Part shown: piece by piece, positions 1-64,000 of the stretch | Position numbering within the stretch: the stretch's first letter is position 1 | Layout: each line of letters starts with the position of its first letter | From: Giardia intestinalis | Lineage: Eukaryota | NCBI GenBank assembly: GCA_000002435.2 | Contig: CM018791.1 | DNA length: 64,000 bases | Direction: 5' to 3' (one strand) | The notes under the pieces: model-generated | Told to the model about the DNA's origin: nothing | Database searches by the model: none | Seen by the model: only the letters and a program-made list of their open reading frames with translations | Translations under genes and position numbers: made by a program

Positions 1-2484
1 AGTGAGGCACGCTTCATATGGAGCCAGAATCCGCACACACTCAATATGGCCTGCCTCTGCTGCAACCATCAGTGCCGTTTTGTTACACGAATAGAAGTTG
101 TTCGGATTCGTGTGCACGTAGGCTTGTAGCTTTGCTTCCTCAATAGCAAGAAGGCGGCAGAGCATGGGACGATTATTATAAGCTGCATACATAAGTGCAG
201 AAAACCCGCTAGAGTCGAACCGCTTTGACTGAGTTTGCATGAAGCAGAATGCTCGATATACGTCATTCTCCAGGACAGCATCCATCAGATCTGTGAACCC
301 ACTAGGGTACTTATCAGGAGAACAGAGATGGAAGGTGCTCGTATCAGTACTAACAGTCCCGTCTTGGCTATGTCCTAACTGTAAATCTTTAGACGAGGAC
401 TCTCTGACGTACACTGGCTCTGGACCCTCATAAGGGACAAGCGCCAGGGCAGTTTCCATGTTGTTGACCGCGATGGCCAAGTATAGTGCGTTCCTTCCAT
501 TTTTGTCTGTCATGTTACCTTCGAGAGAGCACAGGAGTTGAAGTAACTCAGAGTTGACGGAAACTTCTTGATGGAAACGACTTCTTTTGAGCCTGCGCAG
601 ATCGGTAGACGTACTTAGTGCCGATGTTGATAAAGCAGTAGTTGAGCGAAGAGTATTATCTGCAGGCGGAGGGAAAGATCGCGTGCTAGATTGGCTGCAC
701 ATGATAGACATATCCGATGGAATGTCTATTGTGCTAGGATATGCTAAATGATAAGCCTCGTACTCGTCCAATGAGACACTCCCCCCAGTAATAGCATAAT
801 GCATAAGCGCTGTTCGACCATTGATGTCACGCATTCCTGCTTCCGACTGCATAAGAAGCTTGCACAACTTAAGGTTGCCAATTGCCGCCGCACGCATAAA
901 GGCGGTCTGCCCTTGATTGTCTGCATACTTACACTGCCGTGGAAGCCATGACCAGACCCCTACAAGGTCATTGTTCTCTGCTGCTCTCATTAAATTTGTA
1001 ACCCCGTTGCCATCTATGTTAGGAGCGCGATTATCTATTCCTTCATACTTCAGGAGAATAGCAGCACATTCAAGATGCTCCAGCTCGAGTGCAAGACTTA
1101 AAGCTGTTGTCCCATCTAGCAAGAAGCAATTACTTTCAAGAGGCGCCAATTCCCTCACAGCATCAATGGCATCCATCTCTACGGCAATCATTAGAGCGGT
1201 CTTGCCTTTCTTGTTTCGTCGTCCTGCATAGCCCTTTAACTTACTTAAGTCGTTGAGACTAGCCTCCTGCACCGCCAGGTGTAGCGGCGTATTTCCATCC
1301 TCGTCAGGACTAACTGGTGCATCCAAAAGAGTAGCCTGTTCAACATCCGGCTCCGTATGCGTATCGACCTTCAGCGATGTCTTGGAAAGCAGCTCGTGAA
1401 GCTTTTGCTCAGACGGAGCTGTGCGTCGGTATATAATTCCCTGGACTTCACGCAGCAGCAATATTTCGGAAGCACTTGGAAGAGGTTTTGCAGGGTCTTT
1501 TGATGTTAGTGAACGCAGAAATGACTGAAAGTTAGAAGAATATGTAACTGGGATATTTCCTGCTTCAGAAAAGGTCGCCAACTCATGCAGTATAATTCCT
1601 GCGTCCCGGATATCATCCTCTGGAGTTATCAAAATAAGCGATTCCGGCTCACCATCTGATACCCCTACCTCTAAATTGCGATACCCACTGAGTAAGGGCA
1701 GACCCACGGTGAGCTCATAGTCTGAACGAGATGAATAGTCGCACACAATAGTTGATGTAGAAAGGTTTCCATGGGGAAGTGGCAACGACTGATGGTTTTC
1801 CCCGGCACCGAATGAATGTCTAGCTCCACTTTTAATCTCCAGGTCCAACGGGCTGTGCATGACGGCAAGAAGGTTGAACAGCTGAGCGGCAATGTCCCAT
1901 AACGTCGACTCACAGATGAGCTGCCCCTTATTCTGGTACATGCTGCATATCTCTTTGAGCGTATGGCCCTTTGGTTCACAGGGTTCATAGCTAGCGGCAA
2001 GATAGTCAGACACAGCCCCAGTAGATGTCAAGAAACCGTCATAGAAGTGATCATATGTTCTAAGGTTCTCGTGTCGAAATAGCTTAAGGTTGTTGTAGCG
2101 CTGTTTTAGGTCGCGCTTGGGGCCCTCTTCCAAACCTTCTATGCAGAATGACACGAAGACGTGTGGTGTACTACTGCTTGGATGTGTACATAAATGTTTT
2201 CCCTGAAGCCCGCGGGTTTCGGTACTGTCAGGAATCAGCTTGTATGGATGCGGGGGCTCGAAGGGTGCAAATACCTTAGGGACATGTGCTTCTGAAGGAG
2301 GCAACTGGTCCTTATCAGAAATATTCTTAACAGATCCCGATTTCTTGGTCTTCTGTAATTTAGAGGGCGCCCTTGCCCCTCCCTTCCCTTTTGAAGCACC
2401 TTTAGCATTCGATTGTCCGCTAGAAGCTTGCTTGGACCCAGCTCTTGAAGAATCCTTGGTTGAGGTAGTCTTCTTTGGCGGCAT
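1..2484 (-). CDS. Ankyrin-repeat protein (Giardia Protein 21.1 / NEK-like pseudokinase family); 3' end truncated by the window edge. Not in the supplied ORF track.
   Basis: Manual minus-strand translation gives 828 uninterrupted codons from ATG at 2484..2482, with an in-frame TGA immediately upstream, down to position 1 without a stop. The N-terminus is basic and low-complexity (MPPKKTTSTKDSS...). A kinase-lobe-like stretch follows (LKEICSMYQNKGQLICESTLWDIAAQLFNLLAVMHS). Ankyrin repeats with the TALM signature then follow (DGNTPLHLAVQEA, GKTALMIAVEMDAIDAVRELAPLE, NGRTALMHYAITGG, NKTALMVAAEAGHIECVRILAPYEA). The ORF track missed it because its stop lies beyond the window start. Confidence 0.8.
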   Translation of the reverse strand, partial: MPPKKTTSTKDSSRAGSKQASSGQSNAKGASKGKGGARAPSKLQKTKKSGSVKNISDKDQLPPSEAHVPKVFAPFEPPHPYKLIPDSTETRGLQGKHLCTHPSSSTPHVFVSFCIEGLEEGPKRDLKQRYNNLKLFRHENLRTYDHFYDGFLTSTGAVSDYLAASYEPCEPKGHTLKEICSMYQNKGQLICESTLWDIAAQLFNLLAVMHSPLDLEIKSGARHSFGAGENHQSLPLPHGNLSTSTIVCDYSSRSDYELTVGLPLLSGYRNLEVGVSDGEPESLILITPEDDIRDAGIILHELATFSEAGNIPVTYSSNFQSFLRSLTSKDPAKPLPSASEILLLREVQGIIYRRTAPSEQKLHELLSKTSLKVDTHTEPDVEQATLLDAPVSPDEDGNTPLHLAVQEASLNDLSKLKGYAGRRNKKGKTALMIAVEMDAIDAVRELAPLESNCFLLDGTTALSLALELEHLECAAILLKYEGIDNRAPNIDGNGVTNLMRAAENNDLVGVWSWLPRQCKYADNQGQTAFMRAAAIGNLKLCKLLMQSEAGMRDINGRTALMHYAITGGSVSLDEYEAYHLAYPSTIDIPSDMSIMCSQSSTRSFPPPADNTLRSTTALSTSALSTSTDLRRLKRSRFHQEVSVNSELLQLLCSLEGNMTDKNGRNALYLAIAVNNMETALALVPYEGPEPVYVRESSSKDLQLGHSQDGTVSTDTSTFHLCSPDKYPSGFTDLMDAVLENDVYRAFCFMQTQSKRFDSSGFSALMYAAYNNRPMLCRLLAIEEAKLQAYVHTNPNNFYSCNKTALMVAAEAGHIECVRILAPYEACLT

Positions 2485-2499
2485 TGTTCAAAGTTTATT

Positions 2500-5400
2500 T
2501 TAAAGAATAGAGGATTGCAAAAGAGAAATGGTACTCTGCAGGTTGACGATTGCAACTTCTGGACATCGCTTAGAGAGAGCTTCTAAGATGAAGCGGGCAT
2601 ACTTCTTCTCTCTCTCCTCAGAAAGTAATAGGGTTACCATCTCGGTATGCCCATGAGTAGATGCATAATAAAGAGCAGAATACTTGCTCTTTTTGAGTAG
2701 GCCAGCTTCATAGGGTAACAGGAGAGACGCCGCTTGGAGGTGTCCGTTCCTGGCTGCGGTCATCAGAGCCGTCCACCCATCCTTCATCTGCACTTGTGCT
2801 TCTGCAGGTATGAGGACACTAACTACCTCATCCATGTTATAGGCCGCTGCGTACATAAGTGCTGTCCAACCCTCTGCATTCTGCATCCGTGCCTCCTTAT
2901 CGATCAAAAGACTTACGGTACTGGCATGCCCGTTGATGGCTGCAGCCATCAATGCTGTTCTTCCCTTTCCGCTATCCTTCATTCGTGCTTCTGGCGTTTC
3001 TGCCAGCGCAACCACAGCACCATCGTATCCGTGAGATGCTGCAATCATCAATGCCGTGACATCTTCCCACAGGACTTTTGTGGCTGGATAAGAGCGCACT
3101 GTTCTCCCTAGTTGAGTAGGGTATTCCCTAATAATGACGTCTACCAAATCTGTAAGGCCAAGCTCAATAACCTGCATCAACACCGTCAATCCATCAAGTT
3201 CCTTAGTTCTGTCTTGCAGGTGAAGAAACCGGAGGATCAGCTCTGGATCTTGTTTCCGAATAGCACGCTGTAGCTGATTCATTCCCTTGTCGTCGAAGAC
3301 CTCCACGATATCAAGCATGTCCACAATTTGGGGGTTTTCCTCACGCCAGTGTTGCTCTAAGAGGGCGCGCGCTGTAGTGCCATCCTTTGCTACTAGATGT
3401 TCTTCGTGCCGTAATTGCAGGATGCAATTTATGTCCCCAAAGATGCATGCATACATTAGCGCAGTATAACCACGTTTGTCTTGCAGACCCAGCTGGAAGC
3501 GATAGGACCATACACCAGGAAGGTCTCCGTTTTCAGCCGCTTGCATAAGCTCCGTGTGTCTACCCTGGATTCGTGAAGCCAAATCAGCATCTGGGTACCC
3601 CTCGTACGGGGTCAGTATTTTAGCGATATTCTCATTCCCGTGCTCTATAGCAACATACAGCGCTGTATAGTATGGTCTGCCATTTGTCAGGGTCTTCTCG
3701 TGTGGTGCCAGAAGCTTGACGGCGGCGCTGTTATTGTATCTAGCCGCCCACATCAGAGCAGTCCTCTGGGTGTCATCATGAAGCCCCTTTTCATGCTCCA
3801 ATAGAAGCGGAATAATAGCAACATCGTCACAGATTGCGGCGATGATTAGAGCCGTTGCACCTGGAACAAAGGGATTTATACTAGAGGTATCTGCTCTACT
3901 AAGAAGGACAGTGTCTGGCAAGGCTTCACTGGTTGCAATAAGGTGCTGCCCAGCCTCCTTTAGGAGTAACTTTACTATATTGTACAATGCATACTCCTGA
4001 TAGGTATCACGCTTTACCCCATTCTGAGCTGCGAAGTACTTAGATGCTGAGGCGTGCATGAGTGCAGTATAACCATCTCCTCCTGTATTTCCCAGTTCAG
4101 AGACCCATAAGAATACTTCGAACTCAAGATAGTTCTCCACAGCATTGAGCAGCCGCTGATAATCATTAGCCACAGCCCTATCTATGCTATCGTCATCACT
4201 ATCTATCTGATATTCTTGTAAAATCAGTGATCGTTCGGCAGCAAATACGACCTCAAAGATGTCTATATTTCTATATAAATAAGCAAGCTCTGATGCGAAC
4301 ACTTTTGCTGATACCACATAATTCCCCTCCAACCCTTTGCTAAAGTATGATTTCCCTTTTTCAAGATCCAAAAGAAGCTGCACAATATCAACAGATCCCA
4401 TCTTCACGGCACGGTGGAGGGCAGTCCTACCAGAGAAGTCCACAACTCCTGCTTCCAGCGGTACCAAAAGCTTAATGATTGCCAGAGACGCCTTACTTTC
4501 CACGGCACACATAAGAGCAGTTCGTCCATTTATGTCCTGCCACTTGTGCTGTCTAGGAAGCCAGGACCACACTGCAACGATGTCTCCTGCTATGGTAGCG
4601 CGCATTAGATCTGTCTGGTTCAAGGCATCGATATGTGGGTCTTTAGTTGAGACACCCTCCACATCCGTAAGTATTCTGGCAACGTCATAATGCTCTGAGT
4701 ACAACGCGTAATATAGAGCAGTATGGCCCTGTTTTGTAAACAATCCACCCTCATGGAAGACAAGAATATTGGCACCATCGCTCCAGCCCTCGATGGCACA
4801 AAGCATGAGGGCCGTGTGTCCATCTTGATTGAACCGTTTGGCATATTCCAAATTACGGCCGACTGCCTCTAAGTCTCTATCCAATACTGCCCGGTGGAGC
4901 ATAGTGTTCCCAACGCTGGCCGACGACAAGTATAATACAGATATGCCTAGGTCAACACTACTATCCATACGGCTTGTCTCGCGCGCAGATGGGTCACGAA
5001 AGACACTTGCTACTCTAGGGTAGCCGGCGCTATTACCTGCTGACATTACAGAGGTATGCTCTGCGAAAATAGAGCTCTCGTTGACGACCAGTAGCTCGCT
5101 AAGGTTCTCTGCATGCTCTTGAACTACGGACCTCGCACTCTGAGAGGTTGCTGCACGTTCTGCAGCTATGGGGTCTGTAACGTGCTTAATGTTCGGCAGC
5201 GAGGCTGCCTCTTTAAGATGACGATAAATCTCTAGAGGTGTGCGCGTCTGTACACTTGCAGATGACTGGCTCCTCTCTCTGAACTCAAGGTGTGTGAATG
5301 GAAGTAGCGCCTCGGTGACTCGTTGGGAAAGTAGCAAATTTGATACAACAGGTTTATCGTGTAGGCAGAGAGAACGAAGGGCCAGAATAAACTGCTTCAG

Positions 5401-6258
5401 ATCAGGAGAAAACCGCCGATGATCTAGAGAGGATAACTCAGCCTGGTAATCCTTTGATTCAAAAGGCTGTACGCCGGATGTACAAAGGTCGCAAAGGAGA
5501 AGTGCAATGATATATATTGAATAGATGTCCTTAGCAAAGGAACTGCTTGATGGATTCATGGATGGAAGGTGGGGTGGAACTAGCTTTATAGTATGAGTGA
5601 CAGGATCATAGAAGATGGTATCCGGCCGTATCCTTCCATGGTTGATTGAAATGGACTGCTCAGATGGGATTCCTGTCTTAATACTACTGTGGAGATAAGA
5701 TAGAACGGATACCAATTGTGCTAAAATGGCCCAAACTTCTTCTTCAGCAAAACTGTATATTGAGGTCTTAGTGATCACAGAATGAACAAGAGCAGAGTGG
5801 TTCGATGACGACAATCCTCCATTCTCTTCGCTAAGATCCTCAATAGTCGTGTCGTTGATGAGGGCCAGAAGCTCGCGCTCTACTTTACTCGCTTCCTCAG
5901 TATGGCTAAGACCATCCATTTCGTCCGCAAACGAGTTCATATCTGCACAGTTCTTACCAAACACATCTTCATTGCTCAGCTCTTTTTGGCCACCAAGGAG
6001 CTTAGCCAAAGACGGAAAGCTGGCCTTCTCCATCCATACCATGAGATTAGATTGACCTGAGCACTGAATGCTAAGGCATCTGAGAAGGTTTCTGTGAGAA
6101 AGGTGCTTTACAAGGGAGAGAAGATCACGGTTTCCCGCAATAGCCACAGCCAGGTCTTCGTCCAGAGCATCTCTACGCAAAATGGCAGAACAAGGCGGAT
6201 CGGCCCACTCGACGATCTGTGTATGGTTCCCAATAACAGTGGCGGGGGTTGTAGCCAT
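2500..6258 (-). CDS. Ankyrin-repeat protein with N-terminal degenerate NEK-like (pseudo)kinase domain
   Basis: 1252-aa ORF with a verified ATG start. The N-terminal ~300 aa show kinase subdomain-like stretches (LVKHLSHRNLLRCLSIQ, VWAILAQLVSVLSYLHSS, INHGRIRPDTIFYDP, IKLVPP) but no VAIK, HRD or DFG. The remainder is more than 20 ankyrin repeats with G(W/R)TALM motifs. Confidence 0.85.
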   Translation of the reverse strand: MATTPATVIGNHTQIVEWADPPCSAILRRDALDEDLAVAIAGNRDLLSLVKHLSHRNLLRCLSIQCSGQSNLMVWMEKASFPSLAKLLGGQKELSNEDVFGKNCADMNSFADEMDGLSHTEEASKVERELLALINDTTIEDLSEENGGLSSSNHSALVHSVITKTSIYSFAEEEVWAILAQLVSVLSYLHSSIKTGIPSEQSISINHGRIRPDTIFYDPVTHTIKLVPPHLPSMNPSSSSFAKDIYSIYIIALLLCDLCTSGVQPFESKDYQAELSSLDHRRFSPDLKQFILALRSLCLHDKPVVSNLLLSQRVTEALLPFTHLEFRERSQSSASVQTRTPLEIYRHLKEAASLPNIKHVTDPIAAERAATSQSARSVVQEHAENLSELLVVNESSIFAEHTSVMSAGNSAGYPRVASVFRDPSARETSRMDSSVDLGISVLYLSSASVGNTMLHRAVLDRDLEAVGRNLEYAKRFNQDGHTALMLCAIEGWSDGANILVFHEGGLFTKQGHTALYYALYSEHYDVARILTDVEGVSTKDPHIDALNQTDLMRATIAGDIVAVWSWLPRQHKWQDINGRTALMCAVESKASLAIIKLLVPLEAGVVDFSGRTALHRAVKMGSVDIVQLLLDLEKGKSYFSKGLEGNYVVSAKVFASELAYLYRNIDIFEVVFAAERSLILQEYQIDSDDDSIDRAVANDYQRLLNAVENYLEFEVFLWVSELGNTGGDGYTALMHASASKYFAAQNGVKRDTYQEYALYNIVKLLLKEAGQHLIATSEALPDTVLLSRADTSSINPFVPGATALIIAAICDDVAIIPLLLEHEKGLHDDTQRTALMWAARYNNSAAVKLLAPHEKTLTNGRPYYTALYVAIEHGNENIAKILTPYEGYPDADLASRIQGRHTELMQAAENGDLPGVWSYRFQLGLQDKRGYTALMYACIFGDINCILQLRHEEHLVAKDGTTARALLEQHWREENPQIVDMLDIVEVFDDKGMNQLQRAIRKQDPELILRFLHLQDRTKELDGLTVLMQVIELGLTDLVDVIIREYPTQLGRTVRSYPATKVLWEDVTALMIAASHGYDGAVVALAETPEARMKDSGKGRTALMAAAINGHASTVSLLIDKEARMQNAEGWTALMYAAAYNMDEVVSVLIPAEAQVQMKDGWTALMTAARNGHLQAASLLLPYEAGLLKKSKYSALYYASTHGHTEMVTLLLSEEREKKYARFILEALSKRCPEVAIVNLQSTISLLQSSIL

Positions 6259-6308
6259 ACAAAAAGACTAGTGCCCGATTTCTAAATCTTTGCGGCGCCA
6301 GCCGAGTC

Positions 6309-6334
6309 CATAAATTAAAAAATACGCTTTCACC
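6309..6334 (+). promoter_or_regulatory. AT-rich initiator-like element immediately upstream of the ATG (Giardia-type minimal promoter)
   Basis: cataaattaaaaaatacgctttcacc directly abuts ATG at 6335. Similar AATTAAAA-like blocks precede the starts at 15445 (ggaaattaaaactc), 42799 (tttaattaaaaaatttatag), 12598 (ttaaaaaataagtacg), 28576 (ttcaatttacataaa) and 57121 on the minus strand. Confidence 0.45.
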
Positions 6335-7018
6335 ATGACAACAAGCTCCCACTACCCCCCTCAATCGGACACGTTTACAACAATAATACACACACATGAG
6401 CCAGAAAACGAATCCTGGACACATCTTGCATCTGCAGCTGCCTCAGGTCATGTCGAATTAGTCAGAAAGTACATGAGAGATAGCCCTCAAATACCAATAG
6501 AGGGACAGATCCACTTCGGCTGGCATGCATTTCCAAAGCCGACGCCTCTTATTTTGGCGGCTGGCCACGGCCACCTTGACTGTGTTCGCTTGCTGATGAA
6601 AGATGGAGCCGGTTCCACCACATCGATGGACCAGACGGCCCTTATGGCAGCATCTGCAGGCTGCTACCCAGATATAGTATCAGAGCTTATGGATAAGGAG
6701 GCAGGCCGGGCTGACAAGAATGGATGGACAGCTCTAATGTACGCCGCTGATAGGGGCTGTGTGCCCGTTTGCCAAATGCTTGTTAAACTAGAAGCAAACC
6801 GAACAAGTTTGCGCTCTGAGACCGCCTTAATTCTTGCCGCGACTACTAACAAGAAGCAGGTAGTGGAGATTCTGGCGCCGTATGAAGCATCAGAAAGCGG
6901 CCTCCTCGCCATGGAGCTTACCTCAGACGAGGAGATCCGCAGAATAATTCACAAATACCTTTCGGATGATGCTATTCAAACTCTTATGGACAATGGGGAT
7001 CAGTACGTCTTTGAATGA
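6335..7018 (+). CDS. Small ankyrin-repeat protein (Protein 21.1-like)
   Basis: 227 aa with ATG at 6335. Repeats include TPLILAAGHGHLDCVRLLMKDGAG, QTALMAASAGCYPDIVSELMDKEAG and GWTALMYAADRGCVPVCQMLVKLEA. An AT-rich initiator (cataaattaaaaaatacgctttcacc) lies directly upstream. Confidence 0.8.
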   Translation: MTTSSHYPPQSDTFTTIIHTHEPENESWTHLASAAASGHVELVRKYMRDSPQIPIEGQIHFGWHAFPKPTPLILAAGHGHLDCVRLLMKDGAGSTTSMDQTALMAASAGCYPDIVSELMDKEAGRADKNGWTALMYAADRGCVPVCQMLVKLEANRTSLRSETALILAATTNKKQVVEILAPYEASESGLLAMELTSDEEIRRIIHKYLSDDAIQTLMDNGDQYVFE

Positions 7019-7080
7019 TTTCTTCGTGCTTCGACGGTAGGTAATGAGCAGTAAACCTCTCTAAAGTTTGAAGAGCTGGC

Positions 7081-8454
7081 TTACTTTAAAATCTCCTGTT
7101 TCAGCTTCTCGACCATATCTTTGTTGGCTAGGAGCTCTTTCTCTAGGGTTGTCAGGCGAGCAAGAATGGTGGGCAAGTCTGCAACCAGTTCTCTGAGATC
7201 ATGCAATCTCCGCGGATTGTCCTCAGCCAGGATCTCTTGCTTCTTGGTAATGACCTTGAGCGTGCCGTCTAGCTCCTTTTGATACTTGATTACACGCAGC
7301 ACTAGTTCCGGGTTAAATACGTTAACCGTTTTGTTCATCTTTGCAATCTTTTCTGCACTGACATTTTGTTTTGCTTCGAGAGCCTTAATGCGGGCCATAA
7401 GCTCAGTGATTAACTTGGCCTGTGCATCTACAGTGTTCTGTAAAGCCACAAGCTCCTGGCGGTTCTCTACTCCCATTGCATGCATGCTTGTTGTTATGGC
7501 ATTGTGCAAAAACCCTGAGCTGATATCTGCGAGCTCTGCTGTTATGGCGGCAGTATCCCACTTAATACCTTGGCCAGGCGCAAGTGCAGGAATAGACTTT
7601 TTTCTGGACAGTGTCGCCTTCCTAGGGTAAGTGGGCTGCTGAACATTTTCCTGGACACTTTCACTGGTAGTGAACTGAATTGCAGATTTCGAACGCGGGA
7701 GAAACTGATGGGTTGCTGATCCTATTGGTATTGCAACAGTGGTGTTGTTAAGGGAGGCCGGAGGCGCTGGTCTCGTATCGGCCTTGGATTTATCGCCAAA
7801 CATGGCCATAAATGAGCCTGCGAAGCTGATTTTCTGGCCTGACTTAGCTGATAGTGGTGGCTGATAGGTCCTCGATGACTTATTGGGGGGAGATGGTGCT
7901 ACTGAATCAGTAAGGGGGGTGTCTTGAAGTAAAAGAGGCACAGTGTCGAAGAGTTCGCTTTGGAGGGCAGTAATACTGTCGTCGTCTTTGTAACATCTGA
8001 CGCTACTGGCGACACTGTTGGTCTCGCTAACTGAATCGTTGGGGCTGGTGAGGAGTACATGCTTACTGGGTCTACTTTCAATGGCAGTCACACCATCTGC
8101 TGCTAGCACAACTGAGCCAGGCGGTGAAGCAACAGGGGGCCCCTCCCTTGCCGTGCTAACCGGACCGATGGCGTTCAATCTGGTATCCAGTGACGTTGGT
8201 GGTTTTCTTCGCCTGAATGGCTTCTGCTGCATGTCAACACCTAGGGAATTGTTGCAATGAGAGTAGTGACTCTGACTTTGCGTCAAGTTAGAGAGATAGA
8301 TACTGTCAGATGAACTCAAATCATTGAACATGCCTATGCCTGCGGAAGCTGTGTTACTTAATTGAGCAGCCGACTCATCAATTTTGATGGTAGGGCCCTC
8401 ATAATTTGCATAGGATGAAGATAGGGTAGGGTTAGGTGGGGCAAATTTAAGCAT
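7081..8454 (-). CDS. Hypothetical protein, Ser/Thr/Pro-rich with C-terminal coiled coil
   Basis: 457 aa with a verified ATG. The first two-thirds are low-complexity. The C-terminal 150 aa have heptad character (LITELMARIKALEAKQNVSAEKIAKMNK ... LEKELLANKDMVEKLKQEILK). No recognised catalytic motif. Confidence 0.6.
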   Translation of the reverse strand: MLKFAPPNPTLSSSYANYEGPTIKIDESAAQLSNTASAGIGMFNDLSSSDSIYLSNLTQSQSHYSHCNNSLGVDMQQKPFRRRKPPTSLDTRLNAIGPVSTAREGPPVASPPGSVVLAADGVTAIESRPSKHVLLTSPNDSVSETNSVASSVRCYKDDDSITALQSELFDTVPLLLQDTPLTDSVAPSPPNKSSRTYQPPLSAKSGQKISFAGSFMAMFGDKSKADTRPAPPASLNNTTVAIPIGSATHQFLPRSKSAIQFTTSESVQENVQQPTYPRKATLSRKKSIPALAPGQGIKWDTAAITAELADISSGFLHNAITTSMHAMGVENRQELVALQNTVDAQAKLITELMARIKALEAKQNVSAEKIAKMNKTVNVFNPELVLRVIKYQKELDGTLKVITKKQEILAEDNPRRLHDLRELVADLPTILARLTTLEKELLANKDMVEKLKQEILK

Positions 8455-8616
8455 TAAATTTTAGCACACGGTGTTCAGAACTTCTACAAAGCCCTTACTG
8501 CCCGGACCTAAAATTAGGTTTAAGAAGTCAGCCTGGCGCTCGCTTCAAAAAATAACTTAAGACATACTTTTGGGTTCTAAGGGCGAAATCTTTGGCTTTT
8601 TCACCGTCGATTCTCC

Positions 8617-9951
8617 ATGTCGCGTAGAGCAGCGATCAGTTACCTCCAGCCTGCAAAGCGCATACGTCCGTCTGCATTTAACATTAATTATTTGGAGCAA
8701 AACAAGAGCTATGGAGTGAGTACAGCCCCGCCTCTATTATCTCACCGAAGGCTATCACTGCGTCTGGAGTCCGATGAGGAGAGTAGCTCTGCACACAGTC
8801 AGTTCTCTTTGCCAAATAGTCCTACAAATTTTGCTCTGCTAGGATCAGAGGATAGTCAAGCTGCAAGCGAATACGATAGCAGACATCCGAAGCATACATG
8901 TTCCTTTCAAAAGCATAAGCAATCAAACACTTCGAAAAAGCCTGCACATACGTCTCCGCTGGCTTTACGCCACCCCCCTCACATACTTAAAACTCAATGG
9001 ATCAGCCGTTCAGCTCCCGTTTTGCCCAAGCTCCATCCGCCGACCGCCGTATCTTCTCATTCCAAGCCAGACCCAGCAACTACCTTTGCATCCAAATACA
9101 ACAAGGGAATGATCTTAGACTTCGGTGCATATGCAAAGGTGTATCGTTGCACACGAAAGTCTGACGGTGCAGCCCTCGCTGTGAAGGAGGCGCACGTGTT
9201 CGGCCCCTACAAGGAACAGCTCCTCCATTCTTGCAATATATTGCTCAATATTGACCATCCCCTCTTGACAAGAGTTGTGGACTATATCTATGACAGCACC
9301 GAGGAGAGGGTCTACGTCATCTCTGACCTGTATGAATATGGCTCGGTTTACTCCAAGCTTAAGGCCGAGAGGAGGAACTACAGCACAAGCTATCCTGATG
9401 AAAGAGTAGTCTGGGATATATCTTCGCAGCTGATCGACGCCCTTGAGTTTCTTCACAACCCTGAGAAAAATGGGTTTGGTGTAATCGTACATAGAGACAT
9501 TTCCCTGAAGAATATATTGGTTAGTGATATCGTTACAAAAAAGATAATAGTCATTCTATCTATCCTGGCTGTCGAGCTTGTCGGTAACTCGAAGACAGTA
9601 CAGCTGGTTGGCTGTCCCACATACGCAGCCCCAGAAGTGCTCTGCGGGTCGGAGTATGACGAAAAGGCTGACATTTGGTCTCTAGGGTGTGCTATCTATG
9701 AGGTGTGCAAAGGATATCAGCTGTTTTATAACGAGGCAATATCAGATATTATCAGAGCGCAGTACAGTAAGCCTGCAATCAACCTTGGGGTATATAGTGA
9801 GGATCTTCAGGAGTTCATCAAATCTCTGCTTGTGCTGGATCCGAATAAGCGTATTACCGCCAGTGAGGCTGCTAAGCACCCTAAGGTTATGGAAGCCAGA
9901 CAGCGCCTGGATTCTGGAGCTTCTGCAGGGTATGGGTGGTTCACCGGATGA
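8617..9951 (+). CDS. NEK-like protein kinase, probably a pseudokinase
   Basis: 444 aa with ATG at 8617. Has the VAIK-type lysine (LAVKEA), the catalytic loop (VHRDISLKNILV) and the APE region (TYAAPEV ... DIWSLGCAIYEV). The Gly-loop is degenerate (FGAYAKVY) and the DFG position reads ILSILAVELVG. The N-terminal 150 aa are low-complexity. Confidence 0.8.
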   Translation: MSRRAAISYLQPAKRIRPSAFNINYLEQNKSYGVSTAPPLLSHRRLSLRLESDEESSSAHSQFSLPNSPTNFALLGSEDSQAASEYDSRHPKHTCSFQKHKQSNTSKKPAHTSPLALRHPPHILKTQWISRSAPVLPKLHPPTAVSSHSKPDPATTFASKYNKGMILDFGAYAKVYRCTRKSDGAALAVKEAHVFGPYKEQLLHSCNILLNIDHPLLTRVVDYIYDSTEERVYVISDLYEYGSVYSKLKAERRNYSTSYPDERVVWDISSQLIDALEFLHNPEKNGFGVIVHRDISLKNILVSDIVTKKIIVILSILAVELVGNSKTVQLVGCPTYAAPEVLCGSEYDEKADIWSLGCAIYEVCKGYQLFYNEAISDIIRAQYSKPAINLGVYSEDLQEFIKSLLVLDPNKRITASEAAKHPKVMEARQRLDSGASAGYGWFTG

Positions 9952-9956
9952 TGTGT

Positions 9957-10451
9957 CTAGACTATCGCCTTGGCCACGATTGGCAGCAGCATGGAATATG
10001 GGAGGCGTCTCTGCATGGCTGAAAAGCCGGACTCATATGCTGTCAAGAGCGTCTTGTCCAGGATGCGCTCTGGGTCATGCCAGTACGTCTTAGCGAAGGA
10101 TCGTACCCCTGCCTCGAGGAAGTTAATAGCGCTCGTCACGGTAATGTAAGGAGGAAGGGGAGATGAGAATACCCGTGAGCGCTGAGTGCCTGGAACGGGG
10201 TGTAGCCCCTGGGACCTTCTCAAATTATTCTCTGTTTCAAGGAGATCACGGACATGTAAATCTTCAAAGAGAGCGTAGTTGGCATTTCCGCAGCCAGGAT
10301 GTTTGGCCATGCGAGGATCATGGCAGATCTTGGGGGTCTCAAGAAAGTCAATCATGAGGCTAGATTTAAATAATTCTTCATGCCCCCGAAAGATATCACA
10401 GGATACAGTAGTAATCAGAAGGCAAAAGAGGACGCAAATCCTCTCCCACAT
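9957..10451 (-). CDS. Hypothetical protein (164 aa from the first ATG; the open frame extends to a GTG at 10607)
   Basis: 216-codon open frame in a 430-bp gap that otherwise has no long ORF. The track start at 10607 is GTG, and the first ATG is at 10451. No recognised domain. The 5' end overlaps the start of the + strand gene at 10380 by about 70 nt. Confidence 0.35.
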   Translation of the reverse strand: MWERICVLFCLLITTVSCDIFRGHEELFKSSLMIDFLETPKICHDPRMAKHPGCGNANYALFEDLHVRDLLETENNLRRSQGLHPVPGTQRSRVFSSPLPPYITVTSAINFLEAGVRSFAKTYWHDPERILDKTLLTAYESGFSAMQRRLPYSMLLPIVAKAIV

Positions 10452-11573
10452 CTGAGTCAATTGGCTTGTTCGCCAACTTCCATAATTAATCAGTCCCAGA
10501 ACCAGAGCCAAACCAGGCCACCGAGCTATTCTGATGCAGGACGTCAACACTTTAACGACTACCCGTCGCTCAACAACATGATAACCCCCAGTTCTGGCTC
10601 TTCTCACTCAGGTAACTATCACCAGCAGAGCACCGTGGGAAGCCTACCGGCCTCTAACCTTGCCAGTAACATGGGTTCAGGCATGCCTCACTCTTCTTAT
10701 TTTACACACCCTTCAATGTCAGCAAGCCAGGTCAGTGGGCAGCAGCGTATACCCGTGGGATCATCATACCACCAGCAGGCACCAGTGCCCTCGCGCGATG
10801 ATCAGCGGCACACCGTATCAGTCAAGCATACTCCCGTTTTATCTACACCAAGTTTTGCCCATACTCAGCAGCCTGGAAGACCCGCCCATATGCAATCCGC
10901 ACCAACTGGCACAGTACCTGTTCAGCAGCACTCTCAGCACGATAGCTATCAGGACCCGAGAACACTACCTCAACGGCAGCAGAGTCAGATTCCATATTCT
11001 GCGTATCAACATCACTCTTCCTCGCCATATTCTCAGGTGCCAGGGTCTCTACCGTTCGTCCAGAGCAAATCGGAGTCGCAGCCGATGGGCTCGCGCTCCT
11101 CCAGCACACCACTGGTTACTGGCATGCCAGTTATGCATTCCTCCTCGGCACCAAACGTGCAGCCCGCAGTAGTGCCACGCTCGCCGCGAACTCAAGATAC
11201 CAGTTTGCCGCCTCCGCGGTTTGTGCCGACCTACGACAGTGAAACAATAGCACAAAGGGTAACCGGATATTATTCAAAGCAATCGTCTGATTTCGCTAGC
11301 CTCATCAAACTAATTCAGGATTCCTCAGCAGAGTACTCATGCATATTCAGTGACTCATTAGTGGCAGACCTTATTGGCGCATCCTCCTTAAGCTCTCCCT
11401 CGCAAGGACACTTACGGGCTATTGGTCTTACACTTCAGCACATGCTCACTTGCGTTCTCGAAAAGGCCCATGAGCTCTCGGTTACAACAAATCCCGAAGG
11501 CTCTTCCATCTTGACAGATGCTGATGTGAAAAACGCACTTACTATCCTCGGATTTACTTCGCTTGTAAATTAA
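10380..11573 (+). CDS. Gln/Ser/Pro-rich low-complexity protein with a structured C-terminal ~110 aa (possible histone-fold-like region)
   Basis: 397 aa with ATG at 10380 (an alternative in-frame ATG at 10578). A long Q/S/P-rich region is followed by AIGLTLQHMLTCVLEKAHELSVTTNPEGSSILTDADVKNALTILGF, which resembles a helix-loop-helix pair of a histone fold. The domain call is tentative. Confidence 0.6.
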   Translation: MPPKDITGYSSNQKAKEDANPLPHLSQLACSPTSIINQSQNQSQTRPPSYSDAGRQHFNDYPSLNNMITPSSGSSHSGNYHQQSTVGSLPASNLASNMGSGMPHSSYFTHPSMSASQVSGQQRIPVGSSYHQQAPVPSRDDQRHTVSVKHTPVLSTPSFAHTQQPGRPAHMQSAPTGTVPVQQHSQHDSYQDPRTLPQRQQSQIPYSAYQHHSSSPYSQVPGSLPFVQSKSESQPMGSRSSSTPLVTGMPVMHSSSAPNVQPAVVPRSPRTQDTSLPPPRFVPTYDSETIAQRVTGYYSKQSSDFASLIKLIQDSSAEYSCIFSDSLVADLIGASSLSSPSQGHLRAIGLTLQHMLTCVLEKAHELSVTTNPEGSSILTDADVKNALTILGFTSLVN

Positions 11574-11592
11574 CTGGGTTTCGCCTAAATGG

Positions 11593-12519
11593 TCATGCAT
11601 TGAATGGAAAGCCAAATGGGGGCGATACCTTAAAGGGATGTGGGCACTGAAAGCCAGGTAGTGAGGTGGGATGGTATATGGGCGAAAGAACGGGAAACGT
11701 ATGTGTAATTAGAGGGTAATGGCTCCCGTACGGAACAGTTTGAAAAGGAAGTGCAAACATAAGGTTTAGAGGGCCCTGGTGACCCGCCTGGAGCAGCCCG
11801 GGAGGAGGGTAGTCGGGCAGCATCAGTTTGTCAGACCGGACGGCGGAGCGCGTATGCCGTGCCGGAGGATTTGTACCGTTATATGACTGAACATTGCCAT
11901 CATTAGAGTAATTGTCTGCCAAGAAGTCAGGCTCGGTGAGCAGAGACGGAGTTGTAACGCCATCGTCAGAGGAAGAGGAAAATCGCTCCAAAGACAGGGC
12001 ATCGTGGCAATCCGTCCCGGGCAAAGTCCCAGGTGTACCACCGTTAGTATTGTAGTCGCTTCCTAAGAACGCATCAGTTGCGTCTGGGGTGAGACAGTGG
12101 GGTGTGTTGTTGAGCATATCTTCACGGGGTGAGACGTTCTTATAGCTAATAATAGATAAGTCTAAGATGTTAGAACTAGGTACACGCTGGTGTGGTGCAG
12201 AGCGAGCAGAGGATTTGCCGCTCCGCGGCCCCGGGGGAAAATCAATAATCTCACTGTCCAAAGCCACATTTCCATATATAGCACGATTATAGGCATCCCC
12301 ACGGCGCGTAAGCGTGTAGTATTTGTTCCTGATTGATGTGGCATTCCTCCCAGGGTAGTAGGCCACGTATTGGCTCCACGAGCGATTATAGACCTTGAAC
12401 AAACGCAGGAGAAGAAGCTCCTCATCTAGACCCCATTTCTTGCGAGTGACCCCTACGCGCTTCGGGTGAGCCCCCTGCGCTTTCATTGAAGCAGTGCTGA
12501 CCTTCACTGTTGTCGTCAT
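11593..12519 (-). CDS. Myb/SANT-domain DNA-binding protein
   Basis: 308 aa with a verified ATG. The N-terminal TRKKWGLDEELLLLRLFKVYNRSWSQYVAYYPGRNATSIRNKYYTL fits a single Myb/SANT repeat (W...W...aromatic spacing). The rest is low-complexity. Confidence 0.7.
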   Translation of the reverse strand: MTTTVKVSTASMKAQGAHPKRVGVTRKKWGLDEELLLLRLFKVYNRSWSQYVAYYPGRNATSIRNKYYTLTRRGDAYNRAIYGNVALDSEIIDFPPGPRSGKSSARSAPHQRVPSSNILDLSIISYKNVSPREDMLNNTPHCLTPDATDAFLGSDYNTNGGTPGTLPGTDCHDALSLERFSSSSDDGVTTPSLLTEPDFLADNYSNDGNVQSYNGTNPPARHTRSAVRSDKLMLPDYPPPGLLQAGHQGPLNLMFALPFQTVPYGSHYPLITHTFPVLSPIYHPTSLPGFQCPHPFKVSPPFGFPFNA

Positions 12520-12597
12520 AAAAGCAGTTGTAAAAGTAAAGAGTTAAGGCTTAAAAAATAAGTACGTTTGGCGTTTCTTTATTACCTGTGGAAGCAG

Positions 12598-15408
12598 ATG
12601 CAATCTGTCTCCTATGCTGCCCCCAAGTTTGCAAAAGAGAGAGGGTGCCGTACAATTGTTTTGGTGCCAGATGAGTACGAAACCCGCATCGGCCTTGCAC
12701 ACGGCACTGAGCCTATCTTGGTCCCTGCCCTGGTTGCTGTGCGGACACGAGAATCTCCTACGCGGGGTAGTGGTGTTCATCGGTATCACTTTCCTTTATT
12801 CTATGAACGGCTTATGCTTAATTCTTTAATAAATGGGTATCCACAGGCACCCTTGTCTAAATTCCAAGAGTTTAAGAAGGATTACCCCCAGATGGTGCCT
12901 TCAGCAGATACTATCGACGAAACAGACAACGATGAGCAGGTCAGGGAGCTGTCTGACCCTTTTTTATTCGGAAAGGACGTTCTATCGGCATCGTTAGCCG
13001 AGAATTATGACATTTATAATGTGTTTACCGGCGGCGGGCATTTAAACGTTCAGGGGTGTAGTTCACAGCTCCAATATTTAAAGCTTTTAGAGCGTTTTAT
13101 CCGCTACTTATTCACCCAGGTTGTCTCACGCTTTGAAAGTAACCTTATAGAGCTTCAGGAGCTCACTGGGGCCTTTAAAGTCAACCAGGAGCCAAAGCGT
13201 GCCGAGGACAGTCTTGGGGCTTTGGGTTCCTCCGCAGGACCAATCGCTGTCCCTGTGGCACCCCCTCACAACCTGGATGTAGCAGATGGTGGCGGTGAAG
13301 GCGAAGTGCAAGAACTGAAGCAGGAGAAGCAAGAAAAGAAGGCTAGGCCAAAGGCTAAGCGACCCTGCGTTCAGATAACAAAGGACGATACTATTGTAGC
13401 AGACACAGACATACCCATATACCAATCAGAAAGCGAGCTGCGGCAGGTGACGGCTGCCACAAGCAACCTGTTTGGCACCAATGCCAGATCATTGCTCCCC
13501 ACAAGGGAGAGGTTGCAGCTCTTCCACAAGCGCAGGCGACTCAACTACCTTGCAGCCCCATATGCACCCGAGCAATATACCATCGCCGTTGTGCTCCCAG
13601 ACACAATCACTCGTGCAGAATTGAGCATTTGGACCGAAATTATATATGGCAGGCTGGGATTTTCGGGGGCATTCATCTCAACTGCGACCCCCATGGCATC
13701 TTCCTTCTCCAGTGCCTCATGCATGACGCTTTCAGCCACGGCATCCTGTTCTAGAGCCTGCATCGCAGACCCAAGCAACTTCTCATTAAATAATGCATAT
13801 GCCCCTCTGACTATATGCGGAGACGTTATTCTAGGAACCGTTGCTGGCGTGTTGCACTCTCTCGTCGAGGTCGGCAGAAGGAAGACACCGTCGATAGACA
13901 CTGCTGAATCAATGAGCAACTTGGTCGCTCTCCATGACTTTCTACATCTGTATCTGCTTAAGAAAGAGAACGCTCTTCTGTATTTTCAGGAGGCTTATGC
14001 TCAGCTTCTCGAGCAGCTGGTTCTCCCGGACAAGTCCCTGTTGAATCAGTATTTTGAGTGCAAGTCGAACTGTTCCCCGGAGGAATTTAATTGCCTTGCA
14101 AAAAATATAATAAAGCACATCTTATTCAGTTCTGAACATGTGCTCTTTAGTTTGCTGCGGAATAATGGTTTGTCATACGAGGCATTGACTGCACAACCTG
14201 ACGATGATGTCCAGGCCCCAGTCATCAGTCTTGTCCAAAGCTATCCACAGAGATTTCTTTCTGTGCTACTCAAAAGGCAATCTGACCAGCAACAACAAGA
14301 GCAATGCGGTGAAGGCAGTGAAACCTTTAGGAATGGTAAGGATGATAGCGGCGTAAGCAGAGATAGGTATGCATCTATGGGACAGTCTATGGAGCAATCT
14401 AGGCCAATTTCTACGTGTCTTACAGTGAGTTTAGGATATGTGGGCTTGGTTGCTGCAGTTTGTCTATTGAATAATTGGCTGTTTGAGACGCCCAAGCCTC
14501 ACTTCCCTGTACTCTATGCTAGCCAGCATGCGGGTACAGGACTCGAAAAGTTCTTGGTTGATGATACTAATTTCTCTCTTCGCACACTATCACCGAATGA
14601 GCACTTGCAAAATTTAAATGCAAGCCGCTTGCTGGATATAGATTCAAGTGCATGCATTGGCCAGTTTTCGTTTCCATTTGACACCGTAAAGAAGGAGGTG
14701 ATTGACATGTACCAGAAAATCCCCACTACGGATTCCTCAGCAGGAGTCTCTGTGAACGCTGTTCTGGCGACAAAGTATGGAGCCCCAGAGACACTTTCTA
14801 GAGTACACTCTGTCTTGTTTGCAATCTTCATGCACTTACTTAGGCTTTCTTACCTTGTTGACAGCATGCTCAATAAGGAAGAAGCCAAGGGGAAAGGTGG
14901 GCAATCAGTTACTTCTGCCTCTACCAAAGACGCGCCTCCAGATGAGCTAGAGGCGTCGGACACAATAAAGGAGCCCGCAATAAAGAACACCGTGCCTGCA
15001 TCTGGTCCAGCCAAAGGGAAATCGCAGGGGTATGCTACCGGTATCAGCCTCAATTCAAAGGTTGCCTCTGTTTTGCAGATCTTCAAGAGCATCGTAACAA
15101 CTGGAATGCTTGTCTATCTCCCTGGATTAGTAGAATACCTTGGACAAAGCTTTTTAAAGGAGGAGAGCTATCCTGAGCTTCTAGAATTAGGTGTCAAAAA
15201 GGATGACGTTACGATAAGGTCTGCCAGCCTAGAGTGGCTAGATCAAAACTTCCGCATAGGGCCCGACCGAACAGCCTCTTTGGAGTGGCTAGGGGGCGCC
15301 TGGAGCGCACTCTGCGATGCGGGCATAGAATGCTATGTTACCTCAGAGGAGTTCCGTGCTTATGGCGTTCGTGTATTCATGGAGCGTGCGCTCTTCTTTT
15401 ATCCGTAA
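12598..15408 (+). CDS. Divergent actin-related protein-like (ASKHA fold) large protein
   Basis: The track start at 12568 is TTG, and the first ATG is at 12598. The N-terminus RTIVLVPDEYETRIGLAHGTEPILVPALVA aligns position-for-position with the actin phosphate-1 region [29 protein letters not shown]. A later VFTGGGHLNVQG resembles phosphate-2. About 936 aa with long insertions, as in long Arps. An AGTAAAT polyA signal sits 4 nt after the stop. Confidence 0.65.
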   Translation: MQSVSYAAPKFAKERGCRTIVLVPDEYETRIGLAHGTEPILVPALVAVRTRESPTRGSGVHRYHFPLFYERLMLNSLINGYPQAPLSKFQEFKKDYPQMVPSADTIDETDNDEQVRELSDPFLFGKDVLSASLAENYDIYNVFTGGGHLNVQGCSSQLQYLKLLERFIRYLFTQVVSRFESNLIELQELTGAFKVNQEPKRAEDSLGALGSSAGPIAVPVAPPHNLDVADGGGEGEVQELKQEKQEKKARPKAKRPCVQITKDDTIVADTDIPIYQSESELRQVTAATSNLFGTNARSLLPTRERLQLFHKRRRLNYLAAPYAPEQYTIAVVLPDTITRAELSIWTEIIYGRLGFSGAFISTATPMASSFSSASCMTLSATASCSRACIADPSNFSLNNAYAPLTICGDVILGTVAGVLHSLVEVGRRKTPSIDTAESMSNLVALHDFLHLYLLKKENALLYFQEAYAQLLEQLVLPDKSLLNQYFECKSNCSPEEFNCLAKNIIKHILFSSEHVLFSLLRNNGLSYEALTAQPDDDVQAPVISLVQSYPQRFLSVLLKRQSDQQQQEQCGEGSETFRNGKDDSGVSRDRYASMGQSMEQSRPISTCLTVSLGYVGLVAAVCLLNNWLFETPKPHFPVLYASQHAGTGLEKFLVDDTNFSLRTLSPNEHLQNLNASRLLDIDSSACIGQFSFPFDTVKKEVIDMYQKIPTTDSSAGVSVNAVLATKYGAPETLSRVHSVLFAIFMHLLRLSYLVDSMLNKEEAKGKGGQSVTSASTKDAPPDELEASDTIKEPAIKNTVPASGPAKGKSQGYATGISLNSKVASVLQIFKSIVTTGMLVYLPGLVEYLGQSFLKEESYPELLELGVKKDDVTIRSASLEWLDQNFRIGPDRTASLEWLGGAWSALCDAGIECYVTSEEFRAYGVRVFMERALFFYP

Positions 15409-15411
15409 GCC

Positions 15412-15418
15412 AGTAAAT
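15412..15418 (+). terminator. Putative polyadenylation signal AGTAAAT (Giardia AGTRAAY type) 4 nt after the TAA stop of gene 12598..15408
   Basis: Sequence atccgTAAgccAGTAAATag. It matches the diplomonad polyA consensus AGT[AG]AA[CT] positioned within 10 nt of the stop. Confidence 0.5.
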
Positions 15419-15444
15419 AGCCTGGGCCGTGGAAATTAAAACTC

Positions 15445-17313
15445 ATGGGAGGTGACGAGGTCCATGAGTCCGAGGAGAGCCCGCACGGAATCAATAGCTC
15501 GTCTACGGTACGTCTAAAAACGATGAAAAACGCCTCTTATACATGGAAAGACGTCTTAGGACCGCTAAGTAGAATCTGTCGCGATGCTACCCTTATTAAG
15601 CTCTGTTTGCTCCCAAAAATGCGATTTGTGGCTGCAGCATGCAGAGACCCCATCTTAAAAATGTCCTTCCTTGCCCCGTTGGAGCGCTCAAATCATTCGC
15701 TCCATACAATCTTATCTCCTCATAATTCAAGTTTTTATTCACGTATGTATCACGGGGCCGACTATCTTGGCGATGCATACTTATGCCCCACAGACAGCAA
15801 ACGGACAAAGAAGCACGGGCATGCCATTTTCTACTGCACAACCCAAGCTCCCCGGATACCAGTAGTAGCTGCTCGAATTTACCCCAAGTTAAGTCAGAAT
15901 CTTATAATCACCGTCTCCGGTATTCCACGCGAGCTTATGTTTCCAGACTCCTATGCGATGTACAGGTTTTCTCGTCCACTACTTCGGATGGCTATCTGCA
16001 CTCTGAGCCCTAAGGGGCATATACGTGTAAAAGGAAATGTGTATACCCATCCCTTGTTTGGAAAGCACTTAGATTTGTATGACATCCAAGACCCCTTAAT
16101 CCCCGGAACTGCTATGTTCGAGTCGGACAATCATGAAATCTATATTAGAGCCGATATGCTTGCGCATCAGCGGCTGTTTTTGCTGATAGAATTTACCTTT
16201 TTGGCAGATCTCAATAAGGAAGGGGAGTCTAATATACCTCTCATTGAAGTATCAAGAGGTGTGTCTTTTCTGCGACTTAGTCCCATGGAAGACTTTTCCC
16301 AATCATTTATGGAGGGTGTTCAGCAGTCTATGATGTCTTTACCAAAGCTGTTAGATAAACATGAAGCAAAGATGCAGAGAAGGCGGGCAGACGATGACTT
16401 TATGCGTATTTATGACCTCGTGGACATTTTGAATTTGGTAGGGTGCACAAAAAATGATTCAAAGTTAGTAAAGCTCCTTCAATCTGCTTCTAAAAATGTA
16501 AGCAATCCTAATAAACAAAAGCAAAATCTGCAACAATACTCCCCCGTGGATCAAACATCTATAGAGCTGCCCATATTTGAATTCTCAGTCTCGGATCCTC
16601 TTACAACTCTCGTTGACGGAACAAGCTTCAAACGTTGGAAGTCCAAGCCGAGCAGGTCCTGCTCACTTGTGTTGAAAATAAAACCTATACACATTCGTGA
16701 TGTAGGACCACTGAGTAGACTTCCAGGGACAATGATTGTTCCACCGCGATGTCTATTCTTACTAGATCATATTACGGCAGCATATGCTTCCATGCTTGTA
16801 GGTCCACAATCACATCTCCAGCAAGCTAATCCTCAGTTGGGTCGACTCTGCGTAAGACCAGTTGTAGACGATGGTGACACTAGCGGCCTTGCCGCAATGC
16901 TAAGATCTTCATCTGGCTCTGCTTTGCAATTTCCCGCTGAGATTGCAACCCTTACTGCCATAGTGAAAAGTTTTGGCCGACAGAGAGCGGTCATACAAAA
17001 CGAATATCCCGTGGCACTCTCAGGAAGCGCTCTCCTGTACTTTTTTGCCGCTATATTTGAAGAACGTGTGAACGAGGTGCCCCGGGATCTCAGGTACTAC
17101 ATGAACCAAAGCGTTTTGCTACCAGTGTCCTTAAATATTACTGATAACATATTTCTGGGGACATTCATACGATGTTTAAGATACTTTCAACATTCAATAC
17201 TAAGGGAGATGGCAGCAATGAATTTGAGGAACGAGTGGAGGGGAGATGAGACGACATGGGATAAGGAATATGATCAGATAGTCAGGCTCCTTTCAAAAGG
17301 CCAGTCTTACTGA
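15445..17313 (+). CDS. Hypothetical protein
   Basis: 622 aa with ATG at 15445, preceded by ggaaattaaaactc. No recognised motif. The 3' end overlaps the convergent gene 17307..20480 by 7 nt (cagtcTTAcTGA). Confidence 0.7.
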   Translation: MGGDEVHESEESPHGINSSSTVRLKTMKNASYTWKDVLGPLSRICRDATLIKLCLLPKMRFVAAACRDPILKMSFLAPLERSNHSLHTILSPHNSSFYSRMYHGADYLGDAYLCPTDSKRTKKHGHAIFYCTTQAPRIPVVAARIYPKLSQNLIITVSGIPRELMFPDSYAMYRFSRPLLRMAICTLSPKGHIRVKGNVYTHPLFGKHLDLYDIQDPLIPGTAMFESDNHEIYIRADMLAHQRLFLLIEFTFLADLNKEGESNIPLIEVSRGVSFLRLSPMEDFSQSFMEGVQQSMMSLPKLLDKHEAKMQRRRADDDFMRIYDLVDILNLVGCTKNDSKLVKLLQSASKNVSNPNKQKQNLQQYSPVDQTSIELPIFEFSVSDPLTTLVDGTSFKRWKSKPSRSCSLVLKIKPIHIRDVGPLSRLPGTMIVPPRCLFLLDHITAAYASMLVGPQSHLQQANPQLGRLCVRPVVDDGDTSGLAAMLRSSSGSALQFPAEIATLTAIVKSFGRQRAVIQNEYPVALSGSALLYFFAAIFEERVNEVPRDLRYYMNQSVLLPVSLNITDNIFLGTFIRCLRYFQHSILREMAAMNLRNEWRGDETTWDKEYDQIVRLLSKGQSY

Positions 17314-20300
17314 TCATCCTGACTTTCGGTAGAACAGCTGTATGAAGTTGATGAGGGCGATTCAAGTATCCGAGCCATTTCGTTATAGAGAGCTATTTCT
17401 TGTTCATCAGTACACCCATGCTCTTCTCGCTCCTTCTCGATCCACTTCAGTGGAGTCATTCCGGCAGAGTCACATATGCCTCGCTCATAGTCACTAAGAA
17501 TAGTTACTGAAACGAGGTCATGTAATTGTATCGCCATGATCAGCGCAGTATACCCATCTCGATCCGTTTTCACTCCAGCCTCCAGATCTGCAAGCAATTT
17601 GATGACAGGATGAACTCTTTCCCGAGTTGCATGCATCAGCGCTGTCCATCCATTGACATCTTGCAGTCTTCCTTCGTCTTTCTGGAGCAGCTTGACACAA
17701 TCAACGTTTCCATGGATCGCTGCATACATGAGAGCGGTCATTCCTTTTGTATCTCCAAGTCTTCGTTCATATAGCATAAGTATGATTAAGCTTTCAACTG
17801 AGTCGCATTCTGCTGCGTGCATAAGTGCTGTGCGACCATCCTCGTCCCTAAGTCCGTGCTGGACTTCTACATAACTCCACACGGTGATCACATCATCCTC
17901 TTCTGCAGCCTGGATTAGTTCCGTGAACCGATCGATCTTGTTCTCGGTTTTATTTGTGTGCTCAAATGGGATGGACAGTGGGACACCTTCGTATTCCCTA
18001 AGGACCTTAGCTGCCTGGTAGTGCTCTTCTTTCAGCGCCAAAGAAAGTGCCGTCTCTCCATCGTGGCGTTTTATCATGGCCTCCTTCTCCATGAGTGCAG
18101 GAATCAGCTTACTGCGATTCATCAGTGCCGCAAGCATGAGCGCGGTATTACCATCGTTGTTAGTCTGACCAGCCATGTAGATGTATTTGTTTAACTCACT
18201 GATGTCGTTATTGTAGATTGCAAGCATAAGTGGAGTGTTACCCCGCTCATCTTTAGCGCATTCCTTAGAGCTGAGACCTGTTTCTTCCGAAGATGTGGCC
18301 TCTTCGGCACCGAAGTTGTCAGTGAGGCTTTTCAACAACTCTGAGCGAAGAGCAACCTTATTAATGTAGTGTGTTTTCTCTGATGCATCTGAGACATCGT
18401 TGCCAACGTGTACCGTAAGAATTGGGTTTTTGTCTGCAGAATGGGTCAACTCTTCATCTAACAAAGCCATACTGATAATTTGCATGCGTCTAAGCTCCTT
18501 ACGTAAGTGCTCTATTTCGATTTGGAGGTCGTCGTGTTTTGTTACGGATTCATAAGTTTCCAAAAGTCGATTACCCAATTCCTCGATTGTTAAGGCTGGC
18601 CCACGACTGTGATCTGTCTTAAATGGCTGAGGCTCATGGGACTGTTGGCTTTGTTCTTCATCGGCTACATTTAATTTCGTTAATGTGATACCCGGGGGAT
18701 CAGTAAGAGCATCCAAATCTACACTTCCTTGTTCAGGGACACCCTCTGTTGTGCTGTACTTGCCAGAGTCCATTCGTTTTTTGGTGTTTCTTACGCAATC
18801 CTTGTGCCTATTAGGGGTGGAGGCAGATCCTGTTGAACCACTACTAGACTGAAGCGCCTGGGACAGTTGCGGTCCTCCATGCACTTGCTCCTTCTTTTCT
18901 CTCCTACTACTTTGCTTTTCTAGCTCAACTATTCTAATGTTGAGGGAAGTGTTATTGGTTGCAAGCCTATGAATCTGAGCTTTAGCGTCTAGGAGCTGTG
19001 CTTGTAGGGAGTTATTTGCCGTTTGTAGTGTGCACACCTGTCGTTTTAAATCAGCGGACTCCATACGCAGCCGCTGAATATCCGGGTTGGACGACGGCTT
19101 CTTCGCTATGCTCTCAGCCATCTTGAGCTTCTCACGAGAGCTGAGGGTTTTTTTAGTGTGACCTGACAGTACCGCAACAGTACTTCTGTTGGTATAAGTA
19201 CTCTCATCTTGTTCGTGGACATCACTTATTTTCGAAATGACGGTTGCTTTGTTCGGAGCAGGCTTCGATACCGGCTCTTCAGAGTTTTTCTGGTCACATT
19301 GAATGGCAATATCGTTTAGTTGGCTTCTTCTAGTCTTATGTGCTCGGGTGCATTCCTTCATATGTTTTTTGTACTCTACCCTAAGTTGTTGATATGAAGT
19401 TATCAAACTCATCAGCCTCTCGTAGTCAAGCTTAGATGTTTTCTTGTTAGCTTCTGAGAGTGTGCTTAATTTGGACCTTAGTTCTTCTATGGTTTCGTTC
19501 TGACAATGTATTGTCTCTTGCATAGTTAGAATGTCATATTGCGAAGACCGTTCATTCTCTGCGTCACCATTCCGGCCCTGTTGCTGATGAGCTGTGGGGG
19601 GTGTAGAGTGTATACCTTGCTGCGGAAGCTCTGAGCCGATGGGCACAGAACCGTTATTGCGCGGATTTGACTTTAGGTGGCGAAAATTTCCAGATTCGCT
19701 GCGTCTCGTTGGAGATTGGTCTGGTACGTTTGCTAGGGGTTTAGTAAGAGCAGAATGACTACGTTCAGGGGCAGCCTTATACTGATTAGAAGTTCCATGA
19801 TTCTTGGCTGTATGCTGAGTTCGGCTCAAAGACCTCAGCATGGGGGCGATCTGTTCCTGTGAGGAAGTAGAGCTCTGTGGTTCTTCTTGCGCAGATACCC
19901 CTATCTGTGGAGACAACAAGTACTCACCAGAGCTCAAGTACTGGTTCAGGATATCCCTCGTGTATAAAGTCCCAAGACTGATAGCCAACTCCATTGCATG
20001 CTCAAGATCACGCTTAGTGAATATCTTATGATTTAATAGATACATGACACAGCTGAATTTCCGCTGGATTACTGCATGATCTAACGCAGTCCGCCCCTGA
20101 TAGTCCTTTTCAAAAGAAAGATATGGAAACAAGTATGGGAAGCAGGATATACTGGACGATTGAACGGCGACCATAAGAGGCGTTAGACCGTCAATTGTCC
20201 TTATCCTGTATTCTCGCTCCACAAGAATTCTGCAGACATAAACGTGGTCGTGGCGAACTGATGTGATCAGTGCGCTATCGCCTTTACTGTTTGTGAGGCC

Positions 20301-20480
20301 AGCTTCGGAGTCAATAAGGATTTGGACCATCTGCGAATCATTTCGACGGGCTGCTATTATCAGCCCCGTATCGTCATCTTCTGCACGAGATCTAGCATAA
20401 ACCGACAAATTTGCAAGTACATATTCATAATTTCCTGTACATATAGCCTCAAACCATGCTTGCGTGGCGGGACACGCCAT
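17307..20480 (-). CDS. Ankyrin-repeat / coiled-coil protein (Protein 21.1-like)
   Basis: 1057 aa with a verified ATG. N-terminal ankyrin repeats (GLTPLMVAVQSS, GRTALDHAVIQRKFSCVMYLL) are followed by S/T-rich spacer and coiled coil (LQAQLLDAKAQIHRLATNNTSLNIRIVELEKQ). About 10 C-terminal ankyrin repeats follow (GNTPLMLAIYNND, GNTALMLAALMNRSKLIPALMEKEA, GRTALMHAAECDS, GWTALMHATRERVHPVIKLLADLEAG). Confidence 0.85.
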   Translation of the reverse strand: MACPATQAWFEAICTGNYEYVLANLSVYARSRAEDDDTGLIIAARRNDSQMVQILIDSEAGLTNSKGDSALITSVRHDHVYVCRILVEREYRIRTIDGLTPLMVAVQSSSISCFPYLFPYLSFEKDYQGRTALDHAVIQRKFSCVMYLLNHKIFTKRDLEHAMELAISLGTLYTRDILNQYLSSGEYLLSPQIGVSAQEEPQSSTSSQEQIAPMLRSLSRTQHTAKNHGTSNQYKAAPERSHSALTKPLANVPDQSPTRRSESGNFRHLKSNPRNNGSVPIGSELPQQGIHSTPPTAHQQQGRNGDAENERSSQYDILTMQETIHCQNETIEELRSKLSTLSEANKKTSKLDYERLMSLITSYQQLRVEYKKHMKECTRAHKTRRSQLNDIAIQCDQKNSEEPVSKPAPNKATVISKISDVHEQDESTYTNRSTVAVLSGHTKKTLSSREKLKMAESIAKKPSSNPDIQRLRMESADLKRQVCTLQTANNSLQAQLLDAKAQIHRLATNNTSLNIRIVELEKQSSRREKKEQVHGGPQLSQALQSSSGSTGSASTPNRHKDCVRNTKKRMDSGKYSTTEGVPEQGSVDLDALTDPPGITLTKLNVADEEQSQQSHEPQPFKTDHSRGPALTIEELGNRLLETYESVTKHDDLQIEIEHLRKELRRMQIISMALLDEELTHSADKNPILTVHVGNDVSDASEKTHYINKVALRSELLKSLTDNFGAEEATSSEETGLSSKECAKDERGNTPLMLAIYNNDISELNKYIYMAGQTNNDGNTALMLAALMNRSKLIPALMEKEAMIKRHDGETALSLALKEEHYQAAKVLREYEGVPLSIPFEHTNKTENKIDRFTELIQAAEEDDVITVWSYVEVQHGLRDEDGRTALMHAAECDSVESLIILMLYERRLGDTKGMTALMYAAIHGNVDCVKLLQKDEGRLQDVNGWTALMHATRERVHPVIKLLADLEAGVKTDRDGYTALIMAIQLHDLVSVTILSDYERGICDSAGMTPLKWIEKEREEHGCTDEQEIALYNEMARILESPSSTSYSCSTESQDDQ

Positions 20481-20622
20481 CTCAAAATGGTCACTTTAGT
20501 TAAAAGTAATTATGCCCTTGTGGTTCATTATGCGAAAGTTAGCGGAGGCTGCGATAAGGCCGCAGTATTATTTATAAAAATGAAGGTATTTGCCTGCGTG
20601 AGATTCGTACCGCATCAGGGAA

Positions 20623-23600
20623 ATGACGGCTGTCCAAAATTTAAATTCTAGTAATATGACATCTGTAGGAAAGAGTGAACTCTTGACATGGCTAGCGAAT
20701 AGCGCTGGCTACGCATCTATTTCAGACTGGAGCGTGATGACAGACGGTGTTGCGGTCATGCGATGCATTAGGAAGTTCTGGCCAATCACCTGCAGAGGTA
20801 TCATCACCGGTGGTTTTAACTGGACAATAACTGAGGAAGAAGAGAAGAGGCGAAACTGGAGAGTGATAGAACAGTGTCTTAAAGCTGTGACAGTTCCCAT
20901 TGAAATCTTTGAGTTTGGAAAGATTGCACAAGGAAAGAAAAAGGCATGCTACCACTTCCTCGTCATGATGTACTTTATTGGGGCAATCCACTCTGGGACT
21001 GCAAAGAACATTGCATTTGCATATCCTATTGAGGCACCGTTGAAGGAATTTTTGCAAAGTGAAAGGGTTGTAAAGGTTGCGCAGATGGATGCTCAGAAGC
21101 GGCACCACCAGCGCAAGCCTAAATGTTATAGCACTACTCCAAGTAATTTGACCATGATTGATGCAGACGAGTGTGATGATATATTTGAACCCCTGAACTT
21201 TTCGACAAAAGACTTGGTCAACATCTTTGCGGATACAGATTTTTGCACCAGCCCGAATACCAAGACGCCCAATCGTCATCACCCGTCTGGTCTCGTGCAT
21301 TTGCAACTTGCAGGAGAGAAGGTGAAGAGTGTTCTATCACAGAACATAGCAGCTACTGCAAAAACCGTACGTGAGGGAGAAGAGTATTCTGCCATGTCTC
21401 CCTGCAAGTCTGTCAGTTCGTCCGTTTCTAAGCCCCCAATATCACCTGAAGAGCACCCTGATACTGTTAAATCCTTCAAAACGCGTGAGAGCTCTGTTAC
21501 ATCTTTGCATGGTAGGGAAAGTGTTACAATATCAGAAGGAAGCACATGCAAGCACCGCTCTTCGCAAGACGAATCTTTTCGTTCATGCCCGCAGTTTATT
21601 ACACCTTCTCATTCCATTTCAGAAGACCGCGAAGATATTGCTAAAGAGGAGTTTCAAGCAGTTCATCCCAGCCCTAAAAAACTATCGCCACCAAACTCTT
21701 TTGCTGCCATAAAGGCCGCAGCTACCGCTGCAGTACTTAACGCGAGCAGGGGTCCAATGGAATCATCAACCAGCAGCGTGATACATCAACTTCCAGAACA
21801 GGTCGGCATTCCCTCTATTCAGAATCATGCCATTAGACGATTCATCGCAACATCCAAGCCGTCCCTCAGCGGATCTCCTCGTCCAGCAAGCGAAAAGACT
21901 CCACTATCTCGAAATGATGGCTCGCTTCGCCAAGTATCTGCAAGATCCAGGCCATCAGCCTTTCGGACATCCACAGTTACCCATTCGGGCTGCTCTGCTG
22001 GGATTTCTCCTTCTTGTAGCCCTTCAGTATCTCGCTATATGCGTCTCAATAGCCCATCTACCGGTGTTTCCCGTTTTCACGATAATGGAGCCCATTATCA
22101 GGAATCCGGTTTGAAGATTAACTATCTTTATGACTCTAAAAAAGAAGCTACCAGCTCTATTTCGTCAATATGTTCTTCCATGAACAACTCATCTGCAGCT
22201 ACACTTTCATTATTACAAACAGACGAGAAAGCTCAGGCCTATGTAGAAAAGGTCGGTACGATGTTGCAGCAGTTGAATTCAAAAGATGCTAACACAATTG
22301 AGGTAAAAACGGCCACGTCTTCAAAGCCACCTCATATGGCAGGTTTGGCTCTTCTCTCATTTAGTAATTCAGATGCCTCAGAGGGGGCATCCGATTTGCA
22401 AATGGGGCTCGATACCGGTGCGGCAAATTCATCTAAAGAAGCTAGCACAACAGTAGCCCCCCAAAGAACGTCAAGCGCTAACAGCAATCTACGCTCTAGT
22501 ATGCTCTCCCACACACCCTCAAAATCTAGCACCGCTGATTGCTTTTCCTGCCCTTCAAGCGAAGAAATTAGCAATGAGGTCAATTCTACTGTGAGTTCTA
22601 TGAAGCCACTTGGCGAACAAAAGTCGCTAGCTGACTACGAAAGGGGATCAAGCGTACCTAAAAATCTTCCTCGCTGGCCAAGCAAGAAGGTGACCAAAGG
22701 AATCTCTCCGATTGCACCAACAGATCCTTCTACCAGCACAACCTCTTTTATCAACCAAACTCATGGACTTGATGTTACAAACTCCCTTCTAAACGATACT
22801 AAGCTGACGCTAACAAGCAGTAACACAGTCAACGTCTCTAATATTGTTTCAATGTATAGTTCAGACTGCCCCACCAGTATCCTAAGTTCCGGAATTCAAG
22901 GCTCTGGCATTAGTCTTGTTAGTTCCAGCAATGGAAGCATGGCACCGACGAATACAAGCATGGCAGATGTAGAAAAGGCTACCCAAAGTGTGAAATATCT
23001 TGGGCCATCTTCTGAAAAGCCTGCGGAAACAGACCTTGTTTACGACCTTTCATCTAAGCCTAGCATGGTTAATCTTTTGCATTCTCAATTTGGTGCGTTT
23101 CCAGTTGCAGTTGATAGTAGTACCAGCATTCCAATGGTTATAAGCTCTTTCAGTAGTACTTATTCTCAGCCACCTCCTCCGGCACCAAATCCTAGATCGT
23201 TGGCCATTAATTTACAAAGAGTACACCAAGAAGTATCCTTACCAAGTGCACTACCCCCTGCCGAACAGCGTGAGCTTTCATCTCTTAAAACAAGTGGGGA
23301 TCTGATTAATTGTGGCTCGCCCGTGATAGAGCATACTCAAAATCTCCAGTCATCTACAAGCTTTCCAGATAATATTTCACTGAGTCTTAACGTTGGTGAT
23401 GCATCTAGATATTCAGGGGCCTATCTAACAGGCTCCACAAAGCAATGTCTGCCCTCGTCTGCTTCTGATACGTTTCTGTTTGCCAGCTCCACAAGCGGCC
23501 TTGGACTTACTGGCGGAACACATAGCCTTTTCACTGATTTACAAGAGGCTCGTGAGGGCACAGCAAACATACTCAAGATAACTAATAATATGGATGAACA

Positions 23601-25881
23601 GCACCCTTCTAGTCAGAGCACTCCGTATAGTATTAACACAAGCCTATACACAAGCGAAAGTAACCATAATATTCCCAGCACAGAGTCCTTAGATAAGCAT
23701 AAGGTTACCAGCGGACGACCGCAACCATCCATACCTATTCTGCTTACTTCTGGGAGCATTGCCGATAGACCCTCTTTCATACCTCGCTCTCAGGCCCCTC
23801 CGTCAGCGTCTGTGGGCCAGAGCCAATCGTCGTTGGATCCAGAACAAGTTGCTGACATGGCTCTTATCAAGTCTGTTTGCAACAAATTCAATGACATGGA
23901 AGAGCTATCTCGCCAAAAGGACGTACAAATTGATAGCTATGGAGACCTTCTTGTTAATCTTGAGGAGATGTTCAGAATTTCAAAGGAAGAAGCTGCGAGG
24001 ATTCAAGAAATTTACGACAAAAAGATTAGGTTTTTGGACAAGTTTTCCACCAAAAAGGCATTCATCATTGCACACGCTTTGCACACAGAGTTTCTCAAGA
24101 AGAAGTTCTCTCTCAACGGAGTAGAAGAGAAAGAAGAACTAAAGGACTTCCAGAACATGCTTTTAAGCTATCAGAGTGTAGTTGCAAAATATACAGATGA
24201 ACTGAAGACGTTTGAGGCCTCGTTACGAGACGATCTGTTTTCGTTGTCAAAATTTGAAGAGAAGTATAATGATTTGACAAATAACAAGTACATTGCAGCG
24301 CTTAAAGCGATGAATACAGAGCTTGCCCTAAAGCTTGGACAAGCAACGGAAGAGCTAGCCCAACTAACGAACCTATCCATGAACAATGCATTGTCTAATA
24401 CTAGCCCTGTTGCTGACCTGCATCGCTCAGGCCCCGAGGTTGATTCTCCAGATCTCTGCTTTGCAGCTAGTCGCATACCAGCTGCTGTCACAGAGACTGC
24501 CTTTAGTCATCTTCGCAACCCTACAAATCTTTCTCCATCTTCATCACAGACATCCCAGGTTCTTCAACCAGGTAGCCTAACAATAGACACTTTTATCAAG
24601 ACTCTTGTCATGAATAGTCAGCTCCTCACAAAACTGGAGGACACAATAAGCGAACTGGATAGATACAAAGCACATTCCGGGATAATTGATCCTATCAATA
24701 TGGAGTTGGCTACCTTGGCACTGGCGTCAACTGCTATGACCAGTACTAATCCAGAACATGCTCTCAAAAACTATGAAAGTAGTATCTTGCATGTCTTGCA
24801 ACTGCTGAAAAGTAGCGCCAATCATTATCTAGACCAAGATGCAGCGGCCATCATCATCAAAAACCTTGGGTTGGAAAATGTGGTTCTTCCATCAGTCGTC
24901 AAGTCTATTATAGATCAGCATCGTGACATCTTGCTTGAGTTGACTAGAGATGGTCCCGTTAATGCCACCTGTCCTGCGGCATCTCAGATAGCGAACATAG
25001 CTGCAACGCTTTTTGACGAGGACTCCATAGCTGCCATCTTACGGGAAAATAACATCGACAATACTGAGCGTAATCGATTTTTATACTTACGTTCTGTTGC
25101 GGCACAGCTGCTCTGTTCCGAAAACATTCTTTCCCATAGGCTTAATGCTTCACAGTTATATCTTCAAAACGTAGCCCAGTTCATGCAAAAATATGCCCCA
25201 ACCCTTGCCGGTGGGGTACTGGCAGATGCAGATAGCAGGGAGCGTATAGTAAGCATGGTTAGCGCAGATATTAATAAGCTCCGTACCAATTATGGATCTA
25301 AGCTTCTCAACACTCAATCAGCCGTGGCCCAACTGGTGAGGGAAAATGACTCGCTCAAAGCAGAGTTGCTTCACTATAAACAAATAGTTGGTAGTGCGCT
25401 GACCGACGCGACCCCTATAGCTTCCACTGTCCAACAGCTGAAGCAGCGTGATGCTCTCTTCTTTGAGCTTCTTGGTCTTTATGAAAAACTGCTTCGCGGG
25501 AACAACGGAGAAGAGGAACAGCTGAAATCTTATCTGAACGATATCACGCTCTTTAAGGCAGAACTTCAAAAGAGCACTATCAACTACGAACAGCTTGCAC
25601 GGGACCGTACAAATAGCGTAATCACAGACACTATACACAACTATTTACACGTTGTACAGTCGGAACTAGACGATAGAACAGAGCAGCTAGCGGTTATCAA
25701 AAATAACCTTATAACCGAGCGATCTAACACGGATCTGATTTGCGAACACTCCAGAGTCTTAGAGGACCGCATTGCAAGGTTGGAGGCAGAAAATTACAAC
25801 TTACGACTCTTATCGAAGGAAAGCTCTGTGCATGCAGACCTTTCGTCTCTTATGGCTAGTACGCCTCTGCTCAGCTACTAG
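20623..25881 (+). CDS. Giant coiled-coil protein with N-terminal HOOK/calponin-homology-like domain
   Basis: 1752 aa with ATG at 20623. The N-terminal ~150 aa (SELLTWLANSAGYASISDWSVMTDGVAVMRCIRKFWPI ... RRNWRVIEQCLKAV ... KKACYHFLVMMYF) follow the HOOK-domain/CH-fold pattern (LLTWL ... NWR/K ... NLK). About 900 aa of Ser/Thr-rich low complexity follow, then about 700 aa of coiled coil. AGTGAAC overlaps the TAG stop. Confidence 0.8.
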   Translation: MTAVQNLNSSNMTSVGKSELLTWLANSAGYASISDWSVMTDGVAVMRCIRKFWPITCRGIITGGFNWTITEEEEKRRNWRVIEQCLKAVTVPIEIFEFGKIAQGKKKACYHFLVMMYFIGAIHSGTAKNIAFAYPIEAPLKEFLQSERVVKVAQMDAQKRHHQRKPKCYSTTPSNLTMIDADECDDIFEPLNFSTKDLVNIFADTDFCTSPNTKTPNRHHPSGLVHLQLAGEKVKSVLSQNIAATAKTVREGEEYSAMSPCKSVSSSVSKPPISPEEHPDTVKSFKTRESSVTSLHGRESVTISEGSTCKHRSSQDESFRSCPQFITPSHSISEDREDIAKEEFQAVHPSPKKLSPPNSFAAIKAAATAAVLNASRGPMESSTSSVIHQLPEQVGIPSIQNHAIRRFIATSKPSLSGSPRPASEKTPLSRNDGSLRQVSARSRPSAFRTSTVTHSGCSAGISPSCSPSVSRYMRLNSPSTGVSRFHDNGAHYQESGLKINYLYDSKKEATSSISSICSSMNNSSAATLSLLQTDEKAQAYVEKVGTMLQQLNSKDANTIEVKTATSSKPPHMAGLALLSFSNSDASEGASDLQMGLDTGAANSSKEASTTVAPQRTSSANSNLRSSMLSHTPSKSSTADCFSCPSSEEISNEVNSTVSSMKPLGEQKSLADYERGSSVPKNLPRWPSKKVTKGISPIAPTDPSTSTTSFINQTHGLDVTNSLLNDTKLTLTSSNTVNVSNIVSMYSSDCPTSILSSGIQGSGISLVSSSNGSMAPTNTSMADVEKATQSVKYLGPSSEKPAETDLVYDLSSKPSMVNLLHSQFGAFPVAVDSSTSIPMVISSFSSTYSQPPPPAPNPRSLAINLQRVHQEVSLPSALPPAEQRELSSLKTSGDLINCGSPVIEHTQNLQSSTSFPDNISLSLNVGDASRYSGAYLTGSTKQCLPSSASDTFLFASSTSGLGLTGGTHSLFTDLQEAREGTANILKITNNMDEQHPSSQSTPYSINTSLYTSESNHNIPSTESLDKHKVTSGRPQPSIPILLTSGSIADRPSFIPRSQAPPSASVGQSQSSLDPEQVADMALIKSVCNKFNDMEELSRQKDVQIDSYGDLLVNLEEMFRISKEEAARIQEIYDKKIRFLDKFSTKKAFIIAHALHTEFLKKKFSLNGVEEKEELKDFQNMLLSYQSVVAKYTDELKTFEASLRDDLFSLSKFEEKYNDLTNNKYIAALKAMNTELALKLGQATEELAQLTNLSMNNALSNTSPVADLHRSGPEVDSPDLCFAASRIPAAVTETAFSHLRNPTNLSPSSSQTSQVLQPGSLTIDTFIKTLVMNSQLLTKLEDTISELDRYKAHSGIIDPINMELATLALASTAMTSTNPEHALKNYESSILHVLQLLKSSANHYLDQDAAAIIIKNLGLENVVLPSVVKSIIDQHRDILLELTRDGPVNATCPAASQIANIAATLFDEDSIAAILRENNIDNTERNRFLYLRSVAAQLLCSENILSHRLNASQLYLQNVAQFMQKYAPTLAGGVLADADSRERIVSMVSADINKLRTNYGSKLLNTQSAVAQLVRENDSLKAELLHYKQIVGSALTDATPIASTVQQLKQRDALFFELLGLYEKLLRGNNGEEEQLKSYLNDITLFKAELQKSTINYEQLARDRTNSVITDTIHNYLHVVQSELDDRTEQLAVIKNNLITERSNTDLICEHSRVLEDRIARLEAENYNLRLLSKESSVHADLSSLMASTPLLSY

Positions 25882-28049
25882 TGAACACTTCTCCGCGATC
25901 TGCGCTGTGATCTTTGCGACAGAGCTCTTTGTTCATAGCCGAGGTATGGGGCGAGAAGCTGCTTTATCGTTAATCTATCATCTCTCCAGTGAGGGACCTC
26001 ATCAAGAGCCTTTTGTGCATGCTGTGACTCCTTCTCAGCAAGGATTTCTATGCAGGCTAAAGATGCTTCGGGGGACGACGCTGCCCAAACCAGTGCTGAC
26101 CACCCAGCGTATTGTTGCTTTATATCTGGGGCTGCTTGCACCATTCCGGCCTCGTGCGGAATTAACTGTGCAACTGTCTCAACACAACCATTGTACGCAG
26201 CTATCATAAGCGCTGTGTGACCGCTACCCCATCTTGAAGAGGCATTAGTAATCAGTTTTGATTCATGAGGCAGTAAGAGCTCCACTATATCCACGTAATT
26301 ACGTTCTGCCGCATACATTAGTGCAGTGTACCCTTGACAGTCTTGCAGCCCTGCTTCATACTGGGCAAGAATCCGTACTGCAGTAGAATTTCCAGAGCAT
26401 GCGGCGAGCATTAGTGTAGATCGTTTGTTAGTTGGTTCTACATACCCTGCAGCCAGCGGAGAAAGCAAAATTATCGCGTCAGTCCTGCACTTTTGAACTG
26501 CGAGCATTAGTGGCGAAGCCACCTCAATTTTTCCAAATTCCTCGGTTACCAAAGTGCCGATAGATAGGTTTCCTTCCTTAGAAATAAGATATTTGTATGA
26601 AAAGGAGCACTTGTTCTTCAGTGCTACAAAAAGACATGTTGTTCCATCAACGCACCTCCAGCCAGACTCTCTTAACGTGTCTGTGTATCTTTTTTGATCA
26701 ACTTCTATCAAGACAGACGCAGAATCATAGTTATTTGTTTCCAGCGCGTGTCGTAGTGCTGTTTTCCCTTGATTGTCCTGCATCCCGTACTCTATAGTGC
26801 TGAGAAGCTTCACGGCGGCCACGTTGCCATGCTGCGCTGCAAGCATAAGTGCTGTTTCACCTGTATCAGTCCTTCTGCCAGCATAAGGGAGGAGGGTGTC
26901 CAAAACTGCGTTCATATTGTTATCGATAATTGCTTGCATAAGGGGGGTAAGAGAACCATTTTCAGTGCATGGTGGCAAGGAGCATCCAGGAAACTCAGCT
27001 ACTGCTGAAATAAGAGAAGCAAATCTACTCTGAACAACCTGAAGGGTATCCTTTTGTGCTGCCATCAACGAATAGATATTTCTGACTTCCGTGGCGAGCT
27101 TCTTCCCATCATCTGTTTCTAGATAGTTAGACGCTACCTCTTTAGAGATTATCGATGCTGACGACAGTGGTGTGCTAGCTACATTGTCAGCTAGTGTCTC
27201 AACGACATCTGCAATTGACTTCTGTGCGCCCTTCTTGCTGTGCATAAACTGTGGAATAGACTCTTGAACCTGCTCACTCTGCTCCATGACTGTGTGGGTC
27301 TGTAGAAGAATTGAGACCGTGCTCTTCTCTTCCAATAAAGCGTCTCGGTTGCTAGCTACCATAGAGTAAATCGGCCGAAGCGCTGCGAACATCTTTATTA
27401 ATGATTCTGTTAGAAATGTATTTTCTTCGGTAATTGATTGGATGGTTTGTAAAGCAGCTCGGAGAGTAAGTGTGCTCCCAGAGGAAATAAACTTGAGTGC
27501 TAATTGCAGCATCTGCTGAATGGCAACAGAAGATCGAGAGCCATCAACACAGAGGTCCAGGGCATCTAAAAGGTCCTTCTGAGCGTAAGCCTGGGTCTCC
27601 AGCAACGTTTCTATCATCGAGTAATGCCGAGCACGCACAGCCTGGTTGAGAGCAGTCTCATGTTCGCCTGTCGACGAGTCACACAGAAATGTGGACAAAA
27701 TCCTGAGAGATCGGAAGGCACCGCATGCAGCGGCCAGGGCCAGAGGAGACCCGTACCCGGGTACGGGGGTATTCTCCTCTAGGGGCGCCAGCAAACAGAC
27801 CAGTTCTGGAGCGTCTAGCTCAATAGCTATACCCAAGGCAGGATACCCTCTAGAATCTAGGAGAGAGTGCTCAAATGGAAGGAGAAGGGAGGCTATCTGC
27901 ACATCGCGAGCCCTGACAGCGGTGATAAGGGCAGTATCTCCAAGGTTGTTCCGAGCACCGAGATGTTTATGTACAGAGCGAAGAATGGAATCTGCATCCT
28001 GTGCACGGACTGCTGCAAACCACTCTGCCTTAGTCTTCAGTATTGACAT
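25878..28049 (-). CDS. Ankyrin-repeat protein (Protein 21.1-like)
   Basis: 723 aa with a verified ATG. Repeats are present at both ends (GDTALITAVRARDVQIASLLLPFE, GETALMLAAQHGNVAAVKLLSTIEYG, GYTALMYAAERNYVDIVELLLPHE, GHTALMIAAYNGCVETVAQLIPHEAG). Its stop shares the tetranucleotide CTAG with the stop of the convergent gene 20623..25881. Confidence 0.85.
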   Translation of the reverse strand: MSILKTKAEWFAAVRAQDADSILRSVHKHLGARNNLGDTALITAVRARDVQIASLLLPFEHSLLDSRGYPALGIAIELDAPELVCLLAPLEENTPVPGYGSPLALAAACGAFRSLRILSTFLCDSSTGEHETALNQAVRARHYSMIETLLETQAYAQKDLLDALDLCVDGSRSSVAIQQMLQLALKFISSGSTLTLRAALQTIQSITEENTFLTESLIKMFAALRPIYSMVASNRDALLEEKSTVSILLQTHTVMEQSEQVQESIPQFMHSKKGAQKSIADVVETLADNVASTPLSSASIISKEVASNYLETDDGKKLATEVRNIYSLMAAQKDTLQVVQSRFASLISAVAEFPGCSLPPCTENGSLTPLMQAIIDNNMNAVLDTLLPYAGRRTDTGETALMLAAQHGNVAAVKLLSTIEYGMQDNQGKTALRHALETNNYDSASVLIEVDQKRYTDTLRESGWRCVDGTTCLFVALKNKCSFSYKYLISKEGNLSIGTLVTEEFGKIEVASPLMLAVQKCRTDAIILLSPLAAGYVEPTNKRSTLMLAACSGNSTAVRILAQYEAGLQDCQGYTALMYAAERNYVDIVELLLPHESKLITNASSRWGSGHTALMIAAYNGCVETVAQLIPHEAGMVQAAPDIKQQYAGWSALVWAASSPEASLACIEILAEKESQHAQKALDEVPHWRDDRLTIKQLLAPYLGYEQRALSQRSQRRSRRSVH
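25880..25886 (+). terminator. Putative polyadenylation signal AGTGAAC overlapping the TAG stop of gene 20623..25881
   Basis: Sequence gctacTAGTGAACac. The stop TAG is at 25879..25881, and AGTGAAC begins inside it. Confidence 0.5.
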
Positions 28050-28185
28050 ACAACGTGCGGAACAAGCAGCTATGAGCCTTTAGGATTCAAAGCCACCCAG
28101 TTATGAATTATTATTCCAAATAATAAATGGGCGAATGGTCACCGGGATTTAAGGGGTGCCGCTAAAAGGCAAAATTTAGAATTTC

Positions 28186-28530
28186 ATGAGCTTCAAATGT
28201 GACAACCAGGTCGACTTCATGGTCTTGCAGCGTGAGAGAGAAGCGCGCGAAGAAAAATCCCGTGCAGAGTGGGAGGCTAAATTTGGTCGTCCATATACGG
28301 CCTCCTGTGTTGCGTCCTACAACTTAACCGACTACTGCAGAGAGCAGTTCGGGCTTCCAAAGAGGCAGCGATCTGGCGCTGAGGATGGACTCACAGTAAT
28401 TCCAGAGCCCTATAGACGGGCTGTCCGGCCAAAAACGGAGGGCGATGTTATCGGATTATATAGGGATGATTATGATCAAAAGCTGTTCAATCCGCACAAG
28501 TATGGAATTCGCCGCACGGTATTCGACTGA
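28186..28530 (+). CDS. Small hypothetical protein, member A of a tandem paralogous pair (unknown family)
   Basis: 114 aa with ATG at 28186. It shares the conserved skeleton W-E-x2-F-G-x2-Y-x2-S-C-x2-S-Y-x-L-x-D-x-C-R-x2-F-G-L-P-x-R ... I-P-E-P-Y-R-R ... I-G ... D-D with the adjacent ORF 28576..28920. No match to a family I recognise. Confidence 0.6.
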   Translation: MSFKCDNQVDFMVLQREREAREEKSRAEWEAKFGRPYTASCVASYNLTDYCREQFGLPKRQRSGAEDGLTVIPEPYRRAVRPKTEGDVIGLYRDDYDQKLFNPHKYGIRRTVFD

Positions 28531-28575
28531 TCTTTAGGTCAAAACACTCTCTGTGTCAGCTTCAATTTACATAAA

Positions 28576-28920
28576 ATGCCAGCGGACCCCATTGACGCCG
28601 TTTCTGAAATCGAGAATACGCGCAGGCGAGAAAAGCACATAGAGGACTTAGCCAGGAAGTGGGAACAGCGCTTTGGTTCTGAGTACGTTCAGTCATGCGC
28701 TGACAGCTACAGACTTAGAGACGAATGTAGGGTACACTTTGGCCTCCCAGAGCGCTCGGTTGTTCAAGAAAATTGGTCTATCGATAGAATTCCGGAGCCA
28801 TATCGCAGAACTGACCGTCTAGAACTAACCTCAGATACGATTGGGTACTTCCAGGACGACTTTGAAGGCCGGATCTTTCCTCGTAGAGAGCATGCGCCCA
28901 AACGCGTTCCATTCACTTGA
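28576..28920 (+). CDS. Small hypothetical protein, member B of the tandem paralogous pair
   Basis: 114 aa with ATG at 28576. It is about 40% identical to 28186..28530 over the C-terminal ~90 aa with the same length. The DNA is well diverged, so this is not a recent duplication or an assembly artefact. Confidence 0.6.
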   Translation: MPADPIDAVSEIENTRRREKHIEDLARKWEQRFGSEYVQSCADSYRLRDECRVHFGLPERSVVQENWSIDRIPEPYRRTDRLELTSDTIGYFQDDFEGRIFPRREHAPKRVPFT

Positions 28921-28933
28921 CCTCACTCTGTCG

Positions 28934-31900
28934 TCACTGCAGAATGCGACCAGAATTGCAGATCTCGTCACCGATGATCCCAACAAGGTCGCTGTTGTGA
29001 AGCTCTTCCAAGCTGATGTGAATGCGATACTTCCACTGCCACTCGCTTGCTCCGGGCATGTTTATTATCTCGTCCTTTGTGTCTCCGTTATATCTGTACT
29101 TGTCGCACGCCCCAAATATGTCCTGCAGCATCAGGCAGCATATGATGGACCTGGAGTGCAGATTCTGACGGAGGATAGCGCGACAGTCGAACTCAGAAAG
29201 TGAACGGGAAACTTGCCAATCGCTGTCTCCCGCACGGCCCAAGTTTTCTCTCCAGAATGCGCATGCAGCGGAACGATTATGCTCCCACCAAGCACGAAGT
29301 GGGTACGTGTCATGTGTCGATGGAGCAGCCACCGTAAGGTACGAGTAAACACTCTCGTCATCACAACGATAAAAGTGTCCAGGATAACCTTCGTGGGTCA
29401 TTCGTTGAACTCTGAGCCCGATGATTCCTAGGTCGGCCATGACCCGACGGATGCAGGGGTGCAAGTACCCAAGATCCTCTCCGCAAATCATCATGTTCGT
29501 GGACTCCTTTATGAGCCGCAGGTGCTTTGTGCCGCTTCTGGTCCACTCGTCGTTGTGCCAGGTAGTGAAGTACTCATAGCTCCAATGTCTTATCTTATCG
29601 CGGAGCCCGATATGCTCAAGGCTAGTAAGAGACACTGCCTCGCTGGACACATGTCTATTCGTGAATACAGGGTGGCAGAAAGCGTCTGGGTTGGAGACAT
29701 CGTTTAAAAGACAGACATTCCCTAGTAGCTTTCTATACGTTTCCATCAATGCAGAGTGCAATTCTAGTGCAATATCTTCATTAAGCAAGAGGCTATCTAG
29801 CAGCGCGCAGGCCTTTTGCTCTTGTAGCTCTATCACGTAAGAATCCGTTCGTTTGTCATAACTAAGTACTCCAAACTCAACGAGTGTTGAGCACGCCAAG
29901 TCGCCGGCTGCGTGACCAGCAAGTTTGTGCGCCAGATCACGCTTGAGGAGAGGCTGCGTAAGACGTGTACGTATGTCGCTCTTGCTGCGACACCACGAAA
30001 TACTTGAGTTGGGGTCATAGCACTCTTCAAATATCCAATCCCAGTGCAGAGGAGCTGCAGGAACAAACTGTCCCAGAGATCCATTATTCTTCCCTGCAGT
30101 AAGCGGCAATTCCCACGTGCGAAACAGCCCGAGAATATGATCCAGGCGCACGCAATCGAAGAACAGCTCTGCGTGCTTGAGGCGTCTCTGCATCCATTGA
30201 TACCCGTCAATCTCCTCCATCTTGCGCCAGTTGTATGCCGGATAGCCCCAGTTCTGACCCATTGGCGTAAATGCGTCGGGTGGCGCACCAACAACACGGC
30301 TCTTCTCAAAGTATTCTGGGTACACCCAGGAATCTACGCCGACCGGGGACGTGCCAAAGCTCAAGTCGCCCTTGAGACATATGCCTCTGGACCGGCAGTA
30401 CATAGCAGAGTCCTGTAACTGTGTGTGAGCATGCATCTGAAGAAAGGCATAAAAGAATATGTGCTTCGTAGTGCTCACTACTTCCTTGCCTATCTCCTTA
30501 GTTACTGTAGATGAAGGGGAGGCCCCAGAGGAGATCTTATCATACAGGGTCTTAATGTACAGGCAGCTATCGGTTGGTGTAAGTGCAGAGATGTTTGCTG
30601 GCTTTATTGCATCATAGAAACGCTTCAAAAGAGGATTTCTTGCAGACATGTCAGTGGATGGGTCCAGGAAACTCAACCCCTCAAAAACGTCGATAAAGTA
30701 GCGGTACAGCATGTAACTATATATCCAGTACTCGATTAGTGGGCTGCTCTGAATCCACGTGACAATATCCTTCACTAGTGTATGCAGGCCTGCGGTGTCA
30801 CAGATGTAAGAGTATATTAAATACAAAAAGTTCAGCTTTTCTCTGCACACCTTGCCATAGTTGTACCTACAGTGGAGATAAGATATGTCCCTCGTCATAT
30901 GGTGGCGGAAGTCATTAAGCTTCCGTGTTACTACACTATCCATTCCGGAGATCTTTTCGCACCTTATATAGATGGGATGAAGAGCAAAGACAGAAATGCC
31001 CGCATATGGTGAAGAATCCCCCGCCGAGAAATGGCTCTTAATCGTGTTGGTACCTGAGGGGGATAAGATTGGGCCGGTTATAGTGTCCTGAAGGGGAAGA
31101 AGCTGTATTATGTTGAACCCGCAGCACTTGGCGAAGTTGACAAGCATGCGCAGATCACCGAAGTCCCCAACACCAGTGGAGAGTGCAGAGCGGAGGCTGA
31201 AAAGAGGCACGCAGAGAGATGTGAACCGCGGTACTGCACTGTATGGATACCGGAAAAATCCGCAAATGAAGTACGACCAATACCTTATCGTCACAGTCTT
31301 GAGGTGGCTATTGCCCTTTTTAGCAGTAGAAGGGGCAGAACTAAGCAGCTTGACCTCACTACTATTGTTATTGTCTTCAACTTCTTGATCGTCCTTTTGA
31401 CCCGGAGAAGATGCTGTCGTGGTTGTAGATGTGGTCGCAGATGCGGCTGCGGCCGCATAAAGATCACCGACGGTCTTGTATGGAAGTGTCCTATGCACAG
31501 ACTCGTCGCCCAGGGTGTATGTAGCTGTCATCGAGAAAGTCTCAGATAGATGTATTGATCGGTTTTCTCCACTTTCGAAAGAGATGTTTCCATCTGCATG
31601 GACGATGGCAAACTTGAAAAGGAAGGTTTTTAGCTCGTCTACTGTAAAGTAGAAGACAGTTGGGGCTTCAAATCTACGCTCTCCCACATGGTTGAATATT
31701 ATGGAGCTCCTGGAGCGGGGGTTCCAGTTACCGAAACGGGGCAGATTACCAGTCAATAGTACGCGCTCGCCCTTGAAGACGTATGGCACCATGCATGCAA
31801 ACAACACGGGGACTAGGTTGGACTGAACGAGATTAGACCTACTCAGCTTTGCTATTGCCTTCTTATTCTCGACCTCCTTAACGACTTTACTTACCTTTAG

Positions 31901-32581
31901 AATCGCTAGCTTCTCAGGTGCCCCGTGGTGTATGGTGGCGTCCTTCAGTATCGATGTGGTTGCAGAGTCTGTCATGTCCAGGGAGTCATCAATCTTCCAA
32001 AAACATCTGTTGAAAAGCTTATTTAGTAGGTGTCCGCTATCTAGAACGCTTTTGTCCACCTTGAGGTCGTGACCAATCATGACCTTCATCGCAGAGGTAT
32101 TCCAAGGGCTGCTGGAACTGAAGCTCCAGTCATCCACCAGGGTAAAGCTCACGTCAAGGACATTTCCGCTGTTGTTGACAAGTGACTCATACTGAGGATG
32201 CAACACTAAGGCTGAGATGCATTGATCATAGATTGATTGAGTGGGGGGAATGTTCGGTAGAATACGCTTCAGCACATCGGGGGACTGAGACCCATCTTCA
32301 TTGATGACGGCATACCTGTACGCTCGCATATCCTCTGTGTCTGCACGATCTTCTGAAAGCCTCTCCAAGGTGTCTGTAATATCCAGGTCTAGCTCCCACA
32401 GAGGCCCGTTTCTACGCATAAAAACCATTGGTTCCTTTGCAAAGGAAGACAGGAGAGCTAGGCGCTGTGTGGGGTGCGCCACGTAGTTGTCTACCACGAA
32501 GCGGATATTGACCCTGAGTGCGTGATCCATTGTTTTTCTTCCAGCTTTGTAGAGTAGCTGTAGTGGAAAAATAAATGACAT
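28934..32581 (-). CDS. 4-alpha-glucanotransferase (disproportionating enzyme, GH77) of the DPE2 type with two N-terminal CBM20 starch-binding domains
   Basis: 1215 aa with a verified ATG (a second in-frame Met at residue 18). The three GH77 catalytic regions are present: CVRLDHILGLFRTWELP (nucleophile Asp), MMICGEDLGYL (acid/base Glu) and VAAPSTHDTYP (Asp), plus GQNWGYPAYNW. The N-terminal CBM20-like modules include GERVLLTGNLPRFGNWNP ... GNISFESGENRSIHL, which resembles plant DPE2 CBM20-2. Confidence 0.9.
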   Translation of the reverse strand: MSFIFPLQLLYKAGRKTMDHALRVNIRFVVDNYVAHPTQRLALLSSFAKEPMVFMRRNGPLWELDLDITDTLERLSEDRADTEDMRAYRYAVINEDGSQSPDVLKRILPNIPPTQSIYDQCISALVLHPQYESLVNNSGNVLDVSFTLVDDWSFSSSSPWNTSAMKVMIGHDLKVDKSVLDSGHLLNKLFNRCFWKIDDSLDMTDSATTSILKDATIHHGAPEKLAILKVSKVVKEVENKKAIAKLSRSNLVQSNLVPVLFACMVPYVFKGERVLLTGNLPRFGNWNPRSRSSIIFNHVGERRFEAPTVFYFTVDELKTFLFKFAIVHADGNISFESGENRSIHLSETFSMTATYTLGDESVHRTLPYKTVGDLYAAAAASATTSTTTTASSPGQKDDQEVEDNNNSSEVKLLSSAPSTAKKGNSHLKTVTIRYWSYFICGFFRYPYSAVPRFTSLCVPLFSLRSALSTGVGDFGDLRMLVNFAKCCGFNIIQLLPLQDTITGPILSPSGTNTIKSHFSAGDSSPYAGISVFALHPIYIRCEKISGMDSVVTRKLNDFRHHMTRDISYLHCRYNYGKVCREKLNFLYLIYSYICDTAGLHTLVKDIVTWIQSSPLIEYWIYSYMLYRYFIDVFEGLSFLDPSTDMSARNPLLKRFYDAIKPANISALTPTDSCLYIKTLYDKISSGASPSSTVTKEIGKEVVSTTKHIFFYAFLQMHAHTQLQDSAMYCRSRGICLKGDLSFGTSPVGVDSWVYPEYFEKSRVVGAPPDAFTPMGQNWGYPAYNWRKMEEIDGYQWMQRRLKHAELFFDCVRLDHILGLFRTWELPLTAGKNNGSLGQFVPAAPLHWDWIFEECYDPNSSISWCRSKSDIRTRLTQPLLKRDLAHKLAGHAAGDLACSTLVEFGVLSYDKRTDSYVIELQEQKACALLDSLLLNEDIALELHSALMETYRKLLGNVCLLNDVSNPDAFCHPVFTNRHVSSEAVSLTSLEHIGLRDKIRHWSYEYFTTWHNDEWTRSGTKHLRLIKESTNMMICGEDLGYLHPCIRRVMADLGIIGLRVQRMTHEGYPGHFYRCDDESVYSYLTVAAPSTHDTYPLRAWWEHNRSAACAFWRENLGRAGDSDWQVSRSLSEFDCRAILRQNLHSRSIICCLMLQDIFGACDKYRYNGDTKDEIINMPGASEWQWKYRIHISLEELHNSDLVGIIGDEICNSGRILQ

Positions 32582-32681
32582 TTTACATTAAAAAGCATTT
32601 AAGCTGCCGAATTGCAAATTCCCGTCCTCCTTGGATCCTTGGATTTAGCAGTTCTCTGTCCACCAGCTTAGTAGAGCTACC

Positions 32682-33455
32682 ATGAAAGAAGGTACAAGAG
32701 AAGGATTTGCAGACGAAGTCTTCAAGGAGTTTTTAGCGCAAAACTCGAGCACAATTCAGGACTCTATCCTGATGATACAAAAGATCTGCCTCATTCAGGC
32801 ATTCACTCGTGGCTATCTTGTGCATAGACGGTACTGTATTGTGAATGAGAGCGCCATCGTCATCCAGAAGAACTATCTGCGAAAGCGAGCAGTAACTGAA
32901 ACGAACAAACTATTTGATGCTGCGATGTATCTGCGCCGGAAGGACTTCTTTGATAACCATGCAACGGTCATCCAAGCCGCTTTTCGCGGGTTCTATGCGC
33001 GAAAGTATATCCTTGACGCTAGTCAGCGGAGAAAGTACATAGCGGCTGTCGCAACCGTTTCGGCGAATCTTGCCGAGGAGGCCCGAGAATTCAGTAAGAA
33101 ATGTGCTGCAGAGAAGGTGGCTGAGGAAAATCAGAGGAAAGCGGCATATATAAAGAGCCTTGCCCATCAACATCACCTACGATCCACAAAGGCTATACCG
33201 GGAGTTTACAAGCCTCAATTTCCTATGTCACCTCAAACGATAGATGGACGGGCCATAGATGACATCATAAAGGCTGAGGGACTTGCAGTGGCAAAGAAAG
33301 CTACGTACTCTGTTACCCGCTCGCGCACATCAAAGTTTCCTTTGCTAAGTAGTGCACCATCGGCCCCAAAGAACTCTAGCGCCCTTGCCAGCGGCGCCAC
33401 AAATTTACTCTCTCCTGTTCCAGCCCCTCTCTCAGGTCTATCTAATAGAACCTAG
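32682..33455 (+). CDS. IQ calmodulin-binding motif protein
   Basis: 257 aa with ATG at 32682. Three IQ-like motifs are present: IQAFTRGYLVHRRY, IQKNYLRKRAV and IQAAFRGFYARKYI. A basic helical middle and an S/P-rich tail follow. Confidence 0.7.
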   Translation: MKEGTREGFADEVFKEFLAQNSSTIQDSILMIQKICLIQAFTRGYLVHRRYCIVNESAIVIQKNYLRKRAVTETNKLFDAAMYLRRKDFFDNHATVIQAAFRGFYARKYILDASQRRKYIAAVATVSANLAEEAREFSKKCAAEKVAEENQRKAAYIKSLAHQHHLRSTKAIPGVYKPQFPMSPQTIDGRAIDDIIKAEGLAVAKKATYSVTRSRTSKFPLLSSAPSAPKNSSALASGATNLLSPVPAPLSGLSNRT

Positions 33456-33483
33456 AAATGGTTGTGATGTAGTTCATGGACTT

Positions 33484-36400
33484 TTAAACAATGAAGCAGA
33501 AGCATAACAATAAGGCATTATCCCTATAACTATTGTGGATTTGGTTGGACAGACTCTCCAACCGCTTCCTTTTCGCCTTCATTTTTTCATCCAATTGATG
33601 CAATCGCGTATTCTTTCCCATTTGATTCTCATGTTTTTCCTTATGGGCATCCATCTTGGCGCGCACAGCTTGGTATTGCTTATGTAGCGCATTTATGTCG
33701 GACTTCTGAGTGACCATCTCTGCCTCTGCGGCGCATACTCCCTCTGCGATCAACTTACATTTTAATAACTGCAAAACCTGACTTGCGCTGACCATGTTGT
33801 GAGTTAATAGGGAATGTAAAATCTTAAGCGCTGCATCTGACACCTCTATTTCCCTTAGCTCTGAAAGGATCTCTGGCATCTGGTGTGACTGGTCTGTGGC
33901 AACTGTCACATTCAGCGCATTGAACATTAAATGTACTAGAGAGTATTGGTTACTCAGGCCAGCTTGAGACTTTGCTTTGGAACCATCACACACTCGCAAC
34001 CGCAACGCTTGCAGTTTTGAGGTCTCTCTTTCGTGGTCAGGTTCGGTTATAAACCGCAGCTGTACTGCCATAGCTATTGTGTCTAGTAATGGGTATACTT
34101 TGCCGGCCATCAGGGGGTCTTTTAACCTTTCACAGATAGGTAGGAAGACCTCTAACAGGGTAGTAGTAACTTCCATACCTACAGCAGAAGCAGGGACAGC
34201 TAGTCGGATGAGGTACTCTTCTAGAGGATACTCGTGGAGTACTTCTGCAAGCAACGATGCGTTCGAGTCCAGCATCTCCTTAAGGTAACGCAAAGCACCT
34301 AATGCAACTTGCTTGCGATCCCAGTTAGCAAACTGAAAGATTAAAGCGTTAACCTTTGCGATATTTTCAGTGTCAAGTTCATTATTAAGGAGTGTAAAGA
34401 TCTGTAAGATGAGACAGTATGCTATGTCCAAGCCCGTAAACACAGATGTACACTGATATTTAAGAGGAGTAGAAGAAATGAAAGGAAACGCGACCGAGGG
34501 TTGGAGGTCGTAGAACACAGCTAGGTCCTTCTGTGTGTACACGGTGTACACACCGTTAGATGCCATAGCCAAGTAGGTACATGCCTTGAGCAGTGGGTCT
34601 GATCGACACCTCAAGAAAAGTTCATCCGTCAAGCCAAAGCAAGAAGCAGCAACCGCGCTAATTGGAAGCCCCATCGCATCGGCTACCATGTGCATATCTA
34701 CATAATGTGATTGTTGAAAGAGACAAAGTTCAATAGTCTGGAGGAGGTGGACCAGACTCATCTGGTAACTTGTTGCCGCGGATGCTAGGTGAGTTATGAA
34801 CACTGTTAGGCTAGGCCCGCCCTCTACATCTGGCGCTGCGATATAGGCACTCGCAAAAGCTGCGGAAAGCTCGACAAATATTCGCTCCTGACCGCCTCTG
34901 TTCTGATACCCGAAATCTCTAGTGAATCCACTGTGATAGGTGGCATGAAGCTGTAGTATGCGCAAAAGGCTCTTTAACCATGCCCCATGCAGCTCATCTC
35001 CATCTTTGTAAGCCTGTGCAGATATGCTTTTCACAAATCCGATGTTTTCAAATAGCCAATCCACAAACCTCGCCCAGAAGCTAACTTCATGCCTCTCAGT
35101 GGTGTTGTATCTGTCAAACGTGATTGCAGTATAAGTCTTCATCTCATGAGGGCAGACCACAGCCTCTAATGCACGCAAGAGTAAGATTGGATTTGATGAA
35201 AATAACAATCTGAAGTAGAGCACCAGATCCTCTTCACTAAGGGTATCGTTTCTGCATAAAGATGACAGCAAGAGTCGGGACACAAAACATACTTCTAGAA
35301 TGTTCTCTACTGAAGAATTCAGAGCTAATGCCTGCTTCAAAAGCGAACAAGCTCTGAAATACGAAAGCCTAGAAGGATGCTTAACATCTAGATAGCCGCG
35401 CTTAACATACAGTGTCACCGAGAGCTCCGTTGCATACAATATCGTTGATTGTGGCTCTATGTTACAGGAGTAAATAGGCTCATAAATCCGCTCGGATGCA
35501 TGTGAGACTATTCTATAGATAACTAACTGAGGATGTGCACGTGGAATTGCAAACAATAACCAGGTAGATTCGGTCGAAACAGATGCTTCACACAAGACCC
35601 AATAAAATGAAGAAAATTCAGAAAAGCTACTGATGGGACTGGTAAGTGCTTGCTCATTATTCTCCTTCTCTTGTAAAACTCTTCTGAGATAAAAGGATTT
35701 TCTGAATCTTTCTAAAGGTATGGCGATCTTAGGTGAGGATGAAAGTATCTTGTACTCCTGTTCATGATTAACAAAGACAGAGACTGAGCGTAAAGAACAT
35801 GCTTTGGACGCCAGGACAAGCTCTGGCCTAAGTATCACACTAATGAGTTCATGGTCTGTTGTCAGACCTAAGAAGTGGATAGTGATAGACTTAGATTCTG
35901 CAGTATCCATGCTCTCGGGTCCCTGCAGTGCCACTGGGAATAAAAGTAAAGATCCATCGCAACTCAGTACTGATTCTAAAAGATCAGTACTCAATTGAGA
36001 GGCGAAGTCAAGTTCAAGAAAAGTTGCGCTTGTGTGTGTCAAAATGTGTTCTTGTAGGTGATCAGACCGAAAAGGGTCGACAAGAAGCTCTTCCTTTGTG
36101 ACGATATCATATGATGTACTACGCTGTCCGGCCTGTCCAGTATCTTCCAAGTCATTCAATGCTTGAAAATGCGCCTTTTTATTTCCCTTCATAACCCGTG
36201 CAATGACACTATCCGCTTGCACCAGCTTTTCTTGCTCTTCGAAGCTGGTATCCCCGGCTATTGCGGGAGCTTCCGAGGTCAAGGTTAAGGAGCTAAACGG
36301 TGAGACTAATACAACAAGGAGCTTAGTGCTGGTCACAACGGCCACGTACACATCTTGTTCGTGTTGCTGGATAATGCATGTTGCAATAAGCGGCTCGGTA

Positions 36401-38025
36401 GTATGGAATATGCAAGAGCTGTATGCTGGGGGTGGGATGCAGAAAGAGGCCAGATCTGTGTAGACAACCATACCATCCTGAATACGGGAGAACGAACCAG
36501 TAAACGATTGCTGCAACGCAGCATGCAAGGTTGTAGACAAGAGAAACCGTGGAGAAGCTATACAGATTACACCTCCGTCCTCGGAGATATAGCTTGGTGC
36601 AGTCAGTGGAACCCCGGGATAACAGGGAATAACTATCTCAGCTGCAAGCCTCCATACATAGGAGGCCGTCGCGTATACGGCCATGCAATAGAACCCCTGT
36701 CCTCTATGGAGCACAAGCACATGATGTCCTTGATCCAATCGCACCCCTTTAACCATAACCAGTTCTGCATGCTGACTCCCAGGACTAGGGACACGTAACG
36801 GAAATACAATATGTGGATTGCGCAGTACTAAGGGATCATAGAGACACACAGAAGATGGATAGATTGCCATGGTGTTTGCAGAAAACGTCAGGTTATCAGT
36901 AAAGTTCTTAGGAACACCATAGTACTGCTTGTACCACTCCAGGTCATCGTGCTCTCCCATGTAGGACGAAGGGGTCCAGCTGACGTCCTCAATGGACTCT
37001 AGGGCAATTTCTCGGCCTTCATATGGGATGTACTTCTGTGCGACATTGGTAGAGCATGCACATTCATGTGGTGTAGCAGACTCGGCAGTTGCTTTACAGC
37101 ATGCAGTGTGTGCTTCGCTCTTGGTGGATACGCCTGGTTTGGATTGTAGCTGGGGCCGACATGTCAAAATCACAAACCGTCCATCGCTTGTAAAGCCGTG
37201 GAAATCCAACGGTTGATCCTGTTTGCGCCAGCTACACGGTACCCAGCCAACTCTATCTCTGGATAGCTCCTGCTTGAATTGAGCACGAAGTTCCGAGGAG
37301 AAGTTCAATTGCTTGGCGAATGTAACGTCAAAATGCGAAGAGGAAGCATCGGCTAATACAAGAAGGTATGAGCCAGAGTCGTTGGTGGACACATGGACAG
37401 CTAATAAGAGCCCCGTGGGGTCAAAGGATGCTTTTAGCTTGCGCAGAGAGACAGTGGTGGGTAGCTCTAAGTGATGCACGACTGTGCACAAGTGTTTGAG
37501 AGCAGGGAGGGCGCAGATGCATTCGTCCTCGTAAAACATGATGGTGAGGGAGCAGTCTGCATGAAGAACGCAGTATGCAAAGAGTCCTGCAGAAGAAGTA
37601 GTGATGCAAAAGATATCTGATGGCAGGCGAGCAGCCATAAGCTTTAGCTGAATTGAGCTGGAAAACCCGCCCTCTGTTACATGGCACTCGTAAAGAGAGT
37701 CATCCACCATGTATAACAGCATATTCGGATAGAGTAATGAAGCAGCCATAATTGGGGAGGAAAACTGGCATGTGTATGGAGAAATGGACGTTGATTTAGA
37801 ATATGACAGAGAGTGTTCATACACCGCAAATATCCCTCCATCATCAGTAGGAAACACCCCAATTAAGGTGTCGCTGGACCCAGAAGCCAGAGGATAGCGG
37901 GAAAAACTGGCAGGAATAATACTGTCCATAAATGTCAGCCAAAAATGCCAGCTAAGATTTAAGTTTATTAATTGAAAGTATGATTTGCCATGTGTTTGTT
38001 GCTTATGGAGGCACAACGGCAGCAT
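33484..38025 (-). CDS. Large hypothetical protein (1513 aa) with a beta-rich N-terminal region, helical middle and C-terminal coiled coil
   Basis: ATG verified at 38025, with an alternative Met 33 codons in. No catalytic motif recognised. The N-terminal ~600 aa are rich in short hydrophobic/Ser-Gly stretches typical of beta-propeller or beta-sandwich regions. The C-terminal 80 aa are coiled coil (HKQYQAVRAKMDAHKEKHENQMGKNTRLHQLDEKMKAKRKRLESLSNQ). The overall architecture resembles protocoatomer or tethering-complex subunits, but the family is not assigned. Confidence 0.75.
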   Translation of the reverse strand: MLPLCLHKQQTHGKSYFQLINLNLSWHFWLTFMDSIIPASFSRYPLASGSSDTLIGVFPTDDGGIFAVYEHSLSYSKSTSISPYTCQFSSPIMAASLLYPNMLLYMVDDSLYECHVTEGGFSSSIQLKLMAARLPSDIFCITTSSAGLFAYCVLHADCSLTIMFYEDECICALPALKHLCTVVHHLELPTTVSLRKLKASFDPTGLLLAVHVSTNDSGSYLLVLADASSSHFDVTFAKQLNFSSELRAQFKQELSRDRVGWVPCSWRKQDQPLDFHGFTSDGRFVILTCRPQLQSKPGVSTKSEAHTACCKATAESATPHECACSTNVAQKYIPYEGREIALESIEDVSWTPSSYMGEHDDLEWYKQYYGVPKNFTDNLTFSANTMAIYPSSVCLYDPLVLRNPHIVFPLRVPSPGSQHAELVMVKGVRLDQGHHVLVLHRGQGFYCMAVYATASYVWRLAAEIVIPCYPGVPLTAPSYISEDGGVICIASPRFLLSTTLHAALQQSFTGSFSRIQDGMVVYTDLASFCIPPPAYSSCIFHTTEPLIATCIIQQHEQDVYVAVVTSTKLLVVLVSPFSSLTLTSEAPAIAGDTSFEEQEKLVQADSVIARVMKGNKKAHFQALNDLEDTGQAGQRSTSYDIVTKEELLVDPFRSDHLQEHILTHTSATFLELDFASQLSTDLLESVLSCDGSLLLFPVALQGPESMDTAESKSITIHFLGLTTDHELISVILRPELVLASKACSLRSVSVFVNHEQEYKILSSSPKIAIPLERFRKSFYLRRVLQEKENNEQALTSPISSFSEFSSFYWVLCEASVSTESTWLLFAIPRAHPQLVIYRIVSHASERIYEPIYSCNIEPQSTILYATELSVTLYVKRGYLDVKHPSRLSYFRACSLLKQALALNSSVENILEVCFVSRLLLSSLCRNDTLSEEDLVLYFRLLFSSNPILLLRALEAVVCPHEMKTYTAITFDRYNTTERHEVSFWARFVDWLFENIGFVKSISAQAYKDGDELHGAWLKSLLRILQLHATYHSGFTRDFGYQNRGGQERIFVELSAAFASAYIAAPDVEGGPSLTVFITHLASAATSYQMSLVHLLQTIELCLFQQSHYVDMHMVADAMGLPISAVAASCFGLTDELFLRCRSDPLLKACTYLAMASNGVYTVYTQKDLAVFYDLQPSVAFPFISSTPLKYQCTSVFTGLDIAYCLILQIFTLLNNELDTENIAKVNALIFQFANWDRKQVALGALRYLKEMLDSNASLLAEVLHEYPLEEYLIRLAVPASAVGMEVTTTLLEVFLPICERLKDPLMAGKVYPLLDTIAMAVQLRFITEPDHERETSKLQALRLRVCDGSKAKSQAGLSNQYSLVHLMFNALNVTVATDQSHQMPEILSELREIEVSDAALKILHSLLTHNMVSASQVLQLLKCKLIAEGVCAAEAEMVTQKSDINALHKQYQAVRAKMDAHKEKHENQMGKNTRLHQLDEKMKAKRKRLESLSNQIHNSYRDNALLLCFCFIV

Positions 38026-38239
38026 TTTAGTTTTTCACTAGCTATGGCATGACGGGCTTTATGATGGCGTCCGGCAAATTGTGTATAACGTTTTGAACTA
38101 GCAATCGTCATAGCAAGCACCACAGCTTAAAATGTGATGAATATAATGAAGGGTTGCCACACTCAGGAGGTCCCCGACTGCTATGGACCTCGTAGATGAT
38201 TTTGTGCCCTTGTGTCCCTCAGATAGTAAATTTGGTAGG

Positions 38240-38617
38240 TCACCGAGGAGAATCTGGTGGCATCGACGAGTCTATGATCGGAACCATGGGGGCCTCACGC
38301 TGAAGACCAATTATCCCGCCATCAATAATATATGTTGGCAGCTTGGGGTACGCTCTAGCTATTCTATTGGCCGAGAGGAGTGCCCGTGCTGCGGACGTAC
38401 GACAGTAAATAAAGCATGCATCAGCTTCGTGCAACTGCTTGATTTGATCAGTATTGGCTACAACCTTGGTGAATGGCACATGCACACTATTAGCAACGAT
38501 CCCGCCATCGCGATTGTAATCCACATCCCGTACATCCAAAGTGACTGGACGGCTGAATGTGGAAAGAAGGGGGAGGTAGTCTGTCGGTTTGATAGTCTGT
38601 GGCAAGCTCGCAAGCAT
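38240..38617 (-). CDS. Single-domain rhodanese-like protein (sulfurtransferase / Cdc25-Acr2-like CX5R)
   Basis: 125 aa from the first ATG at 38617 (the track start at 38632 is TTG). The rhodanese fold pattern is TLDVRDVDYNRDGGIVANSVHVPF ... ADACFIYCRTSAARALLSANRIARAYPKLPTYIIDGGIIG. The active-site loop C-R-T-S-A-A-R is a CX5R motif. I prefer it over the antisense 174-aa ORF 38183..38707. Confidence 0.65.
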   Translation of the reverse strand: MLASLPQTIKPTDYLPLLSTFSRPVTLDVRDVDYNRDGGIVANSVHVPFTKVVANTDQIKQLHEADACFIYCRTSAARALLSANRIARAYPKLPTYIIDGGIIGLQREAPMVPIIDSSMPPDSPR

Positions 38618-38678
38618 CACGTTCCCAGTCAATCTATGGCCTTACCGAGGCCCAGCGCTTTAATTATTTCACGCTCAA

Positions 38679-41474
38679 ATGTCCAATGCCCAACTCCTTT
38701 GGTTTAATGCTGTCACATGCAATAGGATCGATGACGTTCGATATCATCTTCCCAAGTATGCAAAGACGTTTAATGAGCAGTCTGAGACTGCTCTTATGAT
38801 TGCTGTGCGACTGAATAACCTAGAGATGGCTACGATCCTGGCGGATACAGAAGCGACACTGACCAACTCTGATGGTCGTACTGCTCTCATGATAGCTGCT
38901 ATCTGCGGTCATGTCGAGATGGCGCGTCTTTTAGTAGAGCGGGAAGCACGAATTCAAGACAACTGTGGGATGACCGCGCTCATGTTTGCCATCCTTTGTG
39001 AGAATAAGCACGTAGTAGAGCTATTAGCTAGTTATGAATCAGGATTGTCGACACTGAAAGAGGTCATGGTAGGTCACCTTGATGATAATTATCTTGAACG
39101 AGAAGACAATGGCACGGATACACTTTCTGACAGCTCTTCTGTCCTATCTGCTCAAACACCTACATCCGTTACGTCAGACCGAGGAAGACGGAAAGTCGTT
39201 GTGCAACGAAAGAGGTTATCATGTAGCAGACACATAGCCCCATACTACTCTGTGCCCATAGGATACACGTCATTGCTATTTGCTATTCTATGCAAAGATG
39301 CCTACTCGGTGCAGCTTTTGAACTCAGAGCACCACATTTTAGTCTATGATCGACACAGGGATAGATTTATTACCCCATCCATTCTTGCCGTAGAACTAGG
39401 GCATATGGAGGTACTCAAAAGCCTTACCAGCCATGGACCAAGTCCTCTAACGGAGTCTGGACACTGTGCCCTGTACGTAGCTATTTTGCAAGGAAATATA
39501 GAGTGCATATCGCTGTTGTATGAATGCGAGAAGCACCTTCTTTCAGATGAGCGTATCTGCATGTCATCGGCGATGATTTGGTTAATAGAAAAGATAGTCG
39601 CATGTAATCCTACTTGCGAAGGCAATCCAATCTTCGTAGAATTTTTAAATAATTTGTTTAAATCAGATAACGCTCGGGAAAAAGACAGCCATGGAATGAC
39701 TCTTTTGCTAATGGGTGCAGCACTAAACTTACCTTGGCTTGTCCAGGCAATTCTAGACAGTGTTCCGGAAGCACTATGTGATACTGACAGTCAAGGGTGG
39801 ACTGCACTTCACTACGCAGCGGCAGCAGATAGTGTTGATACGGGGAAGTTGCTGCAGAAGAAACTCATAGGCAGCGTCGATATAAAAGGTTGTACGTCTC
39901 TTATGATTGCTGCTAAGCATGGCAGTTCTTCCATGATTAAGAGTCTTCGAAATGAAAGCACGCTGATTGACAGGCAAGGCCAAAGCGCCCTCATGCTACT
40001 TATCCAGGGAGCAGCTTCTTGTCCATGGCGGGAGCGACAAATTACAATACTAGAATCAGCACAATACATTCTTGAGGAGGAGGCAGGAATAATTAACGGT
40101 GCCTCGCGATCGGCTCTCATGCTTTCTGTCTGGCATCGGTTTTATGATCTAGCTCTCCGACTGACCGCCTATGAGAAGGGTCATCAAGATAAAAGCGGAC
40201 ACACAGCACTAATATTAGCTGTATACGTTGATTGTAGTAACGCTACACTACTTGAACGACTCAGCCAGATAGAGTCGTCACTAAGATTAAGCAATCAGTT
40301 TGGAGGCGGGAAAAGCCCTCTAATGCTTGCTATAGAGCGAGAAGCAAATCCTGTGCTACTGGATATCTTGTTGAAAAGCCAGCTTGCAACTGGCTTGATT
40401 GATGCAGCAGGCTGTAGTGCACTTATGTATGCCATAGAAAAGAAAAACACTGACCTAGGGCTACAGCTTGCACATGTTCCGGCCGAGCTAGGGCATGCAT
40501 GCTTTGCCAAAAGACAGACTGCTTTGATGAAGGCCATTCTTTCTAAACTAGATGATGTCGCAATTGTGCTTGCTTCTCGTGCGCTTGAGCTGCACAAGCA
40601 AGACTATAAAGGAAGAACGGCTCTGATGCATGCAATCGACTCTAAAAATGAAACGCTCGCCCTCATTTTGGCAGAGTCAGAGCAGAACCATCGTGACATC
40701 AACGGCAAAACAGCTCTTATTCATGCAATAGAAAGGAAGCCATCCCTCCTTTATAGGCTTAGACTGTGGGACGAGGTGCTATTATCTGATAACGATGGGC
40801 TAACACCCCTAGATTATGTAAAGCGACATCGCTCTGAACTGGTGCAGGTCAGAAATAGGCATACTAAAGCGGTTTCCACTCACAGCCTCACCGTTGACTT
40901 AATTGTGCACGGCATGGGAACACCGCTTACAGATCCCGTGAAGACATACAAGTACTTTAAGCAATACATGTACCGGGCCTATGACCGCATGGCCCTCTTT
41001 GCACGTCGGTTACTTACACGCCGGCAGGTCGATCGACATGCTAATGTCAGCAGAGAACATCTGACTAGTGGCTTGTCAGACAACACAGGTGTCGCTATTT
41101 CCCCGGCTCTAAGTCACAACATCATGCTCCAAGAAAGCCCAGTCATAAGCCAATGGTCCACGGGAATATTTCAGATAGCGAATATACTACTAGATATATT
41201 TGAATACGATTGGAATCAGCAGGTGTTTTGGGCCGATATCCCCAGCCTGCTTGATGAGTATTTGCAGACAATCAGAGCAATCGAAGGCAGTCACACTCTT
41301 AGAGATGATGAGCTCTATGAAGATTTTTGTTGTATCTGCATGGATGCTCCTGTGAAGACAGTCTTGATGCCGTGTAGACATGCCGTCCTGTGCGAGCATT
41401 GCAGCCTCAACATAAAAAAGATGTGCCCCATCTGTCGCCATACAGTCACTGATACGATAGAAATAGACCCATAA
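38679..41474 (+). CDS. Ankyrin-repeat protein with C-terminal C3HC4 RING finger (putative E3 ubiquitin ligase)
   Basis: 931 aa with ATG at 38679. More than 15 ankyrin repeats (SETALMIAVRLNNLEMATILADTEA, GRTALMIAAICGHVEMARLLVEREA, GMTALMFAILCENKHVVELLASYESG ...). The C-terminus CCICMDAPVKTVLMPCRHAVLCEHCSLNIKKMCPICRH matches a C3HC4 RING of the MIB/IAP-like short type. Confidence 0.85.
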   Translation: MSNAQLLWFNAVTCNRIDDVRYHLPKYAKTFNEQSETALMIAVRLNNLEMATILADTEATLTNSDGRTALMIAAICGHVEMARLLVEREARIQDNCGMTALMFAILCENKHVVELLASYESGLSTLKEVMVGHLDDNYLEREDNGTDTLSDSSSVLSAQTPTSVTSDRGRRKVVVQRKRLSCSRHIAPYYSVPIGYTSLLFAILCKDAYSVQLLNSEHHILVYDRHRDRFITPSILAVELGHMEVLKSLTSHGPSPLTESGHCALYVAILQGNIECISLLYECEKHLLSDERICMSSAMIWLIEKIVACNPTCEGNPIFVEFLNNLFKSDNAREKDSHGMTLLLMGAALNLPWLVQAILDSVPEALCDTDSQGWTALHYAAAADSVDTGKLLQKKLIGSVDIKGCTSLMIAAKHGSSSMIKSLRNESTLIDRQGQSALMLLIQGAASCPWRERQITILESAQYILEEEAGIINGASRSALMLSVWHRFYDLALRLTAYEKGHQDKSGHTALILAVYVDCSNATLLERLSQIESSLRLSNQFGGGKSPLMLAIEREANPVLLDILLKSQLATGLIDAAGCSALMYAIEKKNTDLGLQLAHVPAELGHACFAKRQTALMKAILSKLDDVAIVLASRALELHKQDYKGRTALMHAIDSKNETLALILAESEQNHRDINGKTALIHAIERKPSLLYRLRLWDEVLLSDNDGLTPLDYVKRHRSELVQVRNRHTKAVSTHSLTVDLIVHGMGTPLTDPVKTYKYFKQYMYRAYDRMALFARRLLTRRQVDRHANVSREHLTSGLSDNTGVAISPALSHNIMLQESPVISQWSTGIFQIANILLDIFEYDWNQQVFWADIPSLLDEYLQTIRAIEGSHTLRDDELYEDFCCICMDAPVKTVLMPCRHAVLCEHCSLNIKKMCPICRHTVTDTIEIDP

Positions 41475-41518
41475 GCGACTACTACCAGATACTCATCAAA
41501 TCCAGTAAAATAAATCAA

Positions 41519-42661
41519 ATGCTTCAGTTTTCGTCTGCAGAGGACCTGCGCACAAAGCTGACTCTCGCGACGATCGCAAGCAAGCACATTACAATAGAGA
41601 CACCCGGCTTGCGTTTAGAGGAGCATGAAGTAGCGTTTGCCAAGTTGATATGCGGTATTTCAGATGGAACAAGCCTGACCGTTTCTCCTACAGGGACTAG
41701 GATGGTTTTTAAGCCTGGCATGCTTCGCGGTGGTGACGTGACGTTCTCTTGCCCGCTGGAACGCGGTGTGGGCTACTATCTGGAGTATTTCGTTTTAATT
41801 GCAATGTTCTGCAAGTTTCAACTACGATTGACCCTTACGGGCGTAACGAATGACAATTACACACTTTCTGTAGACACGATAAGGGATGTAACCATTCCTC
41901 AAATAGCATTTTTCTGCGCTGACAAAGACGACATTTATCTGGATGTTAAGTCTCGTGGGTTCATGCCTGGAGGGGGAGGAGAAGTCACTCTTGTAGCTCG
42001 GCCACAGGACAAGCTAAAATCTGTCGACTACAGTAAGCTGTCGATTTTCGAAGAGGTGCGCGGGTGCTGTGTCTCAGCTAACCTGCCAACCGCCCTCCCC
42101 AACCGTGCAATCACTGCTGCAAAGGGTGAGATTCTAAAGGTCCTCGCAAACGTCCACGTGGCAGCAGACTATTGTCAGAAGAGACGCAGTGGGAACAGTC
42201 GCGGCTTTGGACTATCTCTCTGGGCAAAAACATACTCTGGAGCACTGGTCAGCGCAGACCTCTTCACAGATACTGTCACAGAGGATCTTGCTGATCCGGA
42301 GGCCATGGGGCTGTTTGTTGCACGGGTGCTCTTGCGGGAAATTCAGTACATGGGGGCTCCTGACCTTAGGCATCAGCCAATTATTCTGCTGTTCATGGCG
42401 TGTACCATTGAAGATGTGTCTAAGTGCAGGCTTGGACCGCTAACAGAGCGTTCTGTGCGGACTCTGCGTTTAATCTACGAGATATTAGGTGTGCGGTTTT
42501 CGCTGGAACCAGTCACAATTGCATTTGAAGAGGATTATGTCAGCGAAAAGGAGTGGCGAAGTGATAATGCACGAGATATAATGAAGACTAAGACCCTCGA
42601 TTTTGTCATTGCCATGTGCAGGGGAGCTGGAATTCGCAATATTAATAAGATGGGCTTCTGA
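41519..42661 (+). CDS. RNA 3'-terminal phosphate cyclase family protein (RCL1-like)
   Basis: 380 aa with ATG at 41519. The family pattern is LRTKLTLATIASKHITIETPGLRLEEHEVAFAKLICGISDGTSLTVSPTGTRMVFKPGMLRGGDVTFSCPLERGVGYYLEYFVLIAMFCKFQLRLTLTGVTN. The match is to the RtcA/RCL1 fold, and the size fits RCL1 (ribosome biogenesis). Confidence 0.8.
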   Translation: MLQFSSAEDLRTKLTLATIASKHITIETPGLRLEEHEVAFAKLICGISDGTSLTVSPTGTRMVFKPGMLRGGDVTFSCPLERGVGYYLEYFVLIAMFCKFQLRLTLTGVTNDNYTLSVDTIRDVTIPQIAFFCADKDDIYLDVKSRGFMPGGGGEVTLVARPQDKLKSVDYSKLSIFEEVRGCCVSANLPTALPNRAITAAKGEILKVLANVHVAADYCQKRRSGNSRGFGLSLWAKTYSGALVSADLFTDTVTEDLADPEAMGLFVARVLLREIQYMGAPDLRHQPIILLFMACTIEDVSKCRLGPLTERSVRTLRLIYEILGVRFSLEPVTIAFEEDYVSEKEWRSDNARDIMKTKTLDFVIAMCRGAGIRNINKMGF

Positions 42662-42798
42662 TTGAACTGCGGCTTAATTTCGGTTTACTGCAGTGCTCTA
42701 GTGAATTATATGGAAGATGTTTTTAGACACAGTTCATCAGACACATTTTAGTTACAGGGTTGAGACACATTTTAATTAAAAAATTTATAGCGTCCCCT

Positions 42799-44583
42799 AT
42801 GAGTTCAGCTTGCTCGTCTCGGGTAGAGTTCTTGGGGTCTGGTGACGAGTACGTTGGTATCAGTCAATCAGCAACCAACGACCTTATTTCAGGACACCCG
42901 CACCGATGCCGTGATGTCATAATGCAGGCAGAGAGTCTATCAGCCCAGGCAAGCACTCAACCCGACACTCCCTGGAGCACGCTGGCCCCCAGACCAGCCA
43001 TAGTAAGGGCTGCTGCCCCCCACCGCACACCCATCTATCTAACTGCATTTGTCGTCGTCCCTTGTTATCTACTCTACTCAATGATCTCGGCATCCTTTTC
43101 TACAAATCTACCGATAATTTCATCTTCTCTAAACATAGATATCTCTCAAGCGCAATGGATAATCCACACCGAGCTGATAGTCTGCTGCGGGTTCAGCGCC
43201 ATCGTCCCCAAGCTCTCGGAGCGCTTAGGGCTCAATAGGGTATTCTTGGCCGGTGCATTTCTCTTCGCAGTGGTGACGTTCCTTATGGGCTTTCTAGGCA
43301 ACAGCTATGCATCCATACTCGTTCTTCGCATCATATCTTCTATCGGCTTAGCTATGATGCTATCTCTAGCAAACACGATGGCATACTTCATGAGTCCCAG
43401 AAAAGATCTAAGCGTAGTACTAACAATATCTAATGTCTGCACACCAATCGGCCAGATTCTCTCTAGCTTTCTATCTGGGTGGATAGCATATTCGTCTAAG
43501 TGGCAATATATATACATACTTATAGGATGCCTATCCGCCGTTCACGCTGCCTATTCAGTTGTGTTATGCCCAAACTTTCCGACCACTCGAGGAGTGAAGT
43601 TCGATGTTGTTGGAACTCTGCTTATGGTAGCGTCCATCACACTTCTGATTTTTTCTCTTTCTGCCTCCACGGTGACTGTGCCATGGTGGGGAGTGACCAT
43701 CTGCTTCATTTTGGCTATTGTGTTCTTTATTCTGTTCGTCTTCTGGAACAAGCAGTGGTGCAAGAATCCGCTCTTTCCACCAACAGCGTTCAACAAGTCC
43801 GTTCTACTCAACATGTCTGCGTTGTGTATGATCTCTGCTTTTGGGTTTGGAGAGCGCTTCTTTCTCCCATACACAATAGTGATATTCTATAACTATTCCC
43901 GTCTATCTAATGGCGGCTTTCTGGTTATTGGTGGCGTACTGAGCATAATATTTTCGCCTCTCTTTAGTCTGAGTACGAAGCGGGTGGTCAGCCGACTGAT
44001 GCTAATGATGCTGAGCTTAATATCTTTGCTCCTAGTTCTCATCGAGGCGTTCTTTTTGCAAGAAAGTGTCGCGCTTCCGATAGTGTTCAGTAACCTGTGT
44101 CTTATCTGCTTTATCGGCTGCTTAATCACTGTGCAGACCACTGCAGTGGTTAACACACCGGTCATGTATATTTCGACTCTAGGGTCTCTAAATTCTATCA
44201 TGCTCAACTTTGGTCACTCACTGGGTGTGACCACGGCAGTCACGACGCAGAACGTTGTCGCAAAACTTGGCGGTGTTTCCAATACCAACCTTCCCAATTG
44301 GGATGCAGATCCCGGTGCCAGAACAGCCTACGGGCTCAGCTTGACATTTGGCATCCTCAGTTGTATCTCCTTCTCTATCACTCTATTCTTGCTGGCTATT
44401 TTCATGGGCGTACTGAAGAGTGATCGTGGCAAGTTGGGCTTCTCTGAAAGACGATTATCCAAAACAAAACATTTCAGCGAGAACATAAACAACAACGGGG
44501 AAATGATAGAAGTCCAAGAATCCAGTATAGCGTTTACATCTCAACAGGTCATAGCGTCATTGTTTCAGCCCAAGTTCATATAG
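42799..44583 (+). CDS. Major facilitator superfamily (MFS)-type transporter
   Basis: The track start at 42760 is TTG, and the first ATG is at 42799. There are 12-14 predicted hydrophobic helices. An MFS-like loop 2-3 motif (IVPKLSERLGLNRVFLAGAFL) is present, and the cytoplasmic tail is hydrophilic. Confidence 0.75.
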   Translation: MSSACSSRVEFLGSGDEYVGISQSATNDLISGHPHRCRDVIMQAESLSAQASTQPDTPWSTLAPRPAIVRAAAPHRTPIYLTAFVVVPCYLLYSMISASFSTNLPIISSSLNIDISQAQWIIHTELIVCCGFSAIVPKLSERLGLNRVFLAGAFLFAVVTFLMGFLGNSYASILVLRIISSIGLAMMLSLANTMAYFMSPRKDLSVVLTISNVCTPIGQILSSFLSGWIAYSSKWQYIYILIGCLSAVHAAYSVVLCPNFPTTRGVKFDVVGTLLMVASITLLIFSLSASTVTVPWWGVTICFILAIVFFILFVFWNKQWCKNPLFPPTAFNKSVLLNMSALCMISAFGFGERFFLPYTIVIFYNYSRLSNGGFLVIGGVLSIIFSPLFSLSTKRVVSRLMLMMLSLISLLLVLIEAFFLQESVALPIVFSNLCLICFIGCLITVQTTAVVNTPVMYISTLGSLNSIMLNFGHSLGVTTAVTTQNVVAKLGGVSNTNLPNWDADPGARTAYGLSLTFGILSCISFSITLFLLAIFMGVLKSDRGKLGFSERRLSKTKHFSENINNNGEMIEVQESSIAFTSQQVIASLFQPKFI

Positions 44584-44655
44584 TCAGATAAAATGCACGC
44601 ACGCACGCAACTAAGTGAACAAGTAAATGATTTGCACAGGGCTTACACGAATGTA

Positions 44656-45159
44656 CTACGTACTTACCGTGGGATCAGCTGCTGAGCTATCTCCTTTCTT
44701 CTCTGGGACACTGCCCTTGTCCTTGGGCTTAAGGCCCAGAGCCTGCAGTTGATTCGACAGAGTCTGGAGGGTCCAGAGCCTCTGCAGCAGGATGCAGAAG
44801 AGTCGTGTGCCTCCTATCAGAAGAATAATTAGATTAGGTATGACAATAAAGAGTATGGAACGGAAGTGGAGGGCTTCTACAAAAGCCTGGTTGTCTCCAT
44901 TGTAAAGTGCTTCACACTGCGCATAAAGGTTGTCCAATTTAGCATGGAACAGCACGATGGCAATAGTGACGAGGTTGTGAAAGATTAAAAAGCCAGTGTT
45001 GGAAATGCAACCCATCATCAGAAGCGAGAGGACGGCCCACGAAAGGGTAGTGAGTAGAAACATCTTGTTAGGCCCACCTTCCTGGTACATCAGTAGCAGC
45101 ATCTTGTGGAAGGAGATGCTGCATGTCTCATCCTTGACATCGACCCCTGGAGCCTCCAT
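44656..45159 (-). CDS. Small hypothetical membrane protein (about 4 TM helices)
   Basis: 167 aa with a verified ATG. Four hydrophobic segments (LLTTLSWAVLSLLMMGCI, FLIFHNLVTIAIVLF, ILFIVIPNLIILLIGGT ...). It sits between two convergent genes with 72-bp and 18-bp spacers. Confidence 0.5.
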   Translation of the reverse strand: MEAPGVDVKDETCSISFHKMLLLMYQEGGPNKMFLLTTLSWAVLSLLMMGCISNTGFLIFHNLVTIAIVLFHAKLDNLYAQCEALYNGDNQAFVEALHFRSILFIVIPNLIILLIGGTRLFCILLQRLWTLQTLSNQLQALGLKPKDKGSVPEKKGDSSAADPTVST

Positions 45160-45177
45160 ACAACCCTCACTAGCTCC

Positions 45178-45870
45178 TTAATTATTTAAGGTGCGCTGCA
45201 GCTTTTCCTCTAGTTGGTTATTTTCTGCGGCTAGCTCGTCAATCTCAGTATCTAGCTGCCGTGCCAGCTGGACCATACTAGCGCTCTGCTTCTTTTGATC
45301 AATTAATAGCTTGTTGCAGAAACTAGCGGCATTTGTCAACCTTTCAAGGCAAAAGCCCGTGGCCTCGTGGATTTCATAAATCGGTGCTGCGGCTGCATAC
45401 GCTGTCTTAGAGAAATCCTTACGAGCGTCTGCAAAACACTCGTCGGCAAGCTTGTTCAAACTGCACCGCATAACCCTTCGCAGCGCAGTCAACTGAGGCT
45501 TTGATGGAGTACTGCCCCAGGGCATATTCATTGTAGCATTCTTCGTTTTAAACGAAGAAACCATGTCACGAAAAGCTAAATATAAAAGATATTGTATCTC
45601 AAAACACCTATAGCAACTGCTAAAGCGTCTGGGGTTAAACATAGAAACTACCTGCTGCTCAAAGCTTTTTGTGCTCTTTGACATATGCATTTGAAACGGG
45701 TCAGCTTTGCGGTGTAGAGAGGCACCTTCTGTAGTCGAGATAGATGGGATTGCTCTTTTATCTGTAAGTACATGTGATAGCTTTTCTTGTTGTTGTACTC
45801 CTTTTACAGGTCTGCGTCGTTTAAAAACATCCATCGCCTGTACAACCGACGAGTCGGGGCGAGCTGTCAT
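45178..45870 (-). CDS. Hypothetical protein with C-terminal coiled coil
   Basis: The track start at 45900 is TTG, and the first ATG is at 45870 (230 aa). The C-terminus QLARQLDTEIDELAAENNQLEEKLQRTL is a leucine-zipper-like heptad. No family recognised. Confidence 0.5.
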   Translation of the reverse strand: MTARPDSSVVQAMDVFKRRRPVKGVQQQEKLSHVLTDKRAIPSISTTEGASLHRKADPFQMHMSKSTKSFEQQVVSMFNPRRFSSCYRCFEIQYLLYLAFRDMVSSFKTKNATMNMPWGSTPSKPQLTALRRVMRCSLNKLADECFADARKDFSKTAYAAAAPIYEIHEATGFCLERLTNAASFCNKLLIDQKKQSASMVQLARQLDTEIDELAAENNQLEEKLQRTLNN

Positions 45871-45913
45871 CGAGGTGAATCCTGTTTTTAAGAATTTCAA
45901 AAATCACGGTACA

Positions 45914-47638
45914 ATGACAAGCAGCAACCTCTGGTTTTCTGCTGCTCTCACAAATAATACGGAATACATCAAAGCAAATCTAGCCATTCATGCCCGCTCT
46001 GTGGATTCAACCGGGCAGACAGCCCTCATGATTGCTGCAAAGCATAATTGTGGAGCAGTTGCAACTCTTCTTGCGCCGCACGAAAGCTGTGCAGTTAACA
46101 GTGAGGGAAAGAATGCTATGATAATCGCTGCTGAACGAAACAATGTCGGTATCTGTCGCATCCTGCTATCCCACGAGGTGCATGCTACCGGGCCGAACGG
46201 TATCACCCCTCTTATGGCAGCGGCACTTCATGGGTCTTTAGATGTTGTTATTCTACTTACTCCGATACTTTGGGCCAAGTCTGACGAAGGTTATAAGACT
46301 GCACTCGATTACGCTTGTCTGCAAGATAAACTGGATGTACTGAAGTTCATGCTCGATAAAGTGCCCAGTGTAACTCCGAAGATGCTTCATAGTGCAAAGA
46401 CGACAGCTACCAATAGCAATAATGAGAAAGCTCTTGCGCTTTTGGTGGCGTATGAAAATAGTCCCGAGTACAAGGCAGCGGCATTTAGGCTCCAGCAGCG
46501 GTCTGTAATCAACTCTAGCATTCATGGATCTACCACTAAGGACAAACACACGTCAGGTCAGGACAGTATTCCCACAGAATTGCAAGCTTATCGGGATGAA
46601 AACGGCCGGTCACTACTGATCCTTGCTGTTCTTTCGGGTAACGACAAGGCTGTCCAGCATCTGCTGGGGTGCTCACGGGTTACAGACCACCAGGGGATGA
46701 CCGCACTCATGTATGCAACTATTCGGAACAATACGTCAATGATAAAACTCTTACTGCCACACGAAGTCACATGCAAGACAAAAGAAGGTATCACAGCTCT
46801 TATGTATGCCTCATACTTGAATCACGCAGAGCCTATTAAGCTCTTACTGCCTGCAGAAGCCAAGCTTTGCGATGGAAATGGGCGTACAGCTCTTATGTAT
46901 GCTGCTTTTGCCGGCAATGTTAACGCTGTCCGCGATCTTCTCCCTCTAGAGGGTGGTATGTGCGATAAGATAAACCGTACTGCGCTAATGTATGCTGCTC
47001 AGCGAGGGAATGATGAAGTAGTGGCGGTACTTAGAGACCTAGAGGCAGGGATGCGCACGACAATGGGGCTCTCTGCCTTGATGATAGCTAGCTTTTTCAA
47101 CTCAGTAGATTGCGTGAAGCTCCTTATAGAAAGAGAGAAGCAGCTACAAGTGGCGTACGATTCACGTAACGCTCTTTCAGGGTTCACTGCCCTGATGGCT
47201 GCTGCAAGCAATGGGTCATATAAAACAGCGTCGCTGTTGAAGGAAGTTGAGGCAGATATGTCAATCAAAAACACTCCCGTTACTGACGGAGCAGGCACCA
47301 CTGCCTTGATGCTTGCTGCCCAGTATGGATACGACTCTATCGTTAAGCTCTTGATAGCGAAAGAGGCTGGCAGGTATCGAGAGAGCGGGATGACTGCTCT
47401 TATGGATGCTTGCTCCAAGGGTAATTACGCCTGTGTGGACTACCTTCGGAAAGCGGAGTGTGGAATGAAACGTAATGATGGCAAGTGTGCGTTGATATTG
47501 GCCGTCAATGCCCGTGAGGAGCAGTGCGTAAGGATAATGGCCAAATATGAAAAGAAGCTGCGCGACTCCTCTGGCCACACAGCAGAGTACCATGCAAAGG
47601 TTGGCCAGTTTGAGGGGGCTATAGCGCTCCTTAAGTAA
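45914..47638 (+). CDS. Ankyrin-repeat protein (Protein 21.1-like)
   Basis: The track start at 45707 is TTG and overlaps the divergent gene. The first ATG is at 45914 (MTSSNLWFSAALTNNTEY...), 575 aa. About 15 repeats are present (GQTALMIAAKHNCGAVATLLAPHE, GMTALMYATIRNNTSMIKLLLPHE, GRTALMYAAFAGNVNAVRDLLPLEGG ...). Confidence 0.85.
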   Translation: MTSSNLWFSAALTNNTEYIKANLAIHARSVDSTGQTALMIAAKHNCGAVATLLAPHESCAVNSEGKNAMIIAAERNNVGICRILLSHEVHATGPNGITPLMAAALHGSLDVVILLTPILWAKSDEGYKTALDYACLQDKLDVLKFMLDKVPSVTPKMLHSAKTTATNSNNEKALALLVAYENSPEYKAAAFRLQQRSVINSSIHGSTTKDKHTSGQDSIPTELQAYRDENGRSLLILAVLSGNDKAVQHLLGCSRVTDHQGMTALMYATIRNNTSMIKLLLPHEVTCKTKEGITALMYASYLNHAEPIKLLLPAEAKLCDGNGRTALMYAAFAGNVNAVRDLLPLEGGMCDKINRTALMYAAQRGNDEVVAVLRDLEAGMRTTMGLSALMIASFFNSVDCVKLLIEREKQLQVAYDSRNALSGFTALMAAASNGSYKTASLLKEVEADMSIKNTPVTDGAGTTALMLAAQYGYDSIVKLLIAKEAGRYRESGMTALMDACSKGNYACVDYLRKAECGMKRNDGKCALILAVNAREEQCVRIMAKYEKKLRDSSGHTAEYHAKVGQFEGAIALLK

Positions 47639-47648
47639 CCATATATAG

Positions 47649-49019
47649 TCACCCAATTATGTTTTGTAACTGCGCTCCAGGGCGCTTAAGGTTTGCTACT
47701 ATTTGAAGCTTCCTCTGCCTACTACGAACGATGACTAAGGCTATAATTAGTGCTAAAACAATGACTCCTAGTACAGATCCAATTACAATCCACACAATTG
47801 TCCATGTAGATAACCTCTGGGAGATAACTGTAAATGTCCCGTCGCTCCAATCCAATCCGTTTAACCCTCGTACAATCTTCCCACTATAATAGTTGTATTT
47901 GTCTGCCGGTGGATTGTAAACTCCATCCTCGAATGCTAGTTGCCGTCTCCTGCTTCTCCACAGTGTAGGCACCAGGGCTTCAGCAAGGTGGCTTTTCGCT
48001 GGAATTGCGGTGTATGCATAGTGCTCAATGCACAGGGTATCCTCTCCAATAGGAACGTAGAAGTATCCATAGTCACCCCACTTTTCACCCCATGAGTTTC
48101 TGATAACCCATGCCTCAGTTCCTTTATAATATCCATACCCAACAAATACTATCTGATGATCAGCGCCATATACAGAGCAAGGTTCGTGGAAGAGGCCTCC
48201 AGTGTATCTACTGAATTTGTTTGATCCCTGCAACCCGCCCCCGTCTACAAACATGGCACCAACAACTGGTATGCCTCTTGCAATATAGGATTTAATGACA
48301 TTGATGACCGATCTGTTGAATGGCTTTCTAGAGTGATCATAAATACGAATTAACGAACTGTAACAAGAGCCTCCTAACTTCAGCCTTGCAAACGGATTGA
48401 GGTATGCGTTGGAGGGTATCTTGGGGTCATGTTGAAGAATTGTGGAAGGGTTGGTTGATAGCTTTGCTGAAGTATACGGCCAATTGCTTTGAAGCTCAAC
48501 TGTTGGTGTATTATCATTAGCATAATCAAAGGCAGCATATATAAAGTTGCCTCCGTTACAAAACTGATTTCCAATAGATTGCGATGTATTCATTAGATAT
48601 TGAACCGATCCCTCAGTAACGATATCGCTGAAGTAAGGGCCTTGTGGAGTGTCAGTGTATCTGCTTCTTGTTGCTATAATAGAGGATTCAGCAAGGGTCA
48701 TTGTCCCAAAGGCCCAACATGAGCCACATACACCTTGATCCTTTACCGGCACCTGCAATCCAGCCTCTCGTAGGTCATATGAGGTTGGAATTTCAGGCAG
48801 TGTTGAAAGGGGGTCAGTTAAAGTATACACTTGTCTACAGGTTCCACTAGTTAAATGCCCAGAGGTACTGATTGAGATTGAAAAGATCCTGGATAGCTTG
48901 TATTCTACGGTGGTCCGTAGTAGCCCCCAAACCGAAGAGGAAACCTCCGTGATTTCTTCCCGAGGTACTTGGATGAGTTGAGGCAGGGCAAGACAGATGA
49001 ATATGGCAAGAAGTCTCAT
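47649..49019 (-). CDS. Cathepsin B-like papain-family cysteine protease with C-terminal transmembrane anchor
   Basis: 456 aa with a verified ATG. Has a signal peptide (MRLLAIFICLALPQL) and a prodomain. The catalytic Cys is in QGVCGSCWAFG, the His in GADHQIVFVGYGYY and the Asn in NSWGEKWGDYGY. The C-terminal helix TWTIVWIVIGSVLGVIVLALIIALVIV plus RSRQRK tail indicates a type I membrane anchor. Confidence 0.9.
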   Translation of the reverse strand: MRLLAIFICLALPQLIQVPREEITEVSSSVWGLLRTTVEYKLSRIFSISISTSGHLTSGTCRQVYTLTDPLSTLPEIPTSYDLREAGLQVPVKDQGVCGSCWAFGTMTLAESSIIATRSRYTDTPQGPYFSDIVTEGSVQYLMNTSQSIGNQFCNGGNFIYAAFDYANDNTPTVELQSNWPYTSAKLSTNPSTILQHDPKIPSNAYLNPFARLKLGGSCYSSLIRIYDHSRKPFNRSVINVIKSYIARGIPVVGAMFVDGGGLQGSNKFSRYTGGLFHEPCSVYGADHQIVFVGYGYYKGTEAWVIRNSWGEKWGDYGYFYVPIGEDTLCIEHYAYTAIPAKSHLAEALVPTLWRSRRRQLAFEDGVYNPPADKYNYYSGKIVRGLNGLDWSDGTFTVISQRLSTWTIVWIVIGSVLGVIVLALIIALVIVRSRQRKLQIVANLKRPGAQLQNIIG

Positions 49020-49161
49020 CTTTTCTTATCTTCCCGGTAGGTAAGTACCAATCTACCAATCTACGTAACCTGCGACGCCTCGCAGGTTGCAAGGCGTCAC
49101 ACAGAAATAGATTCCCAGTGGCAGAGCCCGAAGAGTGGGGAGACCACGAAGCACTGGATGT

Positions 49162-49686
49162 TTACTTAGGTGCCAACTTCTTCTGGTAGAAGAGAAGCTC
49201 AGGTCCCTCAAGGATGTATCCATCGGCAGTGCCTACCTGACCCGGACGAGACGAGATGCGGGCAAGGATGTGGTCGCCCCTAATCTGATCAAGAATTTCC
49301 TTGTCGAGCGTGTCATTCGAGAGGGCGCTCTTGAATGGAGCGGAGTCTATCTGGACTACGCACCCCTTGACAAGCGTATTTGTACGGACAAGCTCGTTGG
49401 AAGTCGAGTTGTACACCACCTGGAGGATGCGGGCCTTGTGAGAAATGTCCGCGCTACCCCATGCAAAACTGCCGTGACTCAGGCGAAGAGCACGGCGCTT
49501 GATGTTGCCTCCGCGGCACCTGATTGTTGAAATCTTCTGGCCCTCGTTCTTTTTCGAAGTGACCTTGACAATAAGCTTAGTGTTCGCTGGCTGGCGGCCA
49601 AGATTATACTTGCGCTTCTTGTGCCATTTGCCCTGGACGGCACCAGTCTTGCTCCTCTTGTACATCTTGTCGTGAGTGATACCCAT
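49162..49686 (-). CDS. RPS8: 40S ribosomal protein S8e
   Basis: 174 aa with a verified [41 protein letters not shown] ... [22 protein letters not shown] ... [22 protein letters not shown] is collinear with eukaryotic RPS8 ([37 protein letters not shown] ... NELVRTKTLVKNCIV ... [22 protein letters not shown]). It lacks the lysine-rich middle insertion. Confidence 0.9.
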
Positions 49687-49842
49687 TTTCGCCTCTAGAC
49701 TCCCGGACTCTCAAGGAGGAAACATTCACAAAAAGGAATATGAAATTAAAATGGATTGTGCTGCCGTGCAAGTTTTTTCGCATTAATTCCAGTTACATTT
49801 TTATTAAAGTGTGACCAGCGATTGCAAGTATTTTTGCTTCTG

Positions 49843-52332
49843 ATGGTCATACGCAACTTGACTTCGTTTGTCAATACCATCCGTGGAGCGTCCACCAGAG
49901 AGTCACTGATAAAGATCCTGACTGGTGGCCCAGACCAGGAGTCCTCTGAGCAACTTTCACGCGGGAAATCCAAACAGTTGCGCATAGCCATCGATGGCGA
50001 CTCCCTCTTTTATTACTTGTATATGCAAAAGGTAGACTGGCTCATCGGAGGTGATGGGCCGTTCTTTTCATCGGTTATCAAGGCATTTATTGACTCACTA
50101 GCACGCTTTAACATAACACCCGTGATCTTTGTCCCCCCTTCATATGTAAGCACAACCTCACCATCTCAGGAACTTAAGAAAGGAAAAACCCACGTTCAGT
50201 ACGTGGCAGAGATCGCGAGAGCCATAGAAAAGGACTCCGGCACCACCTTGGAAAAGACAGCAAGGAACGTTCAGTTCTATCCTCTATCACACTATACCTT
50301 TATCGATACCTTAAGAGCTAACAAGGTCCAGTTTCGAGTCACAGACGGGCCTGTCATTCCATACATATGCGCTTACGCGAAGGAGAAGAACATCCCCGTC
50401 ATAGCCTATGACACTGTTTATTACGCGCATGATATTCCTTGCTACATTCATTGTGACTCTATTACATTTAAACCAAATGACATTCAGGTGAGAGTCGTTC
50501 GACCATCTGTAATACTTAAGGATCTGCAGCTCTCTGTTAAGCAGTTCCAGCTCATATGCCGTCTTTTACCATCAGATTTTTATATTCCAACAGCTCTGGC
50601 ACCATTTCGAGACATGGTTTTTGACAATTTTAACGGTGGCAAAAAGCAGCTAGAAGAAGCAGATATACATGTTCAGCGCATTAGTGCACTCGTTTCTTAC
50701 GTAAAAAGTCACACCAATGCTGGAGACGATGCCTCATCTGACGATTATGCAGAGTTCTTTGTCAATATCCAAGAACTCAATGCAAAGTACTATAATGACC
50801 ACAGAGATAAGTATTCTAAACGATTGAGCTCGGGTACTGGTGACTTAGGTAACGAGTTAGCTCAACCCGAGGTCAACGATCTAGAAGAGTTGCTACCAAC
50901 AGACCAAGACAAGGTTTTGGAAATCCTCCACAGTTCTGCGCGGATGTTTAATCTCAAAGACTATAAAGATTCCGTCAAACTCGTTTCTCCGCGTGAAAAC
51001 TCACGGTTTGACTCACAAGTCTTTCCAAATTGGATAGAGACTTTTGCGCGGCAGGGGCTCATTCCTCCCATTCTGATGTTTGCCATTAACTTGGGCTTCA
51101 TACCATTACTTTGTGGAATAGAGGCTGTTTCGGGGAGCCTACTTGGAAGGACCTCTTCATGTCTACTAGCACGTCAGCTCCGCGTATTCTCCTATTCTTT
51201 GCTGGGTCTCAGTCGTATGGATGAGCAATTTAGACGCGGAGAAGAGTGGGTGTCTGAGGTTCTCGACTTACCTCTGTTTAGTGACCTAGTTGAAAGATAT
51301 CAACTTTTACCGTTGAAGAAGCTTGTGACCGGGGCGGATACCTCTTATCTTGAAAAGTTTCCAAGTCTAGCGGGCCCTGTGCGTCGAGAGCTTGTTCTGT
51401 TGGTTTTGCTGGATGGGGACTCGACCTTGGTGAGCAATTTGATTGAGAGATTCTCAAAGCCGGCGGTGGTGAACTCGGCTGAACCGGACTCTATCAAGGC
51501 ACCAGAGCCATCGCTCTGGCACACAGATGTGTTTATCTTTGCGTGCATAATTCATATGCTTAAGCGTCTTGCTGAGCTGGAGGAGACTTGCGAACACGTA
51601 AAAGGAGAGCAGGCATCTGTATCGTCTGAAATGCTGGCGACTATACTGACAGCCGCATACCTTCCGCTCTGCCCGGATATCGAGCAGGCGAATCCCAAGC
51701 GTAGCGCGTGTAATATAAACATTCATATGCTTACGCTTACGTCTGCGCTGCAATTTGTCTATGAGGCAGGTTTGATAGTCAACTCTCTGCTTGGCAGACC
51801 GTTGGACATCCGTGTTACAGACTTACACAGGGGGTTATCCTATCTCCTCTTATACCACGAAGAGAACCATGAAAGGAATTCTCAGCTGCGTAAGTATAAT
51901 CTAGGTCTAACGGACCCTAACACACCATTCTATCAGTCGGATGCTTATAACGTTACGAAGAAAGCTAGACAAGAGAAGAATTATACCACGCTTTCTAGGC
52001 AAGACAAGTACATCTGCACGAATATCGAGAAGTACGAACGACTGCGGCTAGCACTAACTACTTTATCTCATGACGTGCTGCCAACCATAAAAGATCCTAA
52101 CAGCTCCTCTGCAATGGCCATCACAAGGTTGACAGATGGGTCGTACGTGTCACCCTCTGACTTGCAAACCCTGCCAATGGAGGCTCGCTTTTACATGGTC
52201 AATCAGGAGCAGAAGCAGCCACGAAAGCCTAAGAAAAGAGAAACGCCTTATAGCTTTACTGAATTAAGAAACAATCATCAAACACAAGCAGACCAGCAAC
52301 AGCCTCTTTGCAAGGAACAACAGGGACAGTGA
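49843..52332 (+). CDS. PIN-like (XPG-N / Asteroid-type) nuclease-domain protein
   Basis: The track start at 49756 is TTG, and the first ATG is at 49843. From that ATG the protein reads MVIRNLTSFVNTIRGAS ... KQLRIAIDGDSLFYYLY, which mirrors the XPG-N/Asteroid N-terminus (MGIRGLxSFV ... KIVIDGYALFHRL) including the acidic Asp pair. 830 aa, and the remainder has no recognised motif. Confidence 0.65.
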   Translation: MVIRNLTSFVNTIRGASTRESLIKILTGGPDQESSEQLSRGKSKQLRIAIDGDSLFYYLYMQKVDWLIGGDGPFFSSVIKAFIDSLARFNITPVIFVPPSYVSTTSPSQELKKGKTHVQYVAEIARAIEKDSGTTLEKTARNVQFYPLSHYTFIDTLRANKVQFRVTDGPVIPYICAYAKEKNIPVIAYDTVYYAHDIPCYIHCDSITFKPNDIQVRVVRPSVILKDLQLSVKQFQLICRLLPSDFYIPTALAPFRDMVFDNFNGGKKQLEEADIHVQRISALVSYVKSHTNAGDDASSDDYAEFFVNIQELNAKYYNDHRDKYSKRLSSGTGDLGNELAQPEVNDLEELLPTDQDKVLEILHSSARMFNLKDYKDSVKLVSPRENSRFDSQVFPNWIETFARQGLIPPILMFAINLGFIPLLCGIEAVSGSLLGRTSSCLLARQLRVFSYSLLGLSRMDEQFRRGEEWVSEVLDLPLFSDLVERYQLLPLKKLVTGADTSYLEKFPSLAGPVRRELVLLVLLDGDSTLVSNLIERFSKPAVVNSAEPDSIKAPEPSLWHTDVFIFACIIHMLKRLAELEETCEHVKGEQASVSSEMLATILTAAYLPLCPDIEQANPKRSACNINIHMLTLTSALQFVYEAGLIVNSLLGRPLDIRVTDLHRGLSYLLLYHEENHERNSQLRKYNLGLTDPNTPFYQSDAYNVTKKARQEKNYTTLSRQDKYICTNIEKYERLRLALTTLSHDVLPTIKDPNSSSAMAITRLTDGSYVSPSDLQTLPMEARFYMVNQEQKQPRKPKKRETPYSFTELRNNHQTQADQQQPLCKEQQGQ

Positions 52333-52434
52333 AGCTAACGAAGAGGGGTTAAAGGTTACAATGCAGGTCTTCTGAAGCACCCTAGTACAATCAAATGGGT
52401 AAGGTTGGTGTGAGGAGTTGCACGTATACCTGCA

Positions 52435-53295
52435 CTATACTCTAAACGGAAGAGCAGTCGGTAAGTGTTTTGATGGAACTAACTTTTGAAGCTTGCCGCA
52501 GATGTACTGAAGGACTGTCGTGTAGAGGTCATCAACTTCATATGTTCCCACCCGCATATAACATGCCACCAGGAGCACAATATTGCAACAATCACTCACT
52601 GCACAGATAGTTTGAGTAAATACGTTGCCAAAAATAGGTCGAAAGATGGAGTACAATGCTGAGAATATGAAGCCACGCGCAAACGTTGAGTTGATCTTGA
52701 TCCTTGTCGGGTCAGAGGTAAAGTTTCTTTCAAACAGCTCTGCCTTTTCTGCATCAGTTTGTGCAATTGCAACACAAAAGCCGCGGAGAAGAGTACGCCA
52801 GGCAAGGCTCCCACAGAAGCAAAGAACAAACGGGATAAACATACGACCGCCAAAGTGAAGATAGAAAAGCTCTGACAGAAGGCTTTTGGATGCAGCGTCC
52901 AATACGATGGAGAGGCAATTGATCACGAGAATGTATATGGTTCCATTTATCCTCTGGTATGCGACGCTCTGGTCCATGCAAACAAATAGAATGGCGAACA
53001 CGCTAAACATGATGTAAGGAAAGTCAGCGAAATAGTTGCCCAATGTAAAGGTGGGGTCAGGGGAAAGAAGCAGACGACCTATAATGCCGTTTATGGTAAT
53101 ATCTATAAAGCAGGCCCCATACAAGACGGGGCCAAAAACCTTTGAGGGCATGCCTGCTCCATTAATAATTGTCCTAAACCGGTGTGTTTCCCGCTGTAAG
53201 GTAACGTATCTATTAGCTAACGTGAAGAGAGCACCAAAAATCTGCCCAAGAGCATTTAATCGCCGGTACACGATTGCTGTCTCTGGAATAATCAT
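52435..53295 (-). CDS. Hypothetical multi-pass membrane protein
   Basis: 286 aa with a verified ATG. Six to seven hydrophobic helices. A three-copy 10-bp tandem repeat and an AT-rich block lie immediately upstream in its promoter. Confidence 0.6.
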   Translation of the reverse strand: MIIPETAIVYRRLNALGQIFGALFTLANRYVTLQRETHRFRTIINGAGMPSKVFGPVLYGACFIDITINGIIGRLLLSPDPTFTLGNYFADFPYIMFSVFAILFVCMDQSVAYQRINGTIYILVINCLSIVLDAASKSLLSELFYLHFGGRMFIPFVLCFCGSLAWRTLLRGFCVAIAQTDAEKAELFERNFTSDPTRIKINSTFARGFIFSALYSIFRPIFGNVFTQTICAVSDCCNIVLLVACYMRVGTYEVDDLYTTVLQYICGKLQKLVPSKHLPTALPFRV

Positions 53296-53319
53296 CCACT
53301 TTCTAATTATTACTAATTA

Positions 53320-53349
53320 TTGCAAGGTATTACAAGGTGTTGCAAGGTT
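53320..53349. repeat. Perfect-register tandem repeat, 3 x 10 bp (TTGCAAGGTA / TTACAAGGTG / TTGCAAGGTT), in the promoter of gene 52435..53295
   Basis: Read directly: ttgcaaggta ttacaaggtg ttgcaaggtt at 53320..53349. It is preceded by the duplicated taattat at 53304..53320 and lies 25-55 bp upstream of the minus-strand ATG at 53295. Confidence 0.7.
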
Positions 53350-53383
53350 GATTGTCAACTGCTAAGGATCAATCAGTAATTGT

Positions 53384-56188
53384 CTATACGTTTACTACGC
53401 AACAGAGAAAGTAGCATTCTGCTGCAGGTGAAATCGAGAGAAAGAACCTGACTCCCCGTGGGATCGCAACACTCTCATACTGGCCAGTTGTGTACTCGGT
53501 TAGCTCTCCTTCTTTGGCCGATGTGTTTCCGTATAAAGAGAACCTAGCCCAGCCCTGAGATAGCTGGGTAATACAGTATCCGCTTGAGGTGATACGGTCA
53601 CTTTGGCCGACACCATAGAGGTGCCAGAGCATGGCCCCACCTGGCCGCTTACCATCAGCACGTTCCTCAATAATTCTGGCCATTTGAAGTCCATGAAAAT
53701 GCTCAAAGGAAAGCCCTGAAAAGCTCTTGAAGACATTGATGGACTGGGATCCTGATTTGTTGGTATACCAAAATCTATCCTCGTTGATTATGAGATTATT
53801 TTTTTGTACTATCCGTTGTATTCGTTCGGATTGCTTTTTTATGAAAAGTTGAGAATTTTCTAGACCAGCCCTAAAGTCGGCAGGTTGCTGACGTTTAGGC
53901 CGAGGAGGCTTATTCGGAATGAATGCGACCTTGACGCTTACAATGTAGGGTTTTTCTCCCGACGGATATGCGTACACCAAACCTTCTCCAATGGCCTTAT
54001 CAAGTTCTGGGACAACAATTCGCCCAGTACTGTGATCCCTGGGCAAGCAAGAATGGTCAACCGGGATGTTTTCTAGTTTAATATCCCGCACTTTTTTGGC
54101 ATTCATAACGGGTACTCCATACCTTCGACGAATCTCTTCTAACGTTAAGCCTGTCCCAGAGGTAAGGAAATTGCGGAGTTTATATGAGCCATAGACCTCG
54201 TCATATAGCTCCTTCCTAAAGTAGCTGTCGACAGTGCTGTGGTTCAGGTGGGCCATATCTATCTTCTTTGGCTTCTTCCGACTTGGTTCTGCCGGCTCGT
54301 CAACTAGACCCGATACAATGCTTTCGTTCGCTGGTACTTTTGAAGAAAAGCTGCCACTTTGCCTGTATGATTCCGTTTGGTCTATGTAATCAGTGGTATC
54401 GGCAACCGTAAACGGTTTAGATGTGCCTTCAGTAGCGTATCTATTGCCCTGATCATCTCCTTTATCCAGCTCGATTGGGTGCTGTAGGGGAGGCGGTGGA
54501 GTTAGGACGATCTTGCCATTCTTGTACGCTGGCTGTAAGTCCATCATTGTTAAAGTGTTATCTATAGATTTTGCAGCTGTCTTTGCATGCTCATCTTGGC
54601 GCCGAGGCTCAGCAGATGCTTCACGCGGAGATACTGAGATAGGAAATCTGGATGGATCTGATGTGTGCTCTCTGGAATTGGGGACAATGTTCAGTAGGTT
54701 TGAGGACTTTGCACTGCTACTAACTAAGCTTATATTCCGCTGAATTGCTTGGCCAATGGCTGTCATGCTCCGTCTAGGACGGTACTGGCTCTTGCGTATA
54801 TCTTCTACACCGATGATCCTGATATTGTCCTTCGTAGATTCTTGTAGATTTATAGACTCCATGAGTTCATTGGCAACAGAGTTAGTTGGTTTTTCTGGAG
54901 TAGCAGGGTCAATGGAGACATCATGAACAGAATGTGCTTCATCATGTGTGTGTCCTTGAATTGCTTGAACATTAATCACCTCCAGATCGGCAGGGGCCTG
55001 CTGTGGAGGCAGCTCCCTGCCTGCCACAACCTCGTGGAAGCGTTCTGGCGGTTGAATTACCGAAAACTTCCGTAGCTGTTTCACTTCTATGCCATCCTCT
55101 GCCTCGGTATCGTGATGTTTCTGTACGTTCTTTCTGGGGAGGGGCTGATGTCTTTGCTCTAAAACCTTTTGTGGTATCGGCTGCACTGAGTACACTTTTG
55201 CATCTGCCTCTTCTTTCTGCACTGTGTTTATATTATGGACCACGACAGACGCAGCTGTTTCTGAAGTTACTGCTGCAGCGATCACTGCTGGTTTTGGTAC
55301 AACTGGAGCCTCTCTCTCAGCAAAGTATGGGTCATGAAAAGAATCTGAACTCGAGGCAGATACGTCAGGATCTATCTGTTGACTGGATAAGTCAAGCATC
55401 CCCTTTTTCTTTTGAGCTCCCTCGAGTCGCCGGCCCTTTTGTGCTTTTTGTGTTATAGGTTTCTTTTGCTCTATCTTGGTTTGCTTCTCGTTGCCGACTG
55501 CAGCGGTAGTTTGTTGCTGTGGCGACTGCGGTGATTGTGATGATTGTACGTATGCCCATTCCACAGGCGAGGGCTTTTTCTCGAGGCCCTTTGGGCGTTT
55601 CTTCTTGAGTTTCTTCCTTTGCAAGACAGGATGCTTTGATACTTTGGGTGGAGCGTTATTTAGCTCCTTTTGATATGTTTTCATATAACTATCTTTACAG
55701 CTCTGCTCCACCTCAGCCAGCTGTTGCTCCTGGCTTTTTGGAAGGTGTGCTATATCTTTGTTATGCACGCTATCTATAGCACTAGCTTCTATGTGCTGGC
55801 TAGACTCGTCTGCGTTGATGGAGTCAAATTGAAAGAGGGAATCTTTTGCAAACACATCTGGAACTTCAAAAGCAGATGAGGCACTAGGGTGAAGAGCACG
55901 TGACATGGGAGCGGTACTGTTTGGCGATTGACCAAAGCCACTTAAACCAGCCAAGTTGCGTGACTGCTGACTTGCGAACTTGATTCCAGAATTCAGATTA
56001 TTGAGCATGTGCTTCGCGTCACTCAACTCACCTAGGCTTGTGGCACCTGAGGCATCAATCTCCGCGTCTCGTAAGAAGAGAGCAGCGTCATCTTTTGATA
56101 CGCCGGTGAGTCCTAGATTATCTTTTTGTAGTAACATGTTCCGACGGATTAGGCTTTCCATTGTCCCATTTGTATCTGCATTTGGCAT
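53384..56188 (-). CDS. Large low-complexity hypothetical protein; the C-terminal ~300 aa are structured and carry a kinase catalytic-loop-like motif
   Basis: 934 aa with a verified ATG. Most of the protein is S/P/Q/K-rich. The C-terminal region contains VRDIKLENIPVD, which resembles the ePK catalytic loop HRDIKPENILVD, but no clear DFG or Gly-loop. The domain call is tentative. Confidence 0.7.
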   Translation of the reverse strand: MPNADTNGTMESLIRRNMLLQKDNLGLTGVSKDDAALFLRDAEIDASGATSLGELSDAKHMLNNLNSGIKFASQQSRNLAGLSGFGQSPNSTAPMSRALHPSASSAFEVPDVFAKDSLFQFDSINADESSQHIEASAIDSVHNKDIAHLPKSQEQQLAEVEQSCKDSYMKTYQKELNNAPPKVSKHPVLQRKKLKKKRPKGLEKKPSPVEWAYVQSSQSPQSPQQQTTAAVGNEKQTKIEQKKPITQKAQKGRRLEGAQKKKGMLDLSSQQIDPDVSASSSDSFHDPYFAEREAPVVPKPAVIAAAVTSETAASVVVHNINTVQKEEADAKVYSVQPIPQKVLEQRHQPLPRKNVQKHHDTEAEDGIEVKQLRKFSVIQPPERFHEVVAGRELPPQQAPADLEVINVQAIQGHTHDEAHSVHDVSIDPATPEKPTNSVANELMESINLQESTKDNIRIIGVEDIRKSQYRPRRSMTAIGQAIQRNISLVSSSAKSSNLLNIVPNSREHTSDPSRFPISVSPREASAEPRRQDEHAKTAAKSIDNTLTMMDLQPAYKNGKIVLTPPPPLQHPIELDKGDDQGNRYATEGTSKPFTVADTTDYIDQTESYRQSGSFSSKVPANESIVSGLVDEPAEPSRKKPKKIDMAHLNHSTVDSYFRKELYDEVYGSYKLRNFLTSGTGLTLEEIRRRYGVPVMNAKKVRDIKLENIPVDHSCLPRDHSTGRIVVPELDKAIGEGLVYAYPSGEKPYIVSVKVAFIPNKPPRPKRQQPADFRAGLENSQLFIKKQSERIQRIVQKNNLIINEDRFWYTNKSGSQSINVFKSFSGLSFEHFHGLQMARIIEERADGKRPGGAMLWHLYGVGQSDRITSSGYCITQLSQGWARFSLYGNTSAKEGELTEYTTGQYESVAIPRGVRFFLSISPAAECYFLCCVVNV

Positions 56189-56262
56189 AGAGAGTTCTCT
56201 CTACGTCCTAAGCACTCAAGTAATTAATTTTTTGCTGAGTCAAAGAGAGATTGCGCAGGCGG

Positions 56263-56955
56263 ATGAGCAGGCAACTTGGGGATTTACTCGAAAACATAAA
56301 GGCGGCAGTATTCGACTTTGACGGGACTCTGGTCGATTCGCATAAGATATGGGCAAAAATAGATCAGGATCTTTTCGATCAACTGGGTCTAGTACAGCCC
56401 CCGAACTACGAAAAGGACATTGCTGGAAAGCGTCTACCAGAGATAGCTAAGTATATTATTGAGCACTTCCAGTTGACGAATGTGAGCCAGGAGAGAATTC
56501 TGAGCTGCTGGGAGGAAAGCTATATGAAGTACTTTTCCAGCTCAGCACAATTCATAGATGGCGCTGCCGAGTTTCTTACGTACTTGGCATCCAAAAACAT
56601 TGCCATCGGGATTGCCACTGCTTCCACACACAAACTAGTAGAGCTGTTTTTCTCCAACCATCCTGAAATACGTGCACTGATAAGTTGCGTAGTCACATCA
56701 GAAGACGTTGTGCACTCTAAGCCAGCTCCAGATGTTTTCCTGAAGTGTCTAGAGAGCCTAGGTGCTCATCCCAGCGAGGGGATCATTTTTGAAGACTCTC
56801 TTGTGGGTCTTTCTGCAGCTACCAAGACAGGAAGCAAGGTGGTTTGTATTCTTTCCCACCCTGATGACCATTTAGAAAAGAAAGAGCTGAGCCAGTTGCA
56901 AATTAACTCTTATTCTGAGTATCTGTATCAATCTCGTACACTGGAGGAAAGCTGA
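56263..56955 (+). CDS. HAD-superfamily hydrolase (subfamily IA, beta-phosphoglucomutase/phosphatase-like)
   Basis: The track start at 56251 is TTG, and the first ATG is at 56263. Motif I is AAVFDFDGTLVDS (DxDGT). Motif II-III-like residues are present, and the metal-binding region is IFEDSLVGLSAATKTGSKVV. 230 aa. Confidence 0.8.
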   Translation: MSRQLGDLLENIKAAVFDFDGTLVDSHKIWAKIDQDLFDQLGLVQPPNYEKDIAGKRLPEIAKYIIEHFQLTNVSQERILSCWEESYMKYFSSSAQFIDGAAEFLTYLASKNIAIGIATASTHKLVELFFSNHPEIRALISCVVTSEDVVHSKPAPDVFLKCLESLGAHPSEGIIFEDSLVGLSAATKTGSKVVCILSHPDDHLEKKELSQLQINSYSEYLYQSRTLEES

Positions 56956-57121
56956 AGCAATCTTCTGGGCAAATCTGCATACACTGTAAGCATTGGAAAC
57001 ACTTGTGAGGGTCACGGAGAGAGATCTTGTTATTCTGGATGACGAGAATAGATAATGGGCAGGCTTGTACACACTGACCACAAAGGGTGCATGCATCAAC
57101 ATCCAAGATAATCCGCTGCAT
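56903..57121 (-). CDS. 2[4Fe-4S] ferredoxin (clostridial-type, two CxxCxxCxxxCP motifs)
   Basis: 72 aa with a verified ATG at 57121..57119. The sequence MQRIILDVDACTLCGQCVQACPLSILVIQNNKISLRDPHKCFQCLQCMQICPEDCF contains two canonical C-x2-C-x2-C-x3-C-P cluster-binding motifs 19 residues apart. An AT-rich block (aaatttaaaagaaaaag in gene sense) lies just upstream of the ATG. The 3' end overlaps the convergent HAD gene by 53 nt. Confidence 0.7.
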   Translation of the reverse strand: MQRIILDVDACTLCGQCVQACPLSILVIQNNKISLRDPHKCFQCLQCMQICPEDCFSFPPVYEIDTDTQNKS

Positions 57122-57747
57122 AGTTCACAGAAAGAATTGGCTTTTTCTTTTAAATTTCTGGGAGCTGGTTTGTCAGCTGTTGTTCGAGTAAACTTATCAG
57201 GCAAGTCGTCGTGCTGAGTGGGATTCTCTCTCAGTCCATCTATCCAAAGTTCAAAATTCAAATTTCATCCAGTTTTGGGAAGAGGAGGAGCTAGTTGGCT
57301 CGTGAGCATGTCGATAGAGACGACTCGAAGCGGGATCCGGCAGACACTTGGCGGGATGATGGTACTGCAGGCGAAGAGAGCCCTCGCGCTCGCCACCCCA
57401 ATCGATCTCCCTACTAAAGAGCAAGCATGTGGCTGACTCCTAAAACGGCTGCCGCTATCACTGAACCCTCTCCCCAGCTGGGCTAGTCGTCAAATGGGAA
57501 GTGGCTCATGAACGCATCACCTCGCCTTTGGGGGCCCGATTCACCTCTACTGTATCGTCCATGGCGCTAAGATTTATGGAAGACACGCCTGCTCCAACAT
57601 CCCCAGGACGCTGAGAGAGATCAGAAGGCCTTCCAAGTCCTCTGGAGGCGTTTAGATGCAACTCCTAGCTCTTGCTCTCGGGAGACCTCGATAGGGATCA
57701 GCAACCAACACGTAGACTGCGACCTATGTAATCAAGACCTGGAACAG

Positions 57748-58167
57748 ATGGCCTTCGTTATCGACAAGACAAGAACAGGTGATGGAGCTCCGTTCTCCCC
57801 GGATCCTGTGCTCCAGAGGAGGCAGGGCTTCCAGTCACTGACTGCCCCGACAGGAGTCATGCGTCTGCTGATGCTTTGTGAGGACCGCATGGACTCCGAC
57901 TCGTGCCTATACACTGTGGATGCTGTGGGTCTCTCGAGGGAGATGCTCCGACGCCATAACAAGAACAGAAGCCTCAGGTGCACATGTGAGAGCTTGACAC
58001 GGGATATAGAGCTGATTCAGGCCTCATCTAAGAACCTGGGGGCGTTTCACACGCTGGAGGATACCAGGATTGGGGGAATCCCCATCGTCTGTTGCCCCAA
58101 ATGCTTCAGCACCAGAATGGCGAGTAGGAGACATCTGGCTAAAACGAAACACTCTGTGCTGATGTGA
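57748..58167 (+). CDS. Possible small hypothetical protein (139 aa) with C-terminal Cys/His cluster; may be part of a decayed element
   Basis: ATG at 57748. The protein-like composition ends in IVCCPKCFSTRMASRRHLAKTKH. It lies at the edge of the GC-rich island and is followed by frame-hopping ORFs. No AT-rich initiator upstream. Low confidence. Confidence 0.2.
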   Translation: MAFVIDKTRTGDGAPFSPDPVLQRRQGFQSLTAPTGVMRLLMLCEDRMDSDSCLYTVDAVGLSREMLRRHNKNRSLRCTCESLTRDIELIQASSKNLGAFHTLEDTRIGGIPIVCCPKCFSTRMASRRHLAKTKHSVLM

Positions 58168-58379
58168 CACCAGATGACAATCACTCAAGCATGAACAGGA
58201 CGAGCATCTGCCCGCTCTGTACAAAACCCACTGGAGCCAGAGCTATCCGAATGTACTGTGGCACAGACAGCAAGTGCAGGGTGCTACTGCGCGAAAGGAT
58301 GGAGATGGCAGAGGAGATGCACCTCGTCACACTACGGGCCACTACATGGGCAACACCCACCAGAAGGTTCCGAACAAGA

Positions 58380-59880
58380 ATAGGCCACCGAGCGCATGAA
58401 GGACCCCCTGGCGAAGAGCAGCTGCCGCCCCATGGGGCTCCTCTCCCACGGGCCCCCTCGACCCGGACTCCTCAGAGGGGATCAGGGTAGCGTACGAGCT
58501 GCACCCTGGAGGGACACGAGCCCCCTGTCCTACAGCCAGCGGAGAGCACGGGCATCTCTCCCAAGGTCACTGACGACGAGATGACCCGGGGGTCCGTCCA
58601 TGGGCTCTCGAGGTCTCCTGGACCTTACCTGGACCTGCGTACTGGGGGTCCTCATCCCCAAGAACGAGGCAAGCATAACCTGTGGAGCGACCACGACGGC
58701 CCTTTACAGATACTACCGGGCCATCTGAAGTCCCAGGCGCTGGACACTGGGGCTTGCATGCACGTGTAGTGTGCGCTCGTATGTGCACACGAGACTGAGG
58801 AAGCCAGGCGGTCTTGCTCGACTCCAAGGCGCCCTCAACAGCAGCCCCGGTCCTGCACAGTCTCGGCCAGGAGAACGCGCCCCTCGCCCTGAGGAGCTAC
58901 ACGTGGCCTTCCTCTGGCTACAGCACACATGGACTCGGTCCCGTGCAGTGTTCCTCAGGGACCCTCTAGGTATGTTCCTATGCTGCGCTGGACGGAGCGC
59001 GCTCACTAAACAGCTGAAGGAGATGCCCCCTCAGTGCCTACGCCGACGGCGTACTGATCCTTCACGACGACAACAACGAGGTAATGAGGTTGACAAACCC
59101 ACGGACTGACGATCAACACAGACAACTCAAGAGCACCGAGGGGGCAGGAGGCTCCTTCCTGGGTGTCCGGTCTCGAGGAGCGGCTACCCACGGCCTCCAA
59201 GGAGATAGAGAGGGCAACGAAAAGGTTGCAACTGTGTCAATCGCCCACCACCCCGAGCCGAGCTGGTCTGGACAGACTCACCACGCGACCCCTACGGATC
59301 CCTCGGGGGGCAGGCAGAGCCCTCTGGGATGCTCGGCTCGAACAACAGCAGACCGAGCTCCTGGCTACGCAGGACAGCGGCGGTCGGGAGTCCACCACAA
59401 GCAGCTGCGCGGTGCTTGACACCTCGACGTGAGACGTGGCATCACAGCAGGCTGCCGAGCGGGACGGCCTCGTGGTGAGCAACGCATCGTACATGAACTG
59501 TGCTCTGATCGCTCCAATACTTCAGATAACGCCTCTCGGAGAGCTGTGACCGGGCCAGCCTCTCCGGCTGAACGACTCATGGCTCCACGTACACTCTGCG
59601 GCACGGATGGGTGCAGACCACACCAGCCGAGCCGGCACACTGCACAGGGTGTGGACCTGCGAGTGTGTACTGGCTGCTGACCACCTGGCACCACAGGTGC
59701 ACTGCGGTCCATGAACAGAAGGGCGGGCCGGGCGTTTCCTCCGCGCCAACCAGGGGTCGATATGGAGGCTACGGGTACACGCTACAGTCCAGGAGGACGC
59801 ATGGCGAGCGCACCCCGACAACAGGATCGATGGTCCACTCCACGAGGAGGCGAGAAGGAACCCGAGTCGGCATCCCGGGA
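58380..59880. other. GC-rich (about 60-70% GC) compositional island without a coherent ORF; all six frames are open in short overlapping pieces
   Basis: Counted GC per 60-nt block is 57-70% between 58380 and 59880, against about 45-52% in flanking and coding DNA. Ten or more 60-200-aa ORFs overlap in all frames and are Arg/Pro/Ser/Cys-rich. It lies in a 3.1-kb stretch (57122..60245) with no convincing gene. Confidence 0.6.
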
Positions 59881-60245
59881 TTATAATACATGCGATCTTC
59901 GTTATGGAGCGCCAGCACCGAGTGGCCCTGGGTTGTACGGCCGGGAGCACTATTCCTAAGGTCAGATAGCAGCTGATCCAAGGGGACTGAGTGAGAGAAG
60001 CGAAAAACCTAGATCGATATCGTGAGAGACGGGACGGTGACTTGCAAAGCGAAGAACTATGATATTTCCCCTTTTCTGCCAGAGCTGGACAGTGTCCGAA
60101 TTTCCGATTCCAAATGCTGGACACACTGAGCGAGGATGCCGTTCAACATAGTGACTCGTACGATGGACTTACTCAGACTGCGGCCAGCAAACCAACTTCT
60201 TTTTGAAGAGAAACGACAGATTTATTCATGAGACTACAGAGCAGT

Positions 60246-60875
60246 CTATTGGTCATTGCAACCATTGACACTAGGTGTACTGCCCCTAAGGAGAGACGCT
60301 ATCTCGAGGTATCCCCTAGAAGTAATCTTGTCAAAGAAATATTCATTAGACTTGTCTATCAGATGCCCCTCTTTTTCTAATAGAAGCTTTACCACTTCTA
60401 AGTGGCCCTTTAGCGCTCTATGTTCAAGAGCAGTCATCTCATTCCTATCCTTTACACCCCCCTCCAGATCTACTAACAATCTTGCTATTTCCACGTTCCC
60501 CATAGAAGCCGCGTTCATAAGCGCAGTCATACCTACCATGTTTTGTGCACCACTGTCGTATCTTATTACCAACTTTGCTGTCTCTATGCAACCGTGTGTG
60601 GCTGCTCGCATAAGCCTCGTGTCGCCGAATGTATCGGTTGGCTCAAGAATAATCACAATAATTTTGTGCCCTGCCTCCTTAGCAATCATCAGGGCCATCT
60701 TGCCTTCGCTGTCGATTAAGTTCTCCTCATATGGAATCAAAATGGAAGCAGCTTCTGCGCTGCCTTTTTCTACAGCGATCATCAGAGCAGTACGGCTGTT
60801 CTTGTTTCTTCTCCCACATTCGTAAGGGGCAAGAATTTCAACTACATCAGAGTAGTTGCTGTGTGCGGCGTGCAT
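60246..60875 (-). CDS. Ankyrin-repeat segment (Protein 21.1-like); probably the C-terminal part of the upstream NEK-like gene rather than an independent gene
   Basis: The track start at 60929 is TTG, and the first ATG (60875) lies inside a repeat (TALMHAAHS). It is in the same frame as 60984..62135, separated only by TGA at 60984..60986 plus 18 sense codons. Repeats include GWTALMHAAHSNYSDVVEILAPYE and GKMALMIAKEAGHKIIVIILEP. There is no AT-rich promoter-like sequence upstream. Confidence 0.5.
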   Translation of the reverse strand: MHAAHSNYSDVVEILAPYECGRRNKNSRTALMIAVEKGSAEAASILIPYEENLIDSEGKMALMIAKEAGHKIIVIILEPTDTFGDTRLMRAATHGCIETAKLVIRYDSGAQNMVGMTALMNAASMGNVEIARLLVDLEGGVKDRNEMTALEHRALKGHLEVVKLLLEKEGHLIDKSNEYFFDKITSRGYLEIASLLRGSTPSVNGCNDQ

Positions 60876-60983
60876 GAGTGCAGTCCAGCCGTTCTTGTCC
60901 TGGAGGCCCCTCTCCTCCCCAACAAGCAACTCGACGGGACTGATGCGCCCCTGCTCGTCGCGCTGACCAACACCAAGTCTTCT

Positions 60984-62135
60984 TCAAGCAGCATCCGGAC
61001 GGTCTCCATGCCGTTCGTATGCGCAGCACGCATCAGCCCGGGCAGCAAAAAGAGGCTGGACGAGGCCAGCCGTGCATTCTGTGGACTGTGCAAGCCTATT
61101 CTCCAGTGCCTTAATCATAGCTAGATGTTCCTTACTTTGATCTTCAAGCGCGTCGATCTTAGTGGATTTAGTCTTAACATCCTCTTCCAGCAGCGCGATC
61201 CTGGCGTTAGCGCCATTCAGCGCAGCCTCCAAGGATCCGCACTTGTACTTCAGCATCACGCACTGACCCCCCAGCTCACCAACTGGGATGTCAGCCGCAG
61301 TGAGTGTCTCATGCAGCTCACTGGCTGTCGGCCTCCTCTCTGGCTCCAATACAAAGATCCTCTCCAGAACATTCTGTATGAAGCCATCAGTGACACCGCT
61401 CAGGTCCGGCCTCCACTCATCGACGAAGACCTCTGCTGGCTCCTTACCTTTCAGGAAGTCCGGTTTCCTTAGAGTGGCCATCTCGTAGACGATGACCCCG
61501 AGGCTCCACACGTCAGAGGCGGGGCTGGGCTCGTTGTGGAGGAGCACCTCGGGGGCCATGTACGCTGCCATGCCTGCAATGGTGCTCTCACTCCACAGGG
61601 CGTCCTTGCAGAGTTCGAGGCCAGCGATGATGAAGTACTCACCATCTACACTGACGAGGGTACTGGCAGGCCTGAGGTCGCAGTGGACGAGGCCTCTAGT
61701 GTTTGCCCCACTGAGGCCGTGGAGGTAGGCGAGGGCGGCGGCGACCTGCTTCATGACAGAGAGGATCATAGTGATAGGGACGGGGATCCTCCCTCGTTTG
61801 TGCTTGGCGAGGGGGCGCTCGAGGGTACTGTCGTGGTGGTCCGTGACGATGTAAATGAAGTCATCATCCTCGACCACTTGGTAGTGCCTGAGGACCCCCG
61901 GGTGGGAGAGGTCGAGAAGGGCGGTCAATCTTGTCTTGATGGCGTCCAGATCCCCCTTGTCCAGACCATCGAGGAGGATCTCCTTCACGGCGAGGTCTGG
62001 AAAATCCCTGAGAGAGTAGAGTGTGCTTGTGGGGTCTTTGGCCAGCACGTCATCCAGCCCCTCGTGGAGCTCCCTAGGGGTGAACGGTGGGACACTGAGA
62101 GCCACCGTTGCAGACCCAGACGAAGCAGTGTGCAT
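60984..62135 (-). CDS. NEK-like pseudokinase with C-terminal coiled coil; terminated by an in-frame TGA that is co-frame with the downstream ankyrin ORF
   Basis: 383 aa with a verified ATG. Has the VAIK lysine (LAVKEIL) and the APE region (MAPEVLLHNEPSPASDVWSLGVIVYEM). The catalytic loop is degenerate (VHCDLRPASTLV), and the DFG position reads IAGLELCKD. The coiled coil is LEAALNGANARIALLEEDVKTKSTKIDALEDQSKEHLAMIKALENRLAQ. Confidence 0.75.
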   Translation of the reverse strand: MHTASSGSATVALSVPPFTPRELHEGLDDVLAKDPTSTLYSLRDFPDLAVKEILLDGLDKGDLDAIKTRLTALLDLSHPGVLRHYQVVEDDDFIYIVTDHHDSTLERPLAKHKRGRIPVPITMILSVMKQVAAALAYLHGLSGANTRGLVHCDLRPASTLVSVDGEYFIIAGLELCKDALWSESTIAGMAAYMAPEVLLHNEPSPASDVWSLGVIVYEMATLRKPDFLKGKEPAEVFVDEWRPDLSGVTDGFIQNVLERIFVLEPERRPTASELHETLTAADIPVGELGGQCVMLKYKCGSLEAALNGANARIALLEEDVKTKSTKIDALEDQSKEHLAMIKALENRLAQSTECTAGLVQPLFAARADACCAYERHGDRPDAA

Positions 62136-62441
62136 CCTGGTATTATTTTGGTAATCTACCGTTTTGGAAACGGTCCGTTTTACATGGGTTCATATCTACA
62201 GGTCTACAGCGGTCCTGTATCTGTGGGGGCTTCTGTATCAGGAGCGAGAAGACCACCCGTGCGACCGTTTTACCCACCGGTGTCCTAGCGCTGGCTGGGG
62301 GCAAGAAAGCCTGCTCTCTTCTGGCCTCTGTGGAAACGGGTGGCTGTGTGCCCCACTGACAGCCATCACTTCACCCTATTGGCTAGCCGTCCCCCTGCAC
62401 AGCTGGAGAGGCCCTAGTACATTATCGAATGCGATCAACAG

Positions 62442-63116
62442 TTAGGCGAGTTCACTCATGGGCTTTCTGGGTGGCATCCGTAGCTGGGGCTCCTTCAGTC
62501 CAACGCCTTCACTCTCAAGAAAAGATACTATCTCGGAATGCTTCCAAATACTGGCCACGGAAAGAGCAGACATACCGCCTACATTCTTTTCCCTCTTCAG
62601 CAGTAACTTGACACAGTCTAGACGACCATAGCATGCTGCAAATGAGAGGGCAGTGCAGCCACGACACTTTTCCATGCAGCCCTCAACCTCCAGGAGTAGC
62701 CTCACGACCTCGGTGCGACCGTTTGCTGCCGCCCACATGAGGGCCGTCAGCTCGGTACTGCTTTTCATACCATTCTCGTGCTCCATTAACAGCCTCACAG
62801 CCTCAACGTGTCCAAGCACTGCAGCGACCATCAGGGCCGTCCCCCCGTGTATATCTACCATCCCTGCCTTGACAAGCTTTGCCACTTTTCCTGCCTGATA
62901 AGGAATGTAGCGCTCTACCGCATCCACGTCATTTCGTTTGGCCGCCTCCATGAGCTCGGTGACACCGTCCTCATCCTCGTCCTCATCAGTTACCTGCGGA
63001 GACCTAGTGGGACTGCTCTCGCCCACATCCTCATCATCTGTGTCCTTTTCAAGCATGAGGGGTGAGGTGTCGTCGTGCTCCTGAGAGTAATGATCTGAGT
63101 CATCCGCAGACGACAT
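62442..63116 (-). CDS. Ankyrin-repeat protein with acidic N-terminus (Protein 21.1-like)
   Basis: 224 aa with a verified ATG. An acidic N-terminal 60 aa (DDSDHYSQEHDDTSPLMLEKDTDDEDV ... DEDEDEDGVTELMEAA) is followed by five ankyrin repeats (GGTALMVAAVLGHVEAVRLLMEHENG, ELTALMWAAANGRTEVVRLLLEVEG, GCTALSFAACYGRLDCVKLLLKRE). Confidence 0.8.
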   Translation of the reverse strand: MSSADDSDHYSQEHDDTSPLMLEKDTDDEDVGESSPTRSPQVTDEDEDEDGVTELMEAAKRNDVDAVERYIPYQAGKVAKLVKAGMVDIHGGTALMVAAVLGHVEAVRLLMEHENGMKSSTELTALMWAAANGRTEVVRLLLEVEGCMEKCRGCTALSFAACYGRLDCVKLLLKREKNVGGMSALSVASIWKHSEIVSFLESEGVGLKEPQLRMPPRKPMSELA

Positions 63117-64000
63117 TTTTTATTTCCTATATCACAAAGGAAATACGTGTAACAGAAACTTGCGATTCACGGTATTATTTACAAATCATCCAGATAGCAT
63201 ATTTGCAGGCGAACTGATGATTTACTTCACCCATTGGGTACTTCCAGCTCTGACCGCGGTATCTGTTCGTGAGCGCGGTCCGGAGGTCTCCTAGGCAAAC
63301 CGCGCTCGATTCCTGGTAATCCCTAGAGATGAAGGTCGGCCGTGGGTAAGATAATTAGGAGCTTCCCTCTATTAATATAAAAGGACGATCAGAGACCAAT
63401 GCAGCTGCCTGCATCGGCACCTCCGCGTCTCTGGAGGCTCAGCCAGGGCCAGGGATCAGGCACAGCCACCCAGCGACCAGAGCGGAGGTCGAACATCTGG
63501 TCCGCCGAAAAGTGCGAAATGCTAGCGGGGCGTTGTCCAGTCACCAGATGGACTACCCAAGGGGAAGGCCAAGAACCGTCTCGAGATCCCCTATCTGAGC
63601 CCTGCATCGTTCGGGGAGTGAGGCGAGCCCGACGAGACCGGCCAAAGCGCCGCTTCCTGTCAGTGTGCTCCTAGCTTGGGACGGATCCGCAGGGCCATGA
63701 CAGCCCGTGAGCGTAGGAGGCTACCAGCGGGGCCAGAGAACTGTCCAGTTATACTGCAACACAGACATCGAGTGTAGAGCGTAACTGCGTAAAGGGATGG
63801 GAATGAAAAGAAGAAGGACCTTTTCTTCAGCACTCATCGTGCAAGCATGTTCAGGAATGATACCCACCTGCTCGCGTCCTGAGGCTTAGTTGCTGGTCAA
63901 CCCTGGCCACTGACTGTGCTTCACTAGCCCATAAGGAACATGAGGCGGTATGCAGCATCGTCGTAACCCTGCTCGATAGACTCGGAGTCGGATACTAGGC

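What the first reader, a model, noticed from the sequence alone, without database searches (positions are those of the whole stretch)
1..2484. An 828-codon ankyrin/NEK-family gene running off the left edge is absent from the ORF track
The track shows only sub-110-aa ORFs in the first 2.5 kb. That would be an implausible 2.5-kb gene desert in an otherwise saturated region. Manual translation of the minus strand from ATG 2484 gives an uninterrupted frame to position 1 with clear TALM ankyrin repeats and a kinase-lobe-like stretch. The track evidently requires a stop inside the window, so genes clipped at the edges are invisible. The upstream gene 2500..6258 is in the same frame but separated by two stops (TAA, then TGA three codons later) and 18 nt. 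The promoter of the downstream gene must therefore overlap the last codons of the upstream gene. An AT-rich run tattctttaaataaactttgaaca straddles that stop.
Basis: seen in the sequence. Interest (0 to 1): 0.55.

Follow-up and report, generated by a model that had tools for sequence, protein, structure and literature searches.

The report
Edge-clipped Giardia dead-NEK ankyrin gene
The "missing" gene is real but ordinary: it is the first 828 codons of Giardia intestinalis WB gene GL50803_6342, an already catalogued catalytically dead NEK kinase with an ankyrin-repeat tail, and the ORF list missed it only because the gene runs off the window edge.

Summary
The minus strand from ATG 2484 to base 1 is open for 828 codons, with a chance probability of about 3e-19. 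The ORF lister drops any ORF that runs off the window, so the "gene desert" is a tool artefact.

The 828 residues match the start of XP_001709872.1 / A8B1Z9 exactly. That protein is 1287 aa, "Ankyrin repeat protein 1" (formerly Protein 21.1), from G. intestinalis WB. The stop codon lies 1380 nt beyond the left edge of the window.

Manning et al. 2011 already list this gene as GL50803_6342 = GK442, "Dead Nek - missing K72, D166", with 19 ankyrin repeats.

My own tests agree:
- Pfam ankyrin scores E 4.6e-39.
- Pfam Pkinase gives no hit.
- Profile-profile comparison with Giardia NEK kinase domains gives 97.6% probability.
- The AlphaFold model matches human NEK2 and NEK7 best.
- The catalytic Lys is Val111 and HRD is HGN.
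- dN/dS is 0.08 overall and 0.13 in the dead kinase domain, so the gene is under purifying selection.

The upstream gene (2500..6258) is a paralogous dead Nek, GK280. The spacer is 15 nt, not 18. A conserved 11-nt A/T run straddles the upstream stop codon, which fits the known Giardia AT-rich initiator. Promoter overlap with the upstream gene is therefore plausible but untested.

Verdict: already known, low interest.

The parts
1..2484 (-). Codons 1-828 of the 1287-codon gene GL50803_6342 (GK442; XP_001709872.1 / A8B1Z9). The remaining 459 codons and the stop lie 1380 nt left of the window.
   Evidence: Open frame. Zero differences from the first 828 aa of P0044. Window 1..10000 is 100% identical to locus L002, which holds the whole gene.
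2245..2484 (-). N-terminal basic, Ser/Lys/Gly-rich low-complexity segment (aa 1-80). Residues 1-68 have pI 10.5.
   Evidence: Composition. Lies outside the kinase-domain boundaries given by Manning et al.. dN/dS 0.10 between WB and P15.
1456..2244 (-). Degenerate NEK-like pseudokinase domain (aa 81-343, YKLIPD...ASEILL).
   Evidence: hhalign 97.6%, E 2.7e-12 against Giardia NEK kinase domains. AF2 pLDDT 74 / pTM 0.74 with NEK2 and NEK7 as top PDB matches. Kinase-domain boundaries from Manning 2011 Additional file 1. No Pfam Pkinase hit.
2152..2154 (-). Codon for Val111, which sits where the ATP-anchoring Lys (PKA K72, VAIK motif) would be.
   Evidence: Same pairing in hhalign and MAFFT. Manning: 'missing K72'.
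1744..1776 (-). Catalytic-loop remnant PHGNLSTSTIV (aa 237-247). HRD has become HGN, and the Lys and Asn of HRDxKxxN have become Ser and Thr.
   Evidence: Alignments. Invariant H170-G171-N172 in the orthologue alignment A1. Manning: 'missing D166'.
1573..1617 (-). Retained structural motif DDIRDAGIILHELAT (aa 290-304), which corresponds to DIWALG...ELC of subdomain IX / helix F.
   Evidence: Alignments. This segment has the highest pLDDT in the model.
1..1305 (-). The part of the TALM-type ankyrin-repeat array that lies in the window (aa 394-828). The array continues to about aa 1240 outside the window.
   Evidence: Pfam Ank_2 4.6e-39, Ank 1.6e-23. TALM and variant motifs. 19 repeats in the full protein according to Manning.
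565..780 (-). Ser/Thr-rich insert (aa 569-640) that interrupts the ankyrin array.
   Evidence: Composition: 15 S and 8 T in 72 aa. No ankyrin alignment across it in BLASTP against paralogues.
2485..2499 (-). 15-nt spacer between the stop of the upstream gene and ATG 2484. It contains a second in-frame stop, TGA, at 2488..2490.
   Evidence: Sequence. 9 of 15 columns are invariant across four lineages, against 26% of four-fold degenerate sites in the CDS (binomial P = 0.005).
2494..2504 (-). 11-nt A/T run TTTAAAATAAA straddling the upstream stop codon TAA (2500..2502). It is the candidate initiator-like promoter element of GL50803_6342, and possibly also part of the 3'-end signal of the upstream gene.
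   Evidence: Conserved as TAAAATAAAC / TAAATTAAAT / AAAAATAAAC in P15, B-like and ERR3333381 lineages. 17 of 27 gene starts in the window have an A/T run of at least 6 in -30..-1, against 18% of 2367 control ATGs. Function is inferred from the literature, not measured.
2500..6258 (-). Upstream tandem paralogue, 1252 aa (XP_001709874.1). It is GK280 in Manning 2011: 'Dead Nek - missing K72, D166, D184', 16 ankyrin repeats.
   Evidence: It is the best-scoring paralogue of GK442 among those tested (239 bits, 35% global identity).

Best explanation
Window 1..2484 (minus strand) holds the first 828 of 1287 codons of Giardia intestinalis WB gene GL50803_6342.

Shown here:
- It is a genuine gene under purifying selection.
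- Its product has a basic low-complexity N-terminus (aa 1-80).
- It has a strongly degenerate NEK-type protein-kinase domain (aa 81-343). That domain keeps the fold and the C-lobe structural motifs but has lost the ATP-anchoring Lys (Val111) and the catalytic Asp (HRD is HGN), and the DFG motif is not recognisable.
- It has a long array of Giardia-type 'TALM' ankyrin repeats.

Inferred:
- The protein cannot phosphorylate anything. It most likely acts as a non-catalytic scaffold or targeting protein. The ankyrin array would bind partners or place the protein at a particular cytoskeletal structure, as shown for other Giardia Neks. The dead kinase domain would serve as a binding module.
- The gene has its own tiny promoter. 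An A/T-rich initiator-like element sits 10-20 nt upstream of the ATG on top of the stop codon of the upstream paralogue. Any further upstream element would lie inside that paralogue's last codons.

The gene was absent from the ORF track only because the ORF lister omits ORFs that run off the window.
For: - Open frame: 828 codons, chance about 3e-19.
- Identity: exact match to the WB protein XP_001709872.1 / A8B1Z9, 1287 aa. The whole gene and its stop are seen in L002, which is 100% identical to window 1..10000.
- Prior listing: GL50803_6342 = GK442, Nek-Unclassified, 1:1:1 orthology, 'Dead Nek - missing K72, D166', 19 Ank repeats, in Manning et al. 2011 Additional file 1 (PMC3218828).
- Ankyrin: Pfam Ank_2 E 4.6e-39.
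- Kinase fold: hhalign 97.6% / E 2.7e-12 against Giardia NEK kinase domains. The AF2 model from orthologues only has NEK7 as top hit, and all top 50 hits are kinases. The AF2 model from 12 sequences has pLDDT 74 and pTM 0.74, with NEK2, NEK7 and NEK1 as the top hits at TM 0.5-0.66.
- Catalytic residues: replaced in two independent alignments.
- Selection: dN/dS between WB and P15 is 0.079 overall, 0.126 in the pseudokinase domain and 0.04-0.06 in the ankyrin blocks. The ORF is intact in five lineages.
- Promoter: the A/T element is conserved beyond the synonymous-site background, similar A/T runs sit upstream of most genes in the window, and the published promoter architecture fits.
Against: - Pfam Pkinase and a sequence-profile search of the PDB do not detect the kinase domain. 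The fold assignment therefore rests on profile-profile comparison, predicted structure and a published curated alignment.
- The better AF2 model used an alignment that contained true kinases, which may bias it toward that fold.
- My alignments put Leu-Pro-Leu at the DFG position, whereas Manning et al. count D184 as present. That position is ambiguous.
- No localisation, interaction or expression data for this particular gene were found, so the scaffold role is by analogy.
- No transcription-start or poly(A) data for this junction could be retrieved.
Confidence: 0.93

Rival explanations
1. The protein is a plain ankyrin-repeat ('Protein 21.1' / 'Ankyrin repeat protein 1') protein, and its N-terminal 390 aa is not kinase-related. 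This is what the current public product names imply.
For: The public names carry no kinase term. Pfam Pkinase gives no hit at E<=10. The PDB sequence profile gives no hit.
Against: hhalign gives 97.6% over 218 columns against Giardia NEK kinase domains. Both AF2 models retrieve only protein kinases, with NEKs on top. Motif-by-motif correspondence covers HPNIL, helix E, the HxN catalytic loop, DIWxxG and PSAxELL. The gene is in the curated kinome as GK442.
Confidence: 0.03
2. The kinase domain is still catalytically active through a non-canonical active site, as in WNK-type kinases where the Lys has moved.
For: Manning et al. note that some divergent Giardia pseudokinases 'might have cryptic active sites'. 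The domain is under purifying selection (dN/dS 0.13).
Against: Several catalytic residues are lost together: the K72 equivalent is Val, HRD is HGN, the catalytic-loop Lys and Asn are Ser and Thr, DFG and APE are not alignable, and the Gly-rich loop is reduced to GLQGK. Purifying selection is equally expected for a binding module.
Confidence: 0.04
3. The two same-frame tandem genes (2500..6258 and 1..2484) are expressed as one unit, either as a read-through fusion protein or as a polycistronic transcript, rather than from a separate promoter.
For: In WB the genes share a frame and lie only 15 nt apart. The next gene downstream overlaps GL50803_6342 by ATGA in all lineages examined. The median Giardia 3' UTR is 80 nt, so the upstream transcript probably runs into the downstream gene.
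Against: Two in-frame stops (TAA, TGA) separate the genes. The shared frame is not conserved: the P15 upstream ORF overlaps by 40 nt in another frame, and the B-like lineage has a 10-nt gap. The A/T initiator-like element is conserved at the usual distance from the ATG. Giardia mRNAs have 1-14 nt 5' UTRs and its ribosomes do not scan.
Confidence: 0.03
4. The open frame is a decaying pseudogene or a chance ORF.
For: None beyond its absence from the ORF track.
Against: The chance probability is about 3e-19. The 1276-1287-aa ORF is intact in five lineages, with dN/dS 0.06-0.08 while dS exceeds 0.5.
Confidence: 0.005

Closest known systems
Giardia Nek kinase expansion, 'Dead Nek' class with TALM-ankyrin repeats (Manning et al. 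2011, Genome Biol 12:R66). This very gene is GK442 / GL50803_6342.
   Same: It is the same gene. It has an N-terminal kinase-like domain followed by TALM-ankyrin repeats, K72 and D166 are missing, and it has 1:1:1 orthologues in WB, GS and P15. My alignments, models and selection analysis agree.
   Different: Nothing substantive. My alignments do not recover a DFG Asp, whereas the catalogue counts D184 as present.
Giardia Protein 21.1 / 'Ankyrin repeat protein 1' family
   Same: The public product names of this gene and its orthologues belong here. It has the same TALM-ankyrin arrays.
   Different: Protein 21.1 is defined as lacking the N-terminal kinase domain. This member has a cryptic one. 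It may be one of the 20 former 21.1 proteins that Manning et al. reassigned to the Neks. I did not confirm its earlier WB annotation; only the P15 orthologue was seen labelled 'Protein 21.1'.
Human NEK2, NEK7 and NEK1 kinase domains (PDB 5m57, 9nfq_C, 4apc)
   Same: They are the best structural matches to the predicted aa 69-374 domain: Foldseek E about 1e-9, TM 0.5-0.66, same order of secondary-structure elements.
   Different: Sequence identity is only 14-18%. The human enzymes are active and keep VAIK, HRD and DFG, while this domain has lost them. It also carries a 29-aa low-confidence segment after helix E (aa 211-239 of the protein) that extends into the HGN motif. No human NEK carries such an ankyrin array.
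Giardia core promoter (AT-rich Inr at the start site plus a TATA-like element about 30 bp upstream; Elmendorf 2001, Yee 2000, Teodorovic 2007, Tolba 2013)
   Same: An 11-nt A/T run lies 10-20 nt upstream of the ATG. This fits 5' UTRs of 1-14 (under 20) nt and initiation inside the proximal AT-rich patch.
   Different: The 15-nt head-to-tail gap is shorter than the 30-177 bp called typical. The Inr-like run therefore overlaps the upstream stop codon, and any TATA-like element must be coding sequence. Not verified by transcript mapping here.

Membership tests
Ankyrin-repeat proteins (Pfam Ank clan) | Significant match to the ankyrin repeat HMMs above the curated cut-off | tested here: met
   Ank_2 133.3 bits (cut-off 27.3), E 4.6e-39. 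Ank, Ank_3, Ank_4 and Ank_5 are all above cut-off.
Giardia TALM-ankyrin (TA) repeat subclass | Repeats begin with a TALM tetrapeptide (Manning 2011) | tested here: met
   Exact TALM at aa 429, 558 and 803 in the window part, and six in the full protein. Variants TPLH, TAFM, TDLM and SALM sit at repeat spacing.
Eukaryotic protein kinase fold | Match to the Pfam Pkinase / PK_Tyr_Ser-Thr HMM | tested here: not met
   No kinase family reported for aa 1-388 even at E<=10. The PDB sequence-profile search also found nothing.
Eukaryotic protein kinase fold | Profile-profile homology to bona fide kinase domains, and a bilobal kinase architecture | tested here: met
   hhalign 97.6%, E 2.7e-12, 218 columns. 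AF2 pLDDT 74 / pTM 0.74 with beta1-5, helix C and helices D-I in canonical order. Of the 2,000 candidates aligned, 1893 PDB matches reach E<=1e-3, and all top 50 are kinases.
Catalytically competent protein kinases | K72 (VAIK Lys), D166 (HRD Asp) and D184 (DFG Asp) are present | tested here: not met
   The K72 position is Val111. HRD is H238-G-N240. The DFG position aligns to L-P-L in my alignments, while Manning counts D184 as present.
NEK (NIMA-related) kinase family | The kinase domain groups with NEKs rather than with other kinase families | tested here: inconclusive
   The best structural matches are NEK2, NEK7 and NEK1. The closest sequence relatives with a detectable kinase domain are Giardia NEKs. 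The kinome catalogue classes it as Nek-Unclassified. No phylogeny was built here, and the domain is too divergent for one to be decisive.
Giardia AT-rich initiator promoters | Transcription starts inside an AT-rich patch within about 20 nt of the ATG | not testable with these tools
   The sequence element is present and conserved. The TSS-seq and poly(A) supplements held in the library do not list this gene.

The most novel reading that the evidence does not exclude
The head-to-tail trio GK280, GL50803_6342 and GL50803_6341 could be expressed in a coupled way. The first two genes are 15 nt apart. The second and third overlap by ATGA, and that overlap is conserved in all four lineages. One conserved A/T element might act at once as stop-codon context, as 3'-end signal for the upstream dead Nek, and as initiator for the downstream one. 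Alternatively the trio could be a true polycistronic unit with termination-reinitiation. The latter would be unexpected in an organism thought to use only monocistronic mRNAs with 1-14 nt leaders.
Probability: 0.05. Interest if true: 0.45.

Novelty: already known. Interest (0 to 1): 0.08.

Why it matters
It matters mainly as quality control for the scan. ORF tracks that require an in-window stop hide edge-clipped genes, so apparent "gene deserts" at window ends should be re-translated before being flagged.

Biologically the gene is one of about 140 catalogued dead Neks of Giardia. Their function is still obscure as a class, but this member adds nothing new.

Two small observations may be useful. 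First, current public product names ("Ankyrin repeat protein 1", "Protein 21.1") hide the pseudokinase domain, which only profile-profile or structure-based methods reveal. Second, that domain is under clear purifying selection, which argues for a non-catalytic function.

Tried and rejected
- Pfam Pkinase on aa 1-388 at E<=10: no kinase hit.
- Profile of five orthologues against all PDB sequences: no hit.
- First AF2 run with orthologues only: low confidence (pLDDT 55). It was repeated with a 12-sequence alignment.
- Literature search for GL50803_6342 by identifier, and for '6342' with Giardia: nothing gene-specific.
- Supplements of the TSS-seq paper (PMC3792122) and the poly(A)-tag paper (PMC3610916): no entry for 6341, 6342 or 6343. 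Only the neighbour GL50803_6344 was found, and the files are truncated as stored.
- Read-through fusion of the two same-frame genes: rejected because of two in-frame stops and because the shared frame is not conserved in P15 or the B-like lineage.
- Pseudogene: rejected by dN/dS.
- Rfam scan of the whole window: no hit.
- GC-rich ORF-poor stretch at 57.3-60.2 kb: Pfam, a YxDD search, a self-BLAST and a gene look-up gave no explanation.
Full report
**1. Observation**

Translating the reverse strand of window 1..2484 gives 828 codons without a stop, beginning MPPKKTTSTKDS at ATG 2484..2482. The other five frames of the same stretch hold 24 to 66 stops. With the window's base composition, 828 open codons have a chance probability of about 2.7e-19.

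The ORF lister shows only ORFs of 110 aa or fewer here. Its description states that ORFs running off either end are not listed.

The upstream ORF 2500..6258 (-) ends with TAA at 2502..2500. The sequence then reads AAT AAA CTT TGA ACA ATG. This is the same frame, with a second in-frame stop and a 15-nt spacer.

**2. Identity**

A protein search returns near-identical 1276-1287-aa proteins from Giardia, among them 'Protein 21.1 [Giardia lamblia P15]' at 91% identity.

The cluster of the best hit contains XP_001709872.1 / KAE8302896.1 / UniProt A8B1Z9, 'Ankyrin repeat protein 1' of G. intestinalis WB clone C6. Its first 828 residues are identical to the window translation.

A contig carrying that exact protein (L002) is 100% identical to window 1..10000. 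It shows the rest of the gene: 459 further codons and a TGA stop, 1380 nt beyond the window's left edge.

Neighbouring window ORFs match consecutive WB accessions KAE8302895-KAE8302900, including GL50803_006341 and GL50803_006345. One neighbour, GL50803_6344, is placed at CH991782:457345-458028 in Franzén et al. 2013. By inference this anchors the window at CH991782 + 451,010.

**3. Domain content**

Pfam finds ankyrin repeats from about aa 395 onward (Ank_2 E 4.6e-39). Exact TALM motifs lie at aa 429, 558 and 803, with variants at repeat spacing.

Pfam finds no kinase domain in aa 1-388 even at E<=10. A profile of five orthologues finds nothing among PDB sequences.

More sensitive tests do support a kinase domain:
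- A profile-profile comparison of the orthologue N-termini (A1) with five Giardia NEK kinase domains (A2) gives 97.6% probability, E 2.7e-12, over 218 columns.
- An AlphaFold model from orthologues alone is weak (pLDDT 55). Even so, it retrieves only protein kinases from the PDB, with human NEK7 first.
- A model from a 12-sequence alignment reaches pLDDT 74 and pTM 0.74, with the canonical order of strands and helices. It retrieves NEK2, NEK7 and NEK1 as the dominant top matches, at E about 1e-9 and TM 0.5-0.66. That alignment contained true kinases, which may bias the second model.

The alignments give the following residue correspondences:

| Kinase element | State in this protein |
|---|---|
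| K72 (VAIK Lys) | Val111 |
| HRDxKxxN | H238-G-N-L-S-T-S-T |
| DFG, APE | no recognisable counterpart |
| HPNIL-like | FRHENL, retained |
| helix E | LWDIAAQLFNLLAVMHS, retained |
| DIWxxG | DDIRDAGIILHELAT, retained |
| PSAxELL | PSASEILL, retained |

**4. Prior knowledge**

Manning et al. 2011 (PMC3218828) describe 198 Giardia Neks. About 70% lack catalytic residues, and 67% have an N-terminal kinase domain followed by TALM-ankyrin repeats. The authors report that 20 proteins annotated as Protein 21.1 hide very divergent kinase domains.

[quoted passage not shown] The kinase domain is given as YKLIPD...ASEILL.

Other genes in the window are also catalogued:
- The upstream gene is GK280, 'Dead Nek - missing K72, D166, D184', 16 repeats.
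- The 444-aa ORF at 8617..9951 is GL50803_6346 = GK309.

**5. Is it functional?**

The ORF is intact in five lineages: WB, another assemblage-A isolate, P15, an assemblage-B-like metagenome contig, and ERR3333381.

| Region (WB vs P15) | Nei-Gojobori dN/dS |
|---|---|
| Whole gene | 0.079 |
| Pseudokinase domain | 0.126 |
| Ankyrin blocks | 0.04-0.06 |

dS for this pair is 0.56. The dead kinase domain is thus maintained by selection, which argues for a non-catalytic role.

By analogy with other Giardia Neks, the most likely role is a scaffold or targeting protein. In those Neks, localisation is specific and deleting an ankyrin repeat relocalises a dead Nek. No data specific to this gene were found.

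GK442 and GK280 are each other's best paralogue among those tested, at 239 bits and 35% global identity. This suggests an old tandem duplication.

**6. The junction**

An 11-nt A/T run, TTTAAAATAAA (2494..2504), straddles the upstream stop codon.

The tandem arrangement is conserved, but the upstream stop moves:
- In P15 the upstream ORF overlaps the downstream gene by 40 nt, in another frame.
- In the B-like lineage there is a 10-nt gap.
- In the ERR3333381 lineage there is a 3-nt gap.

The shared frame in WB is therefore incidental, and a read-through fusion is unlikely.

The A/T element itself is conserved. Nine of the 15 spacer columns are invariant, against 26% of four-fold degenerate sites in the gene (P = 0.005).

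In the window, 17 of 27 gene starts have an A/T run of at least 6 in -30..-1, against 18% of 2367 control ATGs.

The literature gives 5' UTRs of 1-14 nt, an AT-rich consensus at the start site, a TATA-like element about 30 bp upstream, head-to-tail gaps of 30-177 bp as typical, and a median 3' UTR of 80 nt.

It is also ordinary for Giardia. It remains unverified for this locus, because the TSS and poly(A) tables held in the library do not list it.

**7. Verdict**

The gene is already annotated and already classified as a dead Nek. The only lessons are methodological: edge-clipped ORFs are invisible to the track, and Pfam Pkinase misses these domains. Novelty: already known. Interest: low.

Noticed in passing
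window 57300-60200: A stretch of about 3 kb has GC 0.54-0.69 against a background of about 0.47. It has 27-34 stops in every frame and no open stretch longer than 206 codons, which is odd for so gene-dense a genome. There is no Pfam hit beyond noise, no Rfam hit, no reverse-transcriptase YxDD motif, and no copy elsewhere in the window. Its 139-aa ORF is not on record as a called gene.
   Followed up: partly
L002 11861-11864 (1377-1380 nt left of window base 1); also L005 8346-8349, L006 5181-5184, L007 8020-8023: The TGA stop of GL50803_6342 overlaps the ATG of the next gene, GL50803_6341 (139 aa, hypothetical), as ATGA. This 4-nt overlap is kept in all four lineages examined. The promoter of that gene must lie wholly inside the C-terminal coding sequence of 6342, and that tail shows the highest dN/dS of the gene (0.14-0.55).
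   Followed up: partly
window 2500-6258 (-) and 1-2484 (-): The two tandem genes are both catalogued dead Neks (GK280 and GK442). They are each other's best-scoring paralogue among those tested (BLASTP 239 bits, 35% global identity, colinear), which suggests an ancient tandem duplication retained in all assemblages.
   Followed up: yes
window 6335-7018 (+), 8617-9951 (+), 60246-60929 (-), 60984-62135 (-), 62442-63116 (-): The window is rich in the same family. It holds a 227-aa Protein 21.1 (GL50803_6344; FPKM 234, 3' UTR 44 nt in Franzén 2013) and GL50803_6346 / GK309 ('Dead Nek - missing D184'). It also holds a 383-aa ORF with a clear Pfam Pkinase hit (E 1.9e-25, HCDLRP catalytic loop) and two short ankyrin ORFs.
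   Followed up: partly
window 41475-41518: Another head-to-tail pair (38679..41474 and 41519..42661, both +) is separated by 44 nt containing CCAGTAAAATAAATCAAATG. Here an AGTAAA-type 3'-end signal and the A/T initiator-like run of the next gene appear to be the same element. This is the same arrangement proposed for the 2485-2504 junction.
   Followed up: no
L005 4501-4540 (P15 orthologous junction): In assemblage E (P15) a 1-nt difference removes the TAA used in WB. The called upstream ORF then runs 40 nt into the downstream gene in another frame, so the position of the upstream stop is evolutionarily fluid while the A/T element is kept.
   Followed up: yes

What the first reader, a model, noticed from the sequence alone, without database searches (positions are those of the whole stretch)
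28186..28920. Tandem pair of diverged 114-aa paralogues of an unrecognised family
Two adjacent same-strand ORFs of identical length, each with its own ATG and a 45-bp spacer, share a conserved skeleton: WE..FG..Y..SC..SY.L.D.CR..FGLP.R........IPEPYRR ... IG...DD. Protein identity is about 40% but DNA identity is low. This is therefore an old tandem duplication maintained under selection, not an assembly duplication. There are two invariant Cys and an invariant IPEPYRR, but no motif I can place in a known family. Small conserved tandem families in this genome type are often lineage-specific and unstudied.
Basis: seen in the sequence. Interest (0 to 1): 0.7.

Follow-up and report, generated by a model that had tools for sequence, protein, structure and literature searches.

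The report
Giardia pair of CIMIP1-like ciliary proteins
The two small neighbouring genes are real, old, selected duplicates. They are not an orphan family: they are distant Giardia relatives of CIMIP1, a small protein that lines the inside of the microtubules of cilia and flagella.

Summary
Two 114-aa ORFs sit at 28186..28530 and 28576..28920 on the + strand, 45 bp apart. They are 39% identical over 98 aa (E 3e-23), and DNA identity is only 44%. They are Giardia intestinalis WB genes GL50803_8980 and GL50803_8979, both annotated 'hypothetical protein'. Both are transcribed and under strong purifying selection (pN 0.07-0.11 against pS 0.78-0.85 between assemblages). The duplication predates the G. 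intestinalis/G. muris split.

The family is not confined to Giardia. It also occurs in Hexamita, Spironucleus and uncultured relatives, and profile methods link it to CIMIP1 (C20orf85/LLC1, PF14945):
- hhalign gives 91% probability (P 1e-6, 87 colinear columns), against a best of 19 for 100 shuffled controls versus 41.8 for the real alignment.
- Pfam LLC1 hits the Hexamita member at E 2e-4.
- The only PDB hits are CIMIP1 and the related SPMIP1.

Both of those are small proteins inside the B-tubule of axonemal doublets. The most likely function is therefore a luminal microtubule inner protein of Giardia's flagella. That function is inferred, not shown. The 'invariant' Cys pair and IPEPYRR are Giardia-only features. 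I class this as a new, remote member of a known kind, of moderate interest.

The parts
28186..28530 (+). Gene A = GL50803_8980 (XP_037901825.1, UniProt D3KFZ7), 114 aa, CIMIP1-like small protein
   Evidence: ORF. Exact-sequence look-up. Transcribed. Orthologue pN 0.073 against pS 0.85.
28576..28920 (+). Gene B = GL50803_8979 (XP_001709886.1, UniProt A8B228), 114 aa, CIMIP1-like small protein. This copy keeps more of the ancestral sequence features (MP..P.D.V start, LTSD.IG, LFP).
   Evidence: ORF. Exact look-up. Transcribed. Has values in protein columns of PMC8866875 Table_11. Orthologue pN 0.109 against pS 0.78.
28531..28575 (+). 45-bp spacer. Its last 20 bp are 75% A+T (CAATTTACATAAA just before the ATG). 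This is the likely short Giardia-type initiator/promoter of gene B.
   Evidence: Sequence; A+T count. That it acts as a promoter is inferred from the known compact A/T-rich promoters of Giardia, not tested. The spacer is not conserved in length or sequence in another assemblage (82 bp in L001).
28166..28185 (+). A/T-rich 20 bp (75% A+T, AAAATTTAGAATTTC) directly upstream of the ATG of gene A. Likely initiator/promoter.
   Evidence: Inferred, not tested.
28207..28314 (+). Gene A residues 8-43: predicted N-terminal helix carrying W29, G34 and Y37. It aligns with the N-terminal helix of CIMIP1 (E.EAR..W...WG).
   Evidence: AF2 helices 8-33 and 35-43, compared with 8-41 in true CIMIP1. hhalign columns.
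28597..28704 (+). Gene B residues 8-43: the same N-terminal helix region.
   Evidence: Alignment with A and with CIMIP1.
28438..28455 (+). Gene A residues 85-90, E-G-D-V-I-G. This is the position of the SNYG-like glycine motif (T-Q-G-F-I-G in CIMIP1). A is degenerate at the first two positions.
   Evidence: hhalign register. D87 and G90 are invariant across the family. Motif definition from PMC10973386.
28828..28845 (+). Gene B residues 85-90, T-S-D-T-I-G. This SNYG-like motif matches [ST]-N-x-x-[ILVY]-G except that N is replaced by S.

Best explanation
GL50803_8980 and GL50803_8979 are two anciently duplicated Giardia members of a small-protein family found in several diplomonad genera. That family is a remote relative of CIMIP1 (C20orf85/LLC1) and of the related SPMIP1 (ATP6V1FNB). 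These are small, largely unfolded proteins that sit in the lumen of the B-tubule of axonemal doublet microtubules.

By analogy, each Giardia protein would lay its N-terminal amphipathic helix (residues about 8-43, with W29/G34/Y37) along the inner surface of B-tubule protofilaments. An extended linker would follow. A glycine motif ([T/E]-x-D-x-I-G-[L/Y/W], a diverged 'SNYG' motif) would then dock at a tubulin-tubulin interface, followed by a short helix. The proteins would repeat with the axonemal period and help stabilise the wall of Giardia's eight flagella.

Shown here: the genes are real, expressed and constrained, the duplication is old, and there is statistical homology to CIMIP1/SPMIP1. 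Inferred: the location in the B-tubule lumen, the binding mode and the stabilising role. The two copies may fill two different sites or two different sets of microtubules, but that is speculation.
For: Family breadth:
- An exhaustive HMM search finds relatives only in Giardia, G. muris, Hexamita inflata, Spironucleus salmonicida and three uncultured sources.

Link to CIMIP1:
- Pfam LLC1 (PF14945) hits the Hexamita member at E 2.3e-4, protein residues 8-98 on profile positions 5-87 of 119.
- hhalign of the family against CIMIP1 sequences gives 69.8%. With 88 CIMIP1 sequences it gives 91%, P 1.1e-6, 87 colinear columns.
- The non-Giardia subset gives 92.9%, P 3.7e-7.
- Controls: the reversed alignment scores 15.5 and the best of 100 column shuffles scores 19.1, against 41.8 for the real alignment.
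- A CIMIP1 HMM built from amniotes plus sea urchin scores all five non-Giardia members above all 2400 shuffled sequences.
- A profile of the non-Giardia members searched against the whole PDB returns only three chains: CIMIP1 twice (E 0.008, 0.009) and sea-urchin SPMIP1 (E 0.013), all doublet-microtubule proteins.

Architecture:
- AF2 secondary structure is alike in the two families. Giardia A has helices 8-33/35-43 and 49-54, then extended chain, then short helices after the I-G motif. True CIMIP1 has helices 8-41 and 48-53, then extended chain, then short helices after I-G-W. Both models have low pLDDT, as expected for proteins that fold only on the tubulin lattice.
- CIMIP1 and SPMIP1 are B-tubule proteins with 48-nm periodicity at protofilaments B07-B08 and B07-B10 (table in PMC11834534). 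They are classed as SNYG-module proteins (PMC10973386).

Expression:
- Both genes are transcribed and change together in two studies.
- 8979 has protein-level entries.
Against: - The Giardia proteins themselves hit nothing in Pfam or the PDB. The Giardia-only profile reaches only 15% hhalign probability. The link therefore runs through the other diplomonad members.
- The Pfam hit is below the gathering score (22.2 against 27.3 bits).
- The strongest signal lies in one charged helix of about 35 residues. The conserved CIMIP1 C-terminus (SCKGA...W-P) has no counterpart.
- Whether the family is closer to CIMIP1 or to SPMIP1 is unresolved.
- Copy A lacks the first two positions of the SNYG motif.
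- There is no localisation data. Neither gene was found in the held supplements of a cytoskeleton/ventral-disc proteome and two whole-cell proteomes.
- No solved Giardia axoneme structure was found in the PDB copy or in the paper library.
Confidence: 0.62

Rival explanations
1. The proteins are luminal or surface microtubule-binding proteins, but of Giardia-specific singlet arrays (ventral disc, median body, funis) rather than of flagellar doublets, or in addition to them. One paralogue could have been recruited to such an array after the duplication.
For: The homology to tubulin-lattice binders is the same as above. Three luminal densities of ventral-disc microtubules (gMIP5, 7, 8) had no assigned protein according to bioRxiv 10.1101/361105. 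The duplication is Giardia-specific and old. The Cys41/Cys51 pair appears only in Giardia. The median body protein gene is down-regulated together with both genes on host-cell contact.
Against: The family also exists as a single copy in Hexamita and Spironucleus, which have no ventral disc. G. muris has a disc but shows only one copy at this locus. Neither gene number appears in the disc-proteome paper text or supplements that I could search.
Confidence: 0.12
2. The resemblance to CIMIP1/SPMIP1 is convergent or compositional, resting on a charged amphipathic helix followed by a W...G turn. On this view the family is a diplomonad-specific small protein of unrelated function.
For: There are no direct hits for the Giardia sequences. 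The Pfam hit is below its gathering score. PDB E-values are only about 0.01. Most of the score comes from about 35 residues. The AF2 models are of low confidence and Foldseek finds nothing.
Against: Column-shuffled and reversed controls never exceed a score of 19.1, against 41.8 for the real alignment. The alignment is colinear over 87 columns and ends on the shared I-G motif, with matching spacing: W to G is 61 residues in Giardia and 63 in bovine CIMIP1. Out of 177,635 distinct PDB sequences the only three hits are two related doublet-lumen proteins. Protein sizes match (114-121 against 132-137 aa).
Confidence: 0.2
3. The family is the diplomonad orthologue of SPMIP1 (ATP6V1FNB) rather than of CIMIP1, or descends from the common ancestor of both. 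The kind of function would be the same (B-tubule lumen), but the site would differ (B07-B10).
For: Hexamita's best PDB hit by phmmer is sea-urchin SPMIP1 (E 0.18). The profile hit to SPMIP1 (E 0.013) is nearly as good as that to CIMIP1. Against N-terminal fragments, sea-urchin SPMIP1 scores higher than sea-urchin CIMIP1. PMC10973386 groups both proteins in one SNYG subfamily.
Against: The only Pfam family hit is LLC1, and it covers nearly the whole protein. hhalign to CIMIP1 runs on through the linker to the I-G motif. SPMIP1 is 177-188 aa, much longer than 114-121 aa. I could not build an SPMIP1 family profile, so this comparison is incomplete.
Confidence: 0.25

Closest known systems
[quoted passage not shown] PDB chains 8otz_P, 9fqr, 9v10_Ea, 8snb_1f.
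   Same: Both are small stand-alone proteins. Both have an N-terminal helix of about 35 residues with E.EAR..W...[WY]G, a short second helix, and a long extended linker containing L-P and a proline-rich patch. A T-x-x-x-I-G-[aromatic] motif sits about 62 residues after the conserved W. The profile match is colinear.
   Different: Identity in the aligned columns is only about 23-25%. The Giardia proteins are 114 aa against 132-137 aa. They lack the conserved C-terminal SCKGA...W-P segment. In Giardia the W after I-G is replaced by L or Y, although W is kept in Hexamita and Spironucleus. They have a Giardia-only Cys pair and occur as two tandem paralogues. They do not reach the Pfam gathering score.
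SPMIP1 (ATP6V1FNB). PDB chain 8snb_1i (sea-urchin sperm doublet).
   Same: The N-terminal helix motif Q.F....I.KE...R..W..KY..E[FY] closely resembles that of Hexamita and Spironucleus members. It is also a B-tubule luminal protein with 48-nm periodicity and belongs to the same SNYG class.
   Different: SPMIP1 is much longer (188 aa). Similarity was detected only over the first 57 residues or so. No SPMIP1 family profile was compared.
SNYG-module microtubule inner proteins in general (PIERCE1/2, CFAP90, CFAP144/FAM183A, FAP85, FAP182), as defined in PMC10973386.
   Same: They share a short motif ending in an invariant glycine that docks at a tubulin interface, followed by a short helix. All are small, mostly disordered proteins. 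PIERCE1 and PIERCE2 are likewise a pair of small paralogous inner proteins.
   Different: The canonical asparagine of [ST]-N-x-x-[ILVY]-G is absent: S in copy B, G in copy A, Q in CIMIP1 itself. No sequence-level hit to these other families was obtained.

Membership tests
CIMIP1 / LLC1 (Pfam PF14945) | Scores at or above the Pfam gathering threshold (27.3 bits) | tested here: not met
   The window proteins hit no Pfam family even at E 10. The best family member, Hexamita P0011, scores 22.2 bits at E 2.3e-4; P0015 scores E 0.062.
CIMIP1 / LLC1 (Pfam PF14945) | Statistically supported, colinear homology of the family profile to CIMIP1 sequences | tested here: met
   hhalign gives 91% probability, P 1.1e-6, 87 columns. 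Reversed and 100 shuffled controls score at most 19.1 against 41.8. CIMIP1 is the top PDB hit at E 0.008.
CIMIP1 / LLC1 (Pfam PF14945) | N-terminal long helix with conserved W...E.EA[R]..W...WG | tested here: met
   W29 and G34 are invariant in the diplomonad family. They align to W37 and G42 of bovine CIMIP1. Predicted helices span 8-43 against 8-41.
CIMIP1 / LLC1 (Pfam PF14945) | T-T-Q-G-F-I-G-W motif at the right distance from the helix | tested here: inconclusive
   I/V-G is kept, with G90 invariant, and the spacing is 61 against 63 residues. T85 is present in B but is E in A. W is present in Hexamita and Spironucleus but is L or Y in Giardia.
CIMIP1 / LLC1 (Pfam PF14945) | Conserved C-terminal segment L-E....S-C-K-G-A....L.W-P | tested here: not met
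   The hhalign alignment stops at the I-G motif. The diplomonad C-terminus (D-D..D..L-F-P...H....F-D) has no detected match.
CIMIP1 / LLC1 (Pfam PF14945) | Located in the lumen of the B-tubule of axonemal doublets (B07-B08, 48 nm) | not testable with these tools
   The location is known for sea-urchin CIMIP1 (table in PMC11834534). No Giardia doublet structure or localisation data were found.
SNYG-module proteins (PMC10973386) | Motif [ST]-N-x-x-[ILVY]-G | tested here: inconclusive
   B has T-S-D-T-I-G, with only the N missing. A has E-G-D-V-I-G, with the first two positions missing. CIMIP1 itself has T-Q-G-F-I-G.
SNYG-module proteins (PMC10973386) | Short alpha-helix just C-terminal of the motif | tested here: inconclusive
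   AF2 predicts helices 96-100 and 103-106 in A, but with pLDDT below 50. True CIMIP1 shows 108-113 and 124-129, also at low pLDDT.
SPMIP1 / ATP6V1FNB | Sequence homology to SPMIP1 | tested here: inconclusive
   Only the N-terminal 57 residues or so match: E 0.013 with the profile and E 0.18 with Hexamita alone. hhalign against the fragment ranges from 13 to 76%. No full family profile was available.

The most novel reading that the evidence does not exclude
After the Giardia-specific duplication, one of the two copies left the flagellar doublets. It became one of the still unassigned luminal proteins (gMIPs) of the hyperstable singlet microtubules of the ventral disc or median body. That would make it a ciliary inner protein reused to build the parasite's attachment organelle.
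Probability: 0.08. Interest if true: 0.7.

Novelty: new member of a known kind. Interest (0 to 1): 0.4.

Why it matters
Two Giardia 'hypothetical proteins' gain a testable assignment as candidate microtubule inner proteins. I found no solved structure of the Giardia axoneme and no assigned identities for its luminal proteins. If the homology holds, the CIMIP1/SPMIP1 group also reaches into Metamonada. The chains matched in the PDB come only from animal cilia and sperm, so this would argue that this class of B-tubule lining protein is very old. The practical gain is modest. It gives two short tagging or knock-down targets for work on flagellar stability in a parasite whose motility and attachment depend on unusually long, stable axonemes.

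Tried and rejected
- Direct Pfam scan of both proteins at E 10: nothing.
- Direct phmmer of both proteins against the PDB: only chance-level hits (adhesin, xylosidase, ArfGAP-like). I rejected these as non-colinear and with E above 0.1.
- AF2 model of copy A: pLDDT 51. Foldseek against the PDB gave no hit below E 7. This is uninformative, as expected for a protein that folds only on a lattice.
- Text searches for the gene identifiers: only one paper mentions 8980 in its text, in an RNA-seq table.
- Three proteome supplements (cytoskeleton/ventral disc, encystation, whole-cell shotgun): neither gene found. The stored files may be truncated, so this is weak negative evidence.
- Giardia polyadenylation consensus AGTRAAY within 60 nt downstream of either stop codon: not found.
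- dN/dS between the paralogues: dS is saturated, so the ratio (about 0.3) is unreliable. I used orthologue comparisons instead.
- Idea that the Cys pair marks a metal or disulphide site that defines the family: rejected, because the cysteines are absent outside Giardia.
- Idea that the ORFs are exons or fragments of a larger gene: rejected, because stand-alone orthologues of the same length exist.
- Rfam and tRNA scans of the window: nothing.
- Expression comparison with axonemal genes in PMC8866875: the pattern matches PACRG but not enkurin, radial-spoke or docking-complex genes. This is anecdotal and I did not use it as evidence.

Full report
**1. The observation**

The window carries two ATG-initiated ORFs of 114 aa on the + strand, at 28186..28530 and 28576..28920. 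A 45-bp spacer separates them.
- BLASTP aligns them without gaps at 38/98 identities (39%), E 3e-23.
- Full-length identity is 35%, with 40 identical columns. These include W29, F33-G34, Y37, S40-C41, C51-R52, F55-G56-L57-P58, I72-P-E-P-Y-R-R78, I89-G90 and D94-D95.
- DNA identity is 44% overall and 36% at third positions.
- tblastn finds no third copy in the window.

The description is accurate, and the similarity is far beyond chance.

**2. Identity of the genes**

An exact-sequence look-up shows that copy A is GL50803_8980 (XP_037901825.1, UniProt D3KFZ7). Copy B is GL50803_8979 (XP_001709886.1, A8B228). Both belong to Giardia intestinalis WB clone C6 and both are annotated 'hypothetical protein'.

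The surrounding genes fit Giardia:
- a 723-aa ankyrin-repeat protein on the minus strand upstream;
- a 1215-aa minus-strand ORF (28934..32581) convergent with B, whose orthologue in L001 carries CBM20 and GH77 (glucanotransferase-type) domains. Its stop codon lies 13 bp from that of B.

**3. Real, expressed, constrained genes**

The tandem pair is kept between the same neighbours in contigs of another assemblage (L001-L003).

Against those orthologues:
- Copy A has pN 0.073 and pS 0.85.
- Copy B has pN 0.109 and pS 0.78.

Synonymous sites are saturated while the proteins stay 87% and 78% identical. That is strong purifying selection. Between the two paralogues dS is saturated, so their dN/dS of about 0.3 is not reliable.

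Both genes appear in the differential-expression tables of two independent RNA-seq studies:
- In PMC7461913 both fall on contact with Caco-2 cells. 8980 has log2FC -1.9 to -2.2 and 8979 has -1.06 to -1.26.
- In PMC8866875 both rise in the same four of six metronidazole-line comparisons.

In Table_11 of the second study, 8979 carries values in three protein columns, whereas 8980 is NA in all protein columns. I read this as protein-level detection of B only. That reading rests on the table's coding and is an inference. Three other proteome supplements did not list either gene.

Each gene is preceded by 20 bp of 75% A+T. This fits Giardia's short promoters, though I did not test it.

**4. Age of the duplication**

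A G. muris-type contig (L004) has a single family member between a kinase gene and the GH77 gene.
- That protein is 53.5% identical to A and 39% to B.
- In a neighbour-joining tree rooted with Hexamita and Spironucleus it groups with A (94.5% bootstrap). The Giardia clade as a whole has 87% support.

Copy B shares more states with the outgroups than A does: the MP..P.D.V start, L-T-S-D, and L-F-P. The duplication therefore predates the G. intestinalis/G. muris split. At this locus G. muris lacks a B-type gene, and the exhaustive profile search found no second G. muris-like cluster. I could not scan the whole G. muris genome directly.

**5. The family is wider than Giardia**

A word-index search found only Giardia sequences. 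An exhaustive HMM search of 1.84 billion representatives found eight clusters. Named members are:
- G. muris GMRT_12579;
- a Hexamita inflata protein (119 aa);
- Spironucleus salmonicida SS50377_13378 (119 aa).

Three clusters come from uncultured sources. One of these lies on a compact eukaryotic contig next to a kinase and a tubulin-tyrosine-ligase gene.

Across all members the invariant residues are W29, G34, Y37, R52, P73, D87, G90 and F101. Cys41, Cys51 and most of IPEPYRR are Giardia-only.

**6. Link to a known family**

Several independent weak signals point to the same place.
- **(a) Pfam.** LLC1 (PF14945) hits the Hexamita member at E 2.3e-4 over residues 8-98, profile positions 5-87 of 119. 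A second member hits at E 0.062. No other Pfam family appears.
- **(b) PDB, 14-sequence family profile.** The only hit is 8otz_P, 'C20orf85 homolog', at E 0.84.
- **(c) PDB, profile of the five non-Giardia members.** It returns exactly three chains out of 177,635 distinct sequences. They are CIMIP1 from 9v10 (E 0.008), CIMIP1 from 8otz (E 0.009) and sea-urchin ATP6V1FNB/SPMIP1 from 8snb (E 0.013).
- **(d) Profile-profile comparison.**
  - I recovered the bovine and 9v10 CIMIP1 chain sequences from PDB alignments and collected 120 amniote CIMIP1 sequences, all carrying PF14945.
  - hhalign of the diplomonad family against 14 CIMIP1 sequences gives 69.8%.
  - Against 88 sequences it gives 91%, P 1.1e-6, over 87 colinear columns.
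  - The non-Giardia subset gives 92.9%, P 3.7e-7.
  - The Giardia-only subset gives 15%.
- **(e) Controls.** The reversed CIMIP1 alignment scores 15.5. The best of 100 column-shuffled alignments scores 19.1. The real score is 41.8.
- **(f) Reverse direction.** A CIMIP1 HMM scores all five non-Giardia members (8.3-17.2 bits) above all 2400 shuffled sequences (maximum 7.1). The Giardia sequences do not stand out.

The link is therefore transitive: Giardia to other diplomonads at E 1e-8 to 1e-15, and those to CIMIP1.

The aligned features are:
- the N-terminal helix (E.EAR..W...[WY]G);
- an L-P in the linker;
- a proline patch;
- the T-x-x-x-I-G motif. The W-to-G spacing is 61 residues in Giardia and 63 in bovine CIMIP1.

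**7. What CIMIP1 is**

According to PMC10973386, C20orf85 belongs to a class of microtubule inner proteins with an 'SNYG module'. This is a motif [ST]-N-x-x-[ILVY]-G that docks at the alpha/beta-tubulin interface on the luminal surface, followed by a short helix that binds the neighbouring beta-tubulin. SPMIP1, CFAP90, CFAP144 and PIERCE1/2 are in the same class.

The table in PMC11834534 lists sea-urchin CIMIP1 in the B-tubule, with 48-nm periodicity, at protofilaments B07-B08, with residues 11-68 built. It lists SPMIP1 in the B-tubule at B07-B10.

AF2 predicts the same layout for Giardia A and for true CIMIP1, both at low confidence. Both have a helix from residue 8 to about 41-43, a short helix around 48-54, a long extended stretch, and short helices after the I-G motif. 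Foldseek with the Giardia model found nothing, as expected for such a protein.

**8. Most likely mechanism**

The two proteins are most likely luminal inner proteins of the B-tubule of Giardia's flagellar doublets. They would bind through the N-terminal helix and the glycine motif and contribute to wall stability.

This is inference from homology. No localisation data, structure or phenotype exists, and I found no Giardia axoneme structure in the PDB copy or the paper library.

Why two copies are kept is unknown. Possibilities are two distinct sites in the repeat, or different microtubule arrays.

**9. Limits and rivals**

- The Giardia proteins fail the Pfam gathering score.
- They lack the CIMIP1 C-terminal segment.
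- Copy A has a degenerate SNYG motif.
- On N-terminal fragments alone the family matches bovine CIMIP1 (81-88%) and sea-urchin SPMIP1 (13-76%) better than sea-urchin CIMIP1 (3-4%). Orthology to CIMIP1 as opposed to SPMIP1 or their common ancestor is therefore unresolved.
- A purely convergent helix cannot be excluded. It is made unlikely by the controls, the colinearity and the specificity of the PDB hits.
- Use in Giardia-specific singlet arrays remains possible, since the ventral-disc luminal densities were unassigned according to bioRxiv 10.1101/361105. However, single-copy members in disc-less diplomonads argue that the ancestral role is flagellar.

**10. Verdict**

The reading as an old, selected duplication is supported. 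The reading as an orphan family is not.

These are new, remote and previously unannotated members of a known kind, the CIMIP1/SPMIP1-type microtubule inner proteins. Interest is moderate: the result extends that group to Metamonada and names two candidate inner proteins for the Giardia axoneme, but function rests on remote homology only.

Noticed in passing
window 58001-60000 (wider: 56955-59522): G+C rises to 61% against 44-50% in the rest of the window. This stretch has no ORF of 200 aa or more, only overlapping 100-140 aa ORFs in several frames. No tandem repeat, tRNA or Rfam match was found.
   Followed up: partly
window 28920-28934 and 25878-25881: Convergent gene ends are extremely tight. 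Gene B and the GH77/CBM20 gene end 13 bp apart. The 1752-aa ORF (+) and the ankyrin-repeat ORF (-) overlap by 4 bp, and the same overlap is seen in another assemblage.
   Followed up: no
window 28306-28308, 28336-28338 (A) and 28696-28698, 28726-28728 (B): codons 41 and 51: The two cysteines, ten residues apart, are invariant in all Giardia members including G. muris. In Hexamita, Spironucleus and the uncultured members they are replaced by F/W/L and A/T. They are a Giardia-specific acquisition of unknown meaning.
   Followed up: partly
window 28186-28920 versus L001 4571-5342: The two copies evolve at different rates between assemblages. A is 87% identical (pN 0.073) and B is 78% (pN 0.109). 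The spacer is unconserved, 45 bp here and 82 bp in L001.
   Followed up: partly
L004 2667-3011 (G. muris-type contig): There is a single family member next to the GH77 gene. A protein kinase gene sits where G. intestinalis has the ankyrin-repeat gene and copy A. No B-type copy is present in the 7-kb locus.
   Followed up: partly
PMC8866875 Table_11 (genes GL50803_8979, GL50803_8980, GL50803_15455): Across six RNA comparisons both genes show the pattern 0,+,0,+,+,+. PACRG, a known B-tubule junction protein, shows the same pattern. Enkurin, radial-spoke and docking-complex genes do not. This is anecdotal and not tested statistically.
   Followed up: partly
L001 4541-4918; P0004: Automatic gene calls in other assemblies extend copy A to 125 aa from an upstream TTG and copy B to 123 aa. 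The extensions are not conserved and look like calling artefacts.
   Followed up: no

What the first reader, a model, noticed from the sequence alone, without database searches (positions are those of the whole stretch)
60246..62135. NEK kinase / coiled-coil / ankyrin gene interrupted by a single in-frame TGA, with an ankyrin repeat readable in the +1 frame across the junction
The kinase ORF (60984..62135) and the ankyrin ORF (60246..60929) are in exactly the same frame. Only TGA at 60984..60986 separates them, followed by 18 sense codons (RRLGVGQRDEQGRISPVE) that run straight into LLVGEERGLQDKNGWTALM. In addition, the +1 frame across 60960..61045 (track ORF 60842..61093) reads a textbook repeat GLMRAAHTNGMETVRMLLEED while the kinase frame reads PLFAARADACCAYERHGDRPDAA*. 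Kinase plus coiled coil plus ankyrin is the standard architecture of this family. The locus therefore looks like one gene carrying a premature stop plus a local frameshift patch. Possible explanations are a recent pseudogene, programmed stop-codon readthrough, or sequencing or assembly errors in a repeat. The ankyrin part has no ATG until inside a repeat and no AT-rich promoter, which argues against an independent gene.
Basis: seen in the sequence. Interest (0 to 1): 0.65.

Follow-up and report, generated by a model that had tools for sequence, protein, structure and literature searches.

The report
Known broken Giardia NEK kinase gene
This is one Giardia NEK kinase/ankyrin gene (GL50803_114495) broken by small deletions, already catalogued in 2011 as an expressed pseudogene of a gene family known for constant duplication and decay, so it is ordinary.

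Summary
The kinase ORF (60984..62135, minus strand) and the ankyrin ORF (60246..60929) share a frame and are separated only by TGA 60984-60986. A textbook ankyrin repeat is readable in the +1 frame across the junction.

The window is Giardia intestinalis WB (assemblage A). The locus is GL50803_114495, subfamily Nek-GL4, which Manning et al. 2011 already list as a pseudogene merged from several ORF models and expressed.

Alignment with intact paralog junctions shows that the TGA is not a nonsense mutation. It sits at the end of a 33-codon (about 100 nt) out-of-frame stretch between a cluster of small deletions (net -8 nt, 61062-61085) and a 1-nt deletion (about 60981). Together these remove 9 nt and restore the frame.

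The 2007 reference protein has the 1-nt deletion but not the -8 cluster. The gene is therefore really broken, but the -8 patch may be an assembly error or a lab-line difference.

An in-frame 33-nt deletion nearby is shared with paralogs and is a subfamily variant. The kinase lacks the DFG aspartate, so it is catalytically dead. Its promoter is intact and, according to published work, Myb2-regulated and induced during encystation.

Nothing supports readthrough or programmed frameshifting. Interest is low.

The parts
62136..62215 (-). Promoter region of the NEK gene. It has an AT-rich stretch directly upstream of the ATG (62% A+T over 60 nt). Two CTGTAG motifs, the reverse complement of the Myb2 site C(T/A)ACAG, start at 62209 and 62201, which is 74 and 66 nt upstream of the ATG.
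   Evidence: Sequence scan. GL50803_114495 is reported as a ChIP-seq/knockout target of the encystation factor Myb2, with a binding site in its upstream region (PMC9547401).
60984..62135 (-). Upstream ORF of 383 codons plus TGA. It holds the protein kinase domain (residues 48-275, roughly 61311-61994) followed by a heptad-like linker (to about 61086). The last 33 codons (STECTAG...RPDAA) are out-of-frame junk. Catalytic motifs: LAVK lysine present, HCD aspartate present, DFG replaced by AGL, so a dead kinase.
   Evidence: The first 350 residues are identical to XP_001709905.1, 'Kinase, NEK', Giardia lamblia ATCC 50803. DFG versus AGL is seen in alignment A2.
61062..61085 (-). The '-8 patch'. 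Clustered small deletions (4 + 2 + 1 + 1 nt) and a substitution, relative to intact paralog junctions and to the 2007 reference protein (FGDRMNTAGPQ). It moves the reading frame from the kinase frame into the +1 frame.
   Evidence: DNA alignments with the DH paralogs L005 and L006. P0001 matches the window everywhere except this tract, apart from one R/G residue just downstream.
60980..61060 (-). First TALM-type ankyrin repeat (SSLFLLPGLMRAAHTNGMETVRMLLEE). It is readable only in the +1 frame relative to the kinase ORF.
   Evidence: It matches 26 of 27 residues of GL50803_137743 (P0005) and of P0001.
60984..60986 (-). The TGA that ends the kinase-frame ORF. It lies inside the out-of-frame patch, immediately next to the 1-nt deletion that restores the frame.
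60980..60982 (-). Site of the 1-nt deletion: GAAGAAAGAC in paralogs, GAAGAAGAC here. This is the lesion that separates the first ankyrin repeat from the rest. It is also present in the 2007 reference, whose tail DLVLVSATSRGAS...TTLM is the window's +1 frame.
60955..60956 (-). Junction of an in-frame 33-nt deletion that removes QGMTALMHAAQ. In the undeleted paralogs the missing segment lies between two near-identical copies of AGCAGGGG. The deletion is shared with several paralogs, so it is a subfamily variant and not a lesion of this locus.
   Evidence: 'RDEQGRISPVE' also occurs in P0011, P0014 and P0113.
60246..60983 (-). The 3' part of the ancestral gene. It is back in the kinase frame: 245 open codons, about 6-7 TALM-type ankyrin repeats, the conserved C-terminal tail (LEVVKLLLEKEGHLIDKS...EIASLLRGS), and a TAG stop at 60246-60248. 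There is no ATG before 60875 and no AT-rich initiator.
60221..60226 (-). AATAAA within CATGAATAAATC, about 20 nt after the TAG of the ankyrin part. No AGTRAAY-type Giardia poly(A) motif is present anywhere between 62400 and 60000 on this strand, so none follows the TGA at 60984. Assigning this element as a poly(A) signal is an inference.
   Evidence: Motif scan. Not tested experimentally.

Best explanation
The window is Giardia intestinalis WB (assemblage A). The locus is GL50803_114495, a member of the fast-turnover Nek-GL4 subfamily.

It descends from a single gene of about 640 codons: an N-terminal, catalytically dead kinase domain, a coiled-coil-like linker, an array of TALM-type ankyrin repeats, and a conserved C-terminal tail.

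Small deletions at the linker/ankyrin boundary broke the reading frame.
- A 1-nt deletion (GAAGAAAGAC to GAAGAAGAC, about 60981) is present both here and in the 2007 reference.
- In this window a cluster of deletions totalling 8 nt (61062-61085) lies about 80-100 nt upstream.
- Together they remove 9 nt, so the kinase frame and the ankyrin frame coincide again.
- The 33 codons between them are read out of frame and end in TGA just before the frame is restored. That is why the two ORFs look as if 'only a TGA' separates them.

The promoter is intact and, according to the literature, is switched on by Myb2 during encystation. The locus is therefore transcribed.

Translation from the first AUG should give only a truncated dead-kinase/linker protein: 383 aa in this sequence, 433 aa in the 2007 version. 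The ankyrin part has no promoter or start codon of its own and is most likely untranslated 3' sequence. It has not yet accumulated stops, which points to a recent break.

Shown: gene identity, colinearity, the positions of the lesions, the dead catalytic motif, and published expression.
Inferred: which lesion came first, that the ankyrin part is not translated, and that the truncated product has little or no function.
For: 1. Identity. The first 350 residues equal XP_001709905.1, 'Kinase, NEK', of Giardia lamblia ATCC 50803. The same N-terminal sequence appears in Manning et al. 2011 Table S1 under GL50803_114495 / GK118, Nek-GL4, 'Pseudogene', 'multiple GiardiaDB' models, 7 ankyrin repeats. 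The neighbours are KAE8302924, KAE8302925 and KAE8302927 on the 1.97-Mb WB chromosome.

2. One ancestral gene. The repaired 630-aa product aligns end to end with the intact paralogs P0008 (671 aa), P0024 (638 aa) and P0022 (648 aa), including the C-terminal tail.

3. Lesions. DNA alignments with the intact junctions of the DH paralogs L005 and L006 show -4, -2, -1 and -1 nt at 61062-61085 and -1 nt at about 60981.

4. The 1-nt deletion is supported by a separately built reference. The tail of P0001 is the window's +1 frame for 71 residues with one mismatch.

5. Family context. GL4 has 32 members plus 29 pseudogenes in WB, described as 'rampant gene duplication and pseudogenization' (PMC3218828). 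Many retrieved paralogs stop or shift frame at the same boundary.

6. Expression. SAGE lists 114495_mod as a differentially expressed pseudogene. It is a Myb2 target and encystation-induced. CTGTAG motifs and an AT-rich initiator lie upstream of the ATG at 62135, and nothing comparable lies upstream of the ankyrin part.

7. Dead kinase. AGL replaces DFG.
Against: - The ankyrin frame is still open for 245 codons (P about 5e-7 by chance). This is what a recent break would leave, but continued translation would also give it.
- The -8 patch is absent from the 2007 reference protein. Part of what is seen in this window may therefore be an assembly or consensus error, or a difference between laboratory lines.
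- No independent read-level data and no syntenic ortholog from another isolate could be retrieved.
- 'Pseudogene' may overstate the case for the upstream half. A regulated transcript encoding an intact 350-residue dead-kinase/linker protein could still act as a scaffold, as many kinase-only GL4 members may.
Confidence: 0.85

Rival explanations
1. Assembly or consensus artefact. The locus lies in a multi-copy region where polishing is unreliable. Some or all of the frame-breaking indels would be errors, and the real gene would be less damaged than it looks, or intact.
For: - The 2007 reference protein P0001 differs from the window only in the 61062-61085 tract, plus one R/G residue just downstream. 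There it reads FGDRMNTAGPQ, exactly as the intact paralog GL50803_137743 does.
- All the differences in that tract except one substitution are small deletions packed into 24 nt of otherwise identical sequence. That pattern suits long-read consensus errors.
- The authors of the PacBio WB assembly report frame-shifts from PacBio errors, corrected only where at least 10 Illumina reads gave at least 50% support (PMC7000408).
- Short-read (Logan) contigs break at 57349 and at 62336/62403, which suggests that the region between is repeated in the genome.
Against: - The 1-nt deletion at about 60981 is present in both the window and the 2007 Sanger-based protein. The gene is therefore broken even if the -8 patch is an error.
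- Manning et al. classed the locus as a pseudogene on the 2007 sequence.
- The rest of the window carries long intact ORFs of up to 1752 aa, so the assembly is not generally rich in indels.
- I could not establish which assembly the window comes from.
Confidence: 0.4
2. Recoding. The full-length kinase-ankyrin protein would still be made, either by readthrough of TGA 60984-60986 or by two ribosomal frameshifts (+1 near 61085, -1 near 60981).
For: - The two ORFs share a frame with a single stop between them, and the downstream frame is fully open.
- A 2026 preprint reports that transcripts spanning adjacent 'split' genes in another metamonad, Trichomonas vaginalis, are read through stop codons.
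Against: - Readthrough would put 33 junk residues in place of the first ankyrin repeat. Over this patch the conserved sequence lies in the other frame (26 of 27 residues match the paralog).
- Neither lesion is seen in any paralog examined.
- GAAGAAG is not an X XXY YYZ slippery heptamer, and the upstream lesion is four separate deletions rather than a shift site (by inspection).
- The literature search turned up no report of natural readthrough or cellular frameshifting in Giardia.
Confidence: 0.03
3. Two working genes produced by fission: a kinase-dead NEK of kinase plus linker only, and a separate ankyrin-repeat protein (Protein 21.1 / ARP-1 type) expressed on its own.
For: - Kinase-only GL4 proteins of 340-430 aa are annotated in several isolates, and Giardia has hundreds of ankyrin-only proteins.
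- In DH the paralogous loci L004, L006 and L007 are also annotated as a kinase gene followed by an ankyrin gene.
- The upstream half has a regulated promoter.
Against: - The ankyrin part has no ATG until 60875, inside a TALM motif, and the 60 nt upstream are only 38% A+T with no initiator-like sequence.
- No database holds a protein model for it in any of the start variants tried.
- Manning et al. merged the pieces as one pseudogene.
- The split loci in DH come from a 454 assembly (my own knowledge of that project) and may themselves be errors or pseudogenes.
Confidence: 0.08

Closest known systems
GL50803_114495 (GK118), Nek-GL4 pseudogene of Giardia lamblia WB (Manning et al. 2011, Genome Biol 12:R66, Table S1 and Table 3)
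   Same: It is the same locus. The N-terminal sequence, the translated upstream leader and the kinase domain are identical. It is classed there as a pseudogene assembled from several GiardiaDB ORFs, with 7 ankyrin repeats, and expressed by SAGE.
   Different: The window carries an extra cluster of deletions (-8 nt, 61062-61085) that is not reflected in the 2007 RefSeq protein XP_001709905.1. As a result the annotated 433-aa model becomes a 383-aa ORF, and the downstream ankyrin frame coincides with the kinase frame.
GL50803_137743 (GK106; P0005; KAE8302957.1 / KAE8302961.1), Nek-GL4, 'dead Nek missing K72, D184'
   Same: It is the closest paralog, on the same 1.97-Mb chromosome. It is 92% identical over 287 aligned residues of the kinase and linker. 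It has the same AGL in place of DFG, and the same first ankyrin repeat.
   Different: Its linker/ankyrin junction is intact (FGDRMNTAGPQ...MLLEERLGVGQRDAQGMTALMHAGQQGH). It lacks the 33-nt deletion, it is truncated at its N-terminus, and its ankyrin tail is only about 54% identical.
Full-length GL4-type Nek kinases (P0008/P0021 at 671 aa, P0024 at 638 aa, P0022 at 648 aa)
   Same: The order of parts is the same: kinase, coiled-coil-like linker, TALM ankyrin array, and a conserved C-terminal tail. The repaired window product is colinear with them throughout.
   Different: They have uninterrupted ORFs. Some keep DFG (P0008). Their linkers are longer by 30-60 residues, and two have one more ankyrin unit.
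'Split genes' of Trichomonas vaginalis proposed to be expressed by stop-codon readthrough (bioRxiv 10.64898/2026.08.31.748405)
   Same: Both are adjacent ORFs that together match one protein, in a metamonad with large repeated gene families.
   Different: Here the interruption is a frameshift patch, not a clean stop. Conservation over the patch lies in the other frame. No transcript or protein evidence for a fused product is known for this locus.

Membership tests
Giardia Nek kinases, subfamily GL4 | An N-terminal protein kinase domain whose closest relatives are GL4 members. | tested here: met
   Pfam PF00069, E = 1.9e-25. The best hits are all Giardia 'Kinase, NEK' proteins. It is 92% identical to GL50803_137743, which Manning Table S1 labels Nek-GL4. 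The locus itself is listed there as Nek-GL4.
Giardia Nek kinases, subfamily GL4 | A C-terminal array of TALM-type ankyrin repeats. This is typical of the family but not obligatory. | tested here: met
   Ank_2, E = 3.8e-38. The motifs WTALM, RTALM, KMALM, MTALM and MTALE are present. The array is colinear with those of the paralogs. It is not in one ORF with the kinase.
Catalytically active protein kinase | Presence of K72 (VAIK), D166 (HRD) and D184 (DFG). | tested here: not met
   LAVK and HCD are present, but DFG is replaced by AGL, where P0008 has ADFGLC. The catalytic-loop Asn is also changed (DLRPAS). This fits the 71% of Giardia Neks that lack a key residue.
Pseudogene (disabled copy of a protein-coding gene) | A frame disruption relative to intact homologs that prevents synthesis of the ancestral full-length product. 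| tested here: met
   Deletions of -8 nt and -1 nt relative to intact junctions. The -1 is also present in the 2007 reference protein.
Pseudogene (disabled copy of a protein-coding gene) | Loss of function or relaxed selection on the remaining parts. | not testable with these tools
   No syntenic ortholog or population data could be retrieved. The upstream ORF is transcribed and regulated, so a residual function of the truncated product cannot be excluded.
Programmed stop-codon readthrough | A stop codon conserved among relatives, with protein-like conservation continuing in the same frame on both sides. | tested here: not met
   Upstream of the TGA, conservation lies in the +1 frame (26 of 27 residues). 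No paralog has a stop here.
Programmed ribosomal frameshifting | A slippery site at the shift point, conserved among relatives. | tested here: not met
   The -1 site is CTT GAA GAA GAC, which has no X XXY YYZ pattern. The upstream shift is made of four separate deletions. Paralogs are in frame.

The most novel reading that the evidence does not exclude
The ankyrin half is still translated from the Myb2-driven transcript by some form of recoding or re-initiation, as has been proposed for split genes in Trichomonas. Giardia's many 'broken' GL4 Neks would then be a pool of conditionally expressed two-part proteins rather than dead genes. The only support is the fully open 245-codon downstream frame and the regulated transcription of the locus.
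Probability: 0.03. Interest if true: 0.6.

Novelty: already known. Interest (0 to 1): 0.1.

Why it matters
It matters little beyond annotation.

- The locus is a textbook example of the duplication-and-decay turnover already described for the Giardia Nek-GL4 subfamily.
- The 383-aa kinase ORF and the 227-aa ankyrin ORF should not be annotated as two genes, nor as a readthrough candidate.
- The 24-nt tract 61062-61085 differs between this sequence and the 2007 reference protein. It should be checked against reads before it is used in variant or pseudogene counts.
- GL50803_114495 is used in the literature as an encystation-induced Myb2 target called 'NEK kinase'. Users should know that its product can at most be a truncated, catalytically dead kinase without its ankyrin targeting domain.

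Tried and rejected
**Exact-product look-ups** for the kinase ORF, the ankyrin ORF (227, 209 and 178 aa start variants), the +1-frame ORF and P0001.
- None is on record, so no independent contig across the junction was obtained.
- Proteins of the chromosome-scale WB assembly (P0003, P0005) are also not retrievable through the position index. These negatives therefore say nothing about that assembly.

**Neighbour-gene look-ups**. Short-read contigs stop at 57349 and at 62336/62403, so they do not reach the gene.

**A chimeric query of 14 ORF translations from 57.3-62.4 kb**, meant to find any called product in the region. It returned nothing. The positive control P0001, which shares 64 consecutive residues with the query, was not recovered either, so this negative cannot be interpreted.

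**Homolog search with the ankyrin part**.
- The best listed hit was 52% identical.
- Comparably similar proteins retrieved earlier (P0008 and P0021, 58% by my own alignment) were not listed. The word-index search is therefore incomplete.
- The statement 'no close database match' rests mainly on the exact look-ups.

**Two exact-pattern scans of metagenome contigs** with junction-specific and ankyrin-specific 29-30-mers found nothing.

**Search for a syntenic ortholog.**
- The DH loci L004, L005, L006 and L007, and the ENA contig L008, are all paralogous. They are about 80% identical in DNA, and L006 and L007 have different neighbouring genes.

**Manning Table S1.** The stored cell is truncated before the junction, so I could not see how those authors bridged it.

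**Region 56900-62500.** Rfam found no RNA family. Pfam on ORFs of the GC-rich 57.3-60.2 kb region found nothing.

**Rejected: the 33-nt deletion as a lesion of this locus.** It is shared with L006, P0011, P0014 and P0113.
Full report
**1. Observation**

The finding is accurate at the stated coordinates.
- On the minus strand, an ATG-initiated ORF of 383 codons (60984..62135) ends in TGA at 60984-60986.
- The same frame continues with RRLGVGQRDEQGRISPVE into the ORF listed at 60246..60929. That frame is open for 245 codons, down to TAG at 60246-60248.
- The +1 frame (ORF 60842..61093) reads SSLFLLPGLMRAAHTNGMETVRMLLEED over the stretch where the kinase frame reads ...PLFAARADACCAYERHGDRPDAA*.
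- Pfam finds a protein kinase domain in the upstream ORF (E = 1.9e-25) and ankyrin repeats in the downstream part (Ank_2, E = 3.8e-38).
- The open downstream frame is far beyond chance. P is about 5e-7, none of 20000 shuffles stayed open, and the other two frames carry 27 and 16 stops.

**2. What and where it is**

- All strong homologs are Giardia 'Kinase, NEK' proteins.
- The first 350 residues are identical to XP_001709905.1 of Giardia lamblia ATCC 50803 (P0001).
- The flanking genes are exactly KAE8302924.1 (GL50803_0017606), KAE8302925.1 (beta-phosphoglucomutase) and KAE8302927.1 (ankyrin repeat protein 1). All three lie on the 1.97-Mb chromosome of the WB reference.
- The same N-terminal sequence, including the translated upstream leader, appears in Table S1 of Manning et al. 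2011 (PMC3218828). The entry is GL50803_114495 / GK118, family Nek, subfamily GL4, status 'Pseudogene', 'multiple GiardiaDB' models merged, 7 ankyrin repeats.

The finding is therefore a rediscovery of a catalogued pseudogene.

**3. Anatomy of the break**

I aligned the junction with two paralogous loci from isolate DH whose junctions are intact (L005 and L006). The alignments show three things.

a) Between 61085 and 61062 the window lacks 4 + 2 + 1 + 1 = 8 nt and has a substitution. The paralogs, and P0001, encode FGDRMNT(A/G... )PQ there. This moves reading from the kinase frame into the +1 frame, where the first ankyrin repeat is perfectly preserved. It matches 26 of 27 residues of the paralog GL50803_137743 (P0005).

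b) At about 60981 one A is missing (GAAGAAAGAC becomes GAAGAAGAC). This moves the true frame back. The two lesions remove 9 nt in total, so the kinase ORF and the ankyrin ORF are 'in exactly the same frame'. The 33 codons between them are junk when read in that frame, and they end in TGA just before the frame is restored. The 'single in-frame TGA' is thus a by-product of a frameshift patch, not a nonsense mutation.

c) At 60955/60956 there is an in-frame 33-nt deletion. In the undeleted paralogs the missing segment lies between two near-identical copies of AGCAGGGG, and it removes QGMTALMHAAQ. The same deletion is present in the DH paralog L006 and in proteins P0011, P0014 and P0113. It is an inherited subfamily variant, not a lesion of this locus.

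After repairing (a) and (b), the 630-residue product is colinear from the first residue to the C-terminal tail with the intact 638-671 aa paralogs. The two ORFs are therefore halves of one ancestral gene.

**4. Is the damage real?**

The 2007 reference protein P0001 equals the window's kinase frame for 350 residues. It then equals the window's +1 frame for its last 71 residues, with one mismatch. It differs essentially only in the tract of lesion (a), where it reads like the intact paralogs.

- The 1-nt deletion (b) and the 33-nt deletion are therefore corroborated by a separately built reference. The gene is broken in either version: 433 aa in 2007, 383 aa here.
- Lesion (a) is unconfirmed. 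Four small deletions packed into 24 nt of otherwise identical sequence, in a region where short-read contigs break (57349 and 62336/62403), could be a long-read consensus error.
- The authors of the PacBio WB assembly report such frame-shifts and corrected only those with sufficient Illumina support (PMC7000408). Lesion (a) could also be a genuine difference between laboratory lines.
- I could not obtain reads or an independent contig across the junction. I estimate about a 40% chance that the patch is not real. That would not change the verdict on the gene.

**5. How it most likely works**

- The kinase domain lacks the DFG aspartate (AGL where P0008 has DFG). It was already a 'dead Nek' of the scaffold type, like 71% of Giardia Neks.
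- The promoter is intact. The 60 nt upstream of the ATG at 62135 are 62% A+T, and two CTGTAG motifs (the Myb2 site on the other strand) lie 66 and 74 nt upstream.
- Published work lists GL50803_114495 as a Myb2 ChIP-seq/knockout target (PMC9547401), as induced in encystation (PMC9094438), and as a differentially expressed pseudogene by SAGE.
- The locus is thus transcribed. Translation should yield a truncated dead-kinase/linker protein.
- The ankyrin part has no ATG before 60875, which lies inside a TALM motif. Its upstream 60 nt are 38% A+T. No Giardia-type poly(A) motif follows the TGA, whereas an AATAAA follows the TAG at 60246.
- The simplest inference is that the ankyrin part rides along as untranslated 3' sequence, and that the break is recent enough that no stop has arisen there yet.
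- Manning et al. showed for another Nek (15409) that deleting its ankyrin repeats altered its subcellular distribution. If the same holds here (my inference), losing the repeats should at least mislocalise any remaining product.

**6. Rivals**

- *Readthrough or double frameshifting.* This is disfavoured. Conservation over the patch lies in the other frame, no paralog has a stop or shift there, and there is no slippery heptamer. The search found no report of such recoding for Giardia genes. The nearest precedent is a 2026 preprint on Trichomonas split genes.
- *Two independent functional genes.* This is disfavoured by the lack of a start codon or promoter for the ankyrin part, and by the absence of any database model for it. 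A residual scaffold role for the truncated kinase half cannot be excluded.

**7. Comparison and novelty**

The locus is a member of Nek-GL4 by sequence and by published classification. It is not an active kinase, it meets the structural definition of a pseudogene, and it fails the tests for programmed recoding. It is already known.

The only new detail is the -8 tract that separates this sequence from the 2007 protein, together with the explanation of why the two ORFs share a frame.

Interest is low (0.1). The most novel reading not excluded is that the ankyrin half is still translated by recoding. I put that at about 3%.

Noticed in passing
window 57349-60200: There is an ORF-poor stretch between the beta-phosphoglucomutase gene and the NEK pseudogene. 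G+C rises to 0.62 at 58200-60000, and short overlapping ORFs occur in all frames. The ORFs tested gave no credible Pfam domain (only two weak zinc-finger matches far below Pfam's cut-offs), and no Rfam family was found. A short-read contig from an independent run ends exactly at 57349. The WB annotation has only one protein (KAE8302926, not identified here) between this gene's two neighbours. It may be decayed multi-copy sequence.
   Followed up: partly
proteins P0002, P0003, P0004, P0009, P0011, P0013, P0014, P0015, P0025, P0026 (paralogs); window equivalent 60870-61040: Many GL4 paralogs in several isolates end or shift frame within the first one or two ankyrin repeats. Examples are ...LMRAAHK*, ...LMRAAQE*, a frameshift right after LMRAAH, a stop after METVQMLL, and a stop after GWTT/GWTN. 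The linker/ankyrin boundary looks like a recurrent breakpoint. Alternatively, a broken version may have been spread by duplication or gene conversion. Some of these models come from 454 assemblies.
   Followed up: partly
window 60633-63198 versus L005 1854-4456 and L004 1545-3204: The DH paralogous loci align at about 80% identity from inside the upstream 224-aa ankyrin gene (62442..63116) through the NEK gene. The duplicated unit therefore seems to be [small ankyrin protein + NEK], not the NEK alone.
   Followed up: partly
P0005 = GL50803_137743 (same 1.97-Mb chromosome, outside the window): The closest paralog carries two GenBank accessions in each annotation (KAE8302957.1 and KAE8302961.1; XP_001709944.1 and XP_001709953.1), so there are two identical copies. 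Its kinase/linker part is 92% identical to this locus, while the ankyrin tails are only about 54% identical. This suggests gene conversion limited to the 5' two-thirds.
   Followed up: no
window 60955/60956: The in-frame 33-nt deletion lies where the undeleted paralogs carry two near-identical copies of AGCAGGGG. That is the signature of replication slippage between adjacent ankyrin repeat units. It is shared by a subset of GL4 paralogs.
   Followed up: yes
window 62196-62209: Two CTGTAG motifs sit 8 nt apart upstream of the NEK ATG. [quoted passage not shown]
   Followed up: no
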